Translations under genes and position numbers: made by a program
Shown here: one piece after another, positions 1-64,000 of the stretch
Layout: each line of letters opens with the position of its first letter
Numbering within the stretch: the stretch's first letter is position 1
Notes under the pieces: model-generated
Seen by the model: the letters and a program-made list of their open reading frames with translations, nothing else
Told to the model about the DNA's origin: nothing
The model's database searches: none
NCBI GenBank assembly: GCA_948466185.1
Contig: CAOJZM010000001.1
Coordinates: 22,742-86,741, forward strand
Length of the DNA: 64,000 nt
DNA from: an uncultured Christensenella sp.
Lineage (GTDB): Bacteria > Bacillota > Clostridia > Christensenellales > UBA1242
Reading direction: 5' to 3'

Positions 1-824
1 ATAAAGCTTGAATAATGATGGTTTGTATAATAATCATTGCTGTTTTGTAAATCCTCAAACAGAATAAAAGGGACCGTCAAAACAATCGGCGAATTGTCCA
101 CAATTATAGCAACCTTCCCTTCCAGAAGTTTTGACGCAACAATATCAGGCTTTTCTGCCATGCCCACCTGTCTGAACACGGAATTCTCATTTTCTTGCAA
201 AAATCCTACTAAATAATAACTATCAATTATGCCATCAATTTTTATTTCTTTAAGTCTTTCTTGCACTTTTTTAACAATTTTTTCATCAGTAATCCCATGA
301 ATATATGTAATCACAACTTTGGTATTTGAAAATTCACCAATTTTCATCTGTTTCATTACGAGTTTATTTGAAGCGATTCGACGGCGCATCAATGACATGT
401 TTGTTTTAATATCTTCAACAAAACCCTCTCGTGGTCCCATAATAACTGGAGATGTAGGCGGCTCTGAAGGAGTCCTTGTTGGATACTTCAACAAATCAAC
501 AGCTAGAGCTTTTTCTTCGCCATCAATAACTATAATGACTGAGCCGCTTATTATTTTATCCACAAATTCACTTTCGTCAACTTCTGTAATATCATTTGCC
601 TCCAAAATGTCTTCCTGTAAATGTTTTAATGTTAAGCTATATTTCGTGCTTGAAATTGGCTTAAAAATAGCTTCGGCAAAAAGTTGTCCATCCGTAATAC
701 TTTTAAGATAGATAAAGCCAAGGGTTGCCCCATCTTTCTTAAACAACCTACTTGTTATGTCACTGGTCTGATAAAACTCTTTCTTTACTTTCGATAATGT
801 TTTTTCAACATTTAAAAATGACAT
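1..824 (-). CDS. Spore germination protein, GerA (GerAA/GerKA) family, N-terminal part; CDS continues beyond the left edge of the window
   Basis: Absent from the ORF track because there is no stop in the window. My translation of the minus strand starts at ATG 824..822 behind a GGGGAAGG SD: MSFLNVEKTLSKVKKEFYQTSD...LLKYPTRTPSEPPTSPVIMGPREGFVEDIKTNMSLMRRRI...GKVAIIVDNSPIVLTVPF. This matches the conserved core of GerA-family A subunits. Confidence 0.8.
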   Translation of the reverse strand, partial: MSFLNVEKTLSKVKKEFYQTSDITSRLFKKDGATLGFIYLKSITDGQLFAEAIFKPISSTKYSLTLKHLQEDILEANDITEVDESEFVDKIISGSVIIVIDGEEKALAVDLLKYPTRTPSEPPTSPVIMGPREGFVEDIKTNMSLMRRRIASNKLVMKQMKIGEFSNTKVVITYIHGITDEKIVKKVQERLKEIKIDGIIDSYYLVGFLQENENSVFRQVGMAEKPDIVASKLLEGKVAIIVDNSPIVLTVPFILFEDLQNSNDYYTNHHYSSF

Positions 825-871
825 ACCTTCCCCTTTTTGAGTTAGTATGTCAAAAGCATTAAAATTTTATG

Positions 872-1768
872 CTATACTTGTTCGTTTATATATAAAATTT
901 TACCTGTATAAATGTTAAAATTGTCATGGCCTGCTGGACTTACTCCCAGTTGGTTTATTTCACCAGCAAAATTTATTAGAGAAATATCTAGGCTTATTTG
1001 ATAGACTTCCTCTGCAACTTTTTGACAAAGAAACTTACTTGCAAGATAACTTTTACCATTTATATATACGTTAATCATTTGTACTTTTTCTCTACCGAGA
1101 ATTGAAATAATATTACTTTCCTTGTTAAAACTTCCACTTATAAAAGGTTGTATTTCATGCTTGATTTGAACATGAACTTTGTTGGACTGAGCACTCGCTT
1201 TAACATATGGATTATTGCTATAAGCAACAACGAAGATATCATTTTCACCACCAACCAGTTGCCCAAGAGAGACCTCTTTACCTAATACTTTTGTACTGTT
1301 GGCACCATAATATAAAATATAATACGACGCATTATCCTCATCCGACCATAAAAGTCTATTTTCATTTCGTTCGTAGGTCAAAACTGGAGTTTCAAGGTAT
1401 TTATATGCCTGCCAATCCACCTGGTCACTATAAGCAGAATTATTCCCCTCAATTTCCCCTAGATAGCATACCGAAACGCTATATTTTTCGCCAGGGATAA
1501 TCCTTTCCTGACTGGTAAGGTCCACGTAATTTATTTTGCTGTCTATATATATTGAATTTCCCGCTTGGGAAACTTTAAAGCGGTAGCCTTTATAATCATT
1601 GTTAACAAGAGTTTTCGCATATACATGGCCCCCATCATCCACAATTTCCACAATTGGTGCCGCTTGGAGATTATAATTAACAATAAAAGCTGTGATACCG
1701 CCACCAAGCAGTAAAACACCAGCAAAACAAAATAAGACAATCAAAAACGTTTTATTGTTTTTTTTCAT
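872..1768 (-). CDS. Hypothetical membrane-anchored protein (N-terminal TM helix, beta-rich extracytoplasmic part)
   Basis: 298-aa ORF. MKKNNKTFLIVLFCFAGVLLLGGGITAFIV is a signal-anchor. No motif recognised. Lies immediately upstream of the gerA-family gene on the same strand. Confidence 0.6.
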   Translation of the reverse strand: MKKNNKTFLIVLFCFAGVLLLGGGITAFIVNYNLQAAPIVEIVDDGGHVYAKTLVNNDYKGYRFKVSQAGNSIYIDSKINYVDLTSQERIIPGEKYSVSVCYLGEIEGNNSAYSDQVDWQAYKYLETPVLTYERNENRLLWSDEDNASYYILYYGANSTKVLGKEVSLGQLVGGENDIFVVAYSNNPYVKASAQSNKVHVQIKHEIQPFISGSFNKESNIISILGREKVQMINVYINGKSYLASKFLCQKVAEEVYQISLDISLINFAGEINQLGVSPAGHDNFNIYTGKILYINEQV

Positions 1769-1887
1769 ATATAGGTAGTATATATTTTTTTACAAGTTTA
1801 AGTCAAACTATTTTAAATCAATATACTTGCATGAGAAAATTTGCATAAAATAAAACTTAATTAATTAAAATATATTTTGATTTAGAT

Positions 1888-1916
1888 ATTGACAAATTTA
1901 CCATTTCGTGATAGAC
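1888..1916 (+). promoter_or_regulatory. Putative sigma-A promoter for the 1942 gene
   Basis: TTGACA (1888-1893), 17-nt spacer ending TGa, then TAGACT (1911-1916). Confidence 0.4.
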
Positions 1917-1941
1917 TTATTGTAGATTTTAGGAGGATAGT

Positions 1942-2619
1942 ATGAGTTTAAATCAACTTTGTGATGTTCAATTAGGTTTTAAACAACTTTCATCAACTCA
2001 AATAGTGACATTTATTTTAGGAATTGTATTTTCATTGCTTGCTGTGGCAGCAATATTCACAGCTTTTAAATATGGCGGAAAAATTAAATCAAAAACAAAA
2101 ATTATTTTACTAACAATGGTTCTGCCTTTCATTGCAATTGCATCATGGCTTATCTTGATATTCTCATTTGTTGATGGCTTCAAACAAGATGACATCTTAA
2201 ATATCTTTGTATCAATTGCCCTTTCACTTGTTATCTGCTTTATGATATTAATGGTTGCATACGTGCTTTACAATAAACACAAAGCTAGTCTTGAAAAAGA
2301 AGAAGTTGCACAAGTAGAAGAAACTCAAGAACTGACACCTATGGAAGAAAATTCCACAGCAGATGAAGCAAATGAGACTTTTGAAGAAAGCGATGAAGAG
2401 GTTGAAATTATCGCTGAAGATGCTCAATTAGACCAAGAAGACACAATGGTTAGTGATGAGGATGTCAATGAAGCTTCAGTAGCAGAAGAAACAACTGTAG
2501 AAGAGAATGAATTAATCACAGATCATGAAGTCAAAGTCCCAACCGAAGATGGCGAAATCACAGAACAGCAGGTTGAAGAAAACACAGACGAAACAACTGA
2601 TGATGGTGACGATGAATAA
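1942..2619 (+). CDS. Hypothetical membrane protein with ~115-aa extremely acidic (E/D/T) C-terminal tail
   Basis: AGGAGG SD. Three hydrophobic helices are followed by an EKEEVAQVEETQELTPMEENSTADEANETFEESDEEVE...TDDGDDE tail. Confidence 0.6.
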   Translation: MSLNQLCDVQLGFKQLSSTQIVTFILGIVFSLLAVAAIFTAFKYGGKIKSKTKIILLTMVLPFIAIASWLILIFSFVDGFKQDDILNIFVSIALSLVICFMILMVAYVLYNKHKASLEKEEVAQVEETQELTPMEENSTADEANETFEESDEEVEIIAEDAQLDQEDTMVSDEDVNEASVAEETTVEENELITDHEVKVPTEDGEITEQQVEENTDETTDDGDDE

Positions 2620-2649
2620 AAAAAAGCGAGATTAATCCCGCTTTTTTTA
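2619..2649 (+). terminator. Rho-independent terminator
   Basis: aagcgaga-ttaa-tcccgctt stem (one mismatch) followed by a T run. Confidence 0.55.
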
Positions 2650-2804
2650 TTATACTCAATACAAGTTTATTTAATTTTATATTGAAAATGTAAAAGCATT
2701 TATATTAAATTTTTCTCGACAGTTTTTTCTCTTTGTTATCCAATTTATAATTATAAAATTCCTAATATACACTTGTATTTGCCTACTAAATTTATTTAAG
2801 TATA

Positions 2805-5234
2805 TTATTTTACAATTAAATTTACAAGTCTGTTTGGAACAACAATCTCTTTGACAACATATTTTCCAGCAATCGCACTTGCGACCTTTTCATCTTGTTT
2901 AACAAACTTCAATATTTCCTCATTTGTAATATTTGAATCAATTTTCATTCTTGTCACAAGCTTGCTGTTTATTTGCACAGCGATTTCAATTTCACTATAA
3001 GTTAATTTGTTTTCGTCGTATTTTGGCCAAGTTTGGTCTAAGATTTGTTCATCGAATACAATTTCATACATTTCACTTGTAATGTGAGGGGCAAGAGGAT
3101 TGAGAAGGATCAAAAACTGTCGCAGTTCCTCTTTGGTGATATAGCCATCTTCTCTTGTTTTTTTAATGAATATCATAAAGGCAGAAATGGCTGTATTAAG
3201 TTTCAAGTCCTCATAATCCTCTCCTACCTTTTTAATAAGCCTGTTAAGTTCAACTGCATGTTCTTTTGAAACACCATCCCCCTTAATAATTTCTTGCAAA
3301 TGCCAAACTTTATCAAGAAAAGCGGTTATACCATTTATTCCATCGTATGACCATGGGGTATTATCTTCATAGCCACCTAAGAAATGAACGTGAAGTCTTG
3401 TTGCATCTGTGCCATATTTATTAATAACCTCAAAAGGTGATACGCCATTCTTTGAACTTTTACTCATTTTTTTACCTTGGTCATCAAGGATAAGTCCACT
3501 GCCCATTTTGCGAACAAATGGGTCGCGTGTTGGCACTGCCCCTATTTCATAAAGGAAATTTTGCCAGAAGAATGCATAAAGAACGTGCCTTGTTATATGC
3601 TCCGTTCCGCCAGTATAGCAGTCTACACTACCCCAGTATTTGAGTTTATCAAAATCTGCAAGTTTTTCGCTATTGTGTGGATCGGTGTATCTCAACCAGT
3701 ACCAACTTGATCCCGCCCAGTTTGGCATGGTATCAGTTTCACGATGAGCATCACGCCCACATTTTGGACATTTGCAATCAACAAAGCTTTCCACCTTAGA
3801 TAAAGGAGAGTCTCCATTTTCATTTGGAAGGTAATCATTGGTGCGAGGAAGAAGAAGAGGTAAATCCTTTTCGTCCATAGGTACAGTTCCACAATGGTCA
3901 CAGAACACAATTGGGAATGGCTCTCCCCAATAGCGTTGACGATTGAAAGACCAGTCTTGCATTTGATAATTTATCTGCTTCTTACCAATCCCCATTTTAA
4001 CAAGCTTTTCAATCATTTTAGGCTTTGCCTCACTAACCTTCATTCCTGTAAATTCACCACTATTTAAAAGCTTGCTGTTCTTTGCCAGATATTCTGCTTT
4101 TTCAACTGCGTGGGAAGAGCAATCCCCTTCAATCACCTGTATCATTGGAATATTAAAAGCTTTGGCGATATCATAATCACGTTGGTCATGCGAAGGTACA
4201 GCCATAACCGCCCCAGTACCATAACCCGCAAGCACAAAATCTGCAAGATATAGAGGAACTTTATGATTGTTTACTGGGTTAATTGCATAAACGCCAGAAA
4301 GCAAGCAGCCCGTCTTGTCTTTTTGGTTAGATTTTCTTTCAAACTCACTACGCAGCGCAGTCTGCTTTTGATATTTCTTTACCTCATCAATATTTTTTAT
4401 ATAGGTTTGAAGTTTATCAACGAGTTTGCTTTCGGGAGCCAATGCCAAAAAGGTTATTCCATAAATTGTTTCAACACAGGTGGTAAAGATTTCCACCTGC
4501 CCTAAATCTTGACCACTTTCATTTTCAAGTTTAAGGGAAATTTGCATACCTTCACTCTTGCCAATCCAGTTTCGCTGTGCGTCCTTTAAATATTCTGCCA
4601 TTTCCACTCTATCCACGTTATCAAGCAGTTTTTCAGAATACTCCTTCATTTTCAGATACCAAACCCAGCGTTCTTTTTGAACAACGTCGCCGCCACATCT
4701 GTCGCACTTGCCACCTTGACTGTCCTCATTAGAAAGTGTTGTGTTGCAGTTTGGACAGAAGTTTACCACTCCGCGTTGCTTATATGCCTTTCCATGCTTA
4801 TATAATTGAAGAAATATCCATTGTGTCCATTTATAGTACTCCGGACTGCTTGTATCAATAACCCTATCCCAATCAAATGAAAGACCAAGCTTCTTAAGTT
4901 GGTCACTGAATTTTGCCATTCCTTCTTTAACAAACTCGTGCGGGTCAATTCCGGTTTTGATTGCTGCGTTTTCTGCAGGTAATCCAAACGCATCCCCGCC
5001 AATAGGGAATAACACATTATATCCATTAAGTCGTTTGTATCTTGCAAGTGCATCGGCAGGAATAGTACCCTTCAAATGCCCCATGTGAAGATTGCCCCCG
5101 CTTACATTTGGAAACTCATAAAGCACATAATATTTAGGCTTAGTAGGATGAAAATCTATCGCTTGAAAAGCTTTTTCCTCCACCCATTTTTTTTGCCATT
5201 TTGCTTCAACTTCTTTAAAATTATATTCTTTCAT
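2805..5234 (-). CDS. leuS: Leucine--tRNA ligase (bacterial type)
   Basis: HMGH (NLHMGHLKG) and KMSKS motifs, with Zn-finger CPNC...CDRC. Start moved to MKEYNFKEVEAKWQKKW (ATG 5234), which has a GGAG SD. The track start at 5270 has none. Confidence 0.95.
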   Translation of the reverse strand: MKEYNFKEVEAKWQKKWVEEKAFQAIDFHPTKPKYYVLYEFPNVSGGNLHMGHLKGTIPADALARYKRLNGYNVLFPIGGDAFGLPAENAAIKTGIDPHEFVKEGMAKFSDQLKKLGLSFDWDRVIDTSSPEYYKWTQWIFLQLYKHGKAYKQRGVVNFCPNCNTTLSNEDSQGGKCDRCGGDVVQKERWVWYLKMKEYSEKLLDNVDRVEMAEYLKDAQRNWIGKSEGMQISLKLENESGQDLGQVEIFTTCVETIYGITFLALAPESKLVDKLQTYIKNIDEVKKYQKQTALRSEFERKSNQKDKTGCLLSGVYAINPVNNHKVPLYLADFVLAGYGTGAVMAVPSHDQRDYDIAKAFNIPMIQVIEGDCSSHAVEKAEYLAKNSKLLNSGEFTGMKVSEAKPKMIEKLVKMGIGKKQINYQMQDWSFNRQRYWGEPFPIVFCDHCGTVPMDEKDLPLLLPRTNDYLPNENGDSPLSKVESFVDCKCPKCGRDAHRETDTMPNWAGSSWYWLRYTDPHNSEKLADFDKLKYWGSVDCYTGGTEHITRHVLYAFFWQNFLYEIGAVPTRDPFVRKMGSGLILDDQGKKMSKSSKNGVSPFEVINKYGTDATRLHVHFLGGYEDNTPWSYDGINGITAFLDKVWHLQEIIKGDGVSKEHAVELNRLIKKVGEDYEDLKLNTAISAFMIFIKKTREDGYITKEELRQFLILLNPLAPHITSEMYEIVFDEQILDQTWPKYDENKLTYSEIEIAVQINSKLVTRMKIDSNITNEEILKFVKQDEKVASAIAGKYVVKEIVVPNRLVNLIVK

Positions 5235-5349
5235 GCATAGTTCTCCATTAATTATGGTAAATAGTAACAAATATTCTCCTAAAAGTCAAATAAAACCATT
5301 CATTCTAAACGGCAACAATAAAGTAATAAAAAAGGATGACTTTACATCA

Positions 5350-6771
5350 TCACTTTTTAATCAAATCATAACCGTCTTTAGTATCCTTAATATCATAACC
5401 TAGGCAGGAAAGTTTCTCACGAATTTCATCGGCTTTAACAAAGTCTTTATTTTTTTTCGCCTGCCAACGCGCCTTGGCAAGAGCCTTCACCTCTTCGCTG
5501 ATAACCTCTTCCGCATTTTCTTTTTCTGCGGCAAACTTCAAACCCATTATGTCATATACAACTTTATTAATTATATATAAAAGTTCTTGAGCTTTTTCCT
5601 TATTTTCCTCCTTAACATAACCACTGCCAACCTTAACAAGTTTCAAAACCTCAGCAAGAAGCACTGGCGTGTTAAAGTCGTCATCCATAGCTTCAAGGCA
5701 TGCTTTATAAATGTCGGCAAGGTCGCCAGTTGGATTTCTTTCTTCTTTTGCAAGTCTTTCCACGCTCAAAACAAACTCACCTATTTTATTAAGTTGTTTC
5801 TGCGCGGAAGAGATTGCCTCATCACTAAAATCAATTACACTTCTATAGTGAAATTGTAGCACAAAAAATCTTATTGTAATCGGACCATATTTTGTGAATA
5901 AGCCACTTAGCGTCATTGAATTTCCAAGAGATTTTCCCATCTTAGTACCGTTGACAGTAACAAGATTATTATGAAGAAAATAGTTCATAGGCACATCACC
6001 AGTAAGCACATCACCTTGAGCACATTCGCATTCATGGTGAGGGAAAAGATTATCTATGCCGCCGCCATGTATGTCAAACTTTTCTCCAAGGAACTTTCTT
6101 CCCAGTACGCTACATTCAATATGCCAACCGGGGCATCCCCAACCCCAAGGACTTTGCCATTTCATAAGTGTATTTTCACTTACTGCTTTCCAAAGAGCAA
6201 AATCCTCAGCATGACGTTTATCGGATGCAATTTCGATACGTTCACCACTGACATTACCGTCCAGCCTTCTGTTTGAAAGTTGACCATACTTATGGTACTT
6301 ATGCACATCAAAATACACATTGCCCTCTTTTGTGACATAGCCATAACCTTTATCAATAATTTCTTTGACAGCCTCAATTATATCAATAATAAAGCCAGTA
6401 GCACGTGCAGAAATGCTTGGGCGAAGGATATTGAGTGCATCCATCGCATCAAAATATTCACATTCATATTTATAAGCAATTTGATATGGATCAAGTTTTT
6501 CAAGTTTTGCTTGGCGAGATATTTTATCTTCTCCTTCATCGCCGTCACCAACAAGATGTCCAACATCTGTGATATTTTGGACATATTTAACTTTATATCC
6601 AAGGAAATTGAAATATCTATGAATTATATCAAAAGCTATGTAACTTTTTGCGTGGCCAAGATGTGGCGGCCCGTACACAGTGGGCCCGCAAACATACATT
6701 CCCACATGACCATCAACCACCGGCTTAAATTCCTCTTTACGTCTTGTTTTGGTGTTATAAACTTTTAACAT
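5350..6771 (-). CDS. cysS: Cysteine--tRNA ligase
   Basis: HLGHAKSY and KMGKSLGN class-I motifs. N-terminus MLKVYNTKTRRKEEFKP is typical of CysRS, and the third-codon ATG has better SD spacing (AAGGA-6 nt). Ends TGA TGA. Confidence 0.93.
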   Translation of the reverse strand: MLKVYNTKTRRKEEFKPVVDGHVGMYVCGPTVYGPPHLGHAKSYIAFDIIHRYFNFLGYKVKYVQNITDVGHLVGDGDEGEDKISRQAKLEKLDPYQIAYKYECEYFDAMDALNILRPSISARATGFIIDIIEAVKEIIDKGYGYVTKEGNVYFDVHKYHKYGQLSNRRLDGNVSGERIEIASDKRHAEDFALWKAVSENTLMKWQSPWGWGCPGWHIECSVLGRKFLGEKFDIHGGGIDNLFPHHECECAQGDVLTGDVPMNYFLHNNLVTVNGTKMGKSLGNSMTLSGLFTKYGPITIRFFVLQFHYRSVIDFSDEAISSAQKQLNKIGEFVLSVERLAKEERNPTGDLADIYKACLEAMDDDFNTPVLLAEVLKLVKVGSGYVKEENKEKAQELLYIINKVVYDIMGLKFAAEKENAEEVISEEVKALAKARWQAKKNKDFVKADEIREKLSCLGYDIKDTKDGYDLIKK

Positions 6772-6845
6772 TATCATTCCTTTAAATATTTTATATGATT
6801 ATTTCGTGTTTCTAGTGTTTTTAATTGTAAATCAACATTTTTTAC

Positions 6846-7229
6846 CTAAATTTTTTTGTTAAGAAAATCGAGAAGCACATCTAACGCCCTGTCAACTTCA
6901 GGATTGCTTGCTCCCAAAACGCCCTCGATATCTTTCTCATAGACAGCAAGTTCACGTTTCCCTTTTTCCGTCATGTGAAGCACCCTGCAGCGTCTATCAA
7001 TCTCAGCGGGTGCAATTTCAATCAGCCCTTCAGATTCAAGTTCGCTGCTCATAAGTGCAAAATTTGATTTTTTTATACCAATCTTTTCAATTATCATACT
7101 CACGGAAAGATTTTCATACATAGATGCAAAAAATAAAATTTTCAGTTTCAAAAGACTGAGATTTTTATGCTTTTTTATTAAATTTTCAGCCAATGCTTCG
7201 ATTTCTAATAATTTTCTTGCTCTTTCCAT
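6846..7229 (-). CDS. MarR-family transcriptional regulator
   Basis: 127 aa with a winged-HTH pattern (...MIIEKIGIKKSNFALMSSELESEGLIEIAPAEIDRRCRVLHMTEKGK). First gene of an apparent marR-cysS-leuS string. Confidence 0.8.
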   Translation of the reverse strand: MERARKLLEIEALAENLIKKHKNLSLLKLKILFFASMYENLSVSMIIEKIGIKKSNFALMSSELESEGLIEIAPAEIDRRCRVLHMTEKGKRELAVYEKDIEGVLGASNPEVDRALDVLLDFLNKKI

Positions 7230-7234
7230 AGTTT

Positions 7235-7280
7235 ATCTTACGCTCTAAGATAGTATATATAAAAAAATAAATTGTTGCAA
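7235..7280 (-). promoter_or_regulatory. Putative promoter plus operator palindrome of the marR-cysS-leuS unit
   Basis: Minus strand reads TTGCAA (7280-7275), 17 nt, TATACT (7257-7252). It is followed directly by the perfect inverted repeat ATCTTA-gagcg-TAAGAT (7251-7235). Confidence 0.45.
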
Positions 7281-7326
7281 GCGTTTTTACTTGATTTTTG
7301 CCTTTTAAAAAGATTAAAATAGATTT

Positions 7327-9552
7327 ATGCGAATAGAAGGTATAATTGAAGAAGTCATTTATCGCAATGAACAAAATGGTTACACAGTTATGATTGTCGA
7401 TCAATCAAACACTATGGTAACTGCTGTCGGCAAGATGATTTCCACCAATATAGGAGAAAATATCGCGTTGGAAGGCGAATTTACGCAGAGTAAATATGGC
7501 TTCCAATTCTCTTTCTCATCCTATGAAATTATTATGCCAACCAGCCTGAAAGGGATAGAACGGTACCTGTCTTCCGGACTTATCAAAGGTGTGGGGCCAA
7601 TCACCGCAAGGAATATCGTTCAACATTTTAAGGAACAAACTTTTGACATCATTGAAATGTCCCCAACCTCCCTAGCCGAAGTCAAAAATATAAGCTTGAA
7701 GAAAGCCCTCGATATTGGTGAAAAGTTTAAAGAGCTAAAAAAGCTCCAAAATTCTGTGATGTTTTTGCAAAAATACAATATCACCACAAATATGGCAATG
7801 AAAATATATGAGATTTATGGAGACCGTACTGTTGACACAGTCAAAAACAATCCATATCGCTTGGTTGAAGACGTAACAGGAATAGGATTCTTAACGGCTG
7901 ACCGCATCGCTGAAAACATTGGCATTCCGCAAAATAGCGAATTTCGGGTAAGAGCCGGCTTACTTCATGCCTTAAACACGGCAATTGAAAAAACAGGAAA
8001 CACCTTCCTGCCTAAAAACATGCTTATCAATTCTGCAGTCGGAATCCTAAACTTAAATTATGAAGAGAATCAAGATTTATATACCAAAGCGATAGATGGA
8101 CTTCTTCTTGACAAAACTTGCAAAGTTATGTGGCATAACAATATTGAGATAATCATGCTCAGTCAATATTATTTTTATGAAAATGCGGTGGCACAAAAAC
8201 TTTGCCTGTTGAATCAATCCGTGGTAAACCAAAAACTTGACCTTACCGATGAAATAAAGCACTTTGAAGAAAAATATAATATCGTTTTTCATGAAGAGCA
8301 AAAAAATGCGATTATCAACTCCATAAATAATGGCGTTTCGGTTATTACCGGAGGACCGGGCACAGGTAAAACAACAATAATCAAATGTATTATTGAAATT
8401 TTGGCTCAAAATAAAAAAAGGTTCATGCTGCTTGCCCCAACAGGTCGTGCCTCGAAAAGACTGTCAGACAGCACCGATAACGAAGCTAAAACCATTCATC
8501 GTGCACTTGAAGTGGGACAAGGAAGCACCTCACGTTTTGTTCATAATGAAAACAATCCTCTTGAAACTGACGTTGTAATTGTGGATGAAGTGTCCATGGT
8601 GGATGTCGCACTGATGAACCACCTATGCAAAGCCCTGCCGCGTGATTGTAAACTGATATTAGTTGGAGACAAAGACCAACTTCCAAGCGTTGGTGCCGGT
8701 GACGTGCTTGGAGACATACTTGAAAGTGGAAAAATTATCGTCTCCATGCTGACAAAGATATATCGTCAGTCAGACGACAGTTTAATAATTACAAATGCCC
8801 ACCTGATTAATTCGGGGAAAATGCCACTTATCGATAACTCTTCAAAGGATTTCTTTTTTGAAGAAAAGTCGGATTTATCATTAGTAAAAAATTCAATTGT
8901 CGATATGATAACCTCAAGGCTACCTAAATTTACAGGCCTTCCAGCCTCTCAAATTCAGATACTTGCCCCTTTAAAAGCCGGCGTTTGTGGAATAGACAAC
9001 CTCAATCGCACCCTGCAGGAGAAATTAAACCCTCCAAGCATCAAGAAACAGGAAATTGTTGTCGGACAAACCATTTACCGCGAAGGCGACAAAGTTATGC
9101 AAACAGCAAACAATTACAACCTTATTTGGCATAAATTGAACGGGTTTATAGAAGAGGAAGGTGAAGGCGTTTATAATGGCGATATTGGATATATTGATAC
9201 GATTGACTTTCAAACAAATGAAGTAAAGATTATATTTGAAGATGGCCGAGTTTGTGTATACCCAAGGACGGATATCGGTCAGCTCTCCCTTGCCTATGCA
9301 ATCACCATCCATAAAAGCCAAGGTTCTGAGTTTGATATCGTGGTTATTCCAGTCATCTCTGGCCCAAGCATGATTCTCACACGCAATCTTATATATACAG
9401 CCGTAACTCGTGCGAAAAAAATGGTTGTGCTTGTTGGCGAAAAACATAATTTAAAAAGAATGGTATCAAACAATTACACTGTTCAACGCTTCACACTTTT
9501 AAAAGACCTGCTTATTGCCACCGATGAAAAAATAAAAGATCTATTTAATTAA
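7327..9552 (+). CDS. recD2: ATP-dependent RecD-like DNA helicase (RecD2/YrrC type)
   Basis: 741 aa. Walker A GGPGTGKTT, DEVSMVD, HhH region, C-terminal SH3-like region and helicase motifs (AITIHKSQGSEF, YTAVTRAK). Confidence 0.9.
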   Translation: MRIEGIIEEVIYRNEQNGYTVMIVDQSNTMVTAVGKMISTNIGENIALEGEFTQSKYGFQFSFSSYEIIMPTSLKGIERYLSSGLIKGVGPITARNIVQHFKEQTFDIIEMSPTSLAEVKNISLKKALDIGEKFKELKKLQNSVMFLQKYNITTNMAMKIYEIYGDRTVDTVKNNPYRLVEDVTGIGFLTADRIAENIGIPQNSEFRVRAGLLHALNTAIEKTGNTFLPKNMLINSAVGILNLNYEENQDLYTKAIDGLLLDKTCKVMWHNNIEIIMLSQYYFYENAVAQKLCLLNQSVVNQKLDLTDEIKHFEEKYNIVFHEEQKNAIINSINNGVSVITGGPGTGKTTIIKCIIEILAQNKKRFMLLAPTGRASKRLSDSTDNEAKTIHRALEVGQGSTSRFVHNENNPLETDVVIVDEVSMVDVALMNHLCKALPRDCKLILVGDKDQLPSVGAGDVLGDILESGKIIVSMLTKIYRQSDDSLIITNAHLINSGKMPLIDNSSKDFFFEEKSDLSLVKNSIVDMITSRLPKFTGLPASQIQILAPLKAGVCGIDNLNRTLQEKLNPPSIKKQEIVVGQTIYREGDKVMQTANNYNLIWHKLNGFIEEEGEGVYNGDIGYIDTIDFQTNEVKIIFEDGRVCVYPRTDIGQLSLAYAITIHKSQGSEFDIVVIPVISGPSMILTRNLIYTAVTRAKKMVVLVGEKHNLKRMVSNNYTVQRFTLLKDLLIATDEKIKDLFN

Positions 9553-9553
9553 T

Positions 9554-10288
9554 ATGAAATTTAAAAATATTTTAATAAAAACCAAAGATGTGCTTTTAGA
9601 AATGCTTTTTCCTTCAAAGTTAAAGTGTATCTTTTGTGGACGAGATATTATAAGTTTTGATAACCAACCTTATTGCGACAGATGTGCAAAAGAAGATTAT
9701 TTTAATATTGGAAATAGATGTTGCTATTGTGATATGGCAATCCCCGCCGGCAATATTGTTTGTGACTTTTGTCAAAAGAAACATAAATATTTTGATAAAG
9801 CCTACTGCCCTCTGAAATATAAAGACGGCGTAAAAAATGCAATCCTAAAATTTAAAAGCGATAATGCACGTTATCTTGCCCCGACCTTTGCGAGTCTTAT
9901 CGCCCAACGGATACAGTCAGATAATGTGCAAATTGATGTAATCATTCCAGTACCAGTGCATGCAAAAACCAAAAGAGCAAGAGGCTATAACCAAGCAGAA
10001 ATTTTAGCCAAAGAAATTGCAAAAATATTAAATGTGCCAATGCAAACGGGTGTCATTACAAAAGATAAAGTGACGTTGGATCAAAAAACATTATCCTATC
10101 ATGAAAGATTAAAAAATGTCACAAGTTGTTTTACGCTTAGGGACAAATCTTCCATAAAGGACAAAAATGTGCTTATCGTTGATGACGTAATGACAACAGG
10201 TGCCACTTTAAACAATATCGCGAAAACATTGGTGGGATTTAGTGATAAAATTTATGTTTGTGCAATAGCGAGGGACACTGTTGAATAA
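9554..10288 (+). CDS. comFC: ComF-family protein (ComFC-like amidophosphoribosyltransferase fold)
   Basis: N-terminal Cys-rich Zn ribbon (CIFCGR...CDRC...CCYC...CDFC) and PRPP-binding loop LIVDDVMTTGATL. Confidence 0.8.
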   Translation: MKFKNILIKTKDVLLEMLFPSKLKCIFCGRDIISFDNQPYCDRCAKEDYFNIGNRCCYCDMAIPAGNIVCDFCQKKHKYFDKAYCPLKYKDGVKNAILKFKSDNARYLAPTFASLIAQRIQSDNVQIDVIIPVPVHAKTKRARGYNQAEILAKEIAKILNVPMQTGVITKDKVTLDQKTLSYHERLKNVTSCFTLRDKSSIKDKNVLIVDDVMTTGATLNNIAKTLVGFSDKIYVCAIARDTVE

Positions 10289-10316
10289 AATTTTTTAATG
10301 AAATTAATAAAAATGC

Positions 10317-10345
10317 TTGACAGAAGGCATAAATTCCCGTATAAT
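10317..10345 (+). promoter_or_regulatory. Consensus sigma-A promoter of tRNA-Glu
   Basis: TTGACA (10317-10322), 17 nt, TATAAT (10340-10345). Confidence 0.65.
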
Positions 10346-10377
10346 AAGCGAGTATCAAAAACCCTCTTTTGATATAT

Positions 10378-10452
10378 GGCCTCTTGGTCAATCGGTTAAG
10401 ACATCGCCCTTTCACGGCGGAGTGAGGGGTTCGACTCCCCTAGAGGCTACCA
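10378..10452 (+). tRNA. tRNA-Glu (anticodon UUC), CCA encoded
   Basis: GGCCTCT acceptor pairs with AGAGGCT. D-arm GTCAATCGGTTAAGAC, anticodon stem-loop TCGCC-CTTTCAC-GGCGG, T-arm GGGGTTCGACTCCCC, discriminator A plus CCA. Close to the Bacillus tRNA-Glu as I remember it. Confidence 0.9.
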
Positions 10453-10459
10453 GACAAAT

Positions 10460-10483
10460 AAAGCACCGACAGGTGTTTTTTTG
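10460..10483 (+). terminator. Short terminator after tRNA-Glu
   Basis: gcacc-gaca-ggtgt hairpin followed by tttttt. Confidence 0.45.
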
Positions 10484-10518
10484 TTACAAAAATTAATTTA
10501 ATGTGTTATAATTAATTT

Positions 10519-10968
10519 ATGAATAAGAATATAGAAATAAGATTTACAAAAGAAACCGATTTAGATCAACTTCCTTGGCTATATCGCCAATATCATAATG
10601 GTGATACAAAAATTGAAACAAACGTTGACGGTATGATAGAAAAATATCGACAGTTATCAAAGAACCCGGATTACAGGTTCATTTCTGCAATGCATGGGGA
10701 TAAACTAGTTGGTTTTTGTTCAGTAGTTGTAAATCATGATATTGTTGAACAACAAAAACCTATCATTATGTTATGGAATTTAAGAGTGCATCCCAATTAT
10801 AGAAATAAGGGTATAGGCAAATCTATTATGGATTTTATTGAAAAGTTTGGCAAGTCAATTAATGTTGACTTTATATTCCTGGGATGTGACAGCGACAATC
10901 AAAGTGCAAGACATTTTTATAATAAAATTGGATATAGTGAAGATTACGGCTTTTATAAATATTTATGA
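10519..10968 (+). CDS. GNAT-family N-acetyltransferase
   Basis: 149 aa with acetyl-CoA binding motif LRVHPNYRNKGIGKSIM. Confidence 0.8.
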   Translation: MNKNIEIRFTKETDLDQLPWLYRQYHNGDTKIETNVDGMIEKYRQLSKNPDYRFISAMHGDKLVGFCSVVVNHDIVEQQKPIIMLWNLRVHPNYRNKGIGKSIMDFIEKFGKSINVDFIFLGCDSDNQSARHFYNKIGYSEDYGFYKYL

Positions 10969-10986
10969 TTCAAAAACCTCAGACAT

Positions 10987-11493
10987 CTAATTCTGAGGTT
11001 TTTGCATAAATGTTGTTCCCTTTTTTATTATAAGCTTGTAAACTTGTTCTTTTATCCCCTCCTGCCATGTGATTTTTATTTCTATCTCCTTATCTTCCTC
11101 ACTTATTAAGGGATATATAATTACCTCTCCAATTTTCTCTCCATTTACCCTGCGGAAAAAACCTCCTCCTGAAAAAGTTTCCCCTTGAAAAGAAAGCGTC
11201 CCCGTTTCATAATCTGAAAGTTTTTTCGGTGCATAAAAAACTAGCCCAATTCGATTCCCCTCTTCTTGCCACCCTTTTGTGATGTTGGAATCATAAAACT
11301 GTACAATTTCATCCTGTCCACCGACATAAATATGTCCGCTTTCTTGGTTATATTCAAATGACAAACTTCCGCCCGTCATTTCACTATCTCGAGTTACCTT
11401 TGCATTCGGCAAGTTTTCATCTCCACAACCAACAAACAAAAAAGAAAAACTGAAAATTAACATAATAATAGCGAAAATCTTTGTTTTATTCAT
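10987..11493 (-). CDS. Hypothetical lipoprotein
   Basis: Start moved to MNKTKIFAIIMLIFSFSFLFVGC (GAGG SD). Lipobox LFVG|C. Confidence 0.6.
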   Translation of the reverse strand: MNKTKIFAIIMLIFSFSFLFVGCGDENLPNAKVTRDSEMTGGSLSFEYNQESGHIYVGGQDEIVQFYDSNITKGWQEEGNRIGLVFYAPKKLSDYETGTLSFQGETFSGGGFFRRVNGEKIGEVIIYPLISEEDKEIEIKITWQEGIKEQVYKLIIKKGTTFMQKPQN

Positions 11494-11509
11494 GATTTTA
11501 CCTCTATTT

Positions 11510-12970
11510 TTATTCATTTCCAGTTTTTTCATTATTATTTCTATTACTCATAAGTTGCACTTTTAAAACATCAGCTCGCTTTATACTATACTTCGAAAAT
11601 AATGTGATTGAGAGTGCAAGTGCAATAGAGCAGCCACATAGAACAATCAACCCAAGCCCGTTTTGCACCGACATTGCCTGTACCGGCTGAGTGCTGTCAA
11701 ACTTGATTATATCAAGCAGCAATCCTATAATAAGCAGGGCAAAAGAGTTTGCAAGATTATAGGTAAAAGTGAAGAAACCCGAATACGCCCCTGCATTGTT
11801 TTTGCCTGTTTTATACATCTCCATAGTAACCACATCTGCATACATTGCGAAAGGTAAACTATACATTGCTCCTGCCCCGAGGCCGCAGAAGATAATGCAA
11901 GGAAGAACATAGAAAAACATGGTTTCTGGGGTTGCATAAGAGCGGAATAAGAAGGTCAAAAATGTGAGTGCTATTCCGAACACGATAAGAGATAAAGAAA
12001 TTATGAGTGCCTGTTTTTTATCAAGTCTTTTTGAAATATATATCCAAAGTGGCTGTGAGGTTATCGCCCCGCCAAACATTGCAATAAGCAGGATTGAAAT
12101 CTGAGGGCTTGAAAAGTGATAACAATATGTGAAAAGGTGCATACCCACAGAAGTAAGAAAAGCGGAAGCAATCAAAGCGGCAGAATAACCAAGAATCACC
12201 GAACGAAAATCTTTCTTTTTTAACACTTCAAAATATCCCGAGAGTAACGCCCCCAAATTGAATTTTTCCTTATGAAAAGACAACAGCATTATTCTGTTTT
12301 GTTTTTGAACCTGCTTTATGCTTCCAAGAACTGTTATAAATCCACAAATAAGCACAAGTGCTGAATTGATATACGCTATATTTATATACCCTTCTTGACT
12401 GAATTGAGTCTGAACGCCAATAGAAATTGACGGCATGAAAAAATACATTAAAATACTTGGCATAATCATTCCAATTATGCTAAACATGGTTTTGAAACTT
12501 TGTACCTTACTCTGCTCATTATAATCAGGAGCAAGATCAATACCTAGGGCTGAATATGGTGTGCTAAAAAAAGTGTTGGCTGTTTCAAGGCAAAGCATGG
12601 TAATTATTAACCATATAAATTTACCCGCTTGTCCCAATGATGAAGGCATAGTCCAAATCAGGAGATTTAAAATTGCAATCGCAAAACAGCCAAAAAACAT
12701 GTAGCCAAGCCTACGTCCAAAAAAGCGGTTTTTTGTATTATCTGAAAGATAACCTACCAACGGGTCACTTACGCCGTCCCATAATGACGCAATTGCCACT
12801 GCCACTCCGACAAGAGTTCCTGATATACCCATTACGCTTGTCCCAAAAAACATTATAAAGTTGGAAAGGGTATTGCCCATACAGCCATACCCCAGTGCCC
12901 CTGCACCATAACTTAACTTTGTACCAAAAGGCAACTTTTCCCTGTTTTTCACTAAGATATGTTTATGCAC
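11510..12970 (-). CDS. MFS transporter, glycoside-pentoside-hexuronide (GPH):cation symporter-like
   Basis: 486 aa, about 12 TM. Signature GYLSDNTKNRFFGRR after TM2 is typical of the MelB/GPH family. Confidence 0.75.
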   Translation of the reverse strand: MHKHILVKNREKLPFGTKLSYGAGALGYGCMGNTLSNFIMFFGTSVMGISGTLVGVAVAIASLWDGVSDPLVGYLSDNTKNRFFGRRLGYMFFGCFAIAILNLLIWTMPSSLGQAGKFIWLIITMLCLETANTFFSTPYSALGIDLAPDYNEQSKVQSFKTMFSIIGMIMPSILMYFFMPSISIGVQTQFSQEGYINIAYINSALVLICGFITVLGSIKQVQKQNRIMLLSFHKEKFNLGALLSGYFEVLKKKDFRSVILGYSAALIASAFLTSVGMHLFTYCYHFSSPQISILLIAMFGGAITSQPLWIYISKRLDKKQALIISLSLIVFGIALTFLTFLFRSYATPETMFFYVLPCIIFCGLGAGAMYSLPFAMYADVVTMEMYKTGKNNAGAYSGFFTFTYNLANSFALLIIGLLLDIIKFDSTQPVQAMSVQNGLGLIVLCGCSIALALSITLFSKYSIKRADVLKVQLMSNRNNNEKTGNE

Positions 12971-13013
12971 AAAGGCGTTTTGCTATGATAAAAAAACTGG
13001 TCTCAACCAGCTT

Positions 13014-13742
13014 TTATTCACTATCTTCGGTTTTTTCCTCCTCAACAACAGGCTTTGGATAAAGCAATCTTTGTGCAATTTCAAAACGTGATTGCTGATA
13101 TGGCACCAGTTCCTTACAATAATGTTCTATCACTTTGACAATTTCTTCATTTTCTCTGTCCCATTTTTCTGATATAGGAAGTTTCAAGGTAAATCCCTCA
13201 CGTTTCACTTTCTTATTGGTTTGGACATCGCGATACATTGCATTTTCTACAAGCAAAACAGCCTCATAACCCGTGCCACAGATAATTCTATATTTTTGCC
13301 CCTTTATAACAATTTCAATTTTGGGAACAGTTTGTCTTACCACGGAAACAAGGTCAATCGTAAACACATTTGCAAAGGAGTTGCTTATCGCATTTGCAAT
13401 TTGAACAGGAAAATCCTTGGGTGATTCCGAACCTTCACACTCTCCAAGCTGGAACTTTTGACTCGCCTTTTTAAAAACACTTGGAAGCGAACTTATTTTT
13501 CTAACCTTAAAATAAGCATCATCCCCCTCATATTGTTTGCTTAAAACCAATCCAGCATTTGAAAGCATGTTGCTTTGAACGTCATATATTATTTCCTTAC
13601 CAGCGAATTTGCCAACATTTTCAATGCGATAATAACGAAGATTTTCGTCAATCTTTTTCACTGTTTTCTTGTAGTTTTTCCCTATATAAAAGTAGTGAAC
13701 TTTTTTGACTAATTCTTCCTTTAATTTTTCATTTCCCTTCAT
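13014..13742 (-). CDS. Hypothetical protein (soluble, 242 aa)
   Basis: Start moved to MKGNEKLKEEL behind an AAGGAG SD. No motif I can name with confidence. Confidence 0.5.
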   Translation of the reverse strand: MKGNEKLKEELVKKVHYFYIGKNYKKTVKKIDENLRYYRIENVGKFAGKEIIYDVQSNMLSNAGLVLSKQYEGDDAYFKVRKISSLPSVFKKASQKFQLGECEGSESPKDFPVQIANAISNSFANVFTIDLVSVVRQTVPKIEIVIKGQKYRIICGTGYEAVLLVENAMYRDVQTNKKVKREGFTLKLPISEKWDRENEEIVKVIEHYCKELVPYQQSRFEIAQRLLYPKPVVEEEKTEDSE

Positions 13743-13842
13743 TGCCCGCTCCTTATAACTTAAAGTGTACATAATTAATAAAAAAAAAGCAAATGTTTAA
13801 CAAAAATGTTTATGGATAAAATTAGTACATGAGGAGGAAACT

Positions 13843-14436
13843 ATGGATTTTAATAAAAGTAAAACTAAAGAAAATATTGCAAGAGCCTTTGCGGCAGAGT
13901 GTCAAGACGGTGCACGTTATCAATTTATGGCCAAGGCAGCAGTGTCAGAGGGCTTTTCTTTTATTTCTGATCAACTTAAAATGCTTGCTAAAAACGAAAT
14001 GGCACATGCTTCAAGATTATATAATCTCATGCTTTCACATTGCCAAGGAAAAGAAGATAATGTTCCAATAGAGGCTGGTTATCCTTTCGAGCCTCCAGAA
14101 TTGTCTGTAAGCCTCAAAACAGCGTCCGAAATAGAAGAATATGAAGCAAAGAATATATATCCAACCTTCGCGAAGATTGCAAAAGATGAAGGCTTTTCGG
14201 ATATTGCTCAAGCATTTACGCTTATTGCTGAAATTGAAAACCGACATGCAATCAAACTTAGTAATCTAGGGAAACTCTACCGTGCAAACAAGCTATACAA
14301 ATCAAATGAGGTGGTAGCATGGGAATGCTCAAACTGCGGACATACTGAAAACTCTAAATCACCTTGGAACAATTGCCCCGTTTGTTCTTACCCACAAGGT
14401 TATGTAATAATTCCCCAAAATAAATTTAGTAATTAA
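13843..14436 (+). CDS. rbr: Rubrerythrin
   Basis: Ferritin-like di-iron E..H motifs (NEMAHASR, EIENRHAIK) and a C-terminal rubredoxin-like CSNCGH...CPVCSYP. GAGGAGG SD. Confidence 0.9.
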   Translation: MDFNKSKTKENIARAFAAECQDGARYQFMAKAAVSEGFSFISDQLKMLAKNEMAHASRLYNLMLSHCQGKEDNVPIEAGYPFEPPELSVSLKTASEIEEYEAKNIYPTFAKIAKDEGFSDIAQAFTLIAEIENRHAIKLSNLGKLYRANKLYKSNEVVAWECSNCGHTENSKSPWNNCPVCSYPQGYVIIPQNKFSN

Positions 14437-14469
14437 AAAAATGACCCTGATTATAGGGTCATTTTTGTT
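14434..14469. terminator. Bidirectional terminator shared by rbr and hup
   Basis: aaaaaaa-ATGACCCT-gattat-AGGGTCAT-ttttgtt. Confidence 0.7.
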
Positions 14470-14743
14470 ATTTGTTTACTATATCCTTAAAACTATTTCC
14501 AAATTTGAAAGAAGGAACTTTGCTTGCCTCAATCTTAATTTGGGCTTTTGTAAGAGGGTTAATTCCTGTTCTTGCAGCTCTCTTCTTCACTTCATAAGTA
14601 CCGAATCCTGCAATTTGAATTTTTTCTCCCTTTTTAAGTATGTCTGCAATTGTTGCTGCCATTGCATCAAACGCAATACCTGCATCCTTTTGAGTAAAGT
14701 TTGCCTTCTCTGCAAATGCTTTAATAAACTCAGCTTTATTCAT
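14468..14743 (-). CDS. hup: DNA-binding protein HU
   Basis: MNKAEFIKAFAEKANFTQKDAGIAFDAM...GFGTYEVKKRAARTGINPLTKAQIKIEASKVPSFKFG is the canonical HU/IHF fold sequence. Confidence 0.92.
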   Translation of the reverse strand: MNKAEFIKAFAEKANFTQKDAGIAFDAMAATIADILKKGEKIQIAGFGTYEVKKRAARTGINPLTKAQIKIEASKVPSFKFGNSFKDIVNK

Positions 14744-14822
14744 TTATTATATCTCCTTTTAAATAATTGGCCTTTGCCTTTAATTTACTATAACACAAAA
14801 CCCTATTTAAAACCAAACAAAA

Positions 14823-15644
14823 TTAATAGCTCCATGCAAAAAAGTTTCCTATTTCGTCGAAAAAGTAGTTCATCACTGCGGTGAATTTTTTCCACCATAA
14901 TTCCACTTCAGATTTTGCATCCACAACATCTCGCATAATTATTTTTACAACACCGACGATATAATCTTCTTTTCCTGGCCCATTTGCACGTGCATCAGCA
15001 CTTCTTAACCTGTTATCACCCATATAAAAGATTTGCCCTGCACCAAGCTTGTAATAGAGACAGCCGTCCTCTTCCAGCATCACAAAATCATTCATGTTGT
15101 CTTTGTTTAAATAATTATTAAAAAAGTTTGCTTCATACTCGACCGCTGCTCCTCCTTCATATGAATAAGAGTAAGAGCCAACATTTTTCCATTCTTCATA
15201 ACTTTTTATATAATCTTCATAAACAACTTCAATTTTCTCACTTCCCGCATACTTAACTGAAAGTCGATATTCATTATTGTATTCAGGATAGCGTCTGATA
15301 CATATCTCATCACCTTCAGTCGCAATAAGACGTTTTATTATGGTTTTTGAATAACCCGGCAGTTGAATGATAACAATATCTCCTCTCTTCGCCTCAGCCT
15401 TTTTATTAATAAATACTGCATCCCGTGTTTCCAAATTAGATATACTTTCATTGATCGTTGGCTGCATAGACGGGCCACTGACGGTATAATATTTAAAATC
15501 AATATAAAAGAACAATCTCGCAATCATAAATACAACAAAAATGGAAAAAATCGTACCAAAAATACCACAAACTATTTTAAGTGCTTGATAATAATGTTTT
15601 TCATTTCTTTCTTCTTTAAAATTGTGGAAATCCATATTTTCCAT
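14823..15644 (-). CDS. lepB: Signal peptidase I
   Basis: TM anchor, catalytic-Ser box SGPSMQPT, and GDNRLRSADAR box. Confidence 0.85.
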   Translation of the reverse strand: MENMDFHNFKEERNEKHYYQALKIVCGIFGTIFSIFVVFMIARLFFYIDFKYYTVSGPSMQPTINESISNLETRDAVFINKKAEAKRGDIVIIQLPGYSKTIIKRLIATEGDEICIRRYPEYNNEYRLSVKYAGSEKIEVVYEDYIKSYEEWKNVGSYSYSYEGGAAVEYEANFFNNYLNKDNMNDFVMLEEDGCLYYKLGAGQIFYMGDNRLRSADARANGPGKEDYIVGVVKIIMRDVVDAKSEVELWWKKFTAVMNYFFDEIGNFFAWSY

Positions 15645-15649
15645 CTACA

Positions 15650-16180
15650 CTACCTCTTTGAAAACTCGCAGCCACAATAATTCTGTCTATATAAGTTGTA
15701 TTTTTTACTTAGTTCAATACTTTTCTTATATCCATCCTGTTTTTTATAATTACCTTCAATAAATTCAAATTTGACTTTTTCGCTGGTCTCTTTTCCAACC
15801 CTGTTTATAATTACACTGTTTTTATGCGGGCTTACTGTAAGTGTGGTTGCAAAACAATCAAATCCATTTTCTTTTGCATATTGAGCGGTTCGTTCAAGCC
15901 TTAATCTGAAACATCTTTCACAACGATTTCCACCTTCTGGTTCATTTTCATATCCATGTATGGCAGCATAATACTCCTCTGGCTGATAGGGAATATCAAT
16001 GACTTTTACCCCCACAGCATTGCAGTATCGTTTTTGTTCGCTTAGTCTATGCTCAAACTCCTCGCTGGTATCTATATTAGGATTATAATAAAAAATAGTC
16101 AAATCATATTGATCTTTTAACACATCAATAACCTGCGTGCTGCATGGCCCACAACAACTGTGAAGTAATAATTTTTTCAT
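15650..16180 (-). CDS. queH: Epoxyqueuosine reductase QueH (DUF208)
   Basis: LLHSCCGPCS N-terminal Cys cluster and C-terminal CGCEFS, 176 aa. Confidence 0.8.
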   Translation of the reverse strand: MKKLLLHSCCGPCSTQVIDVLKDQYDLTIFYYNPNIDTSEEFEHRLSEQKRYCNAVGVKVIDIPYQPEEYYAAIHGYENEPEGGNRCERCFRLRLERTAQYAKENGFDCFATTLTVSPHKNSVIINRVGKETSEKVKFEFIEGNYKKQDGYKKSIELSKKYNLYRQNYCGCEFSKR

Positions 16181-16641
16181 TCCACAGTCCTCAAAAGCTT
16201 AATAAGCTCAGAAAGAATATGATTGTTCTTGATTGCGTTTTTCATTGAGCCATCAAACTCATCAATATTAATCATAAAACATGCCAGACAGTCTCCACAA
16301 TTTACAAATACCTGCAAATTATATATTTTCACTTCATCAAATCCTTTAATCACATAAGTTGGAAGAAGGAAATCATTGACCTTTAAATTACATTTCTTTG
16401 CAAATTCATATTTGTGTGTAAGTTTTGCGTAGTTCTTTACAAGATTGTCATAATATGAAAAAAAATCGTCTGGATCGCGGTGCACCTCAAATAATGAAAT
16501 AACCTCGCCTTTGTCTGATAAATAGTTTTCTTTGTTAACCATACCTTGTCCATTCGGAAGGCTGTAAATATCATCTGTCAAATGCCAACCTGTTGGAAGG
16601 TCAAAAGACATCTCGTTTAGACTTTTAATAACCCTTTGCAT
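16177..16641 (-). CDS. Hypothetical protein
   Basis: Start moved to MQRVIKSLNEMSF (GGAGAAAGTT-ATG). Stop overlaps the queH start (ATGA). Confidence 0.5.
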   Translation of the reverse strand: MQRVIKSLNEMSFDLPTGWHLTDDIYSLPNGQGMVNKENYLSDKGEVISLFEVHRDPDDFFSYYDNLVKNYAKLTHKYEFAKKCNLKVNDFLLPTYVIKGFDEVKIYNLQVFVNCGDCLACFMINIDEFDGSMKNAIKNNHILSELIKLLRTVE

Positions 16642-16690
16642 AACTTTCTCCAATTTTAAGTATGCCACGAAAAAGGTTGTTTGTCAACTT

Positions 16691-17026
16691 TTAAAAAGCA
16701 TTGATTGCATAAAGCATAATGTCATTGACACTTCCACTTGTTAAAGAATAAACCAAAAGTTTTCCCTCTCTCTTAAAAGTGACAAGGTTTTGGTCTTTCA
16801 ATTGTTTAAGTTGATGACTGATTGTTGTTTGATTTATGCCAAGAACATTTGATAGGTCATTGACGCACATATTCATCATAGAGAGACAGGAGAGAATTTT
16901 TAGCCTTGTCGAATCTGAGAAATTTTGAAAATAGTCAGCAAGTTTAAGCATATCACTTTCTGCAGGAAGTGATCCAAGAATGTCTCTTTTGTTTCTTTCA
17001 TTTAAAAGTAAAAATTTATTTTGCAT
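16691..17026 (-). CDS. ArsR/SmtB-family transcriptional regulator
   Basis: 111 aa. ...FQNFSDSTRLKILSCLSMMNMCVNDLSNVLGINQTTISHQLKQLKDQNLV is a typical ArsR wHTH. Only one Cys remains of the classical CVC site. Confidence 0.85.
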   Translation of the reverse strand: MQNKFLLLNERNKRDILGSLPAESDMLKLADYFQNFSDSTRLKILSCLSMMNMCVNDLSNVLGINQTTISHQLKQLKDQNLVTFKREGKLLVYSLTSGSVNDIMLYAINAF

Positions 17027-17138
17027 TTTTCACAACTCCATTCACACAAATTTAACAGCACACATATATATTTTTGTAACCAAAATAATTTTGCCAAATC
17101 CACAAGATAAAATCAAATGAAAAAATGTTTTAAATTTG

Positions 17139-17161
17139 TCTATTTTGAAAAATAAAATAGA
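17139..17161. promoter_or_regulatory. Perfect 8-7-8 inverted repeat between arsR-like gene and small-peptide gene (candidate operator)
   Basis: TCTATTTT-gaaaaat-AAAATAGA. The AT-rich context raises the chance expectation. Confidence 0.3.
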
Positions 17162-17184
17162 TATTTGTAGAAATGGAGGTTTAT

Positions 17185-17373
17185 ATGAATTTCTCACAAG
17201 ATGTAATGCTCGTTTTATTATTAGGATTGCTTGCAAATCAAAATGATACCAATCTGGCCACCAATTCCAATATTCTTTTACTTCTTTTGCTTGCATTAGC
17301 TGGAATTAATAATAACGACAACAATAATTGGTCCTGTGCAAACACCTGTCCAGGAAATACTAGATTTTTTTAA
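17185..17373 (+). CDS. Small Leu/Asn-rich peptide (62 aa) with Cys-containing C-terminus
   Basis: GGAGG SD 6 nt before ATG 17185. MNFSQDVMLVLLLGLLANQNDTNLATNSNILLLLLLALAGINNNDNNNWSCANTCPGNTRFF. Followed by a terminator at about 17393-17427. Confidence 0.45.
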   Translation: MNFSQDVMLVLLLGLLANQNDTNLATNSNILLLLLLALAGINNNDNNNWSCANTCPGNTRFF

Positions 17374-17392
17374 AATTAAATAAAATTGCTTA

Positions 17393-17427
17393 AAAATAGG
17401 GGGCAATATTTTTCTGCCCTATTTTTC
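17393..17427 (+). terminator. Terminator after small-peptide ORF
   Basis: ataggg(g)gca-atatttttc-tgccctat followed by ttttt. Confidence 0.5.
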
Positions 17428-17481
17428 TATTAATAAAATCTTTAAATTTTAATAAAAAAATAAAAAATATTTAAAAATAAT

Positions 17482-17510
17482 TTGGACATATTTATTTTTT
17501 GTGCTAATAT
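17482..17510 (+). promoter_or_regulatory. Putative promoter P1 (distal) of the two-TM paralog gene
   Basis: TTGGAC, 17 nt (ending TGc), TAATAT. Lies inside repeat copy 1. Confidence 0.4.
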
Positions 17511-17593
17511 AAGTCTGTAAAAAATAAATTTGGCGTTTATTTTTTATTTCAGAAAATTTCATAAATATTTTTAGAAAAATTACTAAAAATAAT

Positions 17594-17622
17594 TTGGAGA
17601 TTTTTATTTATTATGTTATGAT
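17594..17622 (+). promoter_or_regulatory. Putative promoter P2 (proximal), near-duplicate of P1
   Basis: TTGGAG, 17 nt (ending TGt), TATGAT. Lies inside repeat copy 3, 112 nt downstream of P1. Confidence 0.4.
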
Positions 17623-17654
17623 AATAATATAAATTAAAAGTTTGGAGGTTTATT

Positions 17655-18020
17655 ATGAATTTCATTTCAAATTTATTAGGTTGGGCTACACTTTTCCCAG
17701 CAGATAATGTAACATATGGCTGGATGGGAAATGTTTTTGGAACTATTTCTATTGTTCTTTATGTAATAATGGGTCTGGTTGGTGCTGTTGGTGCCATTTA
17801 CGCAATTTATCTTGGCGTACAACTTGCAAGAGCAGACGAACAAGGCAAACGTGATGACGCAAAAAAACACTTAATCACTGTTTTAATTGCTGTTGCTGTT
17901 ACTGTTGTACTTGTATTATTCTTCAATGAATTATTACCTCTTATCGTTCAAGCATTTATTGGTACAGATATTTCTAACCCAAGCAAACCTAATGCTATAA
18001 TTGGTGCATTCATTCGTTAA
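17655..18020 (+). CDS. Small two-TM membrane protein, paralog A (VirB2/TrbC-like topology; function unknown)
   Basis: GGAGG SD, 121 aa. A hydrophobic helix rich in G/A (LVGAVGAIYAIYLGVQLA), a charged loop RADEQGKRDDAKKH, a second helix, then the C-terminal NAIIGAFIR. Own terminator. Confidence 0.65.
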   Translation: MNFISNLLGWATLFPADNVTYGWMGNVFGTISIVLYVIMGLVGAVGAIYAIYLGVQLARADEQGKRDDAKKHLITVLIAVAVTVVLVLFFNELLPLIVQAFIGTDISNPSKPNAIIGAFIR

Positions 18021-18030
18021 TAAATATATT

Positions 18031-18060
18031 AAAACTGCTTCTCTAAAAGCAGTTTTTTTA
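18031..18060 (+). terminator. Terminator of paralog A
   Basis: aaACTGCTT-ctctaa-AAGCAGTtttttt. Confidence 0.7.
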
Positions 18061-18173
18061 TTCCCCTATTGCCAACCTGTGATATCGAATTATTTTATAA
18101 AATCATTAAAAACTATAAATTTTAATTGTAAAAATAAATAATCTGTGTTAAACTTAATTATAGGAGTAACAAA

Positions 18174-18527
18174 ATGTTTTTAAATTCATTTACACATCTG
18201 CTTGCAATTATTCCCTATAAATTTTTAGGACCTTATTCTTGGCTTAACGAAGTATATAATATTTTGCCATATATTCTTTATGCACTCCTCGCTCTTGTTG
18301 GTGGAGCTGGTGCGGTGTATGCTGTTATACTTGGAATTAATCTCGCAAAAAGCGAAAGTGAAGATGCAAGAAAAAAAGCAGTAGAAAGATTAAAGAATAC
18401 CATTATCGGCGTGGCAGTATTACTATTTTTGGTGCTGTTTATAAATGTTCTTCTTCCAATAATCTTGAAAGCAGCTCTGCCTGCTGACTATGTTACAAAC
18501 GCAATAATATCCGCCTTCCACATTTAA
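18174..18527 (+). CDS. Small two-TM membrane protein, paralog B
   Basis: 117 aa, roughly 40-45% identical by eye to paralog A across both helices (LVGGAGAVYAVILGINLA...VAVLLFLVLFINVLLPII). C-terminal NAIISAFHI. Confidence 0.65.
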   Translation: MFLNSFTHLLAIIPYKFLGPYSWLNEVYNILPYILYALLALVGGAGAVYAVILGINLAKSESEDARKKAVERLKNTIIGVAVLLFLVLFINVLLPIILKAALPADYVTNAIISAFHI

Positions 18528-18535
18528 GTCATAAT

Positions 18536-18566
18536 AAAAAGAACGCCATGTGGGCGTTCTTTTATT
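18536..18566. terminator. Bidirectional terminator between paralog B and xth
   Basis: aaaaa-GAACGCC-atgtg-GGCGTTC-ttttatttt. Confidence 0.7.
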
Positions 18567-19328
18567 TTAAAATTTAAGATTAAACTCAGCAAAAACAGGA
18601 TAATGGTCACTATAATTTTTGTCAAGCAAAGTTTCACATCTGACAAGCCTGTCAGCAAGCACGCTTGTTGCAAAAATATAATCAAAACGGTATCTCCAAC
18701 CCGCCTTGTTTTCAGTTGCTTTTGCTGCATATGAACTCCAAGTAAAAGCATTCCCCTCTGGGTGCAATTTTCTGTATGAATCAACAAGCCCGATTTCAAG
18801 ATATTTATCAAACAGTTTTCTCTCTTCTGGAAGAAACCCCGTTCGGCTTGCACATGCATTTGGATTTGATACATCATCTTCGGTGTGTGCAATATTGAAA
18901 TCGGTGCAAATGATAAGCTCCTCATCCTTTACTATATCTTGCAAATCTTTCAGCACCTTTTCCATAAACTCAAATTTGAAATCGAGTCGTGAGCCACCAT
19001 TTGGAGTATAATAATCAAGTAAATAAAAGTTTTGAAACTTTGCAAGAATCAATCTTCCCTCATTGTCATCTTCAACAGAAGGGAGACTATACCTCACCTC
19101 AAGCGGTTTCTTCTTGCTTAAAATACCAGTCCCGCTATACCCTTTTTTATCAGCAACATTGAAATACCCATAATAACCAGTATATTTCAAAACCTCTTCA
19201 ATCTGCTCTTTGCTTGCTCTTGTCTCCTGAAAACAAAAGATATCAACGTCGCCATTCTTTATAAAATCATTTAGCCCCTTGCTGCAAGCCGCTCTAACAC
19301 CATTCAAATTATATGTAACAACTTTCAT
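18567..19328 (-). CDS. xth: Exodeoxyribonuclease III
   Basis: 253 aa. MKVVTYNLNGVRA..., FCFQETR..., ...SDHYPV are typical ExoIII/EEP family motifs. Confidence 0.9.
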   Translation of the reverse strand: MKVVTYNLNGVRAACSKGLNDFIKNGDVDIFCFQETRASKEQIEEVLKYTGYYGYFNVADKKGYSGTGILSKKKPLEVRYSLPSVEDDNEGRLILAKFQNFYLLDYYTPNGGSRLDFKFEFMEKVLKDLQDIVKDEELIICTDFNIAHTEDDVSNPNACASRTGFLPEERKLFDKYLEIGLVDSYRKLHPEGNAFTWSSYAAKATENKAGWRYRFDYIFATSVLADRLVRCETLLDKNYSDHYPVFAEFNLKF

Positions 19329-19372
19329 AGCCTAATTTTATCAGATTTTGAATGGTTTGCAAAACAATCCGC

Positions 19373-19401
19373 TTGCAAAAATCACTGGAATATAGTAAAA
19401 T
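19373..19401 (+). promoter_or_regulatory. Putative promoter of tRNA-Ser
   Basis: TTGCAA, 17 nt, TAAAAT, ending 10 nt before the tRNA 5' end. Confidence 0.5.
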
Positions 19402-19411
19402 ATCGGCATAT

Positions 19412-19499
19412 GGAGAGTTGTCAGAGAGGTCGAATGTGCCGCTCTCGAAAAGCGGTAAGCCGCAAGGCTTCGGCGGTTCGAATCCGCCACTCTCCGCCA
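19412..19499 (+). tRNA. tRNA-Ser (anticodon CGA), long variable arm, CCA encoded
   Basis: GGAGAGT/ACTCTCC acceptor, anticodon stem-loop CCGCT-CTCGAAA-AGCGG, variable arm TAAGCCGCAAGGCTTC, T-arm GGCGGTTCGAATCCGCC. Confidence 0.9.
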
Positions 19500-19572
19500 A
19501 TACTAATTTCAACTCTATATTGTTATGAAAATATTGTTTGAGTAATTTCAACATAAAAGTGAGGTAAAAACC

Positions 19573-20055
19573 ATGGATTCTAAACTGTTAAAAAATAAAT
19601 ATATTTTTGTTGACTTTGATGGGACACTTTGCGAATACCGTTATTTTGGACATCTTAGCGGAAAATCTGTTAATCCCAACGGACAAAGTTTTGGTGGGCA
19701 ATCATTAGATGAATTGTTATTTGAAACCTATGACAGTGTTCGCCCTCTTAAAACCATGCAAAAGTTGCTGTCGCAAGTCGACGCAAGCAAAATTTACGTT
19801 TTAGGGGCCATCATTACTTATAATGAAATTAAGACTAAATTAAAGTGGCTGAAAAAACACTATCCTTTTATACATGAAGAAAATATGATTTTTGTCGCAG
19901 ATTTAAATATAAAAACTGAAGTAATAAAAGCATATAGTAAAAAACTAAACTTAAATTTCAAAGATTTAATTTTTATTGATGATAAATTGGATGCTTTACG
20001 AGACGCAGAAGAACAGGGAATCCCAGCCTACCATATAACATCGTTTGTTGATTAA
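19573..20055 (+). CDS. HAD-superfamily hydrolase-like protein
   Basis: N-terminal FVDFDGTL (DxDxT motif I) and C-terminal IFIDDK (motif IV-like), 160 aa. Confidence 0.55.
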   Translation: MDSKLLKNKYIFVDFDGTLCEYRYFGHLSGKSVNPNGQSFGGQSLDELLFETYDSVRPLKTMQKLLSQVDASKIYVLGAIITYNEIKTKLKWLKKHYPFIHEENMIFVADLNIKTEVIKAYSKKLNLNFKDLIFIDDKLDALRDAEEQGIPAYHITSFVD

Positions 20056-20117
20056 TTCTTTTAATTTTACTTAACATTTCTTTCAAAACTTAACATTTAC
20101 ATAATTAAGGAGGAACT

Positions 20118-20687
20118 ATGTCTTTATTTAATAAAATAGATAAATTTGCCAAAGAAGAAATTGCAAAAACTGGATTGCCACAAATCTACAATTATGATAT
20201 TGCAAATTCAAAGGCTGAAGAACTCGCAAGGTCACTGGGGGGGGCAAATGTTGATTTAGCAAAATGCGGGACAGCATTAATGGATATAAAACTTGGTGAA
20301 GCCGTGTCAAAAGGCATGCAACCTCAACATGTAAAAATGAGTGCAGAATACGCAAAAAAGGCGTTAATTAAATTAAAAGTTGACGAAAAAACAACCGAAT
20401 TGTTACTCAACTGCGTGCTTGCCCACCATGGACAAGTTCCATATCAGTCTCTTGAAGCTGAAATTGCAGCAAATGCCGATTGTTATAGATTTATATCAGA
20501 AAGAGGGGTGTTTACAACATATAGATTCGCCCTTGAACTTGGTAAAAATCATAATGAAGCACTTGACTTTGTTCAATTTAAACTTGATGAGAAATACAAA
20601 ATCTTATCATTAGAGAAAGCGAAAAAAGACCTCTCTGATTTATATAAACAACTTTCATCCATCATTTCCAAAGCGCATATTGACTAA
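20118..20687 (+). CDS. HD-domain-like protein
   Basis: 189 aa. The helical protein has LAHHGQ and a downstream D (ANADCYRF). Contains a G8 run at 20237-20244. Confidence 0.55.
   Translation: MSLFNKIDKFAKEEIAKTGLPQIYNYDIANSKAEELARSLGGANVDLAKCGTALMDIKLGEAVSKGMQPQHVKMSAEYAKKALIKLKVDEKTTELLLNCVLAHHGQVPYQSLEAEIAANADCYRFISERGVFTTYRFALELGKNHNEALDFVQFKLDEKYKILSLEKAKKDLSDLYKQLSSIISKAHID
20237..20244 (+). repeat. G8 homopolymer inside the CDS
   Basis: ctGGGGGGGGca encodes L-G-G-A. It is the only G/C run of 8 or more that I saw inside a coding region in this window. Confidence 0.9.
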
Positions 20688-20688
20688 A

Positions 20689-20717
20689 TAAAAAACAGGC
20701 AGCGTTGCCTGTTTTTT
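20689..20717. terminator. Bidirectional terminator (HD gene / hydrogenase)
   Basis: aaaaa-ACAGGCA-gcgt-TGCCTGT-ttttt. Overlaps the hydrogenase stop codon. Confidence 0.75.
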
Positions 20718-22251
20718 AGTCCCCTAAGATTTCACTTTTATCAAAATAGCTTGTGTGAAGCAAACTTTCACTAAACGGCGAAAGTGGCTTTCCTAAAAAC
20801 TGCAAATACAATTTCTTTATATCCTCATTTTCATGGCAGAAGCGAGTTTTGCTTTTAGGGTCGAGGCTATAAAGTCCTTTTTGTCGTGCTTTATACGCCT
20901 CTTCCAAATATGTCGTATTTGATTTTGGTTGACCGCCGCCAGATATACACCCACCCGGGCAGGCCATAACCTCAACAAAATCATATTTCTCGCCCTGTTG
21001 AATTTTCGAGATTAATTCACGCGCATTTGCAGTGCCAGCAACAACCGCAACCTTTAATGAGGTGTCACCAATTTTAACCGTGGCTTCCTTTATCCCACCA
21101 AGCCCTCGGACCTCTTGAAATTCCACTTTATCTAGGTTCTTCCCTGTAAGCAAAAAGTTGGCTGTTCGCAGTGCCGCTTCCATCACTCCGCCAGAGTTGC
21201 CAAAAATCACACCCGCCCCGCTGGCACGACCAAGCGGGTCATCATAATTTTCTTCTGACAAAGTATCAAAGTTAATATTCTCATCTTTCAACCACTTTGC
21301 AAATTCCCTCACCGTCAGAACGTAATCCATATCTCTTAAACTTGAATTATTATTGTACTTCGCACTTACGTTCATCTCGCTTCTTTTTATTTCCGCCTTC
21401 TTGGCTGTGCATGGCGTAATTGCAACTGATACAATTTTATCAACTGGTATATTCATTTTGCTTGCAAAGTAGGTCTTTATTATTGCCCCTTGCATAAGTA
21501 TTGGGCTTTTTGCAGAAGAAAGCTTTGTCAAAATTTCTGGATAAAAGGTTTCAGCAAACTTGACCCACGCAGGACAACAGCTGGTAAATTGAGGCAGATT
21601 CTTTTTTGATTGAATTCTCTCTATAAGTTCACTTGCTTCCTCCATTATAGTCAAATCCGCCCCAAAAGTTGTATCAAAAACATAATCTGCCCCGAGTTTT
21701 CTTAATGCGGCAACAATTTTGCCTTCACACAACGAGCCCGCATCAAAACCGAATTCCTCACTGACAGACACCCTTATAGATGGAGAAGTTTGGAAAATAA
21801 CAATTTTATCTGGATCAGCAAGTGCATTTTTGACATTTTCTATATCATTTTTAAAGTTTATCGCACCCGTAGGACAAGCCAATGTACATTGCCCACAATC
21901 AATACAAATTGTGTTTTCTTTTATCTTTTTAGGATTAAAATATCCACATACAGCCTGTTGATTTTTACAAATATTCTTACAATTTCCACAGTTTACACAT
22001 AAATCAGGATTGCGTGCAATGGGATAGCATTCCTCATTTACCTTGACATACACGCAGTCGTCATCATATTCCTCATCTTTTTCAATAGTTTTGGCTTGTA
22101 CTGGCTCAGCCTCCTCTGGCTCTATTAATTTAAAAAATGATTTAGGGACAAAGCAATCAGGACAAGTCCACGAATTTGGAAGATTAGAAAACAAAACACC
22201 ATTTTTTTCTTCGTCATAGACATATTCACATATTTCACATTTGTAATTCAT
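20716..22251 (-). CDS. [FeFe]-hydrogenase with N-terminal rubredoxin-like domain and two ferredoxin-type 4Fe-4S motifs
   Basis: Start moved to MNYKCEICEYVY (AGGAG SD). Rubredoxin knuckles CEIC...CPDC, clusters CVNCGNCKNIC and CIDCGQCTLACP, and H-cluster motifs TSCCPAW, TPCTAKKAE, ACPGGCISGGGQP. Confidence 0.9.
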   Translation of the reverse strand: MNYKCEICEYVYDEEKNGVLFSNLPNSWTCPDCFVPKSFFKLIEPEEAEPVQAKTIEKDEEYDDDCVYVKVNEECYPIARNPDLCVNCGNCKNICKNQQAVCGYFNPKKIKENTICIDCGQCTLACPTGAINFKNDIENVKNALADPDKIVIFQTSPSIRVSVSEEFGFDAGSLCEGKIVAALRKLGADYVFDTTFGADLTIMEEASELIERIQSKKNLPQFTSCCPAWVKFAETFYPEILTKLSSAKSPILMQGAIIKTYFASKMNIPVDKIVSVAITPCTAKKAEIKRSEMNVSAKYNNNSSLRDMDYVLTVREFAKWLKDENINFDTLSEENYDDPLGRASGAGVIFGNSGGVMEAALRTANFLLTGKNLDKVEFQEVRGLGGIKEATVKIGDTSLKVAVVAGTANARELISKIQQGEKYDFVEVMACPGGCISGGGQPKSNTTYLEEAYKARQKGLYSLDPKSKTRFCHENEDIKKLYLQFLGKPLSPFSESLLHTSYFDKSEILGD

Positions 22252-22382
22252 GTTTTCTCCTATCGTATACCTATATTTTAACATTTTTTACCCAAAATAC
22301 AAATTGTTTTAAAAATAAAATATTACCTAAATATATTTGCTTTTTATTAATAATTTAGGTTAAAATAGAGCAAGGAGAAAAT

Positions 22383-23330
22383 ATGACAACAGATTTAAGA
22401 AAACACAAAGTAATTATCGATACAGATCCCGGAATTGATGACACCACCGCACTTATCTTCACCATGTTTGATGAAAGACTGGATGTTAAACTATATGTAA
22501 CAGTCAAGGGTAATATTGGCGTGGATATTGCAACAAACAATATGCTACATCTGCTTGAGAAATTTGGCAAAACTACCCCCGTCGCAAAAGGAAGTGACAA
22601 GGGAATGAAACGTGACACACCTGATGCCTCTTGGCTTCATGGTAAATATGGTATGGGTGAAACATATATTCCACCAAAAGCAAAGACAAAACCAATTCAA
22701 GAAGATGCAATTGATGCAATGGCTAGAATTATTAAAGAGAATCCACATGAAATCACTGTTCTTATGTTTGGTCCTCACACAAATATGGGTAGACTGCTTA
22801 CAAAATATCCAGAATGCGCACCACTTATTAAACAAGTTATATTTGAAGGATTCTCACCTTATGGTATGCCTGGAATAAAACCTCACGTTTCTTTCAACAT
22901 TAGGACAGACCCAGAAGCATTCAAAGTCCTTCTTGACAGCAATATTCCTCTTGTTATTATCCCTTCAGAATTGGGCAGAAATGTTACCCATCTCCCAGAG
23001 AAAATGGTAAATGAAATTGGCGAGATGAATGATACCGGCAAATTCTTAAAAGAAATTTATCAGAACTATTGGGAACATGGCTATGATGACAAACGTATTG
23101 CAACAAATGATACTGATGCTTATTTATATCTTGTTGAACCTGAATTATTTTACTCTATAAGTGTTGACATTTCTGTTAATCTTGACGATGCCCCAGGTAA
23201 AACCTATGCCACCATACACGAGGGTGGAAATGGAGGCCATATCTCACTTGTCACAAAATGTGACCGTGATATGTTTGAAAGAAGTTTTTTAAGCAAAATC
23301 CGAAATCTTGATAATTTAAAATTAAACTAA
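22383..23330 (+). CDS. Nucleoside hydrolase (IUNH family)
   Basis: N-terminal VIIDTDPGIDD aspartate cluster, 315 aa. Confidence 0.88.
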   Translation: MTTDLRKHKVIIDTDPGIDDTTALIFTMFDERLDVKLYVTVKGNIGVDIATNNMLHLLEKFGKTTPVAKGSDKGMKRDTPDASWLHGKYGMGETYIPPKAKTKPIQEDAIDAMARIIKENPHEITVLMFGPHTNMGRLLTKYPECAPLIKQVIFEGFSPYGMPGIKPHVSFNIRTDPEAFKVLLDSNIPLVIIPSELGRNVTHLPEKMVNEIGEMNDTGKFLKEIYQNYWEHGYDDKRIATNDTDAYLYLVEPELFYSISVDISVNLDDAPGKTYATIHEGGNGGHISLVTKCDRDMFERSFLSKIRNLDNLKLN

Positions 23331-23332
23331 CA

Positions 23333-23361
23333 ATAAAAAGTGTCCATTGACACTTTTTTAT
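23333..23361. terminator. Bidirectional terminator
   Basis: aaaa-AGTGTC-catt-GACACT-ttttt. Confidence 0.7.
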
Positions 23362-24425
23362 TTTAGTTCAAAAAATTTATTGTTAAATAAAACACTTGAA
23401 TGATTTGGCTTTTCCTTTTTAGCAAGTTTATGATAATGCTGTGCACGTTTTTTATTCCCCTTATAAAAATAGCAAACGCAAAGCTGTAAATTAGGGGTAA
23501 AATTATACGCATCCAAATTTACAAATCCTCCATTTTTTAAATTGGGTTTAATATTTTTTGCCTGTTTAAACCAATATATTGCATCGTCATAACGCTTAAG
23601 TTCAATAAAAATGGCACCAACTTCACATAGAATTTCCGCCCTAGGTTTTGCCATACAAAAACTTCTAAAAAGAGATCTTAAAGCTTTCTCATAGTCCTTT
23701 TTGCTTTCATAACATTTTGCAAGACACAGACAACTGTCAATATTATTTTCTATCCATCCTAAATGCGAGTCAAGAAAACCAGTAAAATTTTTAATCGCAT
23801 CATCGATATAACCATTGTAGTAAAGTTCTCTTGCATAATAAAACTGTTGTCTAGGTGAAAGCCTATTCCCTGATGCAATATAGCTTTTGTATATCTCTAA
23901 ATTTCGACTCTTCGATTTTACTTCAAGTTTTGCATGAAAAATATTTATATCAAGAAAAGCCTTCTTTCCAGATGTTATTAAAACTTCATGCACCGGGTCA
24001 TGCCACATAAAGTTTTTACTACGCCTAACAATCCGCTCACGATAAAAGCTAAATTCAGGTTTATAGTTATCGTTGTATGCCGTGACATATTTTAAAAATA
24101 GTACGTCGTATTCGGATTTTTTTGACAATTTAAAATCCCAAATTCTCATTATATCATCTTCAAGTATAATATCATCTGCATCAAGCCACATTATAAAATC
24201 ACAGGTGGCCTTTGAGAAAGAATAATTTCTTGCTTGTGAAAAATCATTATTCCAATTAAAATTATAAACATTATCAGTGTACTTATAAGCAATCTCCATA
24301 CTTTTATCGCTGGAACCAGTGTCAACAATAACCACTTCATCAGCAAATTTTTTGACACAATCAAGCATTCTTTTTAAAACTTTTTCTTCATCACGCACAA
24401 TCATACACACACTAATCGTATTCAT
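23358..24425 (-). CDS. Family-2 glycosyltransferase with C-terminal TPR repeats
   Basis: ISVCMIVRDEEKVLKRMLDCV...VIVDTGSSD...LDADD (GT-A DxD). The C-terminal half has TPR-like repeats (YYNGYIDDAIKNF, KDYEKALRSL, YDDAIYWFKQA, GNKKRAQHYH). Confidence 0.8.
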   Translation of the reverse strand: MNTISVCMIVRDEEKVLKRMLDCVKKFADEVVIVDTGSSDKSMEIAYKYTDNVYNFNWNNDFSQARNYSFSKATCDFIMWLDADDIILEDDIMRIWDFKLSKKSEYDVLFLKYVTAYNDNYKPEFSFYRERIVRRSKNFMWHDPVHEVLITSGKKAFLDINIFHAKLEVKSKSRNLEIYKSYIASGNRLSPRQQFYYARELYYNGYIDDAIKNFTGFLDSHLGWIENNIDSCLCLAKCYESKKDYEKALRSLFRSFCMAKPRAEILCEVGAIFIELKRYDDAIYWFKQAKNIKPNLKNGGFVNLDAYNFTPNLQLCVCYFYKGNKKRAQHYHKLAKKEKPNHSSVLFNNKFFELK

Positions 24426-24738
24426 AATTTACTCCTATTTTAAATTATGAATAATAAAATATATTTGTTAAAATTAATTTTTTCATATAATATTAATTAT
24501 TTTTTTACTTTTTTTTGATTTTTTTATTAATTTTTAATTATTATTGCATTAAATAATATTTTTAAATTTTAATATGTGTTTTTTGCCCTTTATTTCTGGA
24601 TAAAAAAAGTTTTTTATTAATGTATATTTATATATATTTTATTTATTATATATTATATATATTGTGCATTTTATTTTGAATTTTGTCGTTTATGTGATAA
24701 AATCTTTTTATCAAAATAAAAAGGTTTGAGGTGAAATT
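24426..24738. other. 313-bp extremely AT-rich divergent intergenic region
   Basis: I count about 38 G/C in 313 nt (~12% GC). Contains TA-rich runs (tatatatttatatatattttatttattatatattatatatatt). A possible promoter is TTGAAT (24676-24681), 16 nt (TGa), TAAAAT (24698-24703). Confidence 0.8.
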
Positions 24739-27700
24739 ATGTTGAAAATAAAAAATATTTTTAATTCACTTTTGGTATGCTTTGTGATGCTGGGATGTTT
24801 CGGTCTTGGCATTTCTTTATCAAGCCCATTGACTGCAGAAGATAATTTCACTGCAAAAGCAGACTTAACAAATTATGATTCGGTGCAAAACACGCTTCCT
24901 GAATTTGTTAAGCTTGAAAATACCGCACGAAAATCTTTTGAAAATTATGTGTTTCTTACAAACAATAGCAGTGAAATAGATTTGAAAATCGCCGCCGATG
25001 AAAAAATGTTGATTTCTCACAAAACACCTGCTGGAATCATCGATGGTCAAAACTACGCATATATTCCTTCGTCAGACCTCAATATAGAGGATGACCCAAC
25101 CACACCTGATATTGATGAATCAAAAACTGAGTATTATTATTTTTCATTTTCAAACTCACTTTCCCTTTATTATAATCTTACAAACAAGGATATTGAAAAT
25201 GGAACAGAAGGTTTGGATAATATATTAAATGGTGAAAATATCGATTTGTTTGCAACATCAAAAGAAACCGCCTTCCCTATTCAGACATATGATTTCACAC
25301 CTGAAAAATTTGAAATATCATTTAAGCTGAACACCGCAATTTCAGGAGATAAGATAATCAATGGACATACTGTAAGCTTAAAAAAGGAAGGCTGCTACAC
25401 ACTTGCCCTGCCACTTACATATTACCATACCACAAACAATGGTCAAACCTTCTCAACCACTTCTGAAGTAATTTATTATACTTTCATGTTGTTTGACTAC
25501 ACTACTTATTTTGACTCAGCTTCCGAACTTCCAACCTCCAGCATGCAAAACACCACTGTTTCACACTTAACCAACAGTGAGTCACATTCAACATATTATT
25601 TCTACAATTATGATAAAACAAACTTGCCAGCCTTTTCGTACCAACCTAGAAAGGAACAAATATCTGTGCAGTTTACTGACACAGACTCAAACTCTTTCAC
25701 AAGAATAATTGAATTTAATCCATTTACAAACATTATTACCCAAAAGGATGAAAATGGAAACGAAACATCTGATGACAAATTATTTGCGACTTACAACTCA
25801 GCTGACGGGAAAATAACTTTGACATTTAATGACCTTGGTGAATATGACATAAGTTATACATTCTTGTATGTGTCTCAAAACACTGTTTACAAAATTCCAC
25901 TTACAGCAAAAAGACAACGCTTATACAACTATGGTTATCAAGCCTTCTACACCGATTATTCAAAGCTTGACCCTAATACAAACACAACTATTCCTCAGGA
26001 ATTTAAAAATATAAGTGAAGACAAAACAAAATTCCTTAATTCTGCAGATGTTACTTATCTTCTTTCAAACAATCAACATGTTTCCACAACATATGACCTT
26101 GATACACTCAAACAAGATGCAGTCGATGCAATCAACTCCTCTGATGTCAAACCAGTATCAACCAATCAAACACCTGTTAAATTTTCTTCAAATGCAGCCA
26201 AAAAAGGTTCAAAAAAATATACCTTAGATGCCGTGACTGGCGAATTTGACAATGGAAGCATATATGACGGTTCCAACATAAATGATGCTGGCACTTATCT
26301 TATCGTATTAGATTACTCCTACAACAACTACCTTTCAACAAGTGGAACTGCACAAAGCTCCTACCATCATTACCAAATTTTTTATTTCACAGTTGAAAAC
26401 AAAACACCAAGCGTGACAGTCGTTGATGAAAAAGGACAAAACATTCACACAAAGGGATACACAAATAAAAGCGTATTTATCGTTGATGATTCTGCTGCCA
26501 CACTCTTTGACGCTAAAGTAAGAATTACCCTTACCGCCCAAGACTATTTGACCGGAAAGTACGTATTTCCTGAAACCAATATAGAAGACTTTAAAATGGG
26601 TCAGTACGGAATAACCTATTACGATGGTGATATGGCAGTGCCCGGTGATAAGTTTAATATAACTGACGAATCTGGAAAAATTACTACTTTATATCAAACT
26701 GGTGTTTATATTGACGCAAGCAAAGCAAATGCATATCGCAATGCACATTATACAATAAATATATACACCGAAAATTCAAAACTTCCATCAAGCAGAAGTT
26801 TTACAATTGATACAAATGGAATAACAAATCTCAAAGCTCAAAATGTACGCTATTCAACCAGTTCAACTTACAGCATTGTTTCTGATGTGAACGGTGGAAA
26901 AACCAACCAGCCAATCATCTTTTCATGGGACAATAAGATTAGTGGAGCTCAAACATACGGATATTATAAATATTTCGAGCTTAAATCCACCCAGTATTAT
27001 AAAGGCGGAGATGACGATTCTTTATTGCTCTACTCCTTGATTGGTTCACAAGAGCCATTTGATATACTTCCAGTTAATGCTTATTTGGACCTTAATTCAA
27101 GCAGCAATCAATGGACAAACTACGTCAATGCTGTAGATTATAAAACAATTGTTCCTTCAACCTACGTTCGTGATCAAGCGGGTGTTTATGTTTTTGAAGT
27201 ATTTGACGAAGCCGGCAATTCAAATTTTGAACTTTTCTTTATAGACAACACCTCTCCTCTCTTCGTTAAGAAGATAGAGTCACAATCTTCAACCATTCGT
27301 TCCATTCTCTCAAGCAACGACACAATCACAGTATCAGAAGTTTACACAGCCTCTATTGAATGGGCTAACTACAAAGGTATATACCTGCAAGAGCTTTCAG
27401 AAACTGGAAGATTAAATCTGTATAAGTCATTTGTCAATGACAAACTTGACAAGGATGAAAATGGAAGAGTTGAACTGTTAAAGAATAAAATTGATGAATT
27501 TTTAAGTGATAATAATGTCACCACCATTTCTGGTATATCTGGTTCAACCCCTAATCCTGAGATTCTCCCTTCCTATAATGCACAATATTTAAAAGTAAAA
27601 GTTTCAGACAATTTCTACTTAAAAGACTCAGAATCCTCGAAATACACTGAACAAACGGGTAATAGTTACACAATAGAATTCTTTACCGGAACCGGAGAAG

Positions 27701-30700
27701 ACAAAAAAGAAAAAGAAGGCACCTATAAATTTTTATTAAGAGATGAATCCAACACAAATTATAGCGACAACGAATATGGCTTCTTAAATTATCCATCAAG
27801 TTTCCTTACATTAAATGTTACATCAGACGCGTCTCAACTTGAAGTCCTTCTTGAAGGAAATCCTGTAGATAAACAGGGATACACACTAACTGGAAACTTC
27901 TATCAAAAAACTGAAAATGATGTTACGTATTACAGTAAAACGCAAGATGAAGGATTTAACACCGAATCCAAACTCACCTACAAATATGCTTACAATATTC
28001 CTGTAAAGACAGAAAAAGCACTTAGAATCTCATATATTCCTGTGGCTGATAATGGAAGTCGAATTAAAAACATTAAAGTTTTATATTACGGGTATGTAAA
28101 AGCTTCAAAAACCATAACTGCTTATAATGACGGAAAACCTTTTGATGCAACAGCTTGGTATTATACTCTCAGTGACACGGTCACAAGAGAAATTGACATT
28201 TTCAACTATTCACAAACTGAAAGCTACGAAGAAGGCGTAAAGAGGGATTACCTACTCACCTTCTCTGGCTCGGGCATCGCGGAAGCAGGAAAATATGTTA
28301 TTATTCGAACTTACTTTGAAGATTCAACTATCGATAAATATGATTACTATGAAAGAGACTTAACCCTTTATGTCGACAGATATAACGTCATATCTGCACA
28401 AGAGAATGTCACAACTGACATCAATGGCAGCACAACAAGTTCTCTTGAAAGCATAGTTGGTGGAGACATCCTTATTTCAATGTACTCAGGAACTGACCAA
28501 CAAGCATTACAGGTTGCATTCCCAAGTTACAATCCTAACACTCACCTTAATTCAGGATCTTTCTTTACAAAAAATATTTTTGATGAAAACTTAGACACAA
28601 TAATTACCACAAAACCTTCCACAAATAAGCTCCCTCTAAGTGTTTATATTCCACAATATAAATACACTGAAAATTACGCTTATGATTACGCAAATAACTC
28701 ATATTCAGTTATTGAAAACAATACTCTTTCACGCCTTGGAAACTCCATTATTGAGGTGGTGGAGAAACCCGACGAAACCGTCTACAATCTTATTGTTGAA
28801 GGTATAAAAGTTGGAACCTATTACACTCTTGAAGAAGCTGAAGCAGCAAGAGCAAAAACAGATATAGAAGAATATAAACTTAACGCTTTTATCAAATTTA
28901 AATCTACATCTTCAAATAAAACCTATTACTATAAAACAAACGGTACCACCAACGGAGGCTATCTCAATTTCTATAAAGTATCAACCATTGATGAAACTGT
29001 TCCAGCAGATGCAGAGCCTTGTGTATTTAGTGAAACTGGTATTTACAATGTGATAATTTATCAGGGTTATTACGGTGGCAATACTGGTGAAGAGGGGTCT
29101 TTCAGAGATTTCTATCGTTTCGCCTTCGAAATACTTGACCCAGAACCTGAGTTCACCATACTCAATGAAAATGGAATTGAACTAAATTCTGTCAATGGAG
29201 ACTATTATACAAACTCGCAGACTATTGAAGTTCAATGGGAGGACTCAACCAGCGAATATATTGCAAACCTAAACCGAAATGTAAATGCAATTGCAATTGT
29301 AAAAGACGATGGCTCTACAGTATTGCTAAAAGACTCAGATATCAAAACACATGGACTTGTTCACTCTTTCACCTTAAACCTCAATGATATAAATCTTTGG
29401 GCAGAAGGCAGATCATTAAGTATAACAATGCAACTTGAAGGTTATACTGACAATCGCGGCACTTTAACAAAAAGAGTTTTTGTGGATTACTCCGCACCTA
29501 TTCAAAACCTTGCAAGGCTTATGGATAATGTAACTAACTCCTCAGGTGTCTTTGGAAGACTCTATCAAGAAATAAATTCACGTCGACTTCTTGACTTTGA
29601 CAGCAATGAAATAGATACATCTGTGTGGACCAACGCAAATTATTTGACTAATCTTTCCAGGGTTAGTTACTCATACTCTGCTTCAAGTGGAGTTATGAAA
29701 TATTACGCTTACAATGTAGAAAAATCCTTCTTCACAGACTTAAAAAGAAGCATTAATGCTGCAGATCCAACCAGCGTACAAAACATCTATTACAACAGAA
29801 TCACTAACTATGCAGATTATATTCAGGTTGATAAAAGTGGATTCTCGGAAATGAACTATACTAATGTTGCATATATAGAGGAAGACGAAGCTGACCTCAT
29901 TCCAAACGATTACTATGAAATTGTGGAAATTGACACTGCTGGCAACATGGTTGTATATGTTGTTCACATATACGAAAAAGATCATCTTGATGCAGGACAA
30001 CAAACATACGCTTTAACCTATGAAAACGCACTCTATAATGGCGACGAATATATAGCAATCCTTGACTCAAGCCTTGAAAATGAAGGTAACATATATTCAA
30101 ACACAGGATTTAAAATCACTTCTCTCAACTATCTTTCAGATTCTTGGGGCATTTACAGGATAACTGTCAATGGAGTGACAAGTATATATATGAATTCTCC
30201 TTGGCTTACAAGCGATGCAAATGATTCATATATCTATCAAATCCGTTCAGTTAATGGGACCTTAACATACACTCAAATTCCATTATCCGACCTATTTGCA
30301 AACATTACATCATCAAAATATAAACATACATTATCGCTAAGCAACAGATATCAAGGAAATCTTGTTACTGTATATATTGGGATAATGGACGCTTCTCTAA
30401 ACACCACAAAGTATTCAGATGAAGCAACAGCAACTTTAAACATCTTCGTTCCAACAAACGAGCAAGCAAATAGTACAACTGAAGCCTATCTCTACCCTAC
30501 TGAAATAAAAATGTATCAATTCTTAACTGTGGATGAAAGCTGGCATCTAATATCAAATATAATCAATTTGACTGGCAATCCATTAAACTGGTTAAGCGAT
30601 AATGATAATATTAAATACTCATATACAAACGGTATACTTTCAATTACAACCTCACTCGCCGCATTCTCAAGCACAAAACTTAAATATGAAATTAAGGACA

Positions 30701-33102
30701 ACTTTGGGAATATAACCTCCGTTATCCAATTGGTGAATGAGGAAACATGCGATGAAATTATAGGTAACGAAACAATTTATGAAAGTCATGAACCTGATTC
30801 AATAACCTATCTCTCCTCAAGTGACATGACTTATCAATATAATCGCCTGCTTTACCAAGTTAAAATCGAAAAGTATAATGGTTCTACCTTCCACGAATTG
30901 TCTGAAAAAGAGTTGAGGGAAGAAAGCATTGTCAAAGGCAACTATCTTAACACCAACATTAATTACTATCGTTTTCAAACAGGTTATGAGATTAATTATG
31001 ACAAGGTTTATAGGATATCCGTATATGAGATCGAATCAAATCTTGAAACTGATCACCCTGTGCGTATTATCAATGTACGACTTTACTACAAACTCCCATC
31101 TCTACAAACAACGGCCACAAAACCTGATAATAATACAATCAAAATTACCGATAAAAATGCCGACATAATAAGCGAACACGGCACACAACGAAATGTAAGC
31201 GTAAGTAAAGATGGCGTAATTTACACGGCAGATGCAACAACAATAAACACCTATTCAAACACTATAACAGTCAACTTTGATGACGGTCAATTTGGTTTAT
31301 CAAATGACAAATATAGTTATCTACAACAGTACCCTTACAGCATCTATTTCAGTGAAAACGGAAAAGATTGGGTAAATATAAACGGTTTTGCATCAAGTGG
31401 ATACAGAATCAACGGAAGCGGCAATTACAAACTTTTAGTAACCTATGATAATACCGAAATCTTTACAAACCTATGCAAAATATTTGATATCACTATAATT
31501 GACTCATCTTCAGTGTTCTATTACATAACCGTTGACGGAAATTTGATTACTAAATCTGATATAAAATATACCGACCCAAGCGGCCGCCAATATTCAGATA
31601 ACTACATTGTCAGTGTAAATTATAACGATAGAAGAGACCGTGTTGATGTTGTGGGTAATAACGAACTTGGTATTTATCCTATTATCTACAAAAACATTCC
31701 AACAGGAACAAATGTCTATATCGAAGTGTATTCCTACTCCAGTGACATATCCTCAGGATTCTTCACAATTATTTATATAGGCGAAACCAGTTCCATTCTT
31801 ACCCTCCTTAATTACGAGGATAGTTCTGGCTCCCCTATCTCACTACTTGGCTCAACCAATGCTACAATTGTGGCAAGTGAAGTGGAAACCGATTTCAATC
31901 GACTTAGACTTTCTTGGACAGAATACTATGGAATAAAGGAAAACACGATAAATATTGGAGTAGAAAAATTATTTAATAACACCTTTGTTAAAGTAGATGT
32001 AAACATTTATTCTAACGGCACAAACAGATATACTTACCTTACTCGTTCTGGAACGTATAGAATAACATTCTATGATTCATGTACACCTGCAAATATTCAA
32101 TCGTTTGGGAATGGAAACTATATAAATCTTGTTCTTCTCAACTCTGTACCTTTCACAGTAACTTATACAGATCCTGAGACAAATGAAACGCTGGTTACCG
32201 AACCTATTAATAAAAGCGTTTATAATGGAAGTGTTCAATTAAACCTTGTCAACCTTTCCTCCTACTTCCAAACCTCTGGTTATCCAGTAATAAAGGTGTT
32301 TAAGGACGGACTTGAATATAATGGCTTTAACTTATCAAATTATATTTACACCTTTACCGAAACTGGTTATTATAGCGTGAAATTTGCAGCAAAAAGTTCA
32401 AGCGGAATAGATGTGAGACAGGAAGAATTTATCTTCTCTATCATAAATAGAAATGAATCTCGTTATGCCTATGAATTTGCTCCTTATTCAAGCTACTATA
32501 TTGAAAAGGTTGTTAAAGATGGTAAAGATATAACCAAAAACTTGATTGCACTTGCAGGTAGCGACTGTGTAACTATCAACAATCAAAAATATCTTTCAAA
32601 ACTGCTGGTATCTTTCTTCGATGAAAGAACAGGGGCGGGAAGATATGTTATAACAGTAAATACTGGTGAGGCAACATACAATACGATAACTGCTACAAAA
32701 TTTTCATTTGGTTTCTGGATCAATCTTACCTCTCCTCCTATCAACGTTTCTATTGGAGAAGGAGGAACAACCACTGGCAACATAAACATAAAATTCAATG
32801 CTTACAACCTCTATGAATCTGTTGGGGATTGCTACATCAAAATTGCATCAGACAGATATGACATCAATGCAGATACACTTGAATCTATTGGTGGAGAAAA
32901 TGCGGGTATAACCATCACACAATCTGGTACATACTACATTCAAATTTACTCAACAAGCAATAATCTTCTCTATTCATATAAAGTTATCAAGACTGACCCA
33001 CTTAACACCTGGGCAATCATAGCGATTGTAATTGGAGTACTTGCCGTTGGCGTTGTAATCTTCATAACAATCAAACTTAGAAAGAGATTGAAAGTTAAGT
33101 AA
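24739..33102 (+). CDS. Giant (2787 aa) secreted, C-terminally membrane-anchored surface protein, predicted multi-domain beta-rich; no recognisable catalytic motif
   Basis: Single uninterrupted 8364-nt ORF with a GAGGTG SD. Signal peptide MLKIKNIFNSLLVCFVMLGCFGLGISLSSPLTA. C-terminal TM WAIIAIVIGVLAVGVVIFITI plus KLRKRLKVK, no LPXTG. The body is N/T/S/Y-rich with recurring G-x-Y-x-[IV]-x-[IVF] ... D-x-(A)GN strand signatures. Confidence 0.85.
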   Translation: MLKIKNIFNSLLVCFVMLGCFGLGISLSSPLTAEDNFTAKADLTNYDSVQNTLPEFVKLENTARKSFENYVFLTNNSSEIDLKIAADEKMLISHKTPAGIIDGQNYAYIPSSDLNIEDDPTTPDIDESKTEYYYFSFSNSLSLYYNLTNKDIENGTEGLDNILNGENIDLFATSKETAFPIQTYDFTPEKFEISFKLNTAISGDKIINGHTVSLKKEGCYTLALPLTYYHTTNNGQTFSTTSEVIYYTFMLFDYTTYFDSASELPTSSMQNTTVSHLTNSESHSTYYFYNYDKTNLPAFSYQPRKEQISVQFTDTDSNSFTRIIEFNPFTNIITQKDENGNETSDDKLFATYNSADGKITLTFNDLGEYDISYTFLYVSQNTVYKIPLTAKRQRLYNYGYQAFYTDYSKLDPNTNTTIPQEFKNISEDKTKFLNSADVTYLLSNNQHVSTTYDLDTLKQDAVDAINSSDVKPVSTNQTPVKFSSNAAKKGSKKYTLDAVTGEFDNGSIYDGSNINDAGTYLIVLDYSYNNYLSTSGTAQSSYHHYQIFYFTVENKTPSVTVVDEKGQNIHTKGYTNKSVFIVDDSAATLFDAKVRITLTAQDYLTGKYVFPETNIEDFKMGQYGITYYDGDMAVPGDKFNITDESGKITTLYQTGVYIDASKANAYRNAHYTINIYTENSKLPSSRSFTIDTNGITNLKAQNVRYSTSSTYSIVSDVNGGKTNQPIIFSWDNKISGAQTYGYYKYFELKSTQYYKGGDDDSLLLYSLIGSQEPFDILPVNAYLDLNSSSNQWTNYVNAVDYKTIVPSTYVRDQAGVYVFEVFDEAGNSNFELFFIDNTSPLFVKKIESQSSTIRSILSSNDTITVSEVYTASIEWANYKGIYLQELSETGRLNLYKSFVNDKLDKDENGRVELLKNKIDEFLSDNNVTTISGISGSTPNPEILPSYNAQYLKVKVSDNFYLKDSESSKYTEQTGNSYTIEFFTGTGEDKKEKEGTYKFLLRDESNTNYSDNEYGFLNYPSSFLTLNVTSDASQLEVLLEGNPVDKQGYTLTGNFYQKTENDVTYYSKTQDEGFNTESKLTYKYAYNIPVKTEKALRISYIPVADNGSRIKNIKVLYYGYVKASKTITAYNDGKPFDATAWYYTLSDTVTREIDIFNYSQTESYEEGVKRDYLLTFSGSGIAEAGKYVIIRTYFEDSTIDKYDYYERDLTLYVDRYNVISAQENVTTDINGSTTSSLESIVGGDILISMYSGTDQQALQVAFPSYNPNTHLNSGSFFTKNIFDENLDTIITTKPSTNKLPLSVYIPQYKYTENYAYDYANNSYSVIENNTLSRLGNSIIEVVEKPDETVYNLIVEGIKVGTYYTLEEAEAARAKTDIEEYKLNAFIKFKSTSSNKTYYYKTNGTTNGGYLNFYKVSTIDETVPADAEPCVFSETGIYNVIIYQGYYGGNTGEEGSFRDFYRFAFEILDPEPEFTILNENGIELNSVNGDYYTNSQTIEVQWEDSTSEYIANLNRNVNAIAIVKDDGSTVLLKDSDIKTHGLVHSFTLNLNDINLWAEGRSLSITMQLEGYTDNRGTLTKRVFVDYSAPIQNLARLMDNVTNSSGVFGRLYQEINSRRLLDFDSNEIDTSVWTNANYLTNLSRVSYSYSASSGVMKYYAYNVEKSFFTDLKRSINAADPTSVQNIYYNRITNYADYIQVDKSGFSEMNYTNVAYIEEDEADLIPNDYYEIVEIDTAGNMVVYVVHIYEKDHLDAGQQTYALTYENALYNGDEYIAILDSSLENEGNIYSNTGFKITSLNYLSDSWGIYRITVNGVTSIYMNSPWLTSDANDSYIYQIRSVNGTLTYTQIPLSDLFANITSSKYKHTLSLSNRYQGNLVTVYIGIMDASLNTTKYSDEATATLNIFVPTNEQANSTTEAYLYPTEIKMYQFLTVDESWHLISNIINLTGNPLNWLSDNDNIKYSYTNGILSITTSLAAFSSTKLKYEIKDNFGNITSVIQLVNEETCDEIIGNETIYESHEPDSITYLSSSDMTYQYNRLLYQVKIEKYNGSTFHELSEKELREESIVKGNYLNTNINYYRFQTGYEINYDKVYRISVYEIESNLETDHPVRIINVRLYYKLPSLQTTATKPDNNTIKITDKNADIISEHGTQRNVSVSKDGVIYTADATTINTYSNTITVNFDDGQFGLSNDKYSYLQQYPYSIYFSENGKDWVNINGFASSGYRINGSGNYKLLVTYDNTEIFTNLCKIFDITIIDSSSVFYYITVDGNLITKSDIKYTDPSGRQYSDNYIVSVNYNDRRDRVDVVGNNELGIYPIIYKNIPTGTNVYIEVYSYSSDISSGFFTIIYIGETSSILTLLNYEDSSGSPISLLGSTNATIVASEVETDFNRLRLSWTEYYGIKENTINIGVEKLFNNTFVKVDVNIYSNGTNRYTYLTRSGTYRITFYDSCTPANIQSFGNGNYINLVLLNSVPFTVTYTDPETNETLVTEPINKSVYNGSVQLNLVNLSSYFQTSGYPVIKVFKDGLEYNGFNLSNYIYTFTETGYYSVKFAAKSSSGIDVRQEEFIFSIINRNESRYAYEFAPYSSYYIEKVVKDGKDITKNLIALAGSDCVTINNQKYLSKLLVSFFDERTGAGRYVITVNTGEATYNTITATKFSFGFWINLTSPPINVSIGEGGTTTGNINIKFNAYNLYESVGDCYIKIASDRYDINADTLESIGGENAGITITQSGTYYIQIYSTSNNLLYSYKVIKTDPLNTWAIIAIVIGVLAVGVVIFITIKLRKRLKVK

Positions 33103-33107
33103 AACAC

Positions 33108-33139
33108 AAAAAAGCGAAACCTAAGTTTCGCTTTTTTTA
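33108..33139 (+). terminator. Terminator of the giant gene
   Basis: aaaaaa-GCGAAAC-ctaa-GTTTCGC-ttttttt. Confidence 0.8.
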
Positions 33140-33157
33140 TAAATCTAAAATTTTTTC

Positions 33158-33185
33158 TTGACAAATCCCCCCCCCGCTTTATAAT
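33158..33185 (+). promoter_or_regulatory. Near-consensus sigma-A promoter with a poly-C tract in the spacer
   Basis: TTGACA (33158-33163), 16-nt spacer aatCCCCCCCCCgctt, TATAAT (33180-33185). Confidence 0.55.
33167..33175 (+). repeat. C9 homopolymer
   Basis: Nine consecutive C, counted from ...acaaatcccc cccccgcttt.... Confidence 0.95.
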
Positions 33186-33213
33186 GGGCTATACCAAGTT
33201 TATGGAGGGAATC

Positions 33214-34401
33214 ATGATAAAAAATAAAAAGAAAAAATTTTTAAGAGCAATTTCAACTATTTTGGCAACAGCCTCAATCTTTACATTAGCCTCAGGAGTC
33301 GCAGCTGGCTGTTCAAACGAATCCGAAGCAACAGAACAGCCAACCAAAGTCGAAATATTTTACAAGGATAGAATCGAACAGGATTTCGATCAATTGCAAG
33401 ACTTATTAGCACACTTAATTGAGTATGATGACATTTCACAAGACGAAGAATTTATTATTTTGCAAGAAAGCATTGATAATTTCTATAATAACATAGAAAA
33501 GACAGAAAAAAGACCAAACATAATAACTCTTGGCACTAAGGCAAGTGGCAAAGAAGAAATGATTAAACTGGATAAGATCGACGAGACAATTGATACATTA
33601 ATCGAGAAATATGAAGATTATGACTACTGCTTAAAAGAATGTAAATGTTCAATTTTAAACAGTAAAGCAATAATTTATTACAACACTTTACAGCAAGGTT
33701 ATGATAAATATTTAGAAAACAACAAATATAGAAAATGTTTTGAATATTATGCTAGCGCCCCCCTTGGTTACTTGGGACAAACAGAGATAAAAGCCCAAAC
33801 AATTGAATCCGTAAGTCAAAAAGGTGAACAGTTCTCAAAAACAAGCCAAAGCGTAATATATAACGAAAATTTTAATTTATTGGACAGTGTTAGTATTCAA
33901 GATTGTCATGGAGTTTCTTTTTACATGGCAAAGAAATCCGTTGATTCCTCGAAAAATTTCCCCTATTTTCAGAATACTACAACATATGCTGCAACAAATT
34001 ATAAATTATATGAAACTAAAACGGGTTCAAGTTGGGGAAACTGCATACCCGAGCCTCAACAACGGCAAATAGATCAAATTGGTCAACACTTCTTTCGTGC
34101 AACAAAGCAACGTCCAGTTGAAATTTTTTATTCAGAAAGTAAGGGTTTTGTTGCTGAAGTCGAAGGCGTTATGCATGGTGCAGGTCCTAGTATATTTACT
34201 TTTAATATTGATGACAAGGGAATGCTAACAGACCTTGATGAAACGACATTAACAAAAAATGGTGACATTTGGTTTAGGAACTATAAAGTTTTATCTGGAA
34301 TAACAAAAAAAGAATACACTAAAACCTCATTAGAAATTCTTAACAAATATACTGAACTTGCAGAGAAGATTAATAACAAAACTGATGAAACTCAACAATA
34401 A
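33214..34401 (+). CDS. Hypothetical lipoprotein (395 aa)
   Basis: Start moved to ATG 33214 (GGAGGG SD at 33204-33209), because the track start 33184 lies inside the -10 box. MIKNKKKKFLRAISTILATASIFTLASGVAAG|CSNE is a lipobox. Confidence 0.7.
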   Translation: MIKNKKKKFLRAISTILATASIFTLASGVAAGCSNESEATEQPTKVEIFYKDRIEQDFDQLQDLLAHLIEYDDISQDEEFIILQESIDNFYNNIEKTEKRPNIITLGTKASGKEEMIKLDKIDETIDTLIEKYEDYDYCLKECKCSILNSKAIIYYNTLQQGYDKYLENNKYRKCFEYYASAPLGYLGQTEIKAQTIESVSQKGEQFSKTSQSVIYNENFNLLDSVSIQDCHGVSFYMAKKSVDSSKNFPYFQNTTTYAATNYKLYETKTGSSWGNCIPEPQQRQIDQIGQHFFRATKQRPVEIFYSESKGFVAEVEGVMHGAGPSIFTFNIDDKGMLTDLDETTLTKNGDIWFRNYKVLSGITKKEYTKTSLEILNKYTELAEKINNKTDETQQ

Positions 34402-34435
34402 AAAAGATGAACTTAAATGTTCATCTTTTTTTTTA
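34400..34435. terminator. Bidirectional terminator (lipoprotein / rplA)
   Basis: aaaa-AGATGAAC-ttaaat-GTTCATCT-ttttttttt. Confidence 0.8.
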
Positions 34436-35116
34436 TTATACGTTTGCAACAAGTTTGATTCCAGGACCCATTGTTGAAGCAATAGTAATGCTCTTTAAAT
34501 ATTGTCCCTTTGCTGCTGCTGGTTTTGCTTTAACAATCGCTTCAAGTACTGTGTTATAGTTTTCAATAAGTTTATCTTTACCAAAACTTACTTTACCGAT
34601 AACAACGTGAACAATATTGTTCTTGTCAAGTCTATATTCAACCTTACCAGCCTTAGCATCGTTGATAGCTTTTGCAACATCCATAGTAACAGTACCGCTC
34701 TTTGGGTTTGGCATAAGTCCCTTTGGACCGAGAACTCTTGCCACACGTCCAACAACACCCATCATATCTGGGGTTGTGATACAAACGTCAAAGTCAAGCC
34801 ATCCGCCTTGAATTTTTGCAACGATGTCCTCTGCGCCAACATAGTCAGCACCAGCTTTAGTTGCATCGTCAGCCTTATCTCCTTTAGCGATAACTAAAAT
34901 TTTAACAGATTTTCCTGTTCCGTTTGGAAGTACGCACACACCACGTACCTGCTGGTCTGCATTTCTTCCATCAACACCAAGCTTAATATGAAGTTCAACT
35001 GTTTCATCAAACTTTGCCTTTGGAAGTGCAAGAAGAGTGTCAAATCCTGTGCTAATATCGTAAGCACCTTGTTTGATTTGCTCTGTTGCTGCTTTATATC
35101 TTTTACCTAATTTCAT
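34436..35116 (-). CDS. rplA: 50S ribosomal protein L1
   Basis: [20 protein letters not shown]...[20 protein letters not shown]... is a canonical L1 sequence. Confidence 0.95.
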
Positions 35117-35130
35117 AAGTGCAATCCTCC

Positions 35131-35559
35131 TTAGTCCACAACTGTGACGCCTAAACTTTTAGCGGCACCTTCAATCATAGACATAGCAGATTCAACACTT
35201 GTGCAGTTGAGATCAGGAAGTTTTGTTTCTGCAATTTGTTTAATCTGAGCCCTAGTGATTTTTCCGACTTTTGTTTTGTTTGGTGCTGCTGACCCCTTGT
35301 CAAGACCGATGGCCTTCTTGATAAGAACGGCTGCTGGTGGAGTTTTAAGCACGAATGTGAAACTTCTATCTTCATAGATAGTGATCACAACTGGAATGAT
35401 AAGTCCTGCTTGAGCTGCAGTCTTGTCATTGTACTCTTTGGTAAATCCGCCAAGGTTAATTCCGTAAGGTCCGAGTGTTGAACCTACTGGTGGTCCTGGA
35501 GTGGCTTTACCAGCTGGCAATTGAAGTTTAACAACTGCCTTAACTTTTTTTGTTGCCAT
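35131..35559 (-). CDS. rplK: 50S ribosomal protein L11
   Basis: [44 protein letters not shown]... is a canonical L11 sequence. Confidence 0.95.
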
Positions 35560-35683
35560 TTTTTCCTCCTTGCGTGGTTATATTGAACTTTGGCAAAAGT
35601 CCTCCCACAAATTTTGGTAGTTTATTGTCTTGCCGGACATGTGCCATGGGCACTTTATTAAAAGCGATTATCTCGCTAATAAT

Positions 35684-36280
35684 CTAATTGATTTTGTGAA
35701 CTTGAGCAAACTCAAGGTCAACTGCGGTTTCCCTTCCAAACATCTCCACGTTAACTGTGATGACGTTGGTTTCAGTGTTTACAGCAGTTATTTCACCAAT
35801 CATACCATTAAGTGGTCCATCCACGATTTCCACTTTATCGCCAACCTCGAGGTCAACTTCCACCTTAATTTTCTCTAAGCGGAGTTTTCTGATTTCCTCA
35901 TCAGTAAGTTCAAGAGGTCTACCATTTGGTCCTGTAAAGCCAGTGATTCCACGTGTTCTGGTGATGTTATGCCAAAGGTCATCGGCGTATTTAATCTTAA
36001 CCAAAATATAACATGGCATTGATTTACGTTGAACAAGTTTCTTCTTGCCATTTTTTTCTTCAACAACGTCTTCCATAGGAATCACAATATCAAAGATTCT
36101 ATCATGTAAGTTAAACTTGTCAATCACAGTTTCAAGATTTTGCTTAGCAACATTTTCATATCCAGAAAAAGTGTGAAGAACATACCATTTAGCCTCTAAT
36201 TTATCAGGGTCAACGTTAAGTTTGTCATTAATCACCATGGTGTCTGGATTTTTCTTATTTTCAAGATTTTTTTCTTCCAT
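35684..36280 (-). CDS. nusG: Transcription termination/antitermination factor NusG
   Basis: KWYVLHTFSGYENVAK (NGN domain) and KOW motif GDKVEIVDGPLNGMIGEI. Confidence 0.92.
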   Translation of the reverse strand: MEEKNLENKKNPDTMVINDKLNVDPDKLEAKWYVLHTFSGYENVAKQNLETVIDKFNLHDRIFDIVIPMEDVVEEKNGKKKLVQRKSMPCYILVKIKYADDLWHNITRTRGITGFTGPNGRPLELTDEEIRKLRLEKIKVEVDLEVGDKVEIVDGPLNGMIGEITAVNTETNVITVNVEMFGRETAVDLEFAQVHKIN

Positions 36281-36299
36281 ATATCCGTCCTTTTAAATT

Positions 36300-36665
36300 T
36301 TAGCCAAATGGCACAAAAGGTTTGCCCATCAGAGCACTAGAAACAAAGCCTAATAACAAATCAATTGCAAAAAGAACAACAGCAAATATCACGACAACAG
36401 CGAGAACAACACCCGTTCTTTTAACAACATCAGTAAATGTTGGCCAGGTAACTTTTTTAAGTTCAGAAACGGTCTCCTTGGTTTTTTTGGAAATGGTGTG
36501 TTTCTTTTCCTTTTTCTTTTTATCCTTTTTGTTGTCCTTGCCCGCTTTTTTATCCTGTTTATTTTGGTCTTTTTTAACTGGTTCAGACTTTACTGCTGCT
36601 TCTGACGAAAGATTTGCAGTAGAGTTTTCTACTTCTTCTGTAACTAGTTTTGACTTTTTAGACAT
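36300..36665 (-). CDS. secE: Preprotein translocase subunit SecE with long Lys-rich N-terminal extension
   Basis: Start at MSKKSKLVTEE (ATG 36665, AGAGGGG SD). The conserved C-terminus ELKKVTWPTFTDVVKRTGVVLAVVVIFAVVLFAIDLLL is SecE-like. The longer track ORF (to 36857) is an out-of-frame overlap with rpmG. Confidence 0.8.
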   Translation of the reverse strand: MSKKSKLVTEEVENSTANLSSEAAVKSEPVKKDQNKQDKKAGKDNKKDKKKKEKKHTISKKTKETVSELKKVTWPTFTDVVKRTGVVLAVVVIFAVVLFAIDLLLGFVSSALMGKPFVPFG

Positions 36666-36678
36666 ATTAACCCCTCTA

Positions 36679-36840
36679 CTATTTGGTTTCTTTGTGAACA
36701 GTTCTCTTTCCACAACGTGAGCAGAATTTTTTGATTTCAATTCTCTCTGGGTTTGATGCTGAGTTTTTAGATGTTGCATAATTCCTTTCTTGACACTCAG
36801 TACATGCAAGAGTAACATATTTGCGTTTTGGTGCTGCCAT
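36679..36840 (-). CDS. rpmG: 50S ribosomal protein L33
   Basis: Absent from the ORF track (53 aa). My translation is [60 protein letters not shown]. Sits in the expected rpmG-secE-nusG position. Confidence 0.9.
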
Positions 36841-36861
36841 ATTTTTTCTCCTAACAAAAAA

Positions 36862-36920
36862 CTAACACCCGTCTAGCGAAGTGTTAGTCATATAATAACA
36901 TACAAACATAAAATTGTCAA
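36862..36920 (-). promoter_or_regulatory. Putative rpmG-secE-nusG promoter overlapping the terminator hairpin of the upstream gene
   Basis: Minus strand reads TTGACA (36920-36915), 17 nt (TGt), TATTAT (36897-36892). This is followed by the hairpin CTAACAC-N12-GTGTTAG plus TTTTTT (36887-36856). Confidence 0.45.
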
Positions 36921-36956
36921 CAGTTTTGGGAGGTTTTATACAAAAATGTTGTCGAT

Positions 36957-37229
36957 TTATTTTACGTCTTTTTCAGAAACAGCAACATCAATCAGCATAA
37001 CAACATCATCATTCTTGCAACCCTTTTTAACCTCTTCAAAATCGGTTGGCATATTGAAATCAAAATCATATTTAAGAACATGTATGAAATATTGTTTCAA
37101 AAATTCTTTTGCATACAAAAAGGCCTCTTCGATAATCTTACCGTCAGTGGTAAGTTCAATGTCTGGGAAAAGGACCCTATAAAAATCATCATCTTTATAA
37201 AATATTGCTGGATAAACAAATCTTTGCAT
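36957..37229 (-). CDS. HicB-like (UPF0150) antitoxin-fold protein, no adjacent HicA
   Basis: MQRFVYPAIFYKDDDFYRVLFPDIELTTDGKIIEEAFLYAKEFL matches the usual HicB N-terminal pattern (YPA.F....G.Y.V.FPD......G.t.eEA). Confidence 0.65.
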   Translation of the reverse strand: MQRFVYPAIFYKDDDFYRVLFPDIELTTDGKIIEEAFLYAKEFLKQYFIHVLKYDFDFNMPTDFEEVKKGCKNDDVVMLIDVAVSEKDVK

Positions 37230-37335
37230 TATTTCTCCTATATTTAATTAGATTTTACCATAAAAAAAAAGAAATTCAAAATAATTTGAATAACTTTTCA
37301 CTTAATATGTATAAAAAACCCATAATTATGGATTT

Positions 37336-37464
37336 TTATTCTGCTTCTAAGTCCCTGTTACGTTCTTTTACAGCAACGCTTGTAGATTTTAATTGTCCAC
37401 CAATACTATTTTTATTTGCTAGTGCTACGATTTCACTCATGTCAATTTTTGCTTTAAGAATCAT
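37336..37464 (-). CDS. Small ORF (42 aa), unknown function
   Basis: Absent from the track. AAGGAG SD 7 nt before ATG 37464. MILKAKIDMSEIVALANKNSIGGQLKSTSVAVKERNRDLEAE*. Has its own promoter at 37491-37519. Confidence 0.35.
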   Translation of the reverse strand: MILKAKIDMSEIVALANKNSIGGQLKSTSVAVKERNRDLEAE

Positions 37465-37490
37465 GGTTGTGTCTCCTTTTTGTTGGTTAT

Positions 37491-37519
37491 ATAATAGCAC
37501 AAATCTTCCCAAATGTAAA
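37491..37519 (-). promoter_or_regulatory. Putative promoter of the 42-aa ORF
   Basis: Minus strand reads TTTACA, 17 nt (TGc), TATTAT. Confidence 0.45.
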
Positions 37520-37606
37520 TACCTTTTTTGAAAATTTTTTAATTATTTTTTAGCTCATTGATTAACCCCATATATTAATAAATAAAAAAGCAGACGGATA
37601 ACCCAC

Positions 37607-39358
37607 CTACATTTTTTCTGGAACTTCGATAGCAAGCACATCAAGTGCTTCCACAAGCTTTTTCTTAACAAGTTTTAAAAGTGCAATCCATCCGGCTTTT
37701 CGTTCTGGATTCTTTTCATTGATTATATTGTAATTGTTATAGAAGGATGAGAAGGCACTTGCGAGATCATAAACAGCAAGACATAAACCATTGAGAGATT
37801 TTTCCTCATAACAAATTTCATAAGCAGAATTAAGTTTGAGTATTGCTCTTATTATATTTCTTTCTTCTTCTGTTTGAATCTGGATTTTTCCGGCAGGAAT
37901 ATCAACCTTGTTTAATATAGAATTAATACGCACAACTGTATACTGAATATATGGGCCAGTCTTACCCTCAAACGCCATAAATTTGTCAATATCAAACACA
38001 TAATCTTTTGCAACATTATTGATAAGATCGCCAAATTTCATCGCAGCCACACCGATTTTAAGAGCGAGCTCCTCACCGCCTTCCACCCCGTTTGCTTTAA
38101 GCTTTTCTGCCGCTTTTGTTGAAAGCATGGAAATTATATCCTCAAGTTTGATTGTATCTCCACTACGGGTTTTGAAAGGTTTACCGTCACGACCATTCAT
38201 GGTTCCATTAACAATATGAATAAGTTGTTGATTTTCTGGCGAAATTCCGCTCATTTTGCAAACCCTAAACACCTGATTGAAATGCAGTTTTTGACGTGCA
38301 TCAGTAACATACTCAATACGGTCAATATTTTTATAGGTATTATTCCTCATAAAAATGGTTGCAATGTCGGTGGTTGCATAAAGAGCTGCACCGTTTGATT
38401 TTTGAATTAAACATGGGGGCATAGGATTGAGATATTTTACTTGTCCATTTTTATCTGTGGTTGGAACGTTTTCACCGTCACGCGCAACCTCAACAACAAG
38501 GGCTCCCTCACTTTCTTTTAAAAGTCCCTTATCACTTATGATTTTAATTGCTTCAGGACAATATTCATCCGCAGTGCTTTCCCCATACCACAAATCAAAG
38601 TTGGCACCTAGGCGACTGTAATTTTCCTTTATTTCTTTTACAGAAAGTTCACGTATCACTTGATAGATTTCATAGAAAGGGCTTTCTTTATGTTGGATTT
38701 TTAAAGTCCATTCTTCTGCTTTTAACCTAAAATCTTCTTCTTTATCTTTCCTTGCACTTGCCTTTGGATAGGCTTCATTCAAGTCATCCAAAGTAAGTTT
38801 TTTATTTTTACCCTTGCCAAAGTAACCATCAAGTTTGCCATCTTCAAAAAGCTGAAGTTCGGTGAGACCCATCTGAAGTCCCCAATCTCCAAGATGGACA
38901 TCGGAAATCACTTTGTCGCCCATATGCTTATATAGTCTTTTCAAACTTTCGCCAATAATAGCCGGACGCAAATGTCCAACGTGCAGGGCCTTAGCAACAT
39001 TTGCACCACCATAATCCAAAACAATAAATTGTGAATTTTGATGTTTTGGCAAACCTCCTCTTTCATCCTCAAAGTAGGCCTGTCCAAGTTTTGCAAGTTT
39101 GCTGTCTGTCAATTTTACGTTGATAAACGCTTTCACAACAAAAAATTCAAAATCTTCTGTTTTTTTAATATTTTTAACTATATTTTCAGCCATTTCAATT
39201 GGATTTTGTCCAATTTTTTTTGCAAGGGCAAAACAGCCATTGCATTGAAAGTCACAAACCTCAGGTAATGAAGAAAAGGAGATTGTTAAATTCACCTCTC
39301 CATAACCTGCTTTTTTTGCTGCATCATTTAATATTTTTTCAATCTCTTTTCTGATCAT
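37607..39358 (-). CDS. argS: Arginine--tRNA ligase
   Basis: 583 aa. HVGHLRPAIIGESL (HIGH-type motif) and a C-terminal DALR-like anticodon-binding region. Confidence 0.93.
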   Translation of the reverse strand: MIRKEIEKILNDAAKKAGYGEVNLTISFSSLPEVCDFQCNGCFALAKKIGQNPIEMAENIVKNIKKTEDFEFFVVKAFINVKLTDSKLAKLGQAYFEDERGGLPKHQNSQFIVLDYGGANVAKALHVGHLRPAIIGESLKRLYKHMGDKVISDVHLGDWGLQMGLTELQLFEDGKLDGYFGKGKNKKLTLDDLNEAYPKASARKDKEEDFRLKAEEWTLKIQHKESPFYEIYQVIRELSVKEIKENYSRLGANFDLWYGESTADEYCPEAIKIISDKGLLKESEGALVVEVARDGENVPTTDKNGQVKYLNPMPPCLIQKSNGAALYATTDIATIFMRNNTYKNIDRIEYVTDARQKLHFNQVFRVCKMSGISPENQQLIHIVNGTMNGRDGKPFKTRSGDTIKLEDIISMLSTKAAEKLKANGVEGGEELALKIGVAAMKFGDLINNVAKDYVFDIDKFMAFEGKTGPYIQYTVVRINSILNKVDIPAGKIQIQTEEERNIIRAILKLNSAYEICYEEKSLNGLCLAVYDLASAFSSFYNNYNIINEKNPERKAGWIALLKLVKKKLVEALDVLAIEVPEKM

Positions 39359-39383
39359 TCTTCCCTCAAAGTTGTATTATTTT

Positions 39384-39974
39384 TTATTTCATTAATCGGC
39401 GTTCTTCAAGCGCCCTTGAAAGAGTTACTTCATCGGCATATTCAAGGTCGCTTCCCATTGCAACACCTTGAGCAAGCCGAGTAACCTTAACTTCTAGTGG
39501 TTTAAGAAGCCGCGCAATATACATTGCTGTAGCATCTCCCTCAACATCGGGATTTGTTGCCATTATGACCTCTTCAACGTTATCCTCTTTTATACGCTCT
39601 AAAAGCTCGCGGATGCGTATATCGTCAGGTCCTTTGTTTTCAAGTGGACTGATTGTGCCAAAAAGCACATGGTAAACACCATTATAATCCTTTACCTTTT
39701 CCATGGATATGACATCCTTTGGCTCTTTTACAACGCAGATTATCTTGCGATTTCGTTTTTCGCAGATCGGACAAATTTCACGGTCAGTAAAATTGCCACA
39801 AATCTTACAAAAGGCAATTCTATTCTTGGCTTCAATAATTGCATTTGCAAAGTTTTCTGCCCGTGCTTTGTTCCCTTCAATAATGGAATAAGCATAACGC
39901 TGTGCAGACTTATAACCAACGCCTGGAAGAGTCCTGAACTGTTCAATCAATCTTTCAATAGTTTCGTTCTGCAT
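39384..39974 (-). CDS. recR: Recombination protein RecR
   Basis: HhH (LPGVGYKSAQRYA), C4 Zn finger CKICGNFTDREICPIC, and a Toprim domain. Confidence 0.95.
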   Translation of the reverse strand: MQNETIERLIEQFRTLPGVGYKSAQRYAYSIIEGNKARAENFANAIIEAKNRIAFCKICGNFTDREICPICEKRNRKIICVVKEPKDVISMEKVKDYNGVYHVLFGTISPLENKGPDDIRIRELLERIKEDNVEEVIMATNPDVEGDATAMYIARLLKPLEVKVTRLAQGVAMGSDLEYADEVTLSRALEERRLMK

Positions 39975-39975
39975 A

Positions 39976-40296
39976 TTACATTCCCGGAAGTTGTGGCAGT
40001 TTCTCTTTTTCAGTCTTGCTTATTTGGTTCATTGCATCGTTAAAAGCAGATACAATCAAATCTTCAAGCATCTCAACATCATCTGGGTCAACCACTTCTT
40101 GTTTAATCTTAACGCCTTTTAAAGTTTTATTTCCAAACATAACCACTTCAACCATACCGCCGCCACTGCGTGCAGTAAACTCGGTTGCGTCTATTTCTGC
40201 TCTTGTTCTTTGCATATCTTCCTGCATTTTTTGTGCTTGACGCATAAGCGCCTGCATATTCCCCCCGCCAAAGCCATTAAATCCACCATAAGCCAT
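39976..40296 (-). CDS. ybaB: Nucleoid-associated protein YbaB/EbfC
   Basis: 106 aa. MQALMRQAQKMQEDMQ...GGGMVEVVMFGNKTLKGVKI... is typical of the family. Confidence 0.9.
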   Translation of the reverse strand: MAYGGFNGFGGGNMQALMRQAQKMQEDMQRTRAEIDATEFTARSGGGMVEVVMFGNKTLKGVKIKQEVVDPDDVEMLEDLIVSAFNDAMNQISKTEKEKLPQLPGM

Positions 40297-40327
40297 AATT
40301 ATCTATCCTCCAATTTTAATATATGTT

Positions 40328-40654
40328 TTACTTTATTATTAAGTAATCTCCAAGCATTCCTGTCAACTTTTCGATATCTTTTTCCTGACCAGTTTTTTCC
40401 TTAGGCGTGTAAGCAACCTTAAAGTCTAAGTCAAGGCCCTGCCAACGCAGTGCTGTTTCAATTTCTCGCCGCCCGTCAGTAAGAAGATTATTAAGCATGC
40501 TATCTTTTACATTGACCACGAGATAATGCTCATTAACCAAAACATCGGTTATATCCCCGCATGCAACATGCAATGCCACCTGATGATGTTCTTTGAGAAA
40601 CAAAACCACCTTGCCCCAAATCGTTTTTGCACTAAGATTACCCTTAGTTTGCAT
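40328..40654 (-). CDS. Stand-alone ORF resembling the C-terminal (tau-specific) domain of Firmicute DnaX; in the -1 frame relative to dnaX
   Basis: 108 aa. IWGKVVLFLKEHHQVALHVACGDITDVLVNEHYLVVNVKDSMLNNLLTDGRREIETALRWQGLDLDFKV follows the pattern I recall for the W..IL..lk......l..a....v.....l.l.f C-terminal domain of Gram-positive DnaX. No SD of its own was seen. Confidence 0.6.
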   Translation of the reverse strand: MQTKGNLSAKTIWGKVVLFLKEHHQVALHVACGDITDVLVNEHYLVVNVKDSMLNNLLTDGRREIETALRWQGLDLDFKVAYTPKEKTGQEKDIEKLTGMLGDYLIIK

Positions 40655-40659
40655 AATTT

Positions 40660-41772
40660 TTAGTTTTTTTTTACTTCCTCGCCAGAATACCCCATCATTG
40701 CAGACAGTGCCAATGTTTCAAGCAGCAATCTTGGTGAAAGAGTATATCTTAGTTCGTTTTCTGCTCCACCAAAAATCTGCATATAAGATATAAGGGTCTT
40801 TTCCGAGGTTTGTTTTGCCTGCTCTAAACATTTTTGAAAAGCATCTTCGGGAAGGTTTAATATCTCGTTAGGGTCTTGGCAAGTTGCACACACAAGCAGG
40901 TTGCGAGCATGTTTAGAAAGTTCTTTTACAAGCACCGACATATTCTTTCCTGTTTTATCAAGTTCATCAATCAACGCCAAAAGCCCACCAACGTCTTTGC
41001 TTAACATAACCTCATAAAATTTAATTAAAATATCATAATCAGTGGTGCCAAGCACCTTAAGCACATTATCTTTTGTAATTTTACCTTCGCTGTAAGCACA
41101 AATGCTGTCAGCTATAGATAATGTGTCACGTACACTCCCTTCCCCGCTTGATGCAATAAGTTTGAGTGCGTCATCATCATAAGAAATTTCCTCACTGTCA
41201 AGGATTGAACTAAGAAGTTTGGTCAGTTCATCCACGCTTACAAGTCTAAAGTCAAATCTTACACATCTTGATAGAATGGTTTGAGGAAGTTTGTGCACCT
41301 CAGTTGTCGCAAGGATAAAGATGACATGTGCAGGAGGCTCTTCCAAAGTTTTAAGAAGTGCGTTAAATGCACTGTCAGTAAGCATGTGCACTTCGTCAAT
41401 GATATAAACCTTATATTTTGCACCCACCGGCAAAAATTTAACTTTTTCTCTTATTTCACGAATATCGTCAACCCTATTATTTGAAGCAGCATCAATTTCT
41501 ATGATATTAATGTCGTTTTCATTTTCCAAGCGTTTACAAGTTGCACACTGACCACATGGAGAACCATGTTGGTTATTTTCACAGTTCACCGCCCGTGCAA
41601 AGATTCTTGCTATACTTGTTTTTCCTATCCCACGCGAGCCTGTAAAAAGATAAGCGTGACCAAGTTTATCACCTGCGATTTGATTTTCAAGTGCTTTGGT
41701 GATATGTCCTTGCCCTACGACCTCGCTAAAAACTTTGGGTCTATATTTTCTGTATAATGCTAAATGTTCCAT
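40660..41772 (-). CDS. dnaX: DNA polymerase III subunit gamma/tau, domains I-III only (370 aa)
   Basis: Walker A GSRGIGKTS, Zn module CENNQHGSPCGQCATC, DEVHML, and sensor SRC. Confidence 0.9.
   Translation of the reverse strand: MEHLALYRKYRPKVFSEVVGQGHITKALENQIAGDKLGHAYLFTGSRGIGKTSIARIFARAVNCENNQHGSPCGQCATCKRLENENDINIIEIDAASNNRVDDIREIREKVKFLPVGAKYKVYIIDEVHMLTDSAFNALLKTLEEPPAHVIFILATTEVHKLPQTILSRCVRFDFRLVSVDELTKLLSSILDSEEISYDDDALKLIASSGEGSVRDTLSIADSICAYSEGKITKDNVLKVLGTTDYDILIKFYEVMLSKDVGGLLALIDELDKTGKNMSVLVKELSKHARNLLVCATCQDPNEILNLPEDAFQKCLEQAKQTSEKTLISYMQIFGGAENELRYTLSPRLLLETLALSAMMGYSGEEVKKN
40664..40672 (-). repeat. A9 run (slippery tract) at the dnaX 3' end
   Basis: Minus strand reads GAG GAA GTA AAA AAA AAC TAA AAA TT ATG. 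In the -1 frame it reads ...AAA AAA AAA CTA AAA ATT ATG with no stop. Confidence 0.95.
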
Positions 41773-41835
41773 ACGAGTATTGTATCTTAAACCTAAAAAA
41801 AACGCAAACGATTTAACACCGACTTTAAAAAAGCA

Positions 41836-41860
41836 ATTAAAAAAATGACCTTTTGGCCAT
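41836..41860 (-). terminator. tpiA terminator
   Basis: Minus-strand RNA is AUGGCC-AAAA-GGUCAU (one G.U pair) followed by UUUUUUU. Confidence 0.65.
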
Positions 41861-41863
41861 TTT

Positions 41864-42610
41864 TTATAGCAATGATAATAAATTTAAAAACATGTTTACA
41901 TCTAAACTTGCGCCGCCGATAAGTGCACCATCCATACCCTTGGCTTTAAATAAAGCTGTTGCATTTTTATTGTTTACACTTCCGCCATATAGCACTCTGA
42001 TTTGCTTTGCTGCCCGAGATGAGAAATCATCTTCAATAACTTTGCGAATAACCTTCACCGCATATTCTATTTCCCTGACACTTGCGTGCTTGCCTGTACC
42101 AATCGCCCAAATTGGTTCATATGCGAGAATTACTTTTTCCAGCTCATTTTCATAAAGCCCTTTTAAACCTTCCTCAATCTGCTCTCTAAGAGAATCAAGG
42201 GTCTTTAATGTGTTTTTTTCAACAAGGCTTTCTCCCACACAAAGTATAACCCCCAGTCCATTTTTTAAAGCCACTTTAATCTTTTTATTGATAAGTTTGT
42301 TGTTCTCTTTAAATTTGCTACGTCTTTCACTATGTCCCACTATAACATAATCAACACCAGCATCTTTTAACATTGCTCCACTTATTTCGCCGGTATTTCC
42401 ACCCTCTTCATAGTCAGAAAGATTCTGTGCACCCAGTTTAATTTTTGAATCTTTTAATATATACTTTGCTTCCGCCAATGAAGTAAAGGGAAGACAAACA
42501 CAAAGTTCCACATTTTCCGCTTTATCAAAACGTGAAACCAAATTCATTAGATAATTTTTACACTCCGAAGGTGTTTTGTTCATTTTTAAGTTTGCAATGA
42601 TTGTTTTCAT
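41864..42610 (-). CDS. tpiA: Triosephosphate isomerase
   Basis: IIANLKMNK, VGHSERR and AYEPIWAIGTG motifs. Confidence 0.95.
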   Translation of the reverse strand: MKTIIANLKMNKTPSECKNYLMNLVSRFDKAENVELCVCLPFTSLAEAKYILKDSKIKLGAQNLSDYEEGGNTGEISGAMLKDAGVDYVIVGHSERRSKFKENNKLINKKIKVALKNGLGVILCVGESLVEKNTLKTLDSLREQIEEGLKGLYENELEKVILAYEPIWAIGTGKHASVREIEYAVKVIRKVIEDDFSSRAAKQIRVLYGGSVNNKNATALFKAKGMDGALIGGASLDVNMFLNLLSLL

Positions 42611-43788
42611 CGAATCTTCTCCTGAATCACTTCAATACATGGCAGTGAACCATCTTCCATAAATTTAAGGGTTGCACCACCGCCAGTTGAAAGAAAGTTG
42701 ACCTTATCAGCACATTTGCTTGCCTTAATTGCACTGACGCTGTCTCCTCCACCCACGATTGAAAACGCTTCCGATTCTCCCACCGCTTGTGCAATTCTGA
42801 GTGTTCCCTCCCTGAATTTAGGATCTTCAAACTTTCCAACAGGGCCATTCCAAATTATCTGTTTTGCATTCTTGATTTCCTTGCTGAACAGCTTGACTGT
42901 TTTAGGCCCAATGTCCATACCAATCATGTCATCCGCAAAACTTTCAGTTGCAATGCGTTTTTGACGCTTGTCATCTTTTCGGACAACAACATGATCTATT
43001 GGAAGAAGCACTTTCTTTCCCTTTTCACTTGCATATTGCAGCACCTCTCTTGCAGTGTTCACTGAGTCAAGATAGGTCAAACTTTCGCCAACTGGGATCC
43101 CCTGTGCAAGCAAAAAGGTATAGGCCATCGCACCACCAATTAAGATTGTATCCGCCTTATCAATAAAACGTTTTAAGATTTTTATTTTATCAGGAACTTT
43201 GGCACCACCAATTATCGCAACAAATGGTCTATGTGGATTTTCCATCGCATTTCCAATGGTTGTAACTTCTTTTTCCATTAAAAGTCCAATCGCATTAGGC
43301 ATAACGCGGGCAAGACCATAGGTTGAAGCGTGTTTTCTGTGTGCACAACCGAAAGCATCGTTGACATATATATCCCCCATAGCTGCCAGTTCACGACAGA
43401 AGTTCATGTCACAGGCACGCTCTTCCTTATAAAATCGTATATTTTCAAGAAGAAGAACATCCCCATTATTCATGCTGTGTAACCTCTCCCGAACTTCTGG
43501 ACCCAGCACCTTATTACTGAAATATACCTTTGCATGTAACTTTTTCATAAGTATAAGTGAAACCGTCCAAAGCGATGTACGCACTTCAAAGCCATCAGGG
43601 CGGCCCAAGTGGGACATAATCACCACCTTTGCCTGCTGCTCTATTAGATATTTTATGGTTGGCAAAGCTTCTGTAATCCTTGTATAGTCAGTCACTCTTC
43701 CCAGATTGTCTATTGGACAGTTAAAATCCACCCTAAGAAGCACAACCTTTCCTTTTAAATTTACAAGATCTTTTACTGTTCTTTTCAT
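42607..43788 (-). CDS. pgk: Phosphoglycerate kinase
   Basis: 393 aa. RVDFNCP, NDAFGCAHRKHAST, GGGDS. 4-nt overlap with tpiA. Confidence 0.95.
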   Translation of the reverse strand: MKRTVKDLVNLKGKVVLLRVDFNCPIDNLGRVTDYTRITEALPTIKYLIEQQAKVVIMSHLGRPDGFEVRTSLWTVSLILMKKLHAKVYFSNKVLGPEVRERLHSMNNGDVLLLENIRFYKEERACDMNFCRELAAMGDIYVNDAFGCAHRKHASTYGLARVMPNAIGLLMEKEVTTIGNAMENPHRPFVAIIGGAKVPDKIKILKRFIDKADTILIGGAMAYTFLLAQGIPVGESLTYLDSVNTAREVLQYASEKGKKVLLPIDHVVVRKDDKRQKRIATESFADDMIGMDIGPKTVKLFSKEIKNAKQIIWNGPVGKFEDPKFREGTLRIAQAVGESEAFSIVGGGDSVSAIKASKCADKVNFLSTGGGATLKFMEDGSLPCIEVIQEKIR

Positions 43789-43841
43789 TCCTTCTCCTTA
43801 TAGTTATAGCATACACCAAAAAATACAAAACTCCAAATCAT

Positions 43842-44768
43842 TTAAGAATAGATCCTTTCCAAAATTTTCAAACTTTCATCAATGCTCGGGCTTGTTGCAA
43901 TAACAGGCCGAACATCTCTTGCATTAGGAAGCTCACTTGTATACCATAATAAATGTTTCCGCATATATAGAACAAGCCAATCCTCTCGATAATATTTTCG
44001 AAGGGTGTCAATATGTAACTTTATATCCTCAAAAATTTTTGCATTTTGAGGCTTATTACCCCCTTTTAAAACGGAAAACAGCCATGGTCTGCCTTGTGTA
44101 GCACGGCCAAGCATAACTCCATCAACACCAGTGGATAGCATTTCTTTATAACTTGCAGTGTCCACCACGTCTCCATTGCCTATCACCTGAATATTGACAG
44201 AAGCCTTGAGTTTTGCAATTGCGTCGTAGTTTGCATTTCCGCTGTAGCCTTGCATAGTGGTGCGTGCATGAAGGGTAATAAAACTTGCACCGCTCTCCTC
44301 ACACATACGTCCAAACTGAGTGCTTATATCTTTATCATAACCAAGTCTAAATTTAACTGACACCGGCCTTGTACCTGCTTTTACGCACTCATTTATTATC
44401 TTACTTGCAAGCGGAAGATCCTTCATAAGTGCACTTCCCTCACCATTTCGCACAATCTTTGGTGCGGGGCAACCCATGTTTATATCTATGATGTCAAAAT
44501 CTCTAAGAAGCGGATTTTTTATTGCCTTTGCCATAACTTCGGGTTCATGACCGAATATCTGTCCAACCTTGATTTTCTCTTCCTGAGAAATCACTGTCAT
44601 AAGCTCTGTTTTTTCAGGATTATGAAGCATGGCACGGGCTGAGAGCATTTCGCTCCAAGTTGCATCCGCACCATACCTGCTGCACAGTTTTCTAAACCCA
44701 ACATCACTTACTCCCGCCATGGGAGCAAGACATAATCCTTCATTAAAATCTAAGTTTGCTATTCTCAT
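43842..44768 (-). CDS. dus: tRNA-dihydrouridine synthase
   Basis: LAPMAGVSDVGFR, NMGCPAPK, and a TIM-barrel FMN pattern. Confidence 0.88.
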   Translation of the reverse strand: MRIANLDFNEGLCLAPMAGVSDVGFRKLCSRYGADATWSEMLSARAMLHNPEKTELMTVISQEEKIKVGQIFGHEPEVMAKAIKNPLLRDFDIIDINMGCPAPKIVRNGEGSALMKDLPLASKIINECVKAGTRPVSVKFRLGYDKDISTQFGRMCEESGASFITLHARTTMQGYSGNANYDAIAKLKASVNIQVIGNGDVVDTASYKEMLSTGVDGVMLGRATQGRPWLFSVLKGGNKPQNAKIFEDIKLHIDTLRKYYREDWLVLYMRKHLLWYTSELPNARDVRPVIATSPSIDESLKILERIYS

Positions 44769-44804
44769 AATAATATAATAGCAGACTAATCCTCGAAAGG
44801 AAAA

Positions 44805-45077
44805 TTATTTTAAACAATATTTAAAATTTTTAAATCCTTGAAATACTGTAACCTTCTTTGGCTTTGCAATATAAAATCGTTTTGTCACAGGATTGATACA
44901 TTTACGTTCCTTTCTCTCAACCACTTTAAATTTTCCGAATCCACGTAATGAAACCTCATCCCCCTTTTTAAGCACGTCGGTGATAGTGTTAAACATCTCA
45001 TCCAGCACCTTTTCGCACTTATTCTTGGATAGTTCCACCCTTGTTGACAAAAGACTAATAAATTCAGTTTTATTCAT
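44805..45077 (-). CDS. Divergent HU/IHF-family DNA-binding protein (second copy)
   Basis: Start moved to MNKTEFISLL (AAGGAGG SD). GFGKFKVVERKERKCINPVTKRFYIAKPKKVTVF aligns with the HU arm but lacks the usual R-N-P-Q-T-G. Confidence 0.7.
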   Translation of the reverse strand: MNKTEFISLLSTRVELSKNKCEKVLDEMFNTITDVLKKGDEVSLRGFGKFKVVERKERKCINPVTKRFYIAKPKKVTVFQGFKNFKYCLK

Positions 45078-46602
45078 TTTTCTCCTCCTTGGATTTATTT
45101 TTACCAAAAAAGTGAATAAGCAAACTTTTAATTATCGGATAATTTAAAACTAAATAGGTTATTCCTCCAAGTATAATTGAAACTGCGACAAGAAACAAAG
45201 AAGGCAAATCAAGCGTTTTTAAAATTATAAATACCACCAAGAACATTATAACTGAAGATAGAAGAGGAACAAAAAAATCAAAATAGTTTATCTTAACTAT
45301 AGGCCCCAGTTTCACTAAGGCTAAAATGCAAACAATAAGACTGAGCGCTATATTAGAAAGCGGGATAGCATAAATGTTTACTGCTGGAAGAGCGGCAAGT
45401 AGAAATACAATTATAATCTTTGTTACTCCAGCTATAACACAGAATATAAAAGAGTAGGAAAAATAACCTTTTGCTTGTAACACAGAAAGAAGGAACTGCA
45501 TTATCGCACTTAAAATTACACTGATTCCTCCAACCAAGGTTAACCCTACTGCCTCATCTAAAAATCCATGGATTGCTGTAGGATATATTATTGGGTAAAT
45601 AGCTCTGGCAAGCGCCATTATTCCAAAAACAAAGGGGAGCAGAAAAAACCACATTAATGAAAAGGAAGTTGAAATTGTTTGCTTTTGCTTAGATAAATCT
45701 CCTTTTGAAGATAAAAAAGAAAGTTTTGGAAGCAAAGCCATAGCAACAGATAAAGAAATGATCAATGGGAAATTAAGTATGGCACCAACAACCCCTGTTT
45801 GAAGTCCAAAAAGCGAAGTGGCTTTTTCAGCACTTATACCCGCAAGCGATAACCTCGATACAATCATAACTGAATCAATGGCATGTGCCAACGGGATAAT
45901 TGCTCCACCAAGCGAGAGCGGAATAACCGCCGATAAAAATGGTCTTGCAACTTCTTGAAACCTCTCTCTTGGCAAGCGAACTCGCACAAGCATATATATA
46001 ACAAGGTACCCTGCAGCCAAAATTTCACTTAGCGTGATTCCTAAAAAGGCACCGTAAACACCACGTTCTAAACTCGTACGCCCCAGCCACAGTGCAAAAA
46101 GAAGACCAAAAGCAAATTTTATTATCTGCTCTAAAATCTGACTGATTGCAGTTGGTGTCATGTTTTCATAACCTTGTATTATCCCACGCAACACTCCTAT
46201 AACAGCACCAAGAGGTAAAAGTATAATCAGAAGCCGATATGAAACAAATCCCTCTGGTATCCCTTGCACTGAAGATATATTTCTTGCAAATATAAAAAAG
46301 ATAACGCCTATTAACGCACTAATAACCAAAGTAAACATAAGCGCAAAGCGTAAATAATGCTTTATTTTTGCTTGTTGGCCACTTGCCCTAGCAGAAGAAA
46401 CAAGCTTCGACAGTGATGTTGTAACCCCGCCTGTCACCAAAACCAGCAGAAGTGAATACAGCGACATGACCATTTGAAACACCCCAATCCCTTTGATCCC
46501 TAAGATGTTTGTTAGTGGAAGCCGAAAGAAAGCACCAAAAAGCTTGCAGATAAACCCGCTAATAATAAGGACAAACGCACCCTTAACCGCACCATTTTTC
46601 AT
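45070..46602 (-). CDS. MOP-superfamily flippase (SpoVB/MurJ-like polysaccharide or lipid II flippase)
   Basis: 510 aa, about 14 TM. N-terminus KGAFVLIISGFICKLFGAFFRLPLTNILGIKGIGVFQMV is typical of the SpoVB/putative polysaccharide biosynthesis family. Confidence 0.8.
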   Translation of the reverse strand: MKNGAVKGAFVLIISGFICKLFGAFFRLPLTNILGIKGIGVFQMVMSLYSLLLVLVTGGVTTSLSKLVSSARASGQQAKIKHYLRFALMFTLVISALIGVIFFIFARNISSVQGIPEGFVSYRLLIILLPLGAVIGVLRGIIQGYENMTPTAISQILEQIIKFAFGLLFALWLGRTSLERGVYGAFLGITLSEILAAGYLVIYMLVRVRLPRERFQEVARPFLSAVIPLSLGGAIIPLAHAIDSVMIVSRLSLAGISAEKATSLFGLQTGVVGAILNFPLIISLSVAMALLPKLSFLSSKGDLSKQKQTISTSFSLMWFFLLPFVFGIMALARAIYPIIYPTAIHGFLDEAVGLTLVGGISVILSAIMQFLLSVLQAKGYFSYSFIFCVIAGVTKIIIVFLLAALPAVNIYAIPLSNIALSLIVCILALVKLGPIVKINYFDFFVPLLSSVIMFLVVFIILKTLDLPSLFLVAVSIILGGITYLVLNYPIIKSLLIHFFGKNKSKEEKNE

Positions 46603-46680
46603 ATAATTATGGTGCTAAATTATAATATTTTTATGTAAAAGTGTTAAAACTAAAAATTGAAAAAAATATTAAAAAGGGTA

Positions 46681-46709
46681 TTTACATTTTAAAACATTTA
46701 TGCTATCAT
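46681..46709 (+). promoter_or_regulatory. Putative promoter
   Basis: TTTACA, 17 nt (TGc), TATCAT. It lies over the track's ATG 46700, which argues for the downstream start at 46733. Confidence 0.45.
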
Positions 46710-46732
46710 ATAAGCACAAGGAGCAAAATACT

Positions 46733-47296
46733 ATGGAAAAAAGCCAATATATAATAAGGGATAATCCAGATATGAACAACACTCGTGGTTTTTATCAAAG
46801 GAGTTTGGACATGGTTGCTTTTTACTATTTAGCAACTTTAGCATTGGGAAAAGGTAACCCATATAATTCAGAAGACCAAAATATAATCAACTTTTTTGAA
46901 GGCAAGAAAGATTTTCCAAAAACCTTGCATTCGCAAGATATTCAAAAATACTTAAGAGAAATTTGCAAAAAGTGGAAAAACTTATATCAAAACTCTAATG
47001 CCGTAGCTAAAATTACAACATTTATAAAAAGTCATTGCAAAACCGATTCATACCACAAAGGAAACAATATAAGACCTTTTGATACAATGATGAGTTATTA
47101 TACAAATGATAAAAACCATGAATATATAAGCGTGGAAAAAGTGTTTGAAGATATTTGTTCAGGCAATAAAGAATTGGAAGTTTGTGAAAATTTGGATATT
47201 TTCTTTAAGGATCTTGAAGATAATACTGCAAATTTTGATCCAGATTTCAAAAGTTACTTATCTAAAAAACGTCTTGAAGATGAAAGCGAAAGTTAA
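46733..47296 (+). CDS. Hypothetical protein (187 aa)
   Basis: AAGGAG SD before MEKSQYIIRDNPDMNNTRGFY. No motif recognised. Confidence 0.5.
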   Translation: MEKSQYIIRDNPDMNNTRGFYQRSLDMVAFYYLATLALGKGNPYNSEDQNIINFFEGKKDFPKTLHSQDIQKYLREICKKWKNLYQNSNAVAKITTFIKSHCKTDSYHKGNNIRPFDTMMSYYTNDKNHEYISVEKVFEDICSGNKELEVCENLDIFFKDLEDNTANFDPDFKSYLSKKRLEDESES

Positions 47297-47327
47297 AAAA
47301 ATATGGACTTAAGTCCATATTTTTTAT
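47295..47327. terminator. Bidirectional terminator
   Basis: aaaaaa-ATATGGACTT/AAGTCCATAT-tttttt, a perfect 10-bp palindrome. Confidence 0.8.
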
Positions 47328-48767
47328 TTAGTTTTCGTGATCTTCAAGAATAATTGTGTGTTCCGCACGTATCTCCACCCCACCAACAAGTGTAGGGTTT
47401 CCCTCAGCGATTAACATTTCATCGCTAGGAGTTGGAGGAGGAACAGGCATGTACTCAGTTTCAATTGCTGAATTTTGCTCTAAAGAAACATCCGCCTCTT
47501 CAGCAAATCCATCGGTCGCTGCATTAGGGGACACAAGAGCAAAGAAATTCACAGCCTCTTCATCCGGAGTCTCCTCCGTTGGTTTCTGCTCGTCCGGCTT
47601 TTCAGGTTTTGGAGCTGGCGCAGTTGGTGTTTCGTCATAGATAATTGGAATTTCTTTTTCAGACTTTTTGTCTGATTTTGCCCCTTCAACAATTGTTTTT
47701 ACGCTTGAACCATATGTGCCAGTGGCTTTCTTCTCGTCTTTCTTCTTCTCATCTTTCTTCTTGTCAGCCTTCTTTTTTGGTTTATCTGCTTTCTTCGCTG
47801 GTTTCTTCTTATCGCCGCCACTTTTACCGCCCTTTCCGGCAACCTTTGGCGCGCCACCTCCCGATTCCTGTGCACCTTCTTCTTTTACCACTGCAACAGA
47901 TTTCTTTTTAGACTTAGCTGATTCAAGTTTCCTTATGGAATCTGTATATTCAATACGTGGTTTTTGCAAAACACTCTTAGGCAGTGGTAACTTTTCAAGT
48001 CCGCCTTTTTTCTCAATTATCTCATCCAGTGTCCTATGCAACTTGGTATAGGCACCTTTTTTGTTTACATCAAGTTTACTTGCTTCTGCTTTCTTTTTAT
48101 ATTCTTCAATGATATCCTTTCCAAGTTCTCCACCATTTGAAAGCACTTTAAGCATTCTCATTATGTAAATTTGTGAGCCAAGATCTGAAATCTCATCAAG
48201 CAGCAATTCGTCATCAATTTGCGACTGCATATATGTTGCTAAAAATGGAACATCTGTGTCTTTGATATTTGTAAGTCCATCAACAAGATTAAATGCCTTG
48301 TAAACCTTTTGTTCAAAGGAGGCATCATAAGGAAGAATAACCTTGGCAACAAAACTACGAAGTGCTGTTACAGGAGGATAGTTGTCAACCACCTCATTGA
48401 CATAAAGCGTTGCACTTGCCATCCCATCTTCAAGAAAATCCACTTCTATCGCAAAATTAAAAGTCTTTTTCATATATATAGCCATTGCGATATAGTAACT
48501 TGGGCTTGCATCAGCAACTTCTTTTTGCATTTTAACAAGATCTCGTTTAATTCTATCTTTGAGGTTATAATTGCCACTGTCGCTCACACTACCAAGTAAT
48601 TTATTTCGCAGTATGATTTGTTTTAAATATTCGTGATAATAGTTTATTTCGACTTCGTCAGTTAATACTTTCCTATCACCCCATGTGGTGCAAGTTTTTA
48701 ACTGTGTTTGTTTGACTTGAGCATCAGCAGCAATACCTTCTAGCTGTTTTTTCGTACGTCTAACCAT
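47328..48767 (-). CDS. Hypothetical protein with folded N-terminal ~290 aa and Lys-rich then Pro/Glu-rich low-complexity tail
   Basis: 479 aa. The tail reads ...GGGAPKVAGKGGKSGGDKKKPAKKADKPKKKADKKKDEKKKDEKK...TPTAPAPKPEKPDEQKPTEETPDEE.... No TM segment. Confidence 0.6.
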   Translation of the reverse strand: MVRRTKKQLEGIAADAQVKQTQLKTCTTWGDRKVLTDEVEINYYHEYLKQIILRNKLLGSVSDSGNYNLKDRIKRDLVKMQKEVADASPSYYIAMAIYMKKTFNFAIEVDFLEDGMASATLYVNEVVDNYPPVTALRSFVAKVILPYDASFEQKVYKAFNLVDGLTNIKDTDVPFLATYMQSQIDDELLLDEISDLGSQIYIMRMLKVLSNGGELGKDIIEEYKKKAEASKLDVNKKGAYTKLHRTLDEIIEKKGGLEKLPLPKSVLQKPRIEYTDSIRKLESAKSKKKSVAVVKEEGAQESGGGAPKVAGKGGKSGGDKKKPAKKADKPKKKADKKKDEKKKDEKKATGTYGSSVKTIVEGAKSDKKSEKEIPIIYDETPTAPAPKPEKPDEQKPTEETPDEEAVNFFALVSPNAATDGFAEEADVSLEQNSAIETEYMPVPPPTPSDEMLIAEGNPTLVGGVEIRAEHTIILEDHEN

Positions 48768-48784
48768 AAAATCCTCTTGACAAT

Positions 48785-48813
48785 ATTATACTATATAAAA
48801 AGGATTTTATCAA
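48785..48813 (-). promoter_or_regulatory. Putative promoter of the 479-aa gene
   Basis: Minus strand reads TTGATA, 17 nt, TATAAT. The implied 5' UTR is very short (~11 nt) and contains GAGG. Confidence 0.5.
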
Positions 48814-48943
48814 GCACTTAAAAGTTAATATTCAAATTAAATTTTTAAAATAAAAAAGAGTCATATACTTTTTAAAGCTTAAACCAGCAAAAAAGGATTT
48901 TTCAAAAAAATAATGTATAACTATTAATGAAGGAGGCTTTAAA

Positions 48944-49183
48944 ATGGCAAATATCGTGAAATATAAAAAGGGAAATGGATATAAATTATCCGATAGAACA
49001 GGAAGTCCTGTTAATGTAGAATGTATTTATGAAACCCAGTTTTTACCTGATGAAACAAAAAGGCTGGTTATTAAAACCTATAATCCAAACAGTTTAAATG
49101 GTGGCATTTCCCAAACTATACACTTTACAAAAGAATCTGCAATTGAATTGATTGAAATTTTAAAAAAAGAATTAAACATTTAG
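48944..49183 (+). CDS. Hypothetical small protein (79 aa)
   Basis: GAAGGAGG SD. Terminator-like hairpin downstream at about 49210-49245. Confidence 0.5.
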   Translation: MANIVKYKKGNGYKLSDRTGSPVNVECIYETQFLPDETKRLVIKTYNPNSLNGGISQTIHFTKESAIELIEILKKELNI

Positions 49184-49285
49184 TTTGAGTAAAAAAGCAT
49201 GAATGTAAAAATAAAAACATAGGCAGTTTTTTGTCTATGCTTTTATTTAATTTTTTTTATTTCAAATATACTTATATGAACCCAC

Positions 49286-49594
49286 TTATTTTTCAAGATA
49301 ACTCACACAAAATGGTTTTTCTGTGATCGAGTTTACAGTGATTCCATTCGAAACACAAACGCCATCTTTATTAAACAGACAATGGGCATCGCACAAGATT
49401 TTTAATGTTTTACTGTCTCTCTGAGGGGCATACTCTGGAGGTTTTTCAAACAAATGCTTGGTTGAGTCAACTTCAGGTTCATTTCCCTCCTCAAAGGTAG
49501 AGCATAAAACTTTCTTGTTTACCTGTATCCCTCTAGCTTTACAGGTATATCTATCATTGTATATACATTTCGTCTTACGGCACCTTATATCCAT
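49286..49594 (-). CDS. DUF1540-like Cys-rich protein (two repeats)
   Basis: Start moved to MDIRCRKTKCIYNDRYTCKARGIQV (GGGAGG SD). The second repeat is ILCDAHCLFNKDGVCVSNGITV. The pattern C..T.C.yN....C.A..I.V is as I recall for DUF1540. Confidence 0.6.
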   Translation of the reverse strand: MDIRCRKTKCIYNDRYTCKARGIQVNKKVLCSTFEEGNEPEVDSTKHLFEKPPEYAPQRDSKTLKILCDAHCLFNKDGVCVSNGITVNSITEKPFCVSYLEK

Positions 49595-49676
49595 AGTTTC
49601 CTCCCTAAAAATTATAACCATTCATTTGACATTTTAACCCTTATTAATGTAAAATTTTAAAAAGAGGAGAAAAAGG

Positions 49677-50120
49677 ATGAAGGTTGTTTTACTTAAAGAT
49701 GTAAAAGGTACTGGCAAAAAAGGCGAAATTAAAAATGTTGCCGACGGATATGCCAAAAATTTCCTTTTAAAACAAGGACTTGCAAAGCAGGCAGATAAAT
49801 CAGCGATGGCTGAAAATGAGTTTCAAAAAAACGCAACTGCTTACCATAAAGAGATGGAAAAACAAGAGGCAACTGCCCTTGCAAAAAAAATCGAGGGTAA
49901 AGAAGTAACGCTCAAAATCAAATGCGGTGAAAATGGCAAAACGTTCGGTTCAATAACTGCAAAGGAAATCGCGGACGCACTTAACGCAAATGGATTTAAC
50001 CTAGACAAAAGAAAAATTGAATTAAAAGAGCCTATTAAAACCATTGGGATATATACAATTCTTGCAAAAGTTTATCCTGAAATAAACGCAAAATTTACGT
50101 TAAAGGTTGTTGGTGAATAA
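49677..50120 (+). CDS. rplI: 50S ribosomal protein L9
   Basis: [31 protein letters not shown] is a canonical L9 N-domain. Confidence 0.92.
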
Positions 50121-50122
50121 AA

Positions 50123-51292
50123 ATGAACAAAGATAAAACTTTAAACATAGCTGTATTTACGGATAGTTTTCTTCCTGGCACTGGTGGCACAGAAAACGCC
50201 ATTTTAAACATGTGTAGAGGGTTGGCACAACTAGGCCATCATGTAAAAATATACTGTCCCACTTATCACAATCCTGAGGAAAATAACTTTAAGGAATTTG
50301 AAGTTTTTAGAGTGCCAAGTATGAAACTGTCATCGAACGATATGATGGCTATGCCTTCTCGCTGCAAAAAGAGGCTTATTAAAGATGTCGAAGAATTTAA
50401 CCCTGATATCATACACTACTGCACTGCTTCAGGCATGGCAAAAACAGCTTTAAAAATTGGCAAAAAACTTAAAAAGCCAGTGGTTGCAACCATGCACACC
50501 AAATTTAAAGAGGCATTTTACTGTAGTTCAAAAAGCAAATTGATTACATATGCAATGATCAAAACTTTGGCTCATAGATTAAACAAAACGACCTGTGGAG
50601 TAACAACTGTTTCCAATGATATGGCAGAGCAGTTAAAGCTTTACGGTTATAAAAAGCAGCCAATTGTTATAAGAAATGGTGCTCCTTTCCTTGAAAAACA
50701 TCAGGTGACTGAAAATGTTAACAAAGATGATGTTTTTACCTTCCTTTTTTGTGGACATATCAGCAAGCTTAAAAACATTCACTTTTCAATAAAGTGTCTC
50801 AGCAAACTTAAAAATAATTACGGTTTTGACAAGTTCAGATTTGTTTTAATTGGTGGTGGCGATTACAAAAAACAGCTTCAAAAACTTGCTAGAAAACTCG
50901 GCATTCAAGACAAACTCGAATTTAAGGGGCTTGTGAGAGATAAGGCACTGCTTAGCAAATTATACAGCGAAGGCAATCTATTCTTACTACCTTCCCCATT
51001 TGATAATGACCCTCTTGTTGTGATTGAGGCTGCAAAAAATGAAGTACCTACCCTTGCATTACACAACTATGGATGTGGCGAACGAATCACCGATAATGTC
51101 AACGGCTATCTTGCAAACTATAATGAAGCAGACTATACAAAACGAATCTGGGAGATAATTCAGAATAAAGAACTTTACGCTAAAGTTAAAAAGAATGCAT
51201 CCAACCTTCAAGGTCTGTCATGGAAAGAAATCGCAAAGCAATATTGCCAATTGTATAATTCCGCAATAAAAAATTTTAAAAATACACATTAA
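50123..51292 (+). CDS. Family-4 (GT-B) glycosyltransferase
   Basis: NIAVFTDSFLPGTGGTENA N-terminus and a C-terminal E-x7-E region (VVIEAAKNEVPTLA). Confidence 0.8.
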   Translation: MNKDKTLNIAVFTDSFLPGTGGTENAILNMCRGLAQLGHHVKIYCPTYHNPEENNFKEFEVFRVPSMKLSSNDMMAMPSRCKKRLIKDVEEFNPDIIHYCTASGMAKTALKIGKKLKKPVVATMHTKFKEAFYCSSKSKLITYAMIKTLAHRLNKTTCGVTTVSNDMAEQLKLYGYKKQPIVIRNGAPFLEKHQVTENVNKDDVFTFLFCGHISKLKNIHFSIKCLSKLKNNYGFDKFRFVLIGGGDYKKQLQKLARKLGIQDKLEFKGLVRDKALLSKLYSEGNLFLLPSPFDNDPLVVIEAAKNEVPTLALHNYGCGERITDNVNGYLANYNEADYTKRIWEIIQNKELYAKVKKNASNLQGLSWKEIAKQYCQLYNSAIKNFKNTH

Positions 51293-51342
51293 GCATTTAG
51301 CAAAGTTTGTGAATTTACTCTAAATATGAAAGAAGGAAAATT

Positions 51343-52467
51343 ATGAAGGCACTTATGTTTACAATGACCTGTGGCGAAGGACACAATATGATAGCTAAAG
51401 CTTTATCTGATCAATTTGAAGAGAGAGGCATTCAAACAAAAACGGTTCAACTTCTTGGTCACAATGAAAAATCAATGAATAGAGAAAATAAAATGTTTCT
51501 GTGGACTTGTAAACATATTCCACATATCTATGACTTTATATGGAGAAAGCTCTGCAAAAGTAACAGAAAAACCATCTCAAATATATTTAAACAAGCAATT
51601 CCATATATGGCAGAAAATATTGAGGCTTTTAAACCTGATATAATCATTTGTACTCACCTTTATGCAAGCAATAATTTAACATATATGAAAAAACACAATA
51701 TGATTGATAAAAAAATCATTATTGGTACAATAATGCATGACTACTGTCTTTGTCCGTACTGGCAACTTTCAACTGGTGTAGATTATATATTCCAACCTTA
51801 CACAAACACAACTCAAGCCTTGATTAACAAAGGATTTCACGCAGAGCAAATTAAAACTTTCGGGCTTCCTATCAGAATTGACCGTAAAAATAAAAATCTT
51901 TTAAGTAACCCGGACAATAACCTACAAAAACTAAAAAGTTCAAACAAGTTTAAGGTGTTAATTATTGCAGGTGGAAATGGGCTTGGCAATACGCTTAAAC
52001 TTTTGGAAAGTATCCTTAATAAAAATTTAGATGTTGAAATTATCATAATTAATGGCAAAAACAAGAAAAATTACAATAAAATACAGCAATATATTGAAAA
52101 ACAAGGCGTTTTAAATGTTGTCAACTTAGGATTTGTGGATAATATACTGGATTATATGTCCTGTGCTGACACAATTATCACACGTTGCGGGGCTAGTACT
52201 ATAAGTGAAATATTTACAAAAGGTAAACCTTTTATAGCCCGTGAAAAAATGATTTTAAATGAAAAAATAACCAAAAAGATGTTTATGGACAACGGATGTG
52301 CATTAGGTCTTAACAAAGTCACCGACGCAGGTGACAGGGTTGAAAAACTGATGAATAACCCTGAGCTTTACAAATCAATGGCTGAAAATGTTAAGGAATT
52401 TTCAAGACCAAATGCAGCCAGCGACATCGTGGAATTCCTAATTAAAGAATGTGAAAAAAGAAAATAA
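51343..52467 (+). CDS. Diacylglycerol glycosyltransferase (MGDG-synthase/UgtP-like, GT28)
   Basis: N-terminal GEGHNMIAKAL and C-terminal ITRCGASTISE, typical of the MGDG synthase/UgtP family. Confidence 0.75.
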   Translation: MKALMFTMTCGEGHNMIAKALSDQFEERGIQTKTVQLLGHNEKSMNRENKMFLWTCKHIPHIYDFIWRKLCKSNRKTISNIFKQAIPYMAENIEAFKPDIIICTHLYASNNLTYMKKHNMIDKKIIIGTIMHDYCLCPYWQLSTGVDYIFQPYTNTTQALINKGFHAEQIKTFGLPIRIDRKNKNLLSNPDNNLQKLKSSNKFKVLIIAGGNGLGNTLKLLESILNKNLDVEIIIINGKNKKNYNKIQQYIEKQGVLNVVNLGFVDNILDYMSCADTIITRCGASTISEIFTKGKPFIAREKMILNEKITKKMFMDNGCALGLNKVTDAGDRVEKLMNNPELYKSMAENVKEFSRPNAASDIVEFLIKECEKRK

Positions 52468-52492
52468 AAAAGCGGCTTTTGTGCCACTTTTT
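52468..52492 (-). terminator. prfA terminator (about 100 nt after the stop)
   Basis: Minus-strand RNA is GUGGC-ACAAAA-GCCGC (one U.G pair) followed by UUUUUUAUUUU. It pairs well only on the minus strand. Confidence 0.5.
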
Positions 52493-52592
52493 ATTTATAT
52501 ATTTTTTAAAAAAATCAACTTTTAATTCAGGCGGATAGATTTCGAAATATCCGAGTTTGTCCGCATTTTTCGAGATAGTGTCGCCCCTATAT

Positions 52593-53678
52593 TTACGCAT
52601 TGGAAAGTTTTTCTGCCCTATCTTTGACGATAAGTGCTTCAATAAATTGATCTATATCTCCGTTTAAAACCCCCTCCAAGTTATATGAGGTCACATTTAC
52701 ACGGTGGTCGGTGACACGTCCCTGTGGATAGTTGTAGGTACGCACCCTCTCACTCCTATCCCCAGTGCCCACCTGACTTTTCCTGTTTTCTTTATATTCA
52801 TCATCACGTTGTTGTTTGTATAAATCATACAGTTTTGATTTCAGAATCGACATTGCACGTTCTTTATTTTTAATCTGAGAACGCTCATCTTGACAAGCAA
52901 CAACAAGCCCTGTTGGATTGTGTGTAATTCTTATTGCCGATTCTGTTTTATTGATATGTTGACCGCCTGCACCAGATGCTCGATATGTATCAATACTCAA
53001 ATCCGATTCATTAATCTCCACATCCACATCTTCAACCTCTGGAAGCACGGCCACTGTGGCGGTTGAAGTGTGAATACGTCCCTGCGACTCGGTTTCAGGC
53101 ACGCGTTGAACTCTATGTACCCCGCTCTCAAATTTAAGCCTACTATATGCACCCTTTCCCTTGACCATAAACGTTACTTCCTTTATTCCGCCAAGTTCAG
53201 TTTCATTTAAATCTGTGATTTCCACCTTCCAACGCTTGCTTTCTGCATAATACTGATACATCCTCATAAGCACACTGGCAAAAAGAGCAGACTCTTCTCC
53301 GCCTGCAGCAGAGCGTATTTCAATAATAACATTATTATCATCATTTTCATCTTTTGGGAGTAGAAGAATTTTAACCTCTTCAACTTTCTCTTCAATTCTA
53401 TGTTTTAAATCACCGATTTCTTCATAGAACATGTTTTTAAGTTCGCTGTCTGTTTCATTTTCATAATCATGTTGAGCGGATTCATAATCCTTAACAAGTT
53501 TGCAAAGCTCGTCATGAGCAGCGGCAATGTCTTCCAAGTTTGAGCGTTCCTTAACTAATACTTTCCATTGTTTATTGTCAGCAATAATCTCTGGTTTTGA
53601 AATCAAGATTGTTAGTTCCTCAAATCTATCTTTTACCTTTTGTGTTTTTGCTAATATGTCATTTGCTATATTTTCCAT
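52593..53678 (-). CDS. prfA: Peptide chain release factor 1
   Basis: PET tripeptide region RVQRVPETESQGRIHTS and GGQ motif SGAGGQHINKTESA. Confidence 0.95.
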   Translation of the reverse strand: MENIANDILAKTQKVKDRFEELTILISKPEIIADNKQWKVLVKERSNLEDIAAAHDELCKLVKDYESAQHDYENETDSELKNMFYEEIGDLKHRIEEKVEEVKILLLPKDENDDNNVIIEIRSAAGGEESALFASVLMRMYQYYAESKRWKVEITDLNETELGGIKEVTFMVKGKGAYSRLKFESGVHRVQRVPETESQGRIHTSTATVAVLPEVEDVDVEINESDLSIDTYRASGAGGQHINKTESAIRITHNPTGLVVACQDERSQIKNKERAMSILKSKLYDLYKQQRDDEYKENRKSQVGTGDRSERVRTYNYPQGRVTDHRVNVTSYNLEGVLNGDIDQFIEALIVKDRAEKLSNA

Positions 53679-55374
53679 AAATCACCCTTTCTATATTATT
53701 ATAATCTTTGACAACATGCGTGTCAATAAAACCAGCCTCCTTTAAAAGTGACCTCACGCTTTTTACCTGACCTTTGCCTAGCTCAAGAATTAAAAAACCA
53801 TTTTTTTCTAGATGTGCTGGTGCATCTTTAATTATTCTTCGATAAAAATCCAACCCATCCTGACCACCATCTAGAGCGAGTCGTGGATCGTACTTTTTAA
53901 CCTCAACCGATAATTTCTCGATTTCAAAACTTTCTATATACGGAGGATTTGAAACAATGATATCAAAACGTTTATTCTTTTTTAATTTACTAAACAAATC
54001 GGATTCAATAAATTCCACTTTGACATCATGTTTTTTTGCATTATTTTCCGCCACTTGTAAGGCAGGTTTGGAAATATCAATTGCGTATACCTTTGCAACT
54101 ATATTTTTTGCAAGTGTCACCGCTATAGCTCCACTGCCCGTGCACAAATCACAGATAACAGGATTTTTAAATTCAACAGCCTTGCGAAGAGTTTCCTCCA
54201 CCAAAATTTCGGTTTCCATACGTGGAGAAAGCACCTTTTTGTTTACATCAAAGCGAAGTCCATAGAAATCAACAAATCCAAAAATACTGGAGAGGGGCTC
54301 TCCTTTTGCACGTCTATCTGTTGCACGTAAAATATCTCGCTCTTCCTTTTTTGAAACCGAGCGTACAAGTTTTATCTCTGCTCGGTTTTTGTTTAGCACA
54401 GTGGCAATTATCCAATCAACATCGCTTATTTCATATCTGTCTGCGGCAAGCAATTTTGTCTGCATTTGGGAAATAATTGCCGACATTGGAATTTTGTCGT
54501 CTTCCACTTCTGTATACCCTTTTCTGAAATTCATATTTTCTATAAGTGTGGTGCGAATAACTTCTTCCTGCGTTAAATTTGGTTTCATTGCAACAAGGAA
54601 GGAAGTCAAAATAACAAAGTCTTTCAGCCATCTTCCTTTTGTGACCGAAATGGCCCACAACAATTCATAACTTACCATAATTGAGGCTAACAATATTAAA
54701 AAGTTAAATAAAATATTTAAATAAACATTCACACTTATGCAGGCCAATGATATCACAAATGTAGATAAAATTAAAGTAAAAACCAAATAATTTAGGTAAT
54801 TTAAAGAATAATGGTGGCTTTTTTTATTAATTTCAGTCAATTTTTCATTTGCATTAACAATTTGATTACAAGCTCCATTAAAGCGATATAACCCTTGCAT
54901 AAATGGTAGAAATCTCAATAGAAGAAAAACAAGATAAATAAGGATAACCCTTATAACCCCAATTACCAATCCACGCAAATATATATTTGTAAACTCGTCA
55001 ACAATTTTAAGAGATAGTCTTGAAGGCAGTAAGTCAAACACAAATAAACCTACGATAAAAGCAAGAATAACAGTTGTGAAAATCTGTACATACCTTGTTG
55101 CTATGTTCAGTTTTTTGGAAAGTTTATAAAAAAAACCACTTTCATCATCATTCTGTATAATATCCGCATTTGTAAAGGTGGAAAACTGGGCAATAAGACC
55201 CAGTACAAAAAATTCAAGTCCCCTTAGCAAAAAAATGTTCCAAGGGATAATTTTATTCTTAGTTTGGCGTACTCCCACTTTTTTATTTCCGTGCCTGTCC
55301 ACAATGGCTGTTGTAACATCCTCGCCACTGAACACACTTGCACCATTATTACTTGGAAAAAAGTATTTCTTCAT
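53659..55374 (-). CDS. prmC: Fusion protein: N-terminal polytopic DUF1385-like membrane domain plus C-terminal release-factor glutamine methyltransferase PrmC/HemK
   Basis: 571 aa. The C-terminal half has the SAM motif DLCTGSGAIA and catalytic NPPY (IVSNPPYI). The N-terminal ~290 aa has multiple TM segments and YRFNGACNQIVNANE, aligning with the HGAEHK region I recall for DUF1385/YqhQ. 20-nt overlap with prfA. Confidence 0.8.
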   Translation of the reverse strand: MKKYFFPSNNGASVFSGEDVTTAIVDRHGNKKVGVRQTKNKIIPWNIFLLRGLEFFVLGLIAQFSTFTNADIIQNDDESGFFYKLSKKLNIATRYVQIFTTVILAFIVGLFVFDLLPSRLSLKIVDEFTNIYLRGLVIGVIRVILIYLVFLLLRFLPFMQGLYRFNGACNQIVNANEKLTEINKKSHHYSLNYLNYLVFTLILSTFVISLACISVNVYLNILFNFLILLASIMVSYELLWAISVTKGRWLKDFVILTSFLVAMKPNLTQEEVIRTTLIENMNFRKGYTEVEDDKIPMSAIISQMQTKLLAADRYEISDVDWIIATVLNKNRAEIKLVRSVSKKEERDILRATDRRAKGEPLSSIFGFVDFYGLRFDVNKKVLSPRMETEILVEETLRKAVEFKNPVICDLCTGSGAIAVTLAKNIVAKVYAIDISKPALQVAENNAKKHDVKVEFIESDLFSKLKKNKRFDIIVSNPPYIESFEIEKLSVEVKKYDPRLALDGGQDGLDFYRRIIKDAPAHLEKNGFLILELGKGQVKSVRSLLKEAGFIDTHVVKDYNNIERVIYGKYSK

Positions 55375-55499
55375 AGGGGGATTATGCCCTTTTTTTACTA
55401 TTTTAATATGATATTTTCACAATAAGGTATTGACTCTTCACTCCGCCTAAGTTATACTAACAATAAAGAAATTGGTTTTACTAATACCAAGGAGGGAAA

Positions 55500-55733
55500 A
55501 TGAATATAAAAATCAAAATGCACTCAGAGCTTGACTGTCCATTGAAGCCGGATATTGAACTTATCAATCAGGCAATAGAAGAAATGGAAAAAGATGGCAA
55601 CTATAACATGCTGAGATTAAATCAAATTCGTTATAGTTCTCAAAAAATAAGCCGTTTATATGACGAACTTGAAACTATAAAAAAAGACATTAAAACACGG
55701 ACAAATCCGTGTTTTTTCGTAGCCTATAAATAA
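55500..55733 (+). CDS. Hypothetical small protein (77 aa)
   Basis: AAGGAGGG SD. The last codons run through a terminator hairpin (ACACGGA-caaa-TCCGTGT-tttttt, about 55696-55722). Confidence 0.45.
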   Translation: MNIKIKMHSELDCPLKPDIELINQAIEEMEKDGNYNMLRLNQIRYSSQKISRLYDELETIKKDIKTRTNPCFFVAYK

Positions 55734-55759
55734 AAAAGAGTGCATTTCGCACCACTTTT

Positions 55760-55963
55760 TTAAATATTATATTTTTTCTTGAATTTTTCAACGTTACCGC
55801 TTGTATCAACAACCTTCTTCTTTCCTGTGAAGAATGGGTGGCACTTATTGCAAATATCAATGCTCATTGTGTCGCCTTTTGCGTTTGTTTTTGTTTTGAA
55901 TGTATTTCCACAAGCACAAGTTACGGTAACTTCATGATAATCTGGATGTATTTCCTGTTTCAT
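55760..55963 (-). CDS. rpmE: 50S ribosomal protein L31
   Basis: [26 protein letters not shown]...[11 protein letters not shown] is a Zn-binding type A L31. Confidence 0.95.
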
Positions 55964-55983
55964 ATCTTTACCCCTTTTATTAA

Positions 55984-56244
55984 TTAATCTCCAACATATG
56001 GAAGAAGTGCAACATTTCTTGCTCTCTTAATCGCTGTTGTAAGTTCTCTTTGATGTACTGCACAAACTCCTGTTTGGCGTCTTGGAAGGATCTTTCCTTT
56101 TTCAGTGATGTACTTCTTGATTTTAGCAACATCTTTATAGTCAATTCCTTTTTCACCAGCAACGCAGAAAGCACATACTTTCTTTTTTGCAGGCTTGCGG
56201 AATTTCTTAACTGGTCTTTCCTCAGTCTTAACTGCTTCGCTCAT
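55984..56244 (-). CDS. rpsR: 30S ribosomal protein S18
   Basis: ...[51 protein letters not shown]. Confidence 0.95.
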
Positions 56245-56310
56245 ATTTCTCTCCTTTTTAGATTTTTGTTTTAATCTTTGATTGCACCATCTTAAAATTG
56301 CCTAAAGCAC

Positions 56311-56730
56311 TTAGAATGGCAAGCTATCATCATCAATAGGTTCAAGTTCAGTGGTTTCAGCTTTTGGTGCTGATGTTGGTCTTGGTGCTGATGTGGTTTC
56401 TGAACCATCAGTATTTCTTGACCCTAAAAATTCAACATCGTCAGCAACAATATCTGTCACTGTTCTCTTGGTTCCATCATTTGCTTCATAAGAAGAATTT
56501 TGAAGTCTTCCTATCACCGCACATTTCGACCCCTTCTTTAAAAACTTGTGGCAGTTTTCACCCTTTGCACGCCAAACAACAATGTTAAAGAAATCAACAT
56601 CGCGTTCGCCTTCGTTGTTTTGAAAGTTTCTTTGAACTGCGATTCCAAAACGGCAAACTGACACCCCACTGTTTGTGGTTGATAATTCTGGGTCACGGGT
56701 TAAATTCCCAATTAGTATAACTTTATTCAT
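56311..56730 (-). CDS. ssb: Single-stranded DNA-binding protein
   Basis: MNKVILIGNLTRDPEL OB-fold start and an acidic tail ending DDDSLPF. Confidence 0.92.
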   Translation of the reverse strand: MNKVILIGNLTRDPELSTTNSGVSVCRFGIAVQRNFQNNEGERDVDFFNIVVWRAKGENCHKFLKKGSKCAVIGRLQNSSYEANDGTKRTVTDIVADDVEFLGSRNTDGSETTSAPRPTSAPKAETTELEPIDDDSLPF

Positions 56731-56740
56731 ATTTTTCTCC

Positions 56741-57022
56741 TTATTTTCTTACAAACATTTGACGTATAACACCTTCAGTGATGTTCATAAGTTTTGCCAT
56801 CGCGTCAACTTCTTCTGCACTGAAAGTTAAGTTCATAAGAACATAATACCCTTCCGTTTTGAAATTGATTGGATAAGCAAGTTTCTTCATTCCCCATTTA
56901 TCAATTCCATCAACAACGCCACCTTTAGATTCAACGTAAGAAGAAAACTTTTTAATAAGTTCTTCACGTTTTTCCTCAGTAACATCGCTGGAAATGATAT
57001 AAAGAAGTTCATACTTATTCAT
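56741..57022 (-). CDS. rpsF: 30S ribosomal protein S6
   Basis: Start moved to MNKYELLYIISSDVTEEK (AAGGAGG SD), a canonical S6 N-terminus. Confidence 0.9.
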   Translation of the reverse strand: MNKYELLYIISSDVTEEKREELIKKFSSYVESKGGVVDGIDKWGMKKLAYPINFKTEGYYVLMNLTFSAEEVDAMAKLMNITEGVIRQMFVRK

Positions 57023-57096
57023 ATCTTTTACCTCCTTTTGGACTAAATTCGGCCCGTACCTTTCGGGCAAGGACAGTAAACTTTACTGCGGTTTCG
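57023..57096 (-). promoter_or_regulatory. rpsF 5' leader with two hairpins (possible S6:S18 autoregulatory leader)
   Basis: Minus strand has CAGTAAA-g-TTTACTG (57088-57074) and GCCCG-aaaggta-CGGGC (57068-57052), just upstream of the SD. The assignment to the S6:S18 leader class comes from position only. Confidence 0.3.
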
Positions 57097-57126
57097 ATTA
57101 TATAATATATAAACTGTATTTGTCAA
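57097..57126 (-). promoter_or_regulatory. Putative rpsF operon promoter
   Basis: Minus strand reads TTGACA (57126-57121), 18 nt, TATAAT (57102-57097). Confidence 0.55.
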
Positions 57127-57159
57127 GTAAAAATTTAATCAATAATGCAAAGCTTTATA

Positions 57160-57187
57160 TTGACATTAATTTATTTTATGTTATACT
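57160..57187 (+). promoter_or_regulatory. Putative promoter of the 57211 gene
   Basis: TTGACA, 16 nt (TGt), TATACT. Confidence 0.5.
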
Positions 57188-57210
57188 TAATACAAATCAA
57201 GGAGAAAAAC

Positions 57211-57648
57211 ATGGAGTTAGTAACAAAACATTATGCAAAATTCGAATATTTAAATGCAAGAAATCCACAGAACAAATTTGGGGAAAGAACTTTAAATATT
57301 GTTTCCACAAATCCATTTGACCTAGAAATTCCTGCCAAAACATGTTATAGGATTGTTGTTTATGATATTGTAGAAACCAAAATAAGATATAAAGGAAGAG
57401 AAATTGTTTTACAATCTTTACCACAGGATTCTACCACCTATTGCATTGGAAACCGCATCTCGACAGCTGATGTGGGGAAACAGTGTGGAAAAGCCAGCGT
57501 TGTTTATGATAAATTAACAAATTATCCTAATTTATTTAACGGAGCATTTATAGACGTGACTGGACACGTTCACCCATTAATGAAAAAAGAGATTCTGCTT
57601 TCTTCAGAAAATTTACACTATAAAAGAATTGAAGACGAAAACGATTAA
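57211..57648 (+). CDS. Hypothetical protein (145 aa)
   Basis: Start moved to MELVTKHYAKFEY (AAGGAG SD; the track start lies upstream of the promoter -10). Confidence 0.5.
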   Translation: MELVTKHYAKFEYLNARNPQNKFGERTLNIVSTNPFDLEIPAKTCYRIVVYDIVETKIRYKGREIVLQSLPQDSTTYCIGNRISTADVGKQCGKASVVYDKLTNYPNLFNGAFIDVTGHVHPLMKKEILLSSENLHYKRIEDEND

Positions 57649-57676
57649 AAAAACGAGCAAAACTGCTCGTTTTTTA
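57647..57676. terminator. Terminator A of an identical-stem trio
   Basis: aaaaaa-ACGAGCA-aaac-TGCTCGT-ttttt. Confidence 0.8.
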
Positions 57677-58006
57677 ATCTTCTGCTTCAACACCATTTGG
57701 AAAACATTCTGGACAAACTCTATCTTAGTAATCTGCTTGTGGCAACTTGGTTGACTTGTATAACTCTATTGGTCCAAGAATTTCAACAAATTCCCCATTC
57801 TTATGTTTTGCTAATTTAGCAATAAATCTTTCACAAGAATAGTTTCTCTTTAAGTCAAAGTTTGCAAATGTTTCGTTATATTCGCCTTCAAAGCCACATT
57901 TTGTCTTATATTGGTGATAATATCCATTTGCACCACGATTAATTATGTTTTTGCTTAAATCATGTAAAACATAAAGTTTTGTTGTTTTAATAATTTTGTA
58001 AATAAT
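57674..58006 (-). pseudogene. Promoter- and SD-equipped ORF lacking ATG/GTG/TTG start (ATT in start position) and interrupted by an in-frame TAA; possibly a decaying small gene with faint GIY-YIG-like N-terminus
   Basis: Minus strand reads GGGGAGAAA ATT ATT TAC AAA..., giving IIYKIIKTTKLYVLHDLSKNIINRGANGYYHQYKTKCGFEGEYNETF...KLPQADY* (TAA at 57727-57725). The same frame then continues DRVCPECFPNGVEAED* and stops at 57676-57674, next to terminator A. Confidence 0.35.
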
Positions 58007-58024
58007 TTTCTCCCCTTTGTTTTA

Positions 58025-58053
58025 ATTATAAGGCATAAAAAACTCTTTGTCAA
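58025..58053 (-). promoter_or_regulatory. Perfect-consensus sigma-A promoter in front of the ATT-start ORF
   Basis: Minus strand reads TTGACA (58053-58048), 17 nt, TATAAT (58030-58025). Confidence 0.6.
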
Positions 58054-58069
58054 TAGGGAAATTTAATAT

Positions 58070-58097
58070 AAAAACGAGCAAACTTGCTCGTTTTTTT
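58070..58097. terminator. Terminator B of the identical-stem trio
   Basis: aaaa-ACGAGCA-aact-TGCTCGT-tttttt. Abuts the stop of XRE-1. Confidence 0.8.
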
Positions 58098-58299
58098 AAT
58101 CTTCTAATCCTGCAAAATAGTCCGTACTAACATGGAAAAATTTGGCAAGTTTAATAATCATTTCAAAAGTAGGGACTATTTTATCAGTTTCATATTTTGC
58201 AATTGTAGATTTATCTACAAATAATAATTTAGCAAACTCAATTTGTGTTAATCCCGCATCTTTTCTAAGACTTTTAATTCTTTTTCCTAATGTTTCCAT
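58096..58299 (-). CDS. XRE-family HTH transcriptional regulator (paralog 1, 67 aa)
   Basis: Start moved to METLGKRIKSLRKDAGLTQIEFAKLLFVDKSTIAKYETDKIVP (GGAG SD), a Cro/C1-type HTH. Confidence 0.8.
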   Translation of the reverse strand: METLGKRIKSLRKDAGLTQIEFAKLLFVDKSTIAKYETDKIVPTFEMIIKLAKFFHVSTDYFAGLED

Positions 58300-58317
58300 A
58301 ATTATCTCCAAATTCAC

Positions 58318-58346
58318 TTTACATTCTGACAGAAAATCAGTATAAT
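58318..58346 (+). promoter_or_regulatory. Near-consensus promoter of the 80-aa ORF, with an operator-like palindrome in the spacer
   Basis: TTTACA, 17 nt, TATAAT. The spacer contains CTGAcagaaaaTCAG (58326-58340). Confidence 0.55.
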
Positions 58347-58356
58347 TACTTATATT

Positions 58357-58371
58357 CTGATTAATAATCAG
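58357..58371. promoter_or_regulatory. CTGA-N7-TCAG palindrome (candidate XRE operator)
   Basis: CTGATTAaTAATCAG has perfect 7-bp arms and lies 11 nt downstream of the -10. Confidence 0.4.
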
Positions 58372-58388
58372 CAAAACGGGAGAAAATT

Positions 58389-58631
58389 ATGGAAGAAGAA
58401 ATAATACAAATAATAAAAATTGATTTATTAGAAAAAATGGACATTCTCACATTCGATTTTTCTAACGAATTTTCCTTGCACTTTGGTGTATGTCAGTATA
58501 TTAGAAACACATATTTATGGCATAAGCCAGAGACTACTAAATTACTAAATAGTTATTTCCATACAAAAAATGAAGACGACCTTTCTTATGAAATTTTAAT
58601 GAAAATATTGAGAGATTTAAAACTAATCTAA
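58389..58631 (+). CDS. Hypothetical small protein (80 aa), divergent from XRE-1
   Basis: GGGAGAAAATT-ATG, the same SD context as the ATT-start ORF. Its 3' end overlaps the 3' end of XRE-2 by 9 nt. Confidence 0.45.
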   Translation: MEEEIIQIIKIDLLEKMDILTFDFSNEFSLHFGVCQYIRNTYLWHKPETTKLLNSYFHTKNEDDLSYEILMKILRDLKLI

Positions 58632-58832
58632 AAGTCCAAGCATATAATCTGCTGAAACACCAAAATATTTTACTATAACTATAAGCATAGAGATACTCGG
58701 TTCTATTTTATCAGTTTCATATTTTGCTATAGTAGATTTATCAATATTTAATTCACTTGCAAGAGCCACCTGAGTCAATCCTTTTTCAGCTCTCAAATCT
58801 TTTAATCTTTCTCCAAAAGTTTCTTTTGCCAT
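58623..58832 (-). CDS. XRE-family HTH transcriptional regulator (paralog 2, 69 aa)
   Basis: MAKETFGERLKDLRAEKGLTQVALASELNIDKSTIAKYETDKIEP shares DKSTIAKYETDKI.P with paralog 1. Confidence 0.8.
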   Translation of the reverse strand: MAKETFGERLKDLRAEKGLTQVALASELNIDKSTIAKYETDKIEPSISMLIVIVKYFGVSADYMLGLLD

Positions 58833-58872
58833 AGATATATATTGACAAACTTTTAAATAAAAAACCTATAAA

Positions 58873-58887
58873 CTGATTTTAAATCAG
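58873..58887. promoter_or_regulatory. CTGA-N7-TCAG palindrome upstream of XRE-2
   Basis: CTGATTTtAAATCAG, about 40 nt upstream of the XRE-2 start codon. Confidence 0.4.
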
Positions 58888-58898
58888 CGCCGTTCCTA

Positions 58899-58930
58899 TA
58901 AAAAACGAGCAAAATTGCTCGTCTTTTTTT
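58899..58930. terminator. Terminator C of the identical-stem trio (ends the secA transcript)
   Basis: aaaaa-ACGAGCA-aaat-TGCTCGT-cttttttt. On the minus strand it is followed by UUUUUU. Confidence 0.8.
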
Positions 58931-59088
58931 ATTGGACTTGAAGATTTTGTAGTGAAAGGGCTTTGCCCGCTCTCAAAATCCGGAAGGACACCTCTATGGA
59001 AGAGGACTAGGTGGAGAAACCAACGTAGCCAGCATTCAGCCGTTCTTTGAAAGTCGTGTCGCTGATAGCGGAGTTAGGGTCTGTCCTA
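58931..59088 (-). ncRNA. Candidate structured RNA / structured secA 3' UTR of unknown class
   Basis: About 76 G/C in 155 nt (~49% GC by my count), while other intergenic DNA in this window is visibly AT-rich (~12% GC where I counted, 24426-24738). Local hairpins are GUUAGG-acagac-CCUAAC, CGCU-auc-AGCG, CCUCU-uccau-AGAGG and GGGC-aaa-GCCC. There is also a long-range helix CUUUCAAAGaaCGG/CCGgaUUUUGAGAG whose G.U pairs work only on the minus strand. Confidence 0.3.
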
Positions 59089-61803
59089 ACTTTTCCCGCA
59101 GCAGTTCTTGTATTTTTTGCCACTTCCACAAGGACAAGGATCATTACGCCCAATCTTAGTATCGGTGTTAACCACTGTTTTTTGCACCTGTGGCTTCTTT
59201 CGTTGTTTTGCACGCTCCTCTGGTGTGAGCTCTTTGCCAGTCATAACAACTGTATATTGTGGTTGCTGTGGTGGCGGTTCTGGTGCACGTTGAAGTTTGT
59301 TATTAAGAAGAATATAGCAGGTAATTTCCTTGATTTGATAGATCATATTATCAAACATGTCGTATCCGTCTTTTTTGTACGCAAGCACAGGATCCTGATT
59401 ACCAAAGCCACGCGCAAAAATCTCATTCTTCATTATCTGCATATCTTCGATATGATTCATCCAGTTTGCATCAACCATACGAAGAAGCACAAGTCTTTCG
59501 AGTTTCGAAAAGTCAAAGGAAAGTTCTTCAGCTTCTTTCTCACGCTCTTTATATCTTTCCTCAACAAGTTTTAACACCTTTTCCTCAACCTCATTTACAT
59601 CACAGTCTTCAATAAACTTTTCGGTAATCAGATTGCTGCCCTTCTCAAGAAGCCCCTTCTCAAGTTCGGCTTGGAGTTTCTCTCTGTCCCATTCATAGTA
59701 AGGCTTATCGTCGCTAATACATTTACGCACCACTTTAGATATAACCTCTGGAAACATATTCAGTATTTGGTCATGCACTGGGGCACCATCAAGCACCGTA
59801 TTCCGCTCGTTGTATATAATCTCTCTTTGTTTGTTAAGCACGTCGTCAAAACGGAGTACGGTTTTTCTTTGTGCAAAGTTTTGCATTTCAATCTTGCGTT
59901 GAGCGCCTTCAATTTGCCTTGCAAGCATATTAAGTTGAATTGGAGTTGAATCATCAAGTCTAAACATGGTTGCAAGACGCTTCATTTTGTCCCCACCAAA
60001 ACGGCGTATAAGGTCATCCTCAAGGGAAAGGAAGAAAACGCTTGAACCCGGGTCACCCTGACGTCCAGCACGACCACGAAGCTGATTGTCAATACGTCTT
60101 GATTCATGCCGCTCGGTACCAACAATATGAAGTCCGCCAAGAGCAATAACTTCCGCTTTTTCCTTATCAGTCACGGCTTTATATTCGTTATAAAGCTGGG
60201 TAAATCTTGCACGTGCCTCATTCATCCTCTCATCATCAATGGTGTTGAACGCTGTTGCATAAGAGATTTCGTCCTCGGTAAAGTTTTCCTCCTTCATTCG
60301 CTTTTTAGCCATAAATTCAGGGTTCCCACCGAGAAGAATATCAGTTCCACGCCCTGCCATGTTTGTGGCAATAGTAACAGCACCTTTTCTGCCCGCCTGT
60401 GCAACAATGTCGCTTTCCATTTCATTATTCTTGGCGTTGAGTACGGTATGCTTGATTTTGGCATATTTAAGAGACTTGGAAAGAAGTTCACTCTTATCAA
60501 TATTGATTGTACCAATAAGCACCGGCTGACCTTTTTCACTGCAAGCCTTGATTTCCTCAATAATTGCCTGTATTTTCCCCTCTTCTGTCACGTAAACGAT
60601 ATCTGGTTCGTCACGTCTCTGATTTGGGCGATTTGGTGGAATTGTAACAACGTCAAGACTATAAATAGTTCTAAATTCCCCCTCTTCCGTCTTGGCAGTA
60701 CCTGTCATCCCAGAAAGTTTCTTGTACAAACGGAAGTAGTTCTGGAAGGTTATTGTTGCAAGAGTTTGGTTTTCATCTTTGATTTGAACCCCCTCTTTTG
60801 CTTCTATTGCTTGATGTAGGCCTGCACTGAAACGTCTGCCCGGTGTAAGACGACCTGTAAACTCATCAACAATGATAATTTCGCCGTCTTTGACAATATA
60901 GTTTTCATCACGGTGCATAGTATAATTTGCTCGCAATGCGTTGTTGATATAGTGGTTGAGTTCAATATTGTCAATATCAGAAAGGCTTTCAACCTTGAAA
61001 TATCTTTCCGCCTTTTCTATACCGCTTTCAGTTAAGAAAAGCTGTTTTGTTTTTTCATCTATATCAACATCTTCTTCTTTCTTTAAAGTTTTTACAAACT
61101 TTTGTGCGTTGACATAACCTTCGCTTGATTTGTTTCCTCTTCCGCTGATGATAAGAGGAGTTCTTGCCTCATCAATAAGGATACTGTCCACCTCATCCAC
61201 GATTGCAAAAGCCTGTCCACGTTGAACACGTTGTCTTGCGTCTACCGCCATATTATCACGAAGATAATCAAATCCAAGTTCATTATTTGTACAATATGTG
61301 ATATCTGCGTCGTATGCCTTACGTTTTTGCTGTTCGTTTTGCCCATTTAAAGTCACGCCGACGCTGAGTCCTAAGAATTTATACACCTTACCCATCCATT
61401 CAGCATCACGTTTTGCAAGATATTCATTGACGGTAACCACATGCACGCCATTTCCAGCAAGAGCGTTGAGATAAGCAGGTAAAGTCGCCATAAGTGTTTT
61501 ACCTTCACCTGTTGCCATTTCAGCAATACGCCCTTGGTGAAGAGCAATACCTCCTAAAATTTGCACATAAAAATGACGCATGTTAAGCACACGGAAGGAA
61601 GCCTCTCTTGCAACAGCAAAAGCTTCAGGCAAAATGTCGTTTAACTTTTGTCCCACCTTTAATCTGTCTTTAAACTCCTGAGTGCAGGCTTGAAGTTCTT
61701 CATTTGTATAACCCTTGTATTTTTCTTCAAGCGCTATAACCTTATCAGCAATTTTCTTTAATTTCTTAACTTGTATTTTATTTTCACTTATAAAAATTCC
61801 CAT
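59086..61803 (-). CDS. secA: Preprotein translocase ATPase SecA
   Basis: 905 aa. Walker A MATGEGKTL, DEVDSILIDEARTPLIISG, and the C-terminal Zn finger CPCGSGKKYKNCCGKS. Confidence 0.96.
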   Translation of the reverse strand: MGIFISENKIQVKKLKKIADKVIALEEKYKGYTNEELQACTQEFKDRLKVGQKLNDILPEAFAVAREASFRVLNMRHFYVQILGGIALHQGRIAEMATGEGKTLMATLPAYLNALAGNGVHVVTVNEYLAKRDAEWMGKVYKFLGLSVGVTLNGQNEQQKRKAYDADITYCTNNELGFDYLRDNMAVDARQRVQRGQAFAIVDEVDSILIDEARTPLIISGRGNKSSEGYVNAQKFVKTLKKEEDVDIDEKTKQLFLTESGIEKAERYFKVESLSDIDNIELNHYINNALRANYTMHRDENYIVKDGEIIIVDEFTGRLTPGRRFSAGLHQAIEAKEGVQIKDENQTLATITFQNYFRLYKKLSGMTGTAKTEEGEFRTIYSLDVVTIPPNRPNQRRDEPDIVYVTEEGKIQAIIEEIKACSEKGQPVLIGTINIDKSELLSKSLKYAKIKHTVLNAKNNEMESDIVAQAGRKGAVTIATNMAGRGTDILLGGNPEFMAKKRMKEENFTEDEISYATAFNTIDDERMNEARARFTQLYNEYKAVTDKEKAEVIALGGLHIVGTERHESRRIDNQLRGRAGRQGDPGSSVFFLSLEDDLIRRFGGDKMKRLATMFRLDDSTPIQLNMLARQIEGAQRKIEMQNFAQRKTVLRFDDVLNKQREIIYNERNTVLDGAPVHDQILNMFPEVISKVVRKCISDDKPYYEWDREKLQAELEKGLLEKGSNLITEKFIEDCDVNEVEEKVLKLVEERYKEREKEAEELSFDFSKLERLVLLRMVDANWMNHIEDMQIMKNEIFARGFGNQDPVLAYKKDGYDMFDNMIYQIKEITCYILLNNKLQRAPEPPPQQPQYTVVMTGKELTPEERAKQRKKPQVQKTVVNTDTKIGRNDPCPCGSGKKYKNCCGKS

Positions 61804-61827
61804 TCTATCTCCTAGTTTTACCCTGAT

Positions 61828-61856
61828 ATTTTAACAAAAAAAATTCATTTACGCAA
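61828..61856 (-). promoter_or_regulatory. Putative secA promoter
   Basis: Minus strand reads TTGCGT, 17 nt (TGt), TAAAAT. Confidence 0.45.
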
Positions 61857-61959
61857 GTCTTTTCCCCGTCTTAAAGGATTATTTAATATTTTTGCCAACT
61901 CTTTCCAACAAAAATCAACAAAATTTAATATCACCTTAATTTTTCTTGAACTTTGGGTA

Positions 61960-61988
61960 TTGACTTTGTCATAAAAATGAAGTATAAT
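61960..61988 (+). promoter_or_regulatory. Putative promoter of the 647-aa gene
   Basis: TTGACT, 17 nt, TATAAT. Confidence 0.55.
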
Positions 61989-62013
61989 AAGGTATCAAAA
62001 AGGAGTTAGTAAA

Positions 62014-63957
62014 ATGTTAAAAGGATTAATTAAGAGTAAAAAATCAAAAAATTTATCTGGCACTTATAAAACCGTGGACAGCAATAAGTCAAGCGTTAAA
62101 AATCCATTCAAAAACCTCGATGAATTATGCAATTATATAAATGATTATAACAACTTCATTAAATCTGACAGTCTAGAAAAACTTAAAAACCAAATTATTG
62201 ACCTTGCCATGAAGGGCGAATATGCCGATTTTGGCATTGAGAAAAGTAAAAATAGAGAAAATGTTATTGCTGCTCTCAACCAACAAGTAGATGGAAAGTT
62301 TACAAAGCTTGATTGTTTTATTGAGAACGATAAGTCTATTGCAACAAACACAGCAAAATTTATTGCTAATCACGCTGAGACAATAGCTACTCTTCTTGTT
62401 AGTGAAGGTGCAAATTATGATTTAAGCAAAGCATTAGCACCAGCACTTGCGAGAATCCAACATGCAGATAAACTTGCTTTAAAGGCATTGAACATTGACA
62501 AAATTTTGAATCAACTTGCTCTCGCCGAATTATTAACTTTTGAATCTGCACATAAAAACGCACACGTCGGCCGAGAAATATGGCTAGAAAAGATTAAAGA
62601 TTTTTCCTTAAAGCAGGAATATACTGACTGGAATAAAGAATTAAAAGATTTTATTAAAACACACGATGAAATCAAGGAAAAAACAGACAAAAACAAAGCA
62701 ATAGACAAAAAGAATGACAACTTAAGTAAATCCATTAAAAAATGTACCGATTTTATAAAAACAAACAGTGAAAAATCATATATTTTTAACTTTGATAATC
62801 CTTGGAATGAAGGCCTTAAAGATTTTGCTTACACCATTAACCAAGGGACATATATTTCAGCGTTAAAAACCATTGCTCAGAATATTGACCTTGTGGAAAA
62901 AAGCACAAATAAAAAAACGGGCGAAACAATTTATACCCTACTTAATGGTTTTTATGAAATTAAACCTTACTCACTTTTCCAACTTTTAATTGCAAATAAA
63001 AACTCCAAGTTTGTCATCGCTGGAATAAGCAATGCGTCTAATAAAACAATTGAAGAAGCAACAACATATGAAGATGTTGTAAAAAATGTTTTATTCATTA
63101 CTGAAGAGCAAAAGCATCTTCTTGCAACAGAATATACACGCTTAATTGCAAATAAAGAAAACATTGATAATAAATTTTCAAATCTTAAAAAAGAAACCGC
63201 TAAGAAATTTCAAGATGCACAATTTGCGGCTAAAGTTGACCTATACAACTTGGTTTTAGAGCAAGCACAATCTAAAAACAACACATCACTCGCTCATGAA
63301 CTTTTTAATGTTGATCATATTCTCACAAAGCATATGATTGAAAATATGCAAGATGTTAAGCTTGCAATGGAAATTAAAGCCTATGAAAATACTGCAAAAA
63401 TCCTCAATTCTCAACTTAGCGAAAACACAGAAAGCACAACTGAAAATGCATATAACATTGAGCCTTTGCAACTTGAATATAATCAGGCTTTAGAAAACCT
63501 TAAAACTTTACAGGCAAATCTTGACAAAACAAAAACAAGAGTTATGTTTGGACTTGTGGACAGCAATAATTTGGTAAATGATCGTTATGGCATTTATGAG
63601 ATTATCTCAGATCTAACTAACCCTATTAACAAAATTACACAATGGGATATTGAGGAGAATCCTGAGGAAGCAAAATCTTATGAAATTGACATGAATTTAT
63701 TTGATAATAAATTGAAAGAATATAAAGACAGCGTTTCAACACAACAGAAAAAGTTTGTTGACGTTGCTAATGATATAAAAAAGAATGATTATACAAGTTT
63801 AACTTCCGAATATCTCGATGAACTTTCAAAAAATATCAATAACACGGGCTATAAAATAAACAATTACTATTCTGGTCACAAAAAAGCACTTGAAACATTG
63901 GTGAAAACCTATAACACAATCATCTCAAAAGAGGCAAATGACCAGCATGACAATTAA
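62014..63957 (+). CDS. Hypothetical 647-aa K/N/E-rich, predominantly helical (coiled-coil-like) protein, no TM or signal peptide
   Basis: AGGAG SD. MLKGLIKSKKSKNLSGTYKTVDSNKSSVKNPFKNLDEL.... No catalytic motif recognised. Confidence 0.6.
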   Translation: MLKGLIKSKKSKNLSGTYKTVDSNKSSVKNPFKNLDELCNYINDYNNFIKSDSLEKLKNQIIDLAMKGEYADFGIEKSKNRENVIAALNQQVDGKFTKLDCFIENDKSIATNTAKFIANHAETIATLLVSEGANYDLSKALAPALARIQHADKLALKALNIDKILNQLALAELLTFESAHKNAHVGREIWLEKIKDFSLKQEYTDWNKELKDFIKTHDEIKEKTDKNKAIDKKNDNLSKSIKKCTDFIKTNSEKSYIFNFDNPWNEGLKDFAYTINQGTYISALKTIAQNIDLVEKSTNKKTGETIYTLLNGFYEIKPYSLFQLLIANKNSKFVIAGISNASNKTIEEATTYEDVVKNVLFITEEQKHLLATEYTRLIANKENIDNKFSNLKKETAKKFQDAQFAAKVDLYNLVLEQAQSKNNTSLAHELFNVDHILTKHMIENMQDVKLAMEIKAYENTAKILNSQLSENTESTTENAYNIEPLQLEYNQALENLKTLQANLDKTKTRVMFGLVDSNNLVNDRYGIYEIISDLTNPINKITQWDIEENPEEAKSYEIDMNLFDNKLKEYKDSVSTQQKKFVDVANDIKKNDYTSLTSEYLDELSKNINNTGYKINNYYSGHKKALETLVKTYNTIISKEANDQHDN

Positions 63958-63960
63958 TAT

Positions 63961-63992
63961 AAAAACAGTCGAATTTTACGACTGTTTTTTTT
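63961..63992 (+). terminator. Terminator
   Basis: aaaa-ACAGTCG-aatttta-CGACTGT-tttttttt. Confidence 0.8.
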
Positions 63993-64000
63993 GACAAAAA

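Follow-up and report, generated by a model that had tools for sequence, protein, structure and literature searches.

The principle of a giant surface protein built of Ig-like modules is not new, and such proteins are well known. SiiE of Salmonella, the RTX adhesins of Aeromonas and Marinomonas, and the staphylococcal SasG/Aap are acidic proteins with very long extracellular beta-sandwich chains, in which the modules (BIg, G5-E and others) are recognisable repeats that arose by recent duplication and differ in number from strain to strain; these proteins use type I secretion or a sortase anchor. Ebh of Staphylococcus aureus and Embp of S. epidermidis (Ebh/Embp) are very large, Sec-exported Gram-positive proteins that start with a YSIRK signal peptide, continue as chains of alpha-helical FIVAR/GA and DUF1542 repeats, and end with a single C-terminal transmembrane (TM) helix and a basic cytoplasmic tail. 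Ebh is thought to serve envelope architecture as well as binding. Strings of Ig-like domains are also present in the acidic core envelope proteins Sap and EA1 of B. anthracis, and archaeal S-layer proteins, many of them glycoproteins held by a membrane anchor, combine a signal peptide, a C-terminal TM anchor and glycosylation.

Here, we analyzed a 64,000-nucleotide stretch of DNA from an uncultured Christensenella sp. (hereafter, the window), which encodes a giant protein that partially resembles each of these systems. Like SiiE, the RTX adhesins and SasG/Aap, this protein is predicted to be an acidic, very long extracellular beta-sandwich chain, but its modules all differ from one another, family members are of fixed length, no Ig-like family of Pfam is matched, and a Sec signal and a C-terminal TM helix take the place of type I secretion or a sortase anchor. 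With Ebh/Embp, it shares predicted Sec export, very large size and the C-terminal TM helix followed by a basic tail, in a Gram-positive setting; unlike them, it is almost all-beta, has neither a YSIRK motif nor a Pfam match to FIVAR/GA or DUF1542, and shows no sequence similarity to these proteins.

The giant gene (24739..33102, + strand; 2787 codons and a stop) is, as initially reported, a single uninterrupted 8.36-kb open reading frame (ORF), which takes up 13.1% of the window. We favor the ATG at 24739 over the gene-caller start at Met17 (P0001, 2771 aa) because a ribosome-binding site, GAGGTG (24728-24733), is located upstream with a spacing of 5 nt, and because the N-terminal “M.K.KK(L/I)FNS” region is kept in 43 homologues. 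The 313-bp intergenic region that separates the giant gene from a divergent gene for a GT2-TPR glycosyltransferase (24426..24738) is very AT-rich, with AT repeats of low complexity, and presumably contains the promoter along with the ribosome-binding site; a consensus scan of this region for the promoter of the giant gene did not rise above the shuffle level. The homologous spacer measures 185-448 bp in 42 loci. A bidirectional intrinsic-terminator hairpin (33108..33137; 13-bp stem, A6/T6 flanks) starts 6 nt past the stop codon, which indicates that the giant gene is monocistronic. An assembly artefact or a pseudogene in decay might be suspected given the uncultured, MAG-type source and the homologues that are halved across two contigs (L026/L047, L039/L058 and L045/L061). 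This suspicion is refuted, and its probability reduced to almost nothing, by the intact ORFs of 2774-2980 codons present at the homologous place in 45 other independent assemblies (species-representative MAGs from different studies) and by the full-length dN/dS of 0.06-0.25; the ribosome-binding site and the terminator are both in place as well. The giant ORF is thus confirmed as real, far beyond chance.

In agreement with the preliminary description, no sequence domains could be assigned to the giant protein, which has no match at E ≤ 10 in Pfam, NCBIfam or the PDB sequences; the family profile did not match any PDB sequence, and six other family members had no Pfam match either. The Pfam result, 0 matches at E ≤ 10, covers the profiles proposed in that description (Big_2/3, DUF11, Cadherin-like, HYR and PKD) as well as Big_1, fn3 and Bact_surface_Ig-like. 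When 1.84 billion protein representatives were searched exhaustively with a profile, 219 relatives in total were recovered, and nearly all of the full-length ones are 2440-3190 aa long; 44 proteins are end-to-end homologues of the giant protein, with 32-58% identity. A search with a profile of the N-terminal segment via a word index retrieved one fragment only. An alignment-based scan detected 61 loci in species-representative gut MAGs from humans, mice, deer, rabbits and other hosts, where a single-sequence scan of genome contigs had found no relatives. No MAG carries a second copy, the split copies being halves on two contigs. End-to-end homology to a characterised adhesin was found in none of the Pfam, NCBIfam, PDB and profile searches, and a literature search for giant Clostridia proteins returned nothing relevant. 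Judging from these comparisons, the giant protein belongs to an undescribed, unnamed family. A phage origin of the gene was considered and rejected, as 50,697 phage records searched with tblastn contained no match.

Indels are few, and the protein is evenly conserved from end to end. The exception is the distal tip (~ residues 42-130; 24862..25128, +), where conservation is lower and gaps are more frequent than anywhere else in the ectodomain: column conservation is 0.29-0.42 compared to 0.5-0.78 elsewhere, gaps reach up to 30%, and the pLDDT is lower (58-70). The comparative analysis suggested in the preliminary description as a test for positive selection revealed purifying selection instead: five species pairs have a dN/dS of 0.06-0.10 and one has 0.25; the ratio exceeds 0.6 in no 250-codon window and indicates the tightest constraint in the C-terminal third, with no positive selection at 250-codon resolution. 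Most invariant positions are occupied by Gly, Tyr, Phe, Trp, Pro, Asp and Asn, as is typical of structural cores. No tandem DNA repeats were found within the gene, as claimed previously, and comparison of 140-residue windows of the family alignment with hhalign produced a sole match, between residues 516-586 and 1432-1495, with a probability of only 84%, so that the modules are not detectable duplicates of one another.

The hydrophobicity scan detects exactly two hydrophobic segments in the giant protein, one at the N-terminus and the other at ~ residues 2757-2778. The N-terminal segment belongs to a Sec signal peptide (residues 1-41; 24739..24861, +) that is also apparent in the N-terminal alignment of 44 sequences and consists of a Lys-rich n-region, an h-region of about 20 residues, and a conserved (A/S)-x-A at residues 39-41. 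The cleavable-looking signal peptide of the preliminary description is present, but the cleavage site suggested then (LTA|EDNF, at residue 33) is less likely than the conserved AxA, and we predict cleavage after residue 41 (AKA|DL). Genes for an S26 signal peptidase, SecE and SecA are all found within the window, and the SecA has all the canonical domains, including the C-terminal SEC-C motif.

The C-terminal segment is a single TM helix (33007..33072, +). The residues ahead of it, KTDPLN, include the juxtamembrane motif (D/E)-P-L-N (residues 2753-2756; 32995..33006, +), in which, across the 44-sequence alignment, N2756 is invariant and P2754 and L2755 are at least 90% conserved; the motif is present also in the distant relatives P0046 and P0047, at 24-27% identity. 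The helix itself is among the best-conserved parts of the protein (0.78), with A2759, A2762, I2763 and I2776 invariant or nearly so. It is followed by the predicted cytoplasmic basic tail KLRKRLKVK, the last 9 residues (33073..33099, +), so that the C-terminal peptide ends in ITIKLRKRLKVK; the consensus LRKR(Q/L)KVK is always located at the extreme C-terminus, and R2781 and K2787 are invariant. The helix and the tail are conserved beyond the needs of a plain stop-transfer signal. The preliminary description was correct in noting both elements and in considering such a type I topology unusual for Gram-positive surface proteins, although there is precedent in S. aureus Ebh and Listeria ActA, which are C-terminally TM-anchored.

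The protein is indeed N/T/S/Y-rich and Cys-poor (T 9.9, S 9.7, N 9.0, Y 8.7 and C 0.3%, with 9 Cys), and the mature form is ~ 311 kDa, with a pI of 4.6. The reported lack of LPXTG, SLH and choline-binding signals was likewise corroborated by regular expressions, Pfam and NCBIfam: there is no LPXTG near the C-terminus (none after residue 1851), and SLH, CWB2 and choline-binding repeats were not detected by Pfam hmmscan in the giant protein (0 families at E ≤ 10) or in the six other family members. YSIRK, KxYKxGKxW and CxEQ motifs are lacking in the giant protein. Curated C-terminal sorting models (PEP-CTERM, GlyGly-CTERM and others), compared to the terminal 43-64 residues alone, gave no match at cut-off, the best one being the sub-threshold NF041738 GG_III-CTERM (11.8-12 bits against a cut-off of 22; E 0.15-0.18). 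The conserved N-terminal Sec signal and the TM helix at the C-terminus set the giant protein apart from type I-secreted RTX/Bap proteins, and no RTX nonapeptide domain was matched in Pfam; the housekeeping neighbours, the canonical domain set of the SecA in the window and the lack of LPXTG and of tandem or low-complexity repeats similarly separate it from the serine-rich-repeat adhesins, which have long Ser-rich dipeptide repeats, an LPXTG anchor and an accessory SecA2/Y2 locus.

The segment-wise structure prediction and Foldseek comparison proposed in the preliminary description were carried out with AF2 for residues 34-1233 (24838..28437, +) and 1471-2667 (29149..32739, +), using alignments of 19 rows of exact database proteins. 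The first model (mean pLDDT 80.9, pTM 0.51) contains 77 beta-strands and 8 short helices, and the second one (mean pLDDT 85.5, pTM 0.46) 83 beta-strands and 9 helices; together, with 160 strands in 2397 residues, they are almost all-beta. The sole clearly non-sandwich stretch is a helix-rich insert (~ residues 1589-1671; 29503..29751, +) delineated from the DSSP helices of the second model (H119-132, H137-143, H163-171 and H193-201, in model numbering). In Foldseek searches against the PDB, the first model produced 36 matches at E ≤ 1e-3, mostly, to multi-domain Ig/FN3/MG-type proteins (CEA, E 3.9e-9; mastigoneme, A2ML1, IgG, PirB and Sap), along with a few unrelated large assemblies; against BFVD, it matched only generic Ig/FN3-rich phage proteins. 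The second model had 245 matches at the same threshold, including titin I65-I70 (2.5e-14), contactin-2 (3.3e-14), alpha2-macroglobulins/CD109, the S-layer assembly domains of Sap and EA1, and an RTX-adhesin tetra-repeat (6xi1; E 7e-8). The Foldseek probability is 1.00 for titin, contactin, CEA, IgG and FN3 receptors, and there is no enzyme fold among the matches. The best of these, the titin I-band, contactins and CEA, show 8-10% sequence identity to the giant protein, which, unlike them, has no conserved Cys pairs; the likeness is at the level of fold class, with no evidence of common descent. Assignment to the Ig/FN3-like beta-sandwich fold class, characterised by tandem Greek-key sandwiches with 7-9 strands and about 90-110 residues, is supported, as judged from the strands and the Foldseek matches of the two modelled segments.

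All ten strand motifs quoted in the preliminary description were found at their positions, and their Gly and Tyr residues are invariant or at least 90% conserved in the 44-sequence alignment (G518/Y520, G815/Y817, G1184/Y1186, G1434/Y1436, G2228/Y2230, G2438/Y2440, G2543/Y2545, G2634/Y2636 and also G2730). Two of the motifs, TGIYNVIIYQG (residue 1433) and SGTYYIQIYSTS (residue 2729), lie outside the modelled segments; each of the others opens a predicted beta-strand of 8-11 residues. In AGVYVFEVFDEAGNS (residues 814-828; 27178..27222, +), a G-x-Y strand with a D-x-AGN turn that falls on predicted strands E782-790 and E795-802 of the first model, G815, Y817, D823, A825, G826 and N827 are invariant in the 44 sequences. 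The second D-x-AGN strand pair, DYYEIVEIDTAGNMVVYVV (residues 1724-1742; 29908..29964, +), on strands E255-261 and E267-274 of the second model, has invariant Y1726, E1727, E1730, D1732, A1734, N1736 and Y1740. In opening a late strand, the invariant G-x-Y is reminiscent of the D-x-G-x-Y-x-C “tyrosine corner” known from Ig domains of the I-set and V-set. The all-beta models, the Foldseek matches to Ig/FN3/MG chains and the invariant, strand-initiating G-x-Y motifs support the proposed reading of the body as a long chain of highly diverged beta-sandwiches tethered at the C-terminus in a type I topology, with an estimated two dozen or so non-identical modules.

The preliminary description placed the giant gene, together with the GT2-TPR gene and a lipoprotein gene, in a discrete cell-surface island, a notion that does not hold. 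The syntenic order is nucleoside hydrolase, GT2-TPR, giant gene, a variable slot and rplA-rplK-nusG-secE. The GT2-TPR gene is upstream of the giant gene and divergent from it in 42 of 48 loci, and in 38 of 43 loci the rplA-rplK-nusG-secE genes lie downstream in convergent orientation; by gene order, this is a conserved core position and not a mobile island. The lipoprotein-like gene has no homologue in any other locus examined and possesses its own C9-spaced promoter which, along with the terminator of the giant gene, leaves co-transcription of the two genes unsupported. By this comparison, the gene is non-conserved cargo.

The adjoining 355-aa glycosyltransferase (23358..24425, - strand) contains Pfam Glycos_transf_2 (residues 5-101) and TPR (263-295) domains and no predicted TM segment. 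The best solved relative is the glycosyltransferase domain of Listeria GmaR (E 1.6e-24), followed by Bacillus SunS (5.8e-10), which is also the best NCBIfam match (43 bits against an equivalog cut-off of 350). In GmaR, which attaches GlcNAc to flagellin, the TPR part has been proposed to recognise the protein substrate (PMC9638930). The enzyme in the window has the GmaR/SunS arrangement of an N-terminal GT2 catalytic domain and then TPR, without a TM segment, but is shorter than GmaR (355 versus 637 aa) and lacks its linker and antirepressor domains. Given the absence of a TM segment and the fact that the relatives glycosylate protein or peptide substrates, the initial view of this enzyme as a surface component is not supported. 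It is possible that this enzyme modifies the giant protein, although the substrate could instead be flagellin or another protein. The link between the two is adjacency alone, in a region where all genes are syntenic. The glycosyltransferase gene is missing at the homologous place in 6 of the 48 loci and near three distant homologues examined; no partner gene shared with the distant homologues was found, and what lies upstream of P0045 bears no relation to the genes upstream of P0047, nor do either of these resemble genes of the window.

Several features of the giant protein could be accommodated by a lattice-forming, S-layer-like coat with a membrane anchor, decorated by the GmaR-like enzyme, in place of an individual fibril or adhesin. 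The status as a single-copy core gene, the strength and uniformity of purifying selection, the fixed length, the acidic pI, the pTM of about 0.5, suggestive of defined inter-domain packing, the conserved protein-type glycosyltransferase alongside, and the Foldseek matches to the Sap/EA1 assembly domains (E 2.4e-9 to 3e-5) all fit such a coat. Nevertheless, we consider it unlikely. The TM-scores of the Sap/EA1 matches are only 0.09-0.16, and they rank no higher than titin or contactin, so these matches reflect generic Ig-like chains. At 311 kDa, the protein exceeds known bacterial S-layer proteins several-fold in size (3-4 times, compared to Sap/EA1 and the archaeal proteins), and SLH, CWB2 and other wall-binding modules are missing from it. 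Because the host is a bacterial monoderm, the membrane anchor would lie beneath a thick Gram-positive wall, poorly placed to support a lattice on the outside; the resemblance is one of generic fold only.

The C-terminus invites another reading, under which (D/E)PLN, the helix and the basic tail form a new tripartite sorting signal for cleavage by a sortase- or exosortase-like enzyme, followed by covalent wall attachment or release. The layout, a short motif, ~ 22 hydrophobic residues and a terminal Arg/Lys cluster, is that of LPXTG, PEP-CTERM and similar signals, (D/E)PLN is kept even in the relatives at 24-27% identity, and there is the weak GG_III-CTERM match; the curated sorting models were not reached, though, and an LPXTG-like motif is lacking close to the end. 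Sorting signals are normally common to several substrates, and in 1.4 Mb of related loci (gene neighbourhoods only) there was no non-homologous ORF with a PLN-TM-RKR end; moreover, no sortase-like gene was seen next to the giant gene, and the high conservation of the helix and the tail themselves would be unusual for a discarded signal. Altogether, a sorting signal seems quite improbable. Even less credible is a membrane-anchored protease trap of the alpha2-macroglobulin type or a hidden enzymatic or toxin domain, despite Foldseek matches to A2ML1, alpha2-macroglobulin, CD109 and complement C5 over ~ 1000 columns (E down to 5e-11). The TM-scores of these matches are 0.08-0.12, shared strings of beta-sandwiches account for them, no Pfam A2M, thioester or enzyme domain is present, and the invariant Gly, Tyr, Phe, Trp, Pro, Asp and Asn residues fit structural cores. 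The thioester/alpha2-macroglobulin identity was rejected, being largely refuted by the missing CxEQ motif in a protein with 9 Cys in all.

We find it fairly likely, on balance, that the giant protein is a lineage-specific, single-copy core envelope protein of uncultured low-GC gut Clostridia, a membrane-anchored, wall-spanning Ig-like fibril or spacer that may also adhere. Under this scenario, the 2787-aa precursor would be exported by Sec and cut by type I signal peptidase after the conserved AxA at residue 41, and the single C-terminal helix would retain the protein in the membrane, with the RKRxKVK tail in the cytoplasm according to the positive-inside rule. The acidic ectodomain of ~ 311 kDa would comprise about two dozen Ig/FN3-like modules, each with a “G-x-Y” F-strand, and one helical insert; the modules near the membrane would traverse the wall, and the remainder would project as a fibril with the variable N-terminal tip outermost. 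With a typical beta-sandwich length of ~ 4 nm, full extension would bring the chain to a length of the order of 100 nm. The pTM values of 0.46-0.51 for segments of 1200 residues hint at some fixed inter-domain packing. The proposed role is that of a structural surface fibril or spacer, perhaps also functioning in adhesion; glycosylation by the adjoining GmaR-like enzyme is possible. We favor the structural role over adhesion because the very low dN/dS, fixed length and constant domain number are atypical of host-binding adhesins. More speculatively, and with rather low probability, the protein could be the defining envelope element of the lineage, a membrane-rooted, wall-spanning scaffold or an archaeal-style anchored, glycosylated coat, with the modules serving as a fixed-length ruler and the TM helix and RKRxKVK tail docking to a conserved membrane or cytoplasmic partner. 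If so, this docking would physically link the cell surface to the interior, unlike the case of a passive adhesin.

Bacteria of the clade with this gene are widespread in the guts of humans, mice, ruminants and rabbits; none has been cultured, and no surface structure has been annotated for the clade. The gene costs each genome ~ 8.4 kb and, given the fixed length, the purifying selection and the lack of a described family, its product is probably a major determinant of cell build or surface contact. The roughly two dozen confidently predicted, sequence-orphan Ig-like domains could found new domain families, and the protein offers a test case for a membrane-anchored protein that traverses the Gram-positive wall. 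It is also a potential lineage-specific marker and antigen for detecting, sorting and enriching these bacteria.

The giant gene occupies positions 24739..33102 of the plus strand as 2787 uninterrupted codons, exactly as the preliminary description of a single long ORF had it. A ribosome-binding site (GAGGTG) lies 5 nt ahead of the ATG, and a terminator hairpin with a 13-bp stem and A6 and T6 flanks is located 6 nt 3' of the stop codon, indicating that the gene is its own transcription unit. The database gene call begins at Met17 but, among the homologues, the N-terminal segment "M.K.KK(L/I)FNS" is conserved along with the hydrophobic core, which favors the ATG at 24739. Apart from the signal peptide, the protein contains a single hydrophobic segment, a helix at residues ~2757-2778, and its body is N/T/S/Y-rich and Cys-poor, as originally described (T 9.9, S 9.7, N 9.0, Y 8.7 and C 0.3%). 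The reported absence of an LPXTG signal and of exact tandem DNA repeats also held, with no YSIRK motif, no LPXTG motif near the C-terminus and no tandem repeats within the gene. Neither Pfam and NCBIfam nor the PDB sequences yielded any match even at E<=10, and a PDB search with the family profile was equally empty, in agreement with the lack of assignable domains noted initially.

In the protein database, we identified 44 end-to-end homologues of 2761-2957 aa (32-58% identity) and four remoter ones of about 2500-2600 aa; the sole name attached to these is "hypothetical protein [Clostridia bacterium]", and none of the database homologues contains a Pfam domain. An exhaustive HMM search of 1.84 billion representative proteins with residues 1471-2667 (E<=1e-3) retrieved only 219 relatives, the full-length ones nearly all 2440-3190 aa long, with no Pfam domains in distant members either. 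The giant protein thus belongs to a closed family without a name. Scanning a single genome for each GTDB species with the alignment revealed 61 loci, every one in a MAG of uncultured Clostridia, Eubacteriales or Firmicutes. These MAGs derive from the guts of human, mouse, deer, rabbit and other hosts. No MAG carries a second copy, and the ORF is intact, with 2774-2980 codons, in 45 loci; in three MAGs, the gene is divided between two contigs. Conservation is even over the whole chain, with few indels, being lowest in the first ~90 mature residues and highest in the transmembrane helix and tail. The dN/dS values (Nei-Gojobori) are 0.06-0.10 in five close species pairs and 0.25 in one, with no 250-codon window above 0.6 and the tightest constraint in the C-terminal third. 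The possibility that the long ORF is an artefact of assembly, to which we assign next to no probability, is ruled out by the 45 intact ORFs and the dN/dS range of 0.06-0.25. A pseudogene and a fast-evolving contingency adhesin are likewise excluded on these findings.

In a profile-profile self-comparison, the protein showed nearly no internal repeats, the best match being between residues 516-586 and 1432-1495 (84% probability). Confident AlphaFold2 models were built from 19-sequence alignments of exact database proteins for residues 34-1233 (pLDDT 80.9, pTM 0.51) and 1471-2667 (pLDDT 85.5, pTM 0.46). Across both models, there are 160 beta-strands as well as 17 short helices, with the only helix-rich stretch at residues ~1589-1671. 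In Foldseek searches of the PDB, the models matched strings of Ig-, FN3- and macroglobulin-type sandwiches, examples being titin I65-I70 (2.5e-14), contactin-2, CEA (3.9e-9) and IgG, and an RTX-adhesin repeat was matched as well. Identity was 6-12% and global TM-scores were low, as expected of flexible multi-domain chains; no enzyme folds were among the matches to the two models, and a viral structure library gave the same generic Ig-like picture. All ten strand motifs quoted in the preliminary description are present as given. The Gly and Tyr of their G-x-Y signature are invariant or nearly so across 44 sequences, and those within the modeled segments all begin predicted strands of 8-11 residues, in agreement with the tyrosine-corner F-strand of Greek-key sandwiches. 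The nearly all-beta models thus argue for the proposed chain of beta-sandwiches, which would consist of roughly two dozen modules of 7-8 strands each, none of them alike.

At the N-terminus, the cleavage site originally placed at LTA|ED does not coincide with the conserved (A/S)-x-A, which is found at residues 39-41, so that cleavage after A41 (AKA|DL) appears more likely. The window also encodes an S26 signal peptidase as well as SecA and SecE. The single C-terminal helix and basic tail reported previously are corroborated, with KLRKRLKVK located at the extreme C-terminus directly after the helix. The consensus of this region, "YSYKV.K.EPLN.(F/W)AIIAIV.GV.A....I.ITI.LRKR(Q/L)KVK-end", is near-invariant in the family and is retained in relatives with 24-27% identity. 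We read the C-terminus as a true type I anchor, with the helix and tail probably engaged in a further conserved interaction.

The "discrete cell-surface island" of the preliminary description gives way to a conserved gene order: nucleoside hydrolase (+), GT2-TPR (-), giant gene (+), variable slot and rplA-rplK-nusG-secE-rpmG (-). In 42 of 48 loci, GT2-TPR (23358..24425 on the minus strand in the window) lies directly upstream in divergent orientation, separated by 185-448 bp; in 38 of 43 loci, rplA follows downstream in convergent orientation. Median identity to the window is 81% for rplA, 83% for rplK and 76% for nusG, compared to 50% for GT2-TPR, 47% for the nucleoside hydrolase and about 40% for the giant protein; the ArgRS relatives group at 66-69%. 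The three distant homologues examined occupy other genomic contexts, without GT2-TPR. Among solved structures, the GT2-TPR protein, which has no predicted transmembrane segment, is closest to the GT domain of Listeria GmaR (E 1.6e-24) and then to the peptide glycosyltransferase SunS. GmaR transfers GlcNAc onto flagellin, and its TPR part is the proposed recognizer of the protein substrate (PMC9638930). The GT2-TPR protein is only half as long as GmaR and lacks the antirepressor part. The similarity to GmaR and SunS makes it a plausible protein glycosyltransferase; only its adjacency suggests a possible link to the giant protein.

Depending on the locus, the giant gene and rplA are 115 to 3659 bp apart, and the interval contains unrelated genes, for example, in locus L067 (11607-12461), a gene for a membrane protein of the KwaA family (Kiwa defense system). 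In the window, this slot carries a perfect sigma70-type promoter at 33158-33185 (TTGACA, 16 nt, TATAAT), with a C9 homopolymer at 33167-33175 inside the spacer, upstream of a lipoprotein-like gene. This design recurs in L003 (19452-19480) as TTGACAAAT-C9-GAG-TATAAT, ahead of an unrelated 90-aa membrane protein. L056 has a C9 run (20069-20077) between TATAAT-like and GTCAAG sequences, some 70 nt upstream of a minus-strand gene for an unrelated secreted repeat protein of 394 aa. Three of the six C/G runs of at least 8 nt in 1.4 Mb of loci plus the window fall within this slot. The arrangement has the appearance of a phase-variable promoter that is conserved while its surface-protein cargo is exchanged. 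For the lipoprotein-like 405-aa ORF (33184-34401), the listed ATG at 33184 falls within the -10 box, and translation probably starts at the ATG at 33215, behind the ribosome-binding site GGAGGG (33204-33209), which yields a protein that begins with MIKNKKKKF and contains a lipobox-like AAGC. This protein matched nothing in Pfam or NCBIfam and has no homologue in the other related loci.

Elsewhere in the window, positions 20716-22284 (minus strand) encode an [FeFe]-hydrogenase that has ferredoxin-type clusters and, at its N-terminus, a rubredoxin-like domain; only L036 and L062, the nearest relatives, have it at the matching place. In L062, the closest relative (locus of homologue P0002), a serine recombinase, a CI-like repressor and a HicAB pair are encoded upstream of the hydrogenase; this region (1-5900) looks like an integrated mobile element and is missing from the equivalent position in the window. 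The 185-aa SecE (36300-36857, minus strand) combines a conserved 57-residue core at residues 127-176 with a long N-terminal extension, the length of which differs between relatives (110-179 aa called). Three more sizeable ORFs that lack a Pfam domain are located at 62014-63957 (+, 647 aa), 47328-48767 (-, 479 aa) and 872-1768 (-, 298 aa), the last with an N-terminal transmembrane or signal segment.

Under the scenario we propose, Sec would export the giant precursor; after cleavage at A41, the C-terminal helix would keep the protein in the membrane, its basic tail facing the cell interior. The two dozen or so sandwiches of the folded ectodomain would all be distinct, the modules near the membrane crossing the wall, the remainder projecting and the variable tip lying outermost. 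With ~4 nm as the typical contribution of one sandwich, the protein would measure roughly 100 nm if fully extended. A variable adhesin of the classical type does not fit the very low dN/dS, the fixed length, the unique modules and the status as a single-copy core gene; these properties point to a structural role as a fibril, spacer or scaffold, with adhesion as a possible additional role.

An anchored S-layer-like coat is an unlikely alternative; Foldseek did match the assembly domains of the B. anthracis S-layer proteins Sap and EA1. The searches also matched alpha2-macroglobulins/CD109, but the absence of a thioester motif speaks against a macroglobulin-like trap, which we consider very improbable. 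A minority possibility, to which we give little credence, is that the C-terminus is a novel cleaved sorting signal: no curated sorting-signal model recognized it (the best, GG_III-CTERM, scored 12 bits vs the cut-off of 22), and it was not found on unrelated ORFs in 1.4 Mb of related loci. As a fibril, the giant protein would work similarly to the giant Ig-like fibrils SiiE, the RTX adhesins and SasG, and it is anchored in the manner of Ebh. Every sequence-based membership test for these families was negative, and there is no end-to-end homology to any characterized adhesin. The giant protein is real and lacks annotation, we infer its function, and it introduces no new principle; the most fitting description is a chain of orphan Ig-like domains that is non-repetitive, conserved in length, exported by Sec, anchored in the membrane by its C-terminus and restricted to a clade of uncultured gut Clostridia.

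What the first reader, a model, noticed from the sequence alone, without database searches (positions are those of the whole stretch)
33158..33216. C9 tract inside the -35/-10 spacer of a near-consensus promoter: candidate phase-variation switch for a lipoprotein
The sequence reads TTGACA (33158-33163), aatCCCCCCCCCgctt (16 nt), TATAAT (33180-33185). It is followed by a GGAGGG SD and ATG 33214 of a 395-aa lipoprotein (lipobox AAG|C). A nine-C run is conspicuous in this AT-rich DNA and sits exactly where length determines promoter strength. Gain or loss of one C moves the spacer between 15, 16, 17 and 18 nt. Homopolymer slippage in promoter spacers is an established on/off or volume-control mechanism for surface antigens in Neisseria, Haemophilus and Mycoplasma, but it is little described in Clostridia-like Firmicutes. 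The gene lies immediately after the giant surface-protein gene.
Basis: partly seen in the sequence, partly recalled or inferred. Interest (0 to 1): 0.7.

Follow-up and report, generated by a model that had tools for sequence, protein, structure and literature searches.

The report
Poly-C run inside a promoter spacer
A run of nine C's sits between the two halves of a perfect promoter in front of a strain-specific lipoprotein gene of an uncultured low-GC gut-type bacterium. Its length differs by one base between near-identical strains, so it is a plausible but unproven slippage "dimmer" of a familiar kind.

Summary
TTGACA (33158-63), a 16-nt spacer aatC9gctt (C9 = 33167-75) and TATAAT (33180-85) are followed by GGAGGG and ATG 33214 of a 395-aa lipoprotein ORF. 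The unit lies between two intrinsic terminators.

The promoter is one of five perfect 12/12 promoters in the window (0.1 expected). It is the only one with a 16-nt, GC-rich spacer.

Four independent assemblies of this species (99.2-99.5% identical) carry C9, C9, C9 and C10. The C9/C10 difference is the only indel in 10.4 kb against strain L005, so the stated refuter (an invariant tract) is not met.

Three results limit the claim:
- Only 16- and 17-nt spacers are seen. Both should be active, so there is no OFF allele.
- A/T runs of similar length vary just as often.
- No read-level data were available.

In one strain the same promoter and C9 drive an unrelated 154-aa non-secreted orphan gene. 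The slot is hypervariable among relatives, none of which has the C tract. The lipoprotein has no homologue in 5.8 billion proteins.

Verdict: a probable slippage-tunable promoter, a new member of a known kind (opc, porA, vlp). Moderate interest.

The parts
24739..33102 (+). Giant (2787 aa) secreted protein gene with a C-terminal membrane anchor; upstream neighbour, context only
   Evidence: ORF list. N-terminal signal-like sequence and C-terminal hydrophobic helix plus KLRKRLKVK. No Pfam hit.
33108..33137 (+). Intrinsic terminator of the giant gene (13-bp stem, A/T tails on both sides); isolates the downstream unit from read-through
   Evidence: Terminator scan, inverted repeat I9. Identical in L001, L004 and L005.
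33158..33163 (+). -35 hexamer TTGACA
33164..33179 (+). Promoter spacer, 16 nt (aatCCCCCCCCCgctt), 69% G+C against 11-47% in the other four perfect promoters
33167..33175 (+). C9 homopolymer. C9 in L001 and L004; C10 in L005, giving a 17-nt spacer
33180..33185 (+). -10 hexamer TATAAT (TATACT at the same distance in L004)
33204..33209 (+). Shine-Dalgarno GGAGGG, 4 nt before the ATG
33214..34401 (+). 395-aa orphan lipoprotein gene (Cys33 after AAG); species- and strain-restricted
   Evidence: Translation. One hit only, 99% identical, in 5.8e9 proteins and in 1.84e9 representatives by full HMMER. No Pfam, PADLOC or PHROG hit. AF2 pLDDT 30.
33186..34399 (+). Segment replaced in strain L004 by a different 5'UTR plus a 154-aa orphan gene; roughly the transcribed region up to the stop codon
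   Evidence: BLAST breakpoints at 33183 and 34397, sequences, alignments.
34400..34431 (.). Bidirectional terminator shared with the convergent rplA. It forms the right flank of the swapped segment, and its T tail is T9/T8 polymorphic

Best explanation
The C9 run is a slippage-prone element in the spacer of the only promoter (sigma-A/sigma-70 type, perfect hexamers) of a small, terminator-bounded, monocistronic accessory-gene slot. Gain or loss of one C during replication changes the -35/-10 distance in 1-bp steps: C9 gives 16 nt and C10 gives 17 nt, the modal spacing of this genome's other perfect promoters. That change retunes promoter strength, so descendants of one cell differ heritably but reversibly in expression of the downstream gene. 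In the window that gene is a strain-specific orphan lipoprotein.

Shown: the anatomy, the reality of the promoter class, and the between-strain length polymorphism.

Inferred: that slippage is frequent within a population, that C9/C10 (and unseen C8/C11) differ in transcription, and that this is selected for rather than tolerated.
For: - The sequence is as described.
- Perfect promoters are about 50-fold enriched over shuffles (5 against 0.098), with spacers of 17, 18, 17, 17 and 16 nt.
- The 111-nt intergenic region leaves no room for another promoter, because the upstream terminator occupies 33108-33137.
- A C/G run of 9 or more is found in only 4.8% of shuffles, and it is the only GC-rich spacer among the perfect promoters.
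- Four assemblies of the same species at 99.2-99.5% identity carry C9, C9, C9 and C10. The tract is the sole indel in 10.4 kb against L005.
- Both gene alleles downstream keep a -10 hexamer exactly 4 nt after the tract, which suggests the promoter is used.
- The window holds a second long G/C run, G8, early in a coding sequence.
- Precedents from the literature: the opc poly-C promoter, where C11 versus C12 changes expression (PMC3447861, citing Sarkari 1994); the vlp poly-A promoter and the vmm TA repeat in a promoter spacer (PMC10502178).
Against: - Only lengths giving 16- and 17-nt spacers are seen. No OFF-range allele was found, and only four sequences are available.
- Intergenic A/T runs vary as often in the same comparisons, so hypermutability specific to this site is not shown.
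- Short-read assemblies can miscount homopolymers.
- Sister species lack any C/G run of 6 or more in 50 kb of syntenic DNA and have ordinary spacers at the corresponding promoters, so the tract is young.
- In L004 the promoter drives a non-secreted protein.
- The function of either gene is unknown.
- No information is available on the TSS, read heteroplasmy or mismatch-repair status.
Confidence: 0.5

Rival explanations
1. Incidental homopolymer. The promoter is real and constitutive. The C run is a recent, neutral slippage expansion in a tolerant spacer, and C9/C10 is ordinary indel polymorphism without regulatory use.
For: - All five indels between strains are in intergenic homopolymers, and two of the three runs of 9 nt or more vary.
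- Both observed spacers (16 and 17 nt) are in the active range.
- The tract is absent from sister species.
- The window-wide excess of long C/G runs is only modest (2% of shuffles).
Against: - Any 1-bp change in the spacer of a sigma-70-type promoter is expected to change its strength (established knowledge), so 'no effect' is unlikely in the strict sense.
- A 9-10-nt run of the minority base inside one of only five perfect promoters is an improbable coincidence.
Confidence: 0.3
2. Recombination landmark. The tract with the promoter on the left and the A-run/terminator on the right are the conserved flanks of an exchangeable gene cassette. The poly-C is a by-product of cassette exchange or a hotspot for it, for example a fork-stalling or template-switch site.
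For: - Between window and L004, homology is near-perfect up to and through the C9 (two mismatches in the 4 nt between it and the -10), is lost a few bases after the -10, and resumes exactly at the stop codon/terminator.
- Both occupants are orphans.
- The slot holds different genes, or none, in relatives.
- Contig L006 ends exactly at the right junction.
Against: - The homology break is after the -10 (7 of 10 bases after the C run still match), not at the tract.
- No recombinase, att-like repeat or mobile-element gene is nearby.
- Only one exchange event is seen.
- Ordinary homologous recombination in conserved flanks explains it.
Confidence: 0.12
3. Invertible promoter. The perfect 13-nt inverted repeat (33147-59 / 33229-41) brackets promoter, SD and ATG and could mediate site-specific inversion.
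For: It is the only inverted repeat with arms of 13 nt or more and a gap of 20-300 nt in the window, and it brackets exactly this promoter.
Against: - Shuffles give 0.95 such repeats per window.
- The arms are low-complexity A/T (KKKKF codons against a T-rich upstream element).
- The 69 nt between the arms is far below the roughly 150 bp or more of known invertons (own knowledge).
- All three lipoprotein contigs have the same orientation.
- No recombinase gene lies within about 10 kb.
Confidence: 0.03
4. Sequencing or assembly artefact at a homopolymer.
For: Homopolymer lengths are error-prone, and the C10 rests on one Logan contig.
Against: The tract is present in four independent assemblies from different samples, three of them agreeing on C9.
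Confidence: 0.03

Closest known systems
Neisseria meningitidis opc (poly-C) and porA (poly-G) promoters
   Same: A G/C homopolymer lies in the core promoter between or next to the -35 and -10. One-base length steps give graded expression of a surface protein (opc: C11 versus C12; PMC3447861, citing Sarkari et al. 1994). The details for porA are from my own knowledge.
   Different: Those are Gram-negative pathogens with dozens of such loci, and their switching is measured experimentally. Here one locus is seen in an uncultured low-GC bacterium, the hexamers are perfect consensus (so the OFF range may need a shift of 2 nt or more), and no expression data exist.
Mycoplasma hyorhinis vlp (poly-A) and M. 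mycoides vmm (TA repeat) lipoprotein promoters
   Same: A simple repeat in the promoter or promoter spacer controls transcription of a lipoprotein gene in a low-GC, Firmicute-related lineage (PMC10502178, citing Citti & Wise 1995 and Persson et al. 2002).
   Different: The vlp genes form a paralogous family, each with its own tract. Here there is a single orphan gene and no paralogues. The run is of the minority base (C), and the organism uses the standard code (TGA is a stop).
Campylobacter / Helicobacter poly-G/C contingency loci
   Same: An AT-rich genome carries long G/C runs as the mutable element. The window also holds a second run (G8) early in a coding sequence.
   Different: Those genomes carry about 20-30 or more tracts and lack MutSLH repair. 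Here the genome-wide count and the repair status are unknown.
Invertible promoters of Clostridioides difficile / Bacteroides
   Same: They give heritable, reversible control of surface or accessory genes in gut anaerobes (PMC11868660). An inverted repeat flanks this promoter too.
   Different: The mechanism differs (recombinase-mediated inversion). Here the repeat is at chance level, the segment is too short, and no recombinase is present.

Membership tests
SSR (homopolymer) promoter-spacer phase/volume variation (contingency locus) | Hypermutable-length simple repeat (G/C run of about 8 nt or more) | tested here: met
   C9 at 33167-33175.
SSR (homopolymer) promoter-spacer phase/volume variation (contingency locus) | The repeat lies between the -35 and -10 of the promoter that drives the gene | tested here: met
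   Met in silico only. A 12/12 consensus promoter, the only candidate in a 111-nt terminator-bounded intergenic region. The TSS is not mapped.
SSR (homopolymer) promoter-spacer phase/volume variation (contingency locus) | Repeat length differs between closely related strains | tested here: met
   C9 (window, L001, L004) against C10 (L005) at 99.2-99.5% identity. Only four sequences, and not more variable than A/T runs.
SSR (homopolymer) promoter-spacer phase/volume variation (contingency locus) | High-frequency, reversible length change within a clonal population | not testable with these tools
   No access to reads or cultures.
SSR (homopolymer) promoter-spacer phase/volume variation (contingency locus) | Length change alters expression (ON/OFF or graded) | not testable with these tools
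   The observed alleles give 16- and 17-nt spacers, both expected to be active. No OFF-range allele was seen.
SSR (homopolymer) promoter-spacer phase/volume variation (contingency locus) | The controlled gene encodes a surface or host/phage-interaction product | tested here: inconclusive
   A lipoprotein in the window, L001 and L005, but a 154-aa protein without a signal peptide in L004. Both are orphans.
SSR (homopolymer) promoter-spacer phase/volume variation (contingency locus) | Several such tracts per genome | tested here: inconclusive
   Two C/G runs of 8 nt or more in 64 kb (C9 here, G8 in the HD-domain ORF), seen in 2% of shuffles. The rest of the genome was not available.
Invertible promoter (inverton) | Inverted repeats flank a promoter-bearing segment of roughly 150-800 bp | tested here: not met
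   A 13-nt perfect repeat, but only 69 nt lie between the arms, and the repeat is expected by chance 0.95 times per window.
Invertible promoter (inverton) | Both orientations occur, and a site-specific recombinase is nearby | tested here: not met
   Three of three contigs have the same orientation. Neighbouring genes are ribosomal, housekeeping or glycosyltransferase genes.
Bacterial lipoprotein (Lgt/LspA substrate) | Positively charged n-region, hydrophobic h-region, and a lipobox ending in Cys within the first ~35 residues | tested here: met
   MIKNKKKK / FLRAISTILATASIFTLASGV / AAG-C33. Checked by eye against the PROSITE PS51257-type rule. lgt and lspA were not looked for.

The most novel reading that the evidence does not exclude
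The conserved poly-C promoter and the shared terminator form a fixed 'expression slot'. Unrelated, promoter-less orphan genes are exchanged into it between strains, from just after the -10 to the stop codon. The slot's output is tuned by C-tract slippage, so this would be a combined cassette-exchange and slippage system for strain-specific accessory proteins in an uncultured gut Firmicute.
Probability: 0.12. Interest if true: 0.65.

Novelty: new member of a known kind. Interest (0 to 1): 0.4.

Why it matters
Homopolymer slippage in promoter spacers is textbook for Neisseria, Haemophilus and mycoplasmas. Reported heritable switches in gut anaerobes are mostly DNA inversions (PMC11868660). A confirmed slippage-tuned promoter in an uncultured low-GC gut or rumen bacterium would extend the mechanism to such commensals. 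It would also show that such loci can be spotted from metagenome assemblies.

The practical value is limited. Both controlled genes are orphans of unknown function, and the organism is uncultured.

The hypervariable slot may be the more useful lead for studying strain-level variation. It holds a lipoprotein, a 154-aa orphan, arsR-ATPase-DUF4116, a KwaA-like gene, or nothing.

Tried and rejected
- Collection scans with the pattern TTCTTGACAAAT-N5-16-GCTTTATAATGG in metagenome contigs and genome contigs returned only unrelated consensus promoters (L002, L003).
- Exact look-ups of the window's lipoprotein, NusG, the GT2-TPR protein and the HD protein found nothing on record.
- Look-up of the NT5C-like neighbour gave a contig that stops about 160 nt short of the G8 run.
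- Homology searches for the lipoprotein (word-indexed, and exhaustive HMMER) found only the same-species copy.
- Single-sequence AlphaFold gave pLDDT 30, which is unusable, so no fold search was run.
- The 154-aa alternative gene is also an orphan.
- Pfam, PADLOC and PHROGs gave nothing for either cassette gene.
- A search with the C-terminal 300 aa of the giant protein, meant to recover more same-species contigs, returned only relatives of 56% identity or less. Two of them showed the slot in distant relatives.
- The three slot occupants (395 aa, 154 aa, DUF4116 344 aa) share no similarity.
- The taxon could not be named.
- The inverton idea was tested and set aside.
- TRF found no other notable simple repeats.

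Full report
**1. The observation**

TTGACA is at 33158-33163. The 16-nt spacer aatCCCCCCCCCgctt follows, with C9 at 33167-33175. TATAAT is at 33180-33185, GGAGGG at 33204-33209 and ATG at 33214. The open frame runs to the stop at 34399-34401 and encodes 395 aa. The longer ORF from ATG 33184 (405 aa) starts inside the -10 hexamer and has no ribosome-binding site, so 33214 is the credible start.

The N-terminus is MIKNKKKK-FLRAISTILATASIFTLASGV-AAG-C33. It has the charged n-region, hydrophobic core and lipobox of a bacterial lipoprotein.

**2. Is it more than chance?**

- The generic promoter scan is at chance level (16 sites against 17.7 expected). Perfect 12/12 sites are not: 5 in the window against 0.098 in 500 dinucleotide shuffles. 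This organism therefore uses near-consensus sigma-A-type promoters.
- The five spacers are 17, 18, 17, 17 and, here, 16 nt. This one has 69% G+C against 11-47% for the others.
- Short C/G runs follow expectation. A run of 9 or more occurs in only 4.8% of shuffles, and two runs of 8 or more in 2%.
- The window has exactly two long runs: this C9, and a G8 at 20237-44 inside an HD-domain ORF.
- The intergenic region is 111 nt. Thirty of those are the 13-bp-stem terminator of the upstream giant gene (33108-33137), so no other promoter can serve the gene.
- A second terminator (34400-34431) ends the unit and is shared with the convergent rplA.

**3. Related sequences**

DNA-pattern scans of the metagenome and genome collections gave only unrelated promoters. 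Exact-protein look-ups of the adjacent L1, L11 and L33 genes did recover independent assemblies of the same species:

| Locus | Sample | Identity to window |
|---|---|---|
| L001 | SRR20820550 | 99.3% |
| L004 | SRR29841525 | 99.2-99.4% |
| L005 | SRR35271099 | 99.5% |

Tract lengths are C9 in the window and L001, C9 in L004 and C10 in L005. The extra C in L005 is the only indel in 10.4 kb, against 51 substitutions.

The other four indels among these strains also lie in intergenic homopolymers. They are T9/T8 in the shared terminator tail (seen in both L001 and L004), T6/T7 at 24579, and A6/A7 at 34400. Two of the three intergenic runs of 9 nt or more in the compared region vary. The C run is slippery, but on this evidence not more so than A/T runs.

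Both observed alleles give spacers of 16 and 17 nt. With perfect hexamers, both should be active.

**4. The unexpected part: the gene behind the promoter is not fixed**

In L004, the giant gene's 3' end, its terminator, the -35 and the C9 are identical to the window. After the tract the sequence reads gagtTATACT, then a different leader with GGAGG, then the ATG of a 154-aa protein. That protein has no signal peptide and no similarity to the lipoprotein.

Homology is lost just after the -10; seven of the ten bases after the tract still match. It resumes exactly at the stop codon/terminator. Both alleles keep a -10 hexamer 4 nt after the tract, so both have a 16-nt spacer.

Both proteins are orphans:
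- The lipoprotein has one hit (99% identical, same species) in 5.8 billion proteins. It has the same single hit in an exhaustive HMMER scan of 1.84 billion representatives.
- It has no Pfam, PADLOC or PHROG hit and cannot be modelled (pLDDT 30).
- The 154-aa protein occurs on one contig only.

**5. Relatives**

The slot between the giant gene and rplA varies among relatives:
- Sister species with an identical L33 and the same synteny (L010-L012) carry arsR, a P-type ATPase and a DUF4116 gene there. Their promoters are ordinary, one with an ArsR-type palindrome in the spacer. Their 50 kb of syntenic DNA has no C/G run of 6 or more.
- A more distant relative has a KwaA-like gene in the slot (L017; PADLOC E = 4e-19).
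- Another relative has nothing there (L018).

The slot is thus a hypervariable islet, and the poly-C promoter is a young, species-specific feature.

**6. The organism**

It uses the standard genetic code (TGA is used as a stop) and has 35% G+C. It has an FeFe hydrogenase, rubrerythrin, glucosyl-diacylglycerol synthases and the rpmG-secE-nusG-rplK-rplA cluster. This describes an anaerobic, low-GC, Firmicute-like bacterium.

One relative's contig comes from a ruminant gut MAG set (the record name; the source attribution is my own knowledge). No source names the taxon, so 'Clostridia-like' is unverified.

**7. Mechanism**

The best-supported reading is a slippage-tunable promoter. Replication slippage changes the C run by one base. 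That changes the -35/-10 spacing and hence promoter strength, heritably and reversibly. By analogy with porA and opc, C10 (17 nt) would be maximal, C9 intermediate, and C8 or below and C12 or above weak.
- The opc behaviour (C11 versus C12 changing expression) is documented in PMC3447861, citing Sarkari 1994.
- The porA detail is from my own knowledge.
- The lipoprotein precedents vlp (poly-A) and vmm (TA repeat in the spacer) are described in PMC10502178.

The anatomy and the between-strain polymorphism are shown. Frequency, reversibility, the expression effect and adaptive value are inferred. I put this reading at about 0.5.

The main rival is an incidental neutral run in a constitutive promoter (about 0.3). 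It is favoured by the equal variability of A/T runs and by the absence of any OFF-range allele. A role as a landmark or hotspot of cassette exchange (about 0.12) is suggested by the swap but is not needed to explain it.

**8. The inverted repeat**

A perfect 13-nt inverted repeat brackets the promoter, SD and ATG (33147-59 / 33229-41). I set it aside as an inverton for these reasons:
- Shuffles give 0.95 such repeats per window.
- The arms are low-complexity A/T.
- The 69-nt interval is too short.
- All three contigs have the same orientation.
- No recombinase gene is nearby.

**9. Comparison and verdict**

The locus works like the promoter-spacer SSR loci of Neisseria and the mycoplasmas, and it meets the sequence-level criteria. 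The kinetic and expression criteria are untested. It is a new member of a known kind.

Interest is moderate. The taxon and habitat are unusual for this mechanism (PMC11868660 lists only inversion-type switches for Clostridioides). The cassette swap under a fixed promoter is a useful lead. However, the evidence for true phase variation is thin, and the controlled genes are orphans.

Noticed in passing
window 20237-20244: A G8 run lies inside the HD-domain ORF 20118-20687 (about codons 40-43, L-G-G-A) and is in frame here. A +/-1 change would truncate the protein. It is the only other C/G run of 7 nt or more in the window and a possible second contingency-type site.
   Followed up: partly
window 33147-33159 and 33229-33241: A perfect 13-nt inverted repeat (AAAATTTTTTCTT / AAGAAAAAATTTT) brackets the whole promoter, SD and start codon, with 69 nt between the arms. 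Its count is at chance level (0.95 per shuffled window). The right arm is absent from the L004 allele.
   Followed up: yes
window 33186-34399; L004 7650-8136: The transcribed unit behind the promoter is replaced in one strain by an unrelated 154-aa orphan gene. Junctions fall just after the -10 and at the stop codon/terminator.
   Followed up: yes
L010 12435-16100, L011, L012, L017 1522-2216, L018 5076-5283: The slot between the giant gene and rplA is hypervariable in relatives. It holds arsR, a P-type ATPase and DUF4116; or a KwaA-like (Kiwa defence component) gene alone; or nothing.
   Followed up: partly
window 34426-34434: The T9 tail of the terminator shared by the lipoprotein gene and rplA is T8 in L001 and L004. 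An A6/A7 difference sits at 34400-05 on the other side of the stem.
   Followed up: yes
L006 (SRR35028445), end at window 34398: A short contig from another sample ends exactly at the right cassette junction. This would fit an assembly-graph branch, meaning both cassettes are present in that sample, or simply low coverage.
   Followed up: no
window 32524-32574: A cluster of 7 substitutions within 50 nt of the giant gene's 3' part is shared by L001 and L004 but not L005. This looks like a small recombination tract.
   Followed up: no
window 36957-37229 (-): A 90-aa ORF with a weak HicB-like antitoxin match (E = 1e-4, below the Pfam cutoff) lies between argS and rpmG. It is conserved in the relatives.
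   Followed up: no
window 24480-24680: The region upstream of the giant gene is packed with T7-T8 runs and an imperfect (TA)n stretch. One T6/T7 indel against L004 lies at 24579.
   Followed up: partly

What the first reader, a model, noticed from the sequence alone, without database searches (positions are those of the whole stretch)
40328..40673. dnaX is split at an A9 run, with the tau-like C-terminal domain continuing in the -1 frame (frameshift, slippage, or homopolymer error)
dnaX (370 aa, domains I-III, gamma-like) ends ...GAG GAA GTA AAA AAA AAC TAA. Eight nt after the first base of the stop codon, the next ORF starts (ATG 40654). It encodes 108 aa resembling the C-terminal domain normally fused to Gram-positive DnaX, and has no SD of its own. 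Read in the -1 frame, the A-run flows straight into it (AAA AAA AAA CTA AAA ATT ATG CAA...) with no stop. A -1 ribosomal slip on A AAA AAA, or insertion of one A by RNA polymerase, would therefore yield a ~480-aa tau-like protein, while standard decoding gives gamma. Programmed -1 frameshifting (E. coli, A AAA AAG) and transcriptional slippage on an A9 tract (Thermus thermophilus) are both established for dnaX, but there the recoding makes the short form. Here the polarity would be reversed. The mundane alternative is a 1-nt homopolymer sequencing error.
Basis: partly seen in the sequence, partly recalled or inferred. Interest (0 to 1): 0.65.

Follow-up and report, generated by a model that had tools for sequence, protein, structure and literature searches.

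The report
Programmed A9 slippage site in dnaX
In this gut Clostridia bacterium the replication clamp-loader gene dnaX is interrupted on purpose at a run of nine A's: ordinary decoding gives a short gamma-like protein and a one-base slip gives the full-length tau-like one. About 80 related species share this, so it is a real member of an already described kind of recoding, not a sequencing error.

Summary
On the minus strand, dnaX (41772..40660, 370 aa) ends GTA AAA AAA AAC TAA. A 108-codon ORF (40654..40328) follows in the -1 frame, which is open back through the A9 run (40664-40672). It is not a sequencing error. DNA contigs from five independent studies show A9. In 80 sequences (79 GTDB species genomes plus the window), 78 have exactly A9 and two have A10, although flanking synonymous sites are near saturation. 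Many relatives have no start codon for the downstream part, and the "fused" relatives are simply A10 versions of the same motif. The C-terminal part is under strong purifying selection and has a DnaA-N-like fold, as tau domain V does. I found no conserved SD-like element, no stem-loop and no Rfam dnaX frameshift element. In related species, some metatranscriptome contigs carry A10 or break exactly at the run, whereas DNA or unlabelled-kind contigs do not. Best reading: programmed recoding, most probably RNA-polymerase slippage (+1 A) making tau while standard decoding makes gamma; -1 ribosomal frameshifting is not excluded. The reversed polarity was described by Antonov et al. 2013 in Chlorobi, Bacteroidetes and Verrucomicrobia. 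This is a new, large Clostridial lineage of that kind.

The parts
40660..41772 (-). dnaX zero-frame ORF: 370-aa gamma-like product (clamp-loader domains I-III), ending ...EEVKKN*
   Evidence: ORF list. Pfam PF13177, PF00004, PF22608, PF12169 and NCBIfam NF004046 / TIGR02397.
40664..40672 (-). A9 slippery run (T9 on the + strand): the recoding site. One extra A in the mRNA, or a -1 ribosomal slip on A_AAA_AAA / A_AAA_AAC, joins the two frames.
   Evidence: Sequence. The run is exactly 9 nt in 78 of 80 related sequences and 10 nt in the other two. It is the only A/T run of 9 or more inside a credible gene in the window.
40660..40663 (-). C + TAA: the zero-frame stop directly after the run (AAC TAA). 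Read in the -1 frame it is part of CTA AAA (Leu-Lys).
   Evidence: C T [G/A] A follows the run in 76 of 80 sequences. The zero-frame stop starts 1 nt after the run in 74 and 7 nt after it in 4.
40328..40663 (-). Tau-specific segment in the -1 frame: a short linker (LKIMQTKGNLSAKT) and a roughly 95-aa DnaA-N-like alpha/beta domain; stop at 40330-40328. It is annotated mechanically as a 108-aa ORF from ATG 40654.
   Evidence: Translation. It is fused in frame in relatives. Nucleotide identity by codon position is 0.84/0.92/0.44, and no stops occur in 80 of 80 sequences. AF2 model pLDDT 83.7. Fold and weak Pfam matches.
40328..41772 (-). Composite tau-like product (481 aa) obtained by reading AAA AAA AAA CTA... 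after a +1 A insertion or a -1 shift.
   Evidence: The constructed fusion aligns end to end (99-100% coverage, 61-68% identity) with 478-485-aa relatives whose junction reads VKKKLKI.

Best explanation
This is a conserved programmed recoding site in dnaX. Standard transcription and translation give a 370-aa gamma-like clamp-loader subunit that stops right after the A9 run (AAC TAA). In a fraction of transcripts RNA polymerase slips on the nine A's and adds one untemplated A (A10). The ribosome then reads ...V K K K L K I... straight into the -1 frame and makes a 481-aa tau-like protein carrying a C-terminal DnaA-N-like domain. By analogy with tau domain V, that domain would tether the replicative polymerase. 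Shown here: the anatomy, its conservation, the selection on both parts, and the absence of ribosomal-frameshift stimulators. Inferred: that the slip happens mainly at transcription, and its efficiency. The only direct evidence for a transcriptional slip is indirect RNA-contig evidence from related species. A contribution from -1 ribosomal frameshifting on the same run is not excluded.
For: (1) It is not an error. DNA contigs of runs X1, X2, X3, X4 and X6, from five studies, are identical through the run. (2) Conservation. In 80 sequences (79 species-representative genomes plus the window), the run is A9 in 78 and A10 in 2. The codon before it always ends in A (GTA, GCA, ACA or TCA), and C-T-R-A follows in 76. 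Meanwhile Lys codons elsewhere in these genes are 26% AAG and third-position identity in the adjacent domain is only 0.44. (3) The downstream part needs the slip. Several loci (L012, L013, L020, L042, L058, L060, L075) have no ATG/GTG/TTG before the conserved WGK motif, and many others have candidates only inside or after it. No locus has a stop in that frame. (4) 'Fused' relatives (L047, L077, P0003, P0005, P0047) are A10 versions of the same motif, with AAC TGA/TAA kept in the +1 frame. This one-nucleotide interchange is what Atkins et al. 2016 (PMC5009743) describe for efficient dnaX recoding. (5) The full 9-nt (or 10-nt) run is conserved, more than the heptamer a ribosomal slip needs. Nine A's is the run shown to cause RNA-polymerase slippage in Thermus thermophilus dnaX (PMC1088944, citing Larsen 2000). 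(6) No ribosomal stimulators were found. RNAalifold gives 0 pairs over 45 species. MFE z-scores are -0.2 downstream and -0.5 upstream. SD-like pairing occurs in only 1-23% of loci at any one spacing. There is no Rfam dnaX frameshift element. (7) RNA versus DNA. For the species of L012, metatranscriptome contigs in X29 and X33 (two studies) carry one extra A in the run. Other RNA contigs end or start exactly at the run's boundaries (X27, X29, X30; and X44, X45 for a relative of L069). Contigs of X35, X36, X38, X39 and X47 (kind not on record, probably DNA) pass through as A9. (8) A/T runs of 9 are otherwise nearly absent. In 481 kb of related loci, 77 of the 82 nine-nt runs and both ten-nt runs are this site.
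Against: For the window's own species, the three RNA contigs that cross the run (X10, X15, X24, depth about 5) show A9 only. Only assembled contigs were available, not reads. Minority forms are therefore invisible, and the A10 RNA contigs (depth 2.5-2.8) could come from reverse-transcriptase slippage (PMC5737552), from A10 strains, or from DNA carry-over. A_AAA_AAC is a proven stimulator-less -1 ribosomal frameshift site in IS elements (PMC4066793), so the ribosome could do part or all of the job. The genome is AT-rich (35% GC); Baranov et al. 2005 (PMC1088944) warn that AT-rich organisms may suppress slippage. No protein-level evidence exists for the 481-aa product.
Confidence: 0.62

Rival explanations
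1. Programmed -1 ribosomal frameshifting: ribosomes slip back one base on A_AAA_AAA or A_AAA_AAC, possibly helped by the adjacent zero-frame stop, and make tau from an unaltered A9 mRNA.
For: The zero-frame phasing is always N.NA AAA AAA AAC TRA, so a canonical X_XXY_YYZ heptamer is in phase in all A9 loci. A_AAA_AAC without a known stimulator is a proven -1 site (PMC4066793). Atkins et al. 2016 consider ribosomal frameshifting for some reversed dnaX genes (PMC5009743). RNA contigs of the window species show A9 only.
Against: No conserved downstream structure. No conserved SD-like element. No Rfam RF00382-type match. Two A's beyond the heptamer are invariant in 80 of 80 sequences, which the ribosomal model does not require. 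Run-length heterogeneity appears in RNA but not in DNA assemblies of relatives.
Confidence: 0.23
2. A true gene split: gamma-like DnaX and the 108-aa domain are separate proteins, the second translated from ATG 40654 by termination-reinitiation coupling.
For: In the window and its closest relatives (L001, L003-L006) an ATG lies 9 nt after the run and only 5 nt after the stop. Gene callers annotate two ORFs.
Against: There is no SD before the ATG. Most relatives lack any start codon at that place, yet keep the domain intact and under selection. The A-run would have no reason to be invariant. An untethered domain could not link anything to the clamp loader, which is what tau does.
Confidence: 0.05
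3. DNA-level phase variation: slipped-strand mispairing during replication toggles A9 and A10, so subpopulations encode gamma or tau.
For: Both A9 and A10 states exist among related species and metagenome contigs.
Against: DNA contigs of five runs for the window species, and of four runs of unrecorded kind (probably DNA) for L012, show a single A9 form with no breaks at the run. Tau is essential in studied bacteria (established knowledge; see also bioRxiv 10.1101/2022.11.10.516041), so an A9 cell would need recoding anyway.
Confidence: 0.04
4. A homopolymer sequencing or assembly error in an ordinary fused gene, or a recent pseudogene.
For: A one-base difference would restore a single ORF. A few relatives are A10.
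Against: A9 occurs in independent assemblies from five studies. It is present in 77 of 79 species-representative genomes and in more than 100 protein clusters of about 370 aa from NCBI, ENA, JGI and Logan. Both halves are under purifying selection.
Confidence: 0.01

Closest known systems
[quoted passage not shown] 2013, NAR 41:6514, PMC3711429; repeated in Atkins et al. 2016, PMC5009743)
   Same: DnaX domains I-III end just after a poly-A tract. The tau C-terminal part continues in the -1 frame without its own start. The poly-A is conserved, and programmed transcriptional realignment is the proposed mechanism.
   Different: The described cases are in Chlorobi, Bacteroidetes (Flavobacterium, Cytophaga, Capnocytophaga) and Verrucomicrobia, mostly A10 followed by G. 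Here it is a clade of gut Clostridia (Bacillota) with A9 + C + an immediate stop. The tau extension is very short (about 110 aa). This is probably an independent origin. I found no Clostridial case in the searchable literature.
Thermus thermophilus dnaX transcriptional slippage (Larsen et al. 2000, as summarised in PMC1088944)
   Same: A run of nine A's in the sense strand of dnaX. mRNAs with variable A number give tau and gamma. Stops lie close by in the alternative frames.
   Different: In Thermus the DNA encodes tau in frame and slippage makes gamma. In the window the DNA encodes gamma and slippage must make tau. The A10 relatives (L047, L077, P0003, P0005, P0047) do have the Thermus polarity.
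E. coli dnaX -1 programmed ribosomal frameshift (A_AAA_AAG, upstream SD, downstream stem-loop; Rfam RF00382)
   Same: The same gene, the same pair of products, and a lysine-codon slippery site.
   Different: Polarity is reversed. There is no AAG, no conserved SD-like element, no stem-loop and no Rfam match.
Shigella mxiE and Citrobacter tssM: transcriptional slippage needed for the longer product (PMC1088944, PMC4256274)
   Same: Two overlapping ORFs are joined by an untemplated nucleotide added at a homopolymer, so the long form depends on slippage.
   Different: These are accessory virulence or secretion genes, not an essential replication gene, and they lack comparable conservation over tens of species.
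IS1 insAB' -1 frameshift on A_AAA_AAC (cluster A_AAA_AAC_1 in PMC4066793)
   Same: The same heptamer in the same phase and no known stimulator; the fusion protein is the minor product.
   Different: It is a mobile element using a six-A run. Here nine A's are invariant.

Membership tests
Two-ORF dnaX with recoding required for tau (Antonov 2013 type) | DnaX domains I-III ORF terminates at or just after a homopolymeric slippery tract | tested here: met
   GTA AAA AAA AAC TAA; Pfam/NCBIfam domains I-III.
Two-ORF dnaX with recoding required for tau (Antonov 2013 type) | Tau-specific C-terminal region continues in the -1 frame and is homologous to the C-terminus of single-ORF DnaX proteins | tested here: met
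   The -1 frame is open through the run. The fusion aligns over 99-100% of its length with 478-485-aa relatives and with the run-less 507-aa DnaX P0237.
Two-ORF dnaX with recoding required for tau (Antonov 2013 type) | Slippery tract and frame relation conserved across species (purifying selection on the site) | tested here: met
   78 of 80 sequences have A9 with the -1 relation and 2 of 80 have A10 in frame; flanking synonymous sites are diverged.
Two-ORF dnaX with recoding required for tau (Antonov 2013 type) | Full-length tau protein actually produced | not testable with these tools
   No proteomic data could be queried.
Thermus-type dnaX transcriptional slippage | Run of at least 9 A in the sense strand of dnaX | tested here: met
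   A9 at 40664-40672.
Thermus-type dnaX transcriptional slippage | mRNA population heterogeneous in A-run length while the DNA is uniform | tested here: inconclusive
   Window species: RNA contigs show A9 only at about 5x depth. Related species: A10 RNA contigs in X29 and X33, and RNA contig ends exactly at the run in X27, X29, X30, X44 and X45. DNA or unlabelled-kind contigs are uninterrupted A9. These are contigs only, not reads.
Thermus-type dnaX transcriptional slippage | Tau encoded in the zero frame, gamma produced by slippage | tested here: not met
   The window has the reverse polarity. The A10 relatives meet this feature.
E. coli-type dnaX -1 PRF element (RF00382) | A_AAA_AAG heptamer with an upstream SD-like stimulator and a downstream stem-loop | tested here: not met
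   The heptamer is A_AAA_AAA / A_AAA_AAC. SD-like pairing occurs in 1-23% of loci at any one spacing. RNAalifold gives 0 pairs. There is no RF00382 hit at E <= 10.
Tau domain V / DnaA-N-like fold (C-terminal domain) | Sequence match to Pfam DnaX_C (PF20964) or DNA_pol3_tau_5 | tested here: not met
   No Pfam hit for the window's protein. Among 88 family members, only 2 give weak PF20964 hits, 5 hit PF23007 (DnaA_N-like_STI) and 14 hit PF11490 (PolC N-II).
Tau domain V / DnaA-N-like fold (C-terminal domain) | Alpha/beta fold like DnaA domain I / tau domain V | tested here: inconclusive
   AF2 pLDDT 83.7 with order alpha-alpha-beta-beta-alpha-alpha-beta-alpha. Foldseek finds no hit at E <= 0.001. 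The best by probability is DnaA domain I (4tps, prob 0.99, TM 0.57/0.72). Tau domain V (2aya, 5fku_E) reaches only TM about 0.4.
Tau domain V / DnaA-N-like fold (C-terminal domain) | Binds the replicative polymerase | not testable with these tools
   Inference from position and fold only.

The most novel reading that the evidence does not exclude
A whole order-level clade of gut Clostridia, plus more distant AT-rich relatives with long linkers, makes its essential tau subunit only through RNA-polymerase slippage. The gamma:tau ratio, and hence replisome composition, would then be set at transcription. It could respond to conditions that change slippage, such as ATP pool, elongation rate or transcription factors. 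That would be a regulatory coupling between transcription state and replication not shown for any dnaX.
Probability: 0.15. Interest if true: 0.7.

Novelty: new member of a known kind. Interest (0 to 1): 0.45.

Why it matters
DnaX tau is the organiser of the bacterial replisome. Here an essential protein appears to depend on a non-standard decoding event in at least 77 species of common gut Clostridia. Practically, gene callers split the gene into a 370-aa 'gamma/tau' protein and an unnamed ORF of about 100 aa. More than 100 such protein clusters and 164 clusters of the orphan domain exist in public data, so annotation pipelines should join them. Biologically, the site adds a third phylum-level lineage, probably independent, to the reversed dnaX arrangement. 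It also offers a natural A9/A10 series for asking how the gamma:tau ratio is set. The short C-terminal domain gives a minimal model of the tau polymerase-binding module in Bacillota.

Tried and rejected
- Sequencing error: rejected.
- Pfam and NCBIfam naming of the 108-aa ORF: no hit. The fusion gains no extra NF004046 coverage.
- PDB sequence search with the domain profile: only chance hits such as proteasome alpha-7 at E about 0.1.
- Foldseek against PDB: nothing at E <= 0.001, only a consistent set of weak DnaA-N / DciA / tau-V matches.
- Downstream stem-loop or upstream hairpin: RNAalifold found 0 pairs, and per-sequence MFE z-scores are near zero. A local hairpin in the window (+11 to +36 after the run) is not conserved.
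- SD-like stimulator: no consistent signal.
- Rfam: no dnaX frameshift element, only a sub-threshold c-di-GMP-I-UAU match that I take as chance.
- Raw reads: none were available. All 47 runs are held as contigs, so A9:A10 ratios could not be counted.
- Cluster look-up gave no source names or taxonomy.
- Literature search for a Clostridial dnaX slippage report found none.
Full report
**Observation.** The locus lies on the minus strand: pgk (43788..42607), tpiA (42610..41864), dnaX (41772..40660, 370 aa), a 108-codon ORF (40654..40328), ybaB (40296..39976), recR (39974..39384) and argS (39358..37607). dnaX ends ...GAG GAA GTA AAA AAA AAC TAA. The run is exactly nine A's, at + strand positions 40664-40672. 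The next ATG is 8 nt after the first base of the stop and lies in the -1 frame. That frame is open from about 40720 and reads ...GSKKKLKIMQTKG.... The 370-aa product has clamp-loader domains I-III only: PF13177, PF22608 and PF12169, and NF004046 positions 2-355 of 567. The 108-aa ORF matches no Pfam or NCBIfam family. Every factual element of the finding is confirmed.

**Not an error.** Contigs from DNA runs of five different studies (X1, X2, X3, X4, X6) are identical to the window through the run, with no gaps. A protein search with the hypothetical 481-aa fusion returned mostly proteins of about 370 aa at 70-99% identity, from NCBI, ENA, JGI and Logan assemblies. A minority of 478-485-aa proteins at 61-68% identity cover the whole query and read VKKKLKI at the junction. 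That is exactly the -1 reading of the window's DNA.

**Conservation of the site.** I scanned one genome per GTDB species with a profile of the C-terminal domain. This gave 80 loci, all uncultured gut Clostridia labelled Christensenellaceae, Eubacteriales or Candidatus Caccovivens. 79 of the loci contain both halves.
- Of those 79, 77 have the C-terminal domain in the -1 frame relative to dnaX and 2 have it in frame.
- Across the 79 plus the window, the run is A9 in 78 and A10 in the 2 in-frame cases.
- The preceding codon is GTA, GCA, ACA or TCA, so it always ends in A.
- The run is followed by C-T-[G/A]-A in 76 of 80.
- The zero-frame stop starts 1 nt after the run in 74 and 7 nt after it in 4.

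This invariance contrasts with the background. Lys codons elsewhere in these genes are 26% AAG. Positions flanking the run carry little information. In the adjacent conserved WGK...ACGDIT block, mean pairwise nucleotide identity is 0.84/0.92/0.44 for codon positions 1/2/3. In 481 kb of these loci there are 444 A/T runs of 7, 72 of 8, 82 of 9 and 2 of 10. 77 of the 82 nine-runs, and both ten-runs, are this dnaX site. In the window, the other three A9/T9 runs are intergenic or lie in a doubtful small ORF.

**The downstream part depends on the upstream part.** No locus has a stop between the run and the end of the domain, so the domain is expressed and selected. Yet seven loci have no ATG/GTG/TTG before the conserved core, and many others have candidates only within or after it. 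Where an ATG exists, as in the window and its closest relatives, it is preceded by AAAAAAACTAAAA, which is not an SD. Independent translation therefore cannot be the conserved way of making this domain.

**A9 and A10 are interchangeable states of one motif.** The in-frame cases L047 and L077, and the metagenome proteins P0003, P0005 and P0047, all have GTA AAA AAA AAA CTR AA. Their +1 frame keeps AAC TGA/TAA, and their -1 frame has a stop a few codons on. That is the Thermus arrangement. A more distant 507-aa DnaX (P0237) carries the same C-terminal domain fused, with no A-run at all. It is the ordinary ancestral-type state.

**Breadth.** A profile search of 1.84 billion representative proteins found 164 clusters with the domain. 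Nearly all are stand-alone ORFs of 80-240 aa. Several from AT-rich lineages have Asp/Asn-rich linkers of 80-130 aa and begin ...RKKKLI... Their DNA reads GAA AAA AAA AAC TAA or GTA AAA AAA AAC TAA directly after a dnaX ORF and before ybaB. The site therefore extends beyond the 80-species clade.

**What the C-terminal domain is.** AlphaFold2 with the family alignment gives a confident model (pLDDT 83.7) with order alpha-alpha-beta-beta-alpha-alpha-beta-alpha. Foldseek against the PDB gives no hit at E <= 0.001. The best matches by probability are DnaA domain I (4tps, prob 0.99, TM 0.57/0.72; also 2jmp and 2e0g). DciA (8a3v) and E. coli tau domain V (2aya, 5fku_E, TM about 0.4) also appear in the list. 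Among 88 family members, 14 weakly match PF11490 (PolC N-terminal domain II), 5 match PF23007 (DnaA_N-like domain of the DnaX-like STICHEL) and 2 match PF20964 (DnaX_C). Together with its position at the end of DnaX, this supports a DnaA-N-like module equivalent to tau domain V. It does not meet Pfam membership for the window's own protein. Polymerase binding is an inference.

**Mechanism.** Both a +1 A insertion by RNA polymerase and a -1 ribosomal slip on A_AAA_AAA or A_AAA_AAC would give the same protein. Several results bear on the choice.
- Against the ribosomal model as the main route:
  - There is no conserved RNA structure: RNAalifold gives 0 pairs over 45 species, and MFE z-scores are -0.2 and -0.5.
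  - SD-like pairing upstream occurs in only 1-23% of loci at any one spacing.
  - There is no Rfam dnaX frameshift element.
  - The whole 9-nt run is invariant, although a heptamer would suffice.
- For slippage, from the literature: nine A's is the length shown to make Thermus RNA polymerase slip in dnaX (PMC1088944).
- For slippage, from transcript assemblies:
  - Species of L012 (run at 2971-2979): RNA contigs in X29 and X33, from two studies, contain one extra A. RNA contigs in X27, X29 and X30 end or begin exactly at the run's first or last A. RNA contigs in X26 and X28 read A9. Four runs of unrecorded kind (probably DNA) read straight through as A9.
  - A relative of L069: RNA contigs in X44 and X45 begin exactly at the first A of the run, while X47 (21x depth) passes through.
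  - Interpretation: contig ends at precisely those positions are what a de Bruijn assembler produces when reads differ in run length. This is my inference.
- Caveats:
  - Only contigs were available, and depths were low.
  - The window's own species shows A9 only in three RNA runs.
  - Reverse-transcriptase slippage (PMC5737552), strain variation or DNA carry-over cannot be excluded.
  - A_AAA_AAC works as a stimulator-less ribosomal site in IS elements (PMC4066793).

I therefore put transcriptional slippage at about 0.6 and ribosomal frameshifting as the main route at about 0.2. That the site is programmed recoding of some kind I put at about 0.9.

**Comparison with what is known.** Antonov et al. 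[quoted passage not shown] They found 17 genes in 12 genera. The poly-A cases (7-10 A's) are in Chlorobium, Chlorobaculum, Prosthecochloris, Pelodictyon, Chloroherpeton, Flavobacterium, Cytophaga, Capnocytophaga and Coraliomargarita. Atkins et al. 2016 (PMC5009743) restate this. What is new is the lineage (Bacillota, gut Clostridia), its size (77 of 79 species-representative genomes, more than 100 protein clusters), the exact motif (A9-C-stop) and the natural A9/A10 series. I found no report of a Clostridial case.

**Verdict.** This is a real, conserved, functional recoding site: a new member of a known kind, of moderate interest. The finding should be used to correct annotation, joining the two ORFs as dnaX with a slippage or frameshift note. 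It is a good candidate for a simple RNA, protein or reporter experiment.

Noticed in passing
L081 (about 705-790), L083 (about 2501-2560), L085 (about 526-620); proteins P0229, P0191, P0154, P0220, P0130: More distant, very AT-rich lineages have the same dnaX recoding site (GAA AAA AAA AAC TAA or GTA AAA AAA AAC TAA; -1 frame ...KKKLI...). They have an Asp/Asn/Glu-rich linker of 80-130 aa before the C-terminal domain. In L081 and L083 the run is 10 A's yet keeps the -1 frame relation, because the extra A comes from a GAA codon.
   Followed up: partly
window 40591-40662 (-): A sub-threshold Rfam match to the c-di-GMP-I-UAU riboswitch aptamer (25.3 bits against a gathering score of 65.9, E 0.0044) lies directly downstream of the dnaX stop, inside the tau-specific coding segment. 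It overlaps a local hairpin (ACTAAG...CTTAGT, +11 to +36 after the run, MFE z -1.7) that is not conserved in relatives. Probably chance.
   Followed up: partly
window 13780-13788, 34426-34434, 37262-37270: These are the only other A9/T9 runs in the 64-kb window. The first two lie between ORFs. The third lies in a doubtful 108-aa ORF just downstream of argS. So the dnaX run is the only 9-nt homopolymer inside a credible gene here.
   Followed up: partly
window 41371-41421: Contig depth spikes in every sequencing run, and many foreign contigs align only to about 41380-41418 within dnaX. This is expected for a motif nearly identical across many gut species, not a feature of this genome.
   Followed up: no
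window 37607-43788 (-); L086, L088, L089: The gene order pgk-tpiA-dnaX-(C-domain)-ybaB-recR-argS, or part of it, recurs in relatives. L086 has the full order; L088 and L089 show tpiA-dnaX-ybaB. The intergenic space between tpiA and dnaX in the window is only about 90 nt.
   Followed up: no
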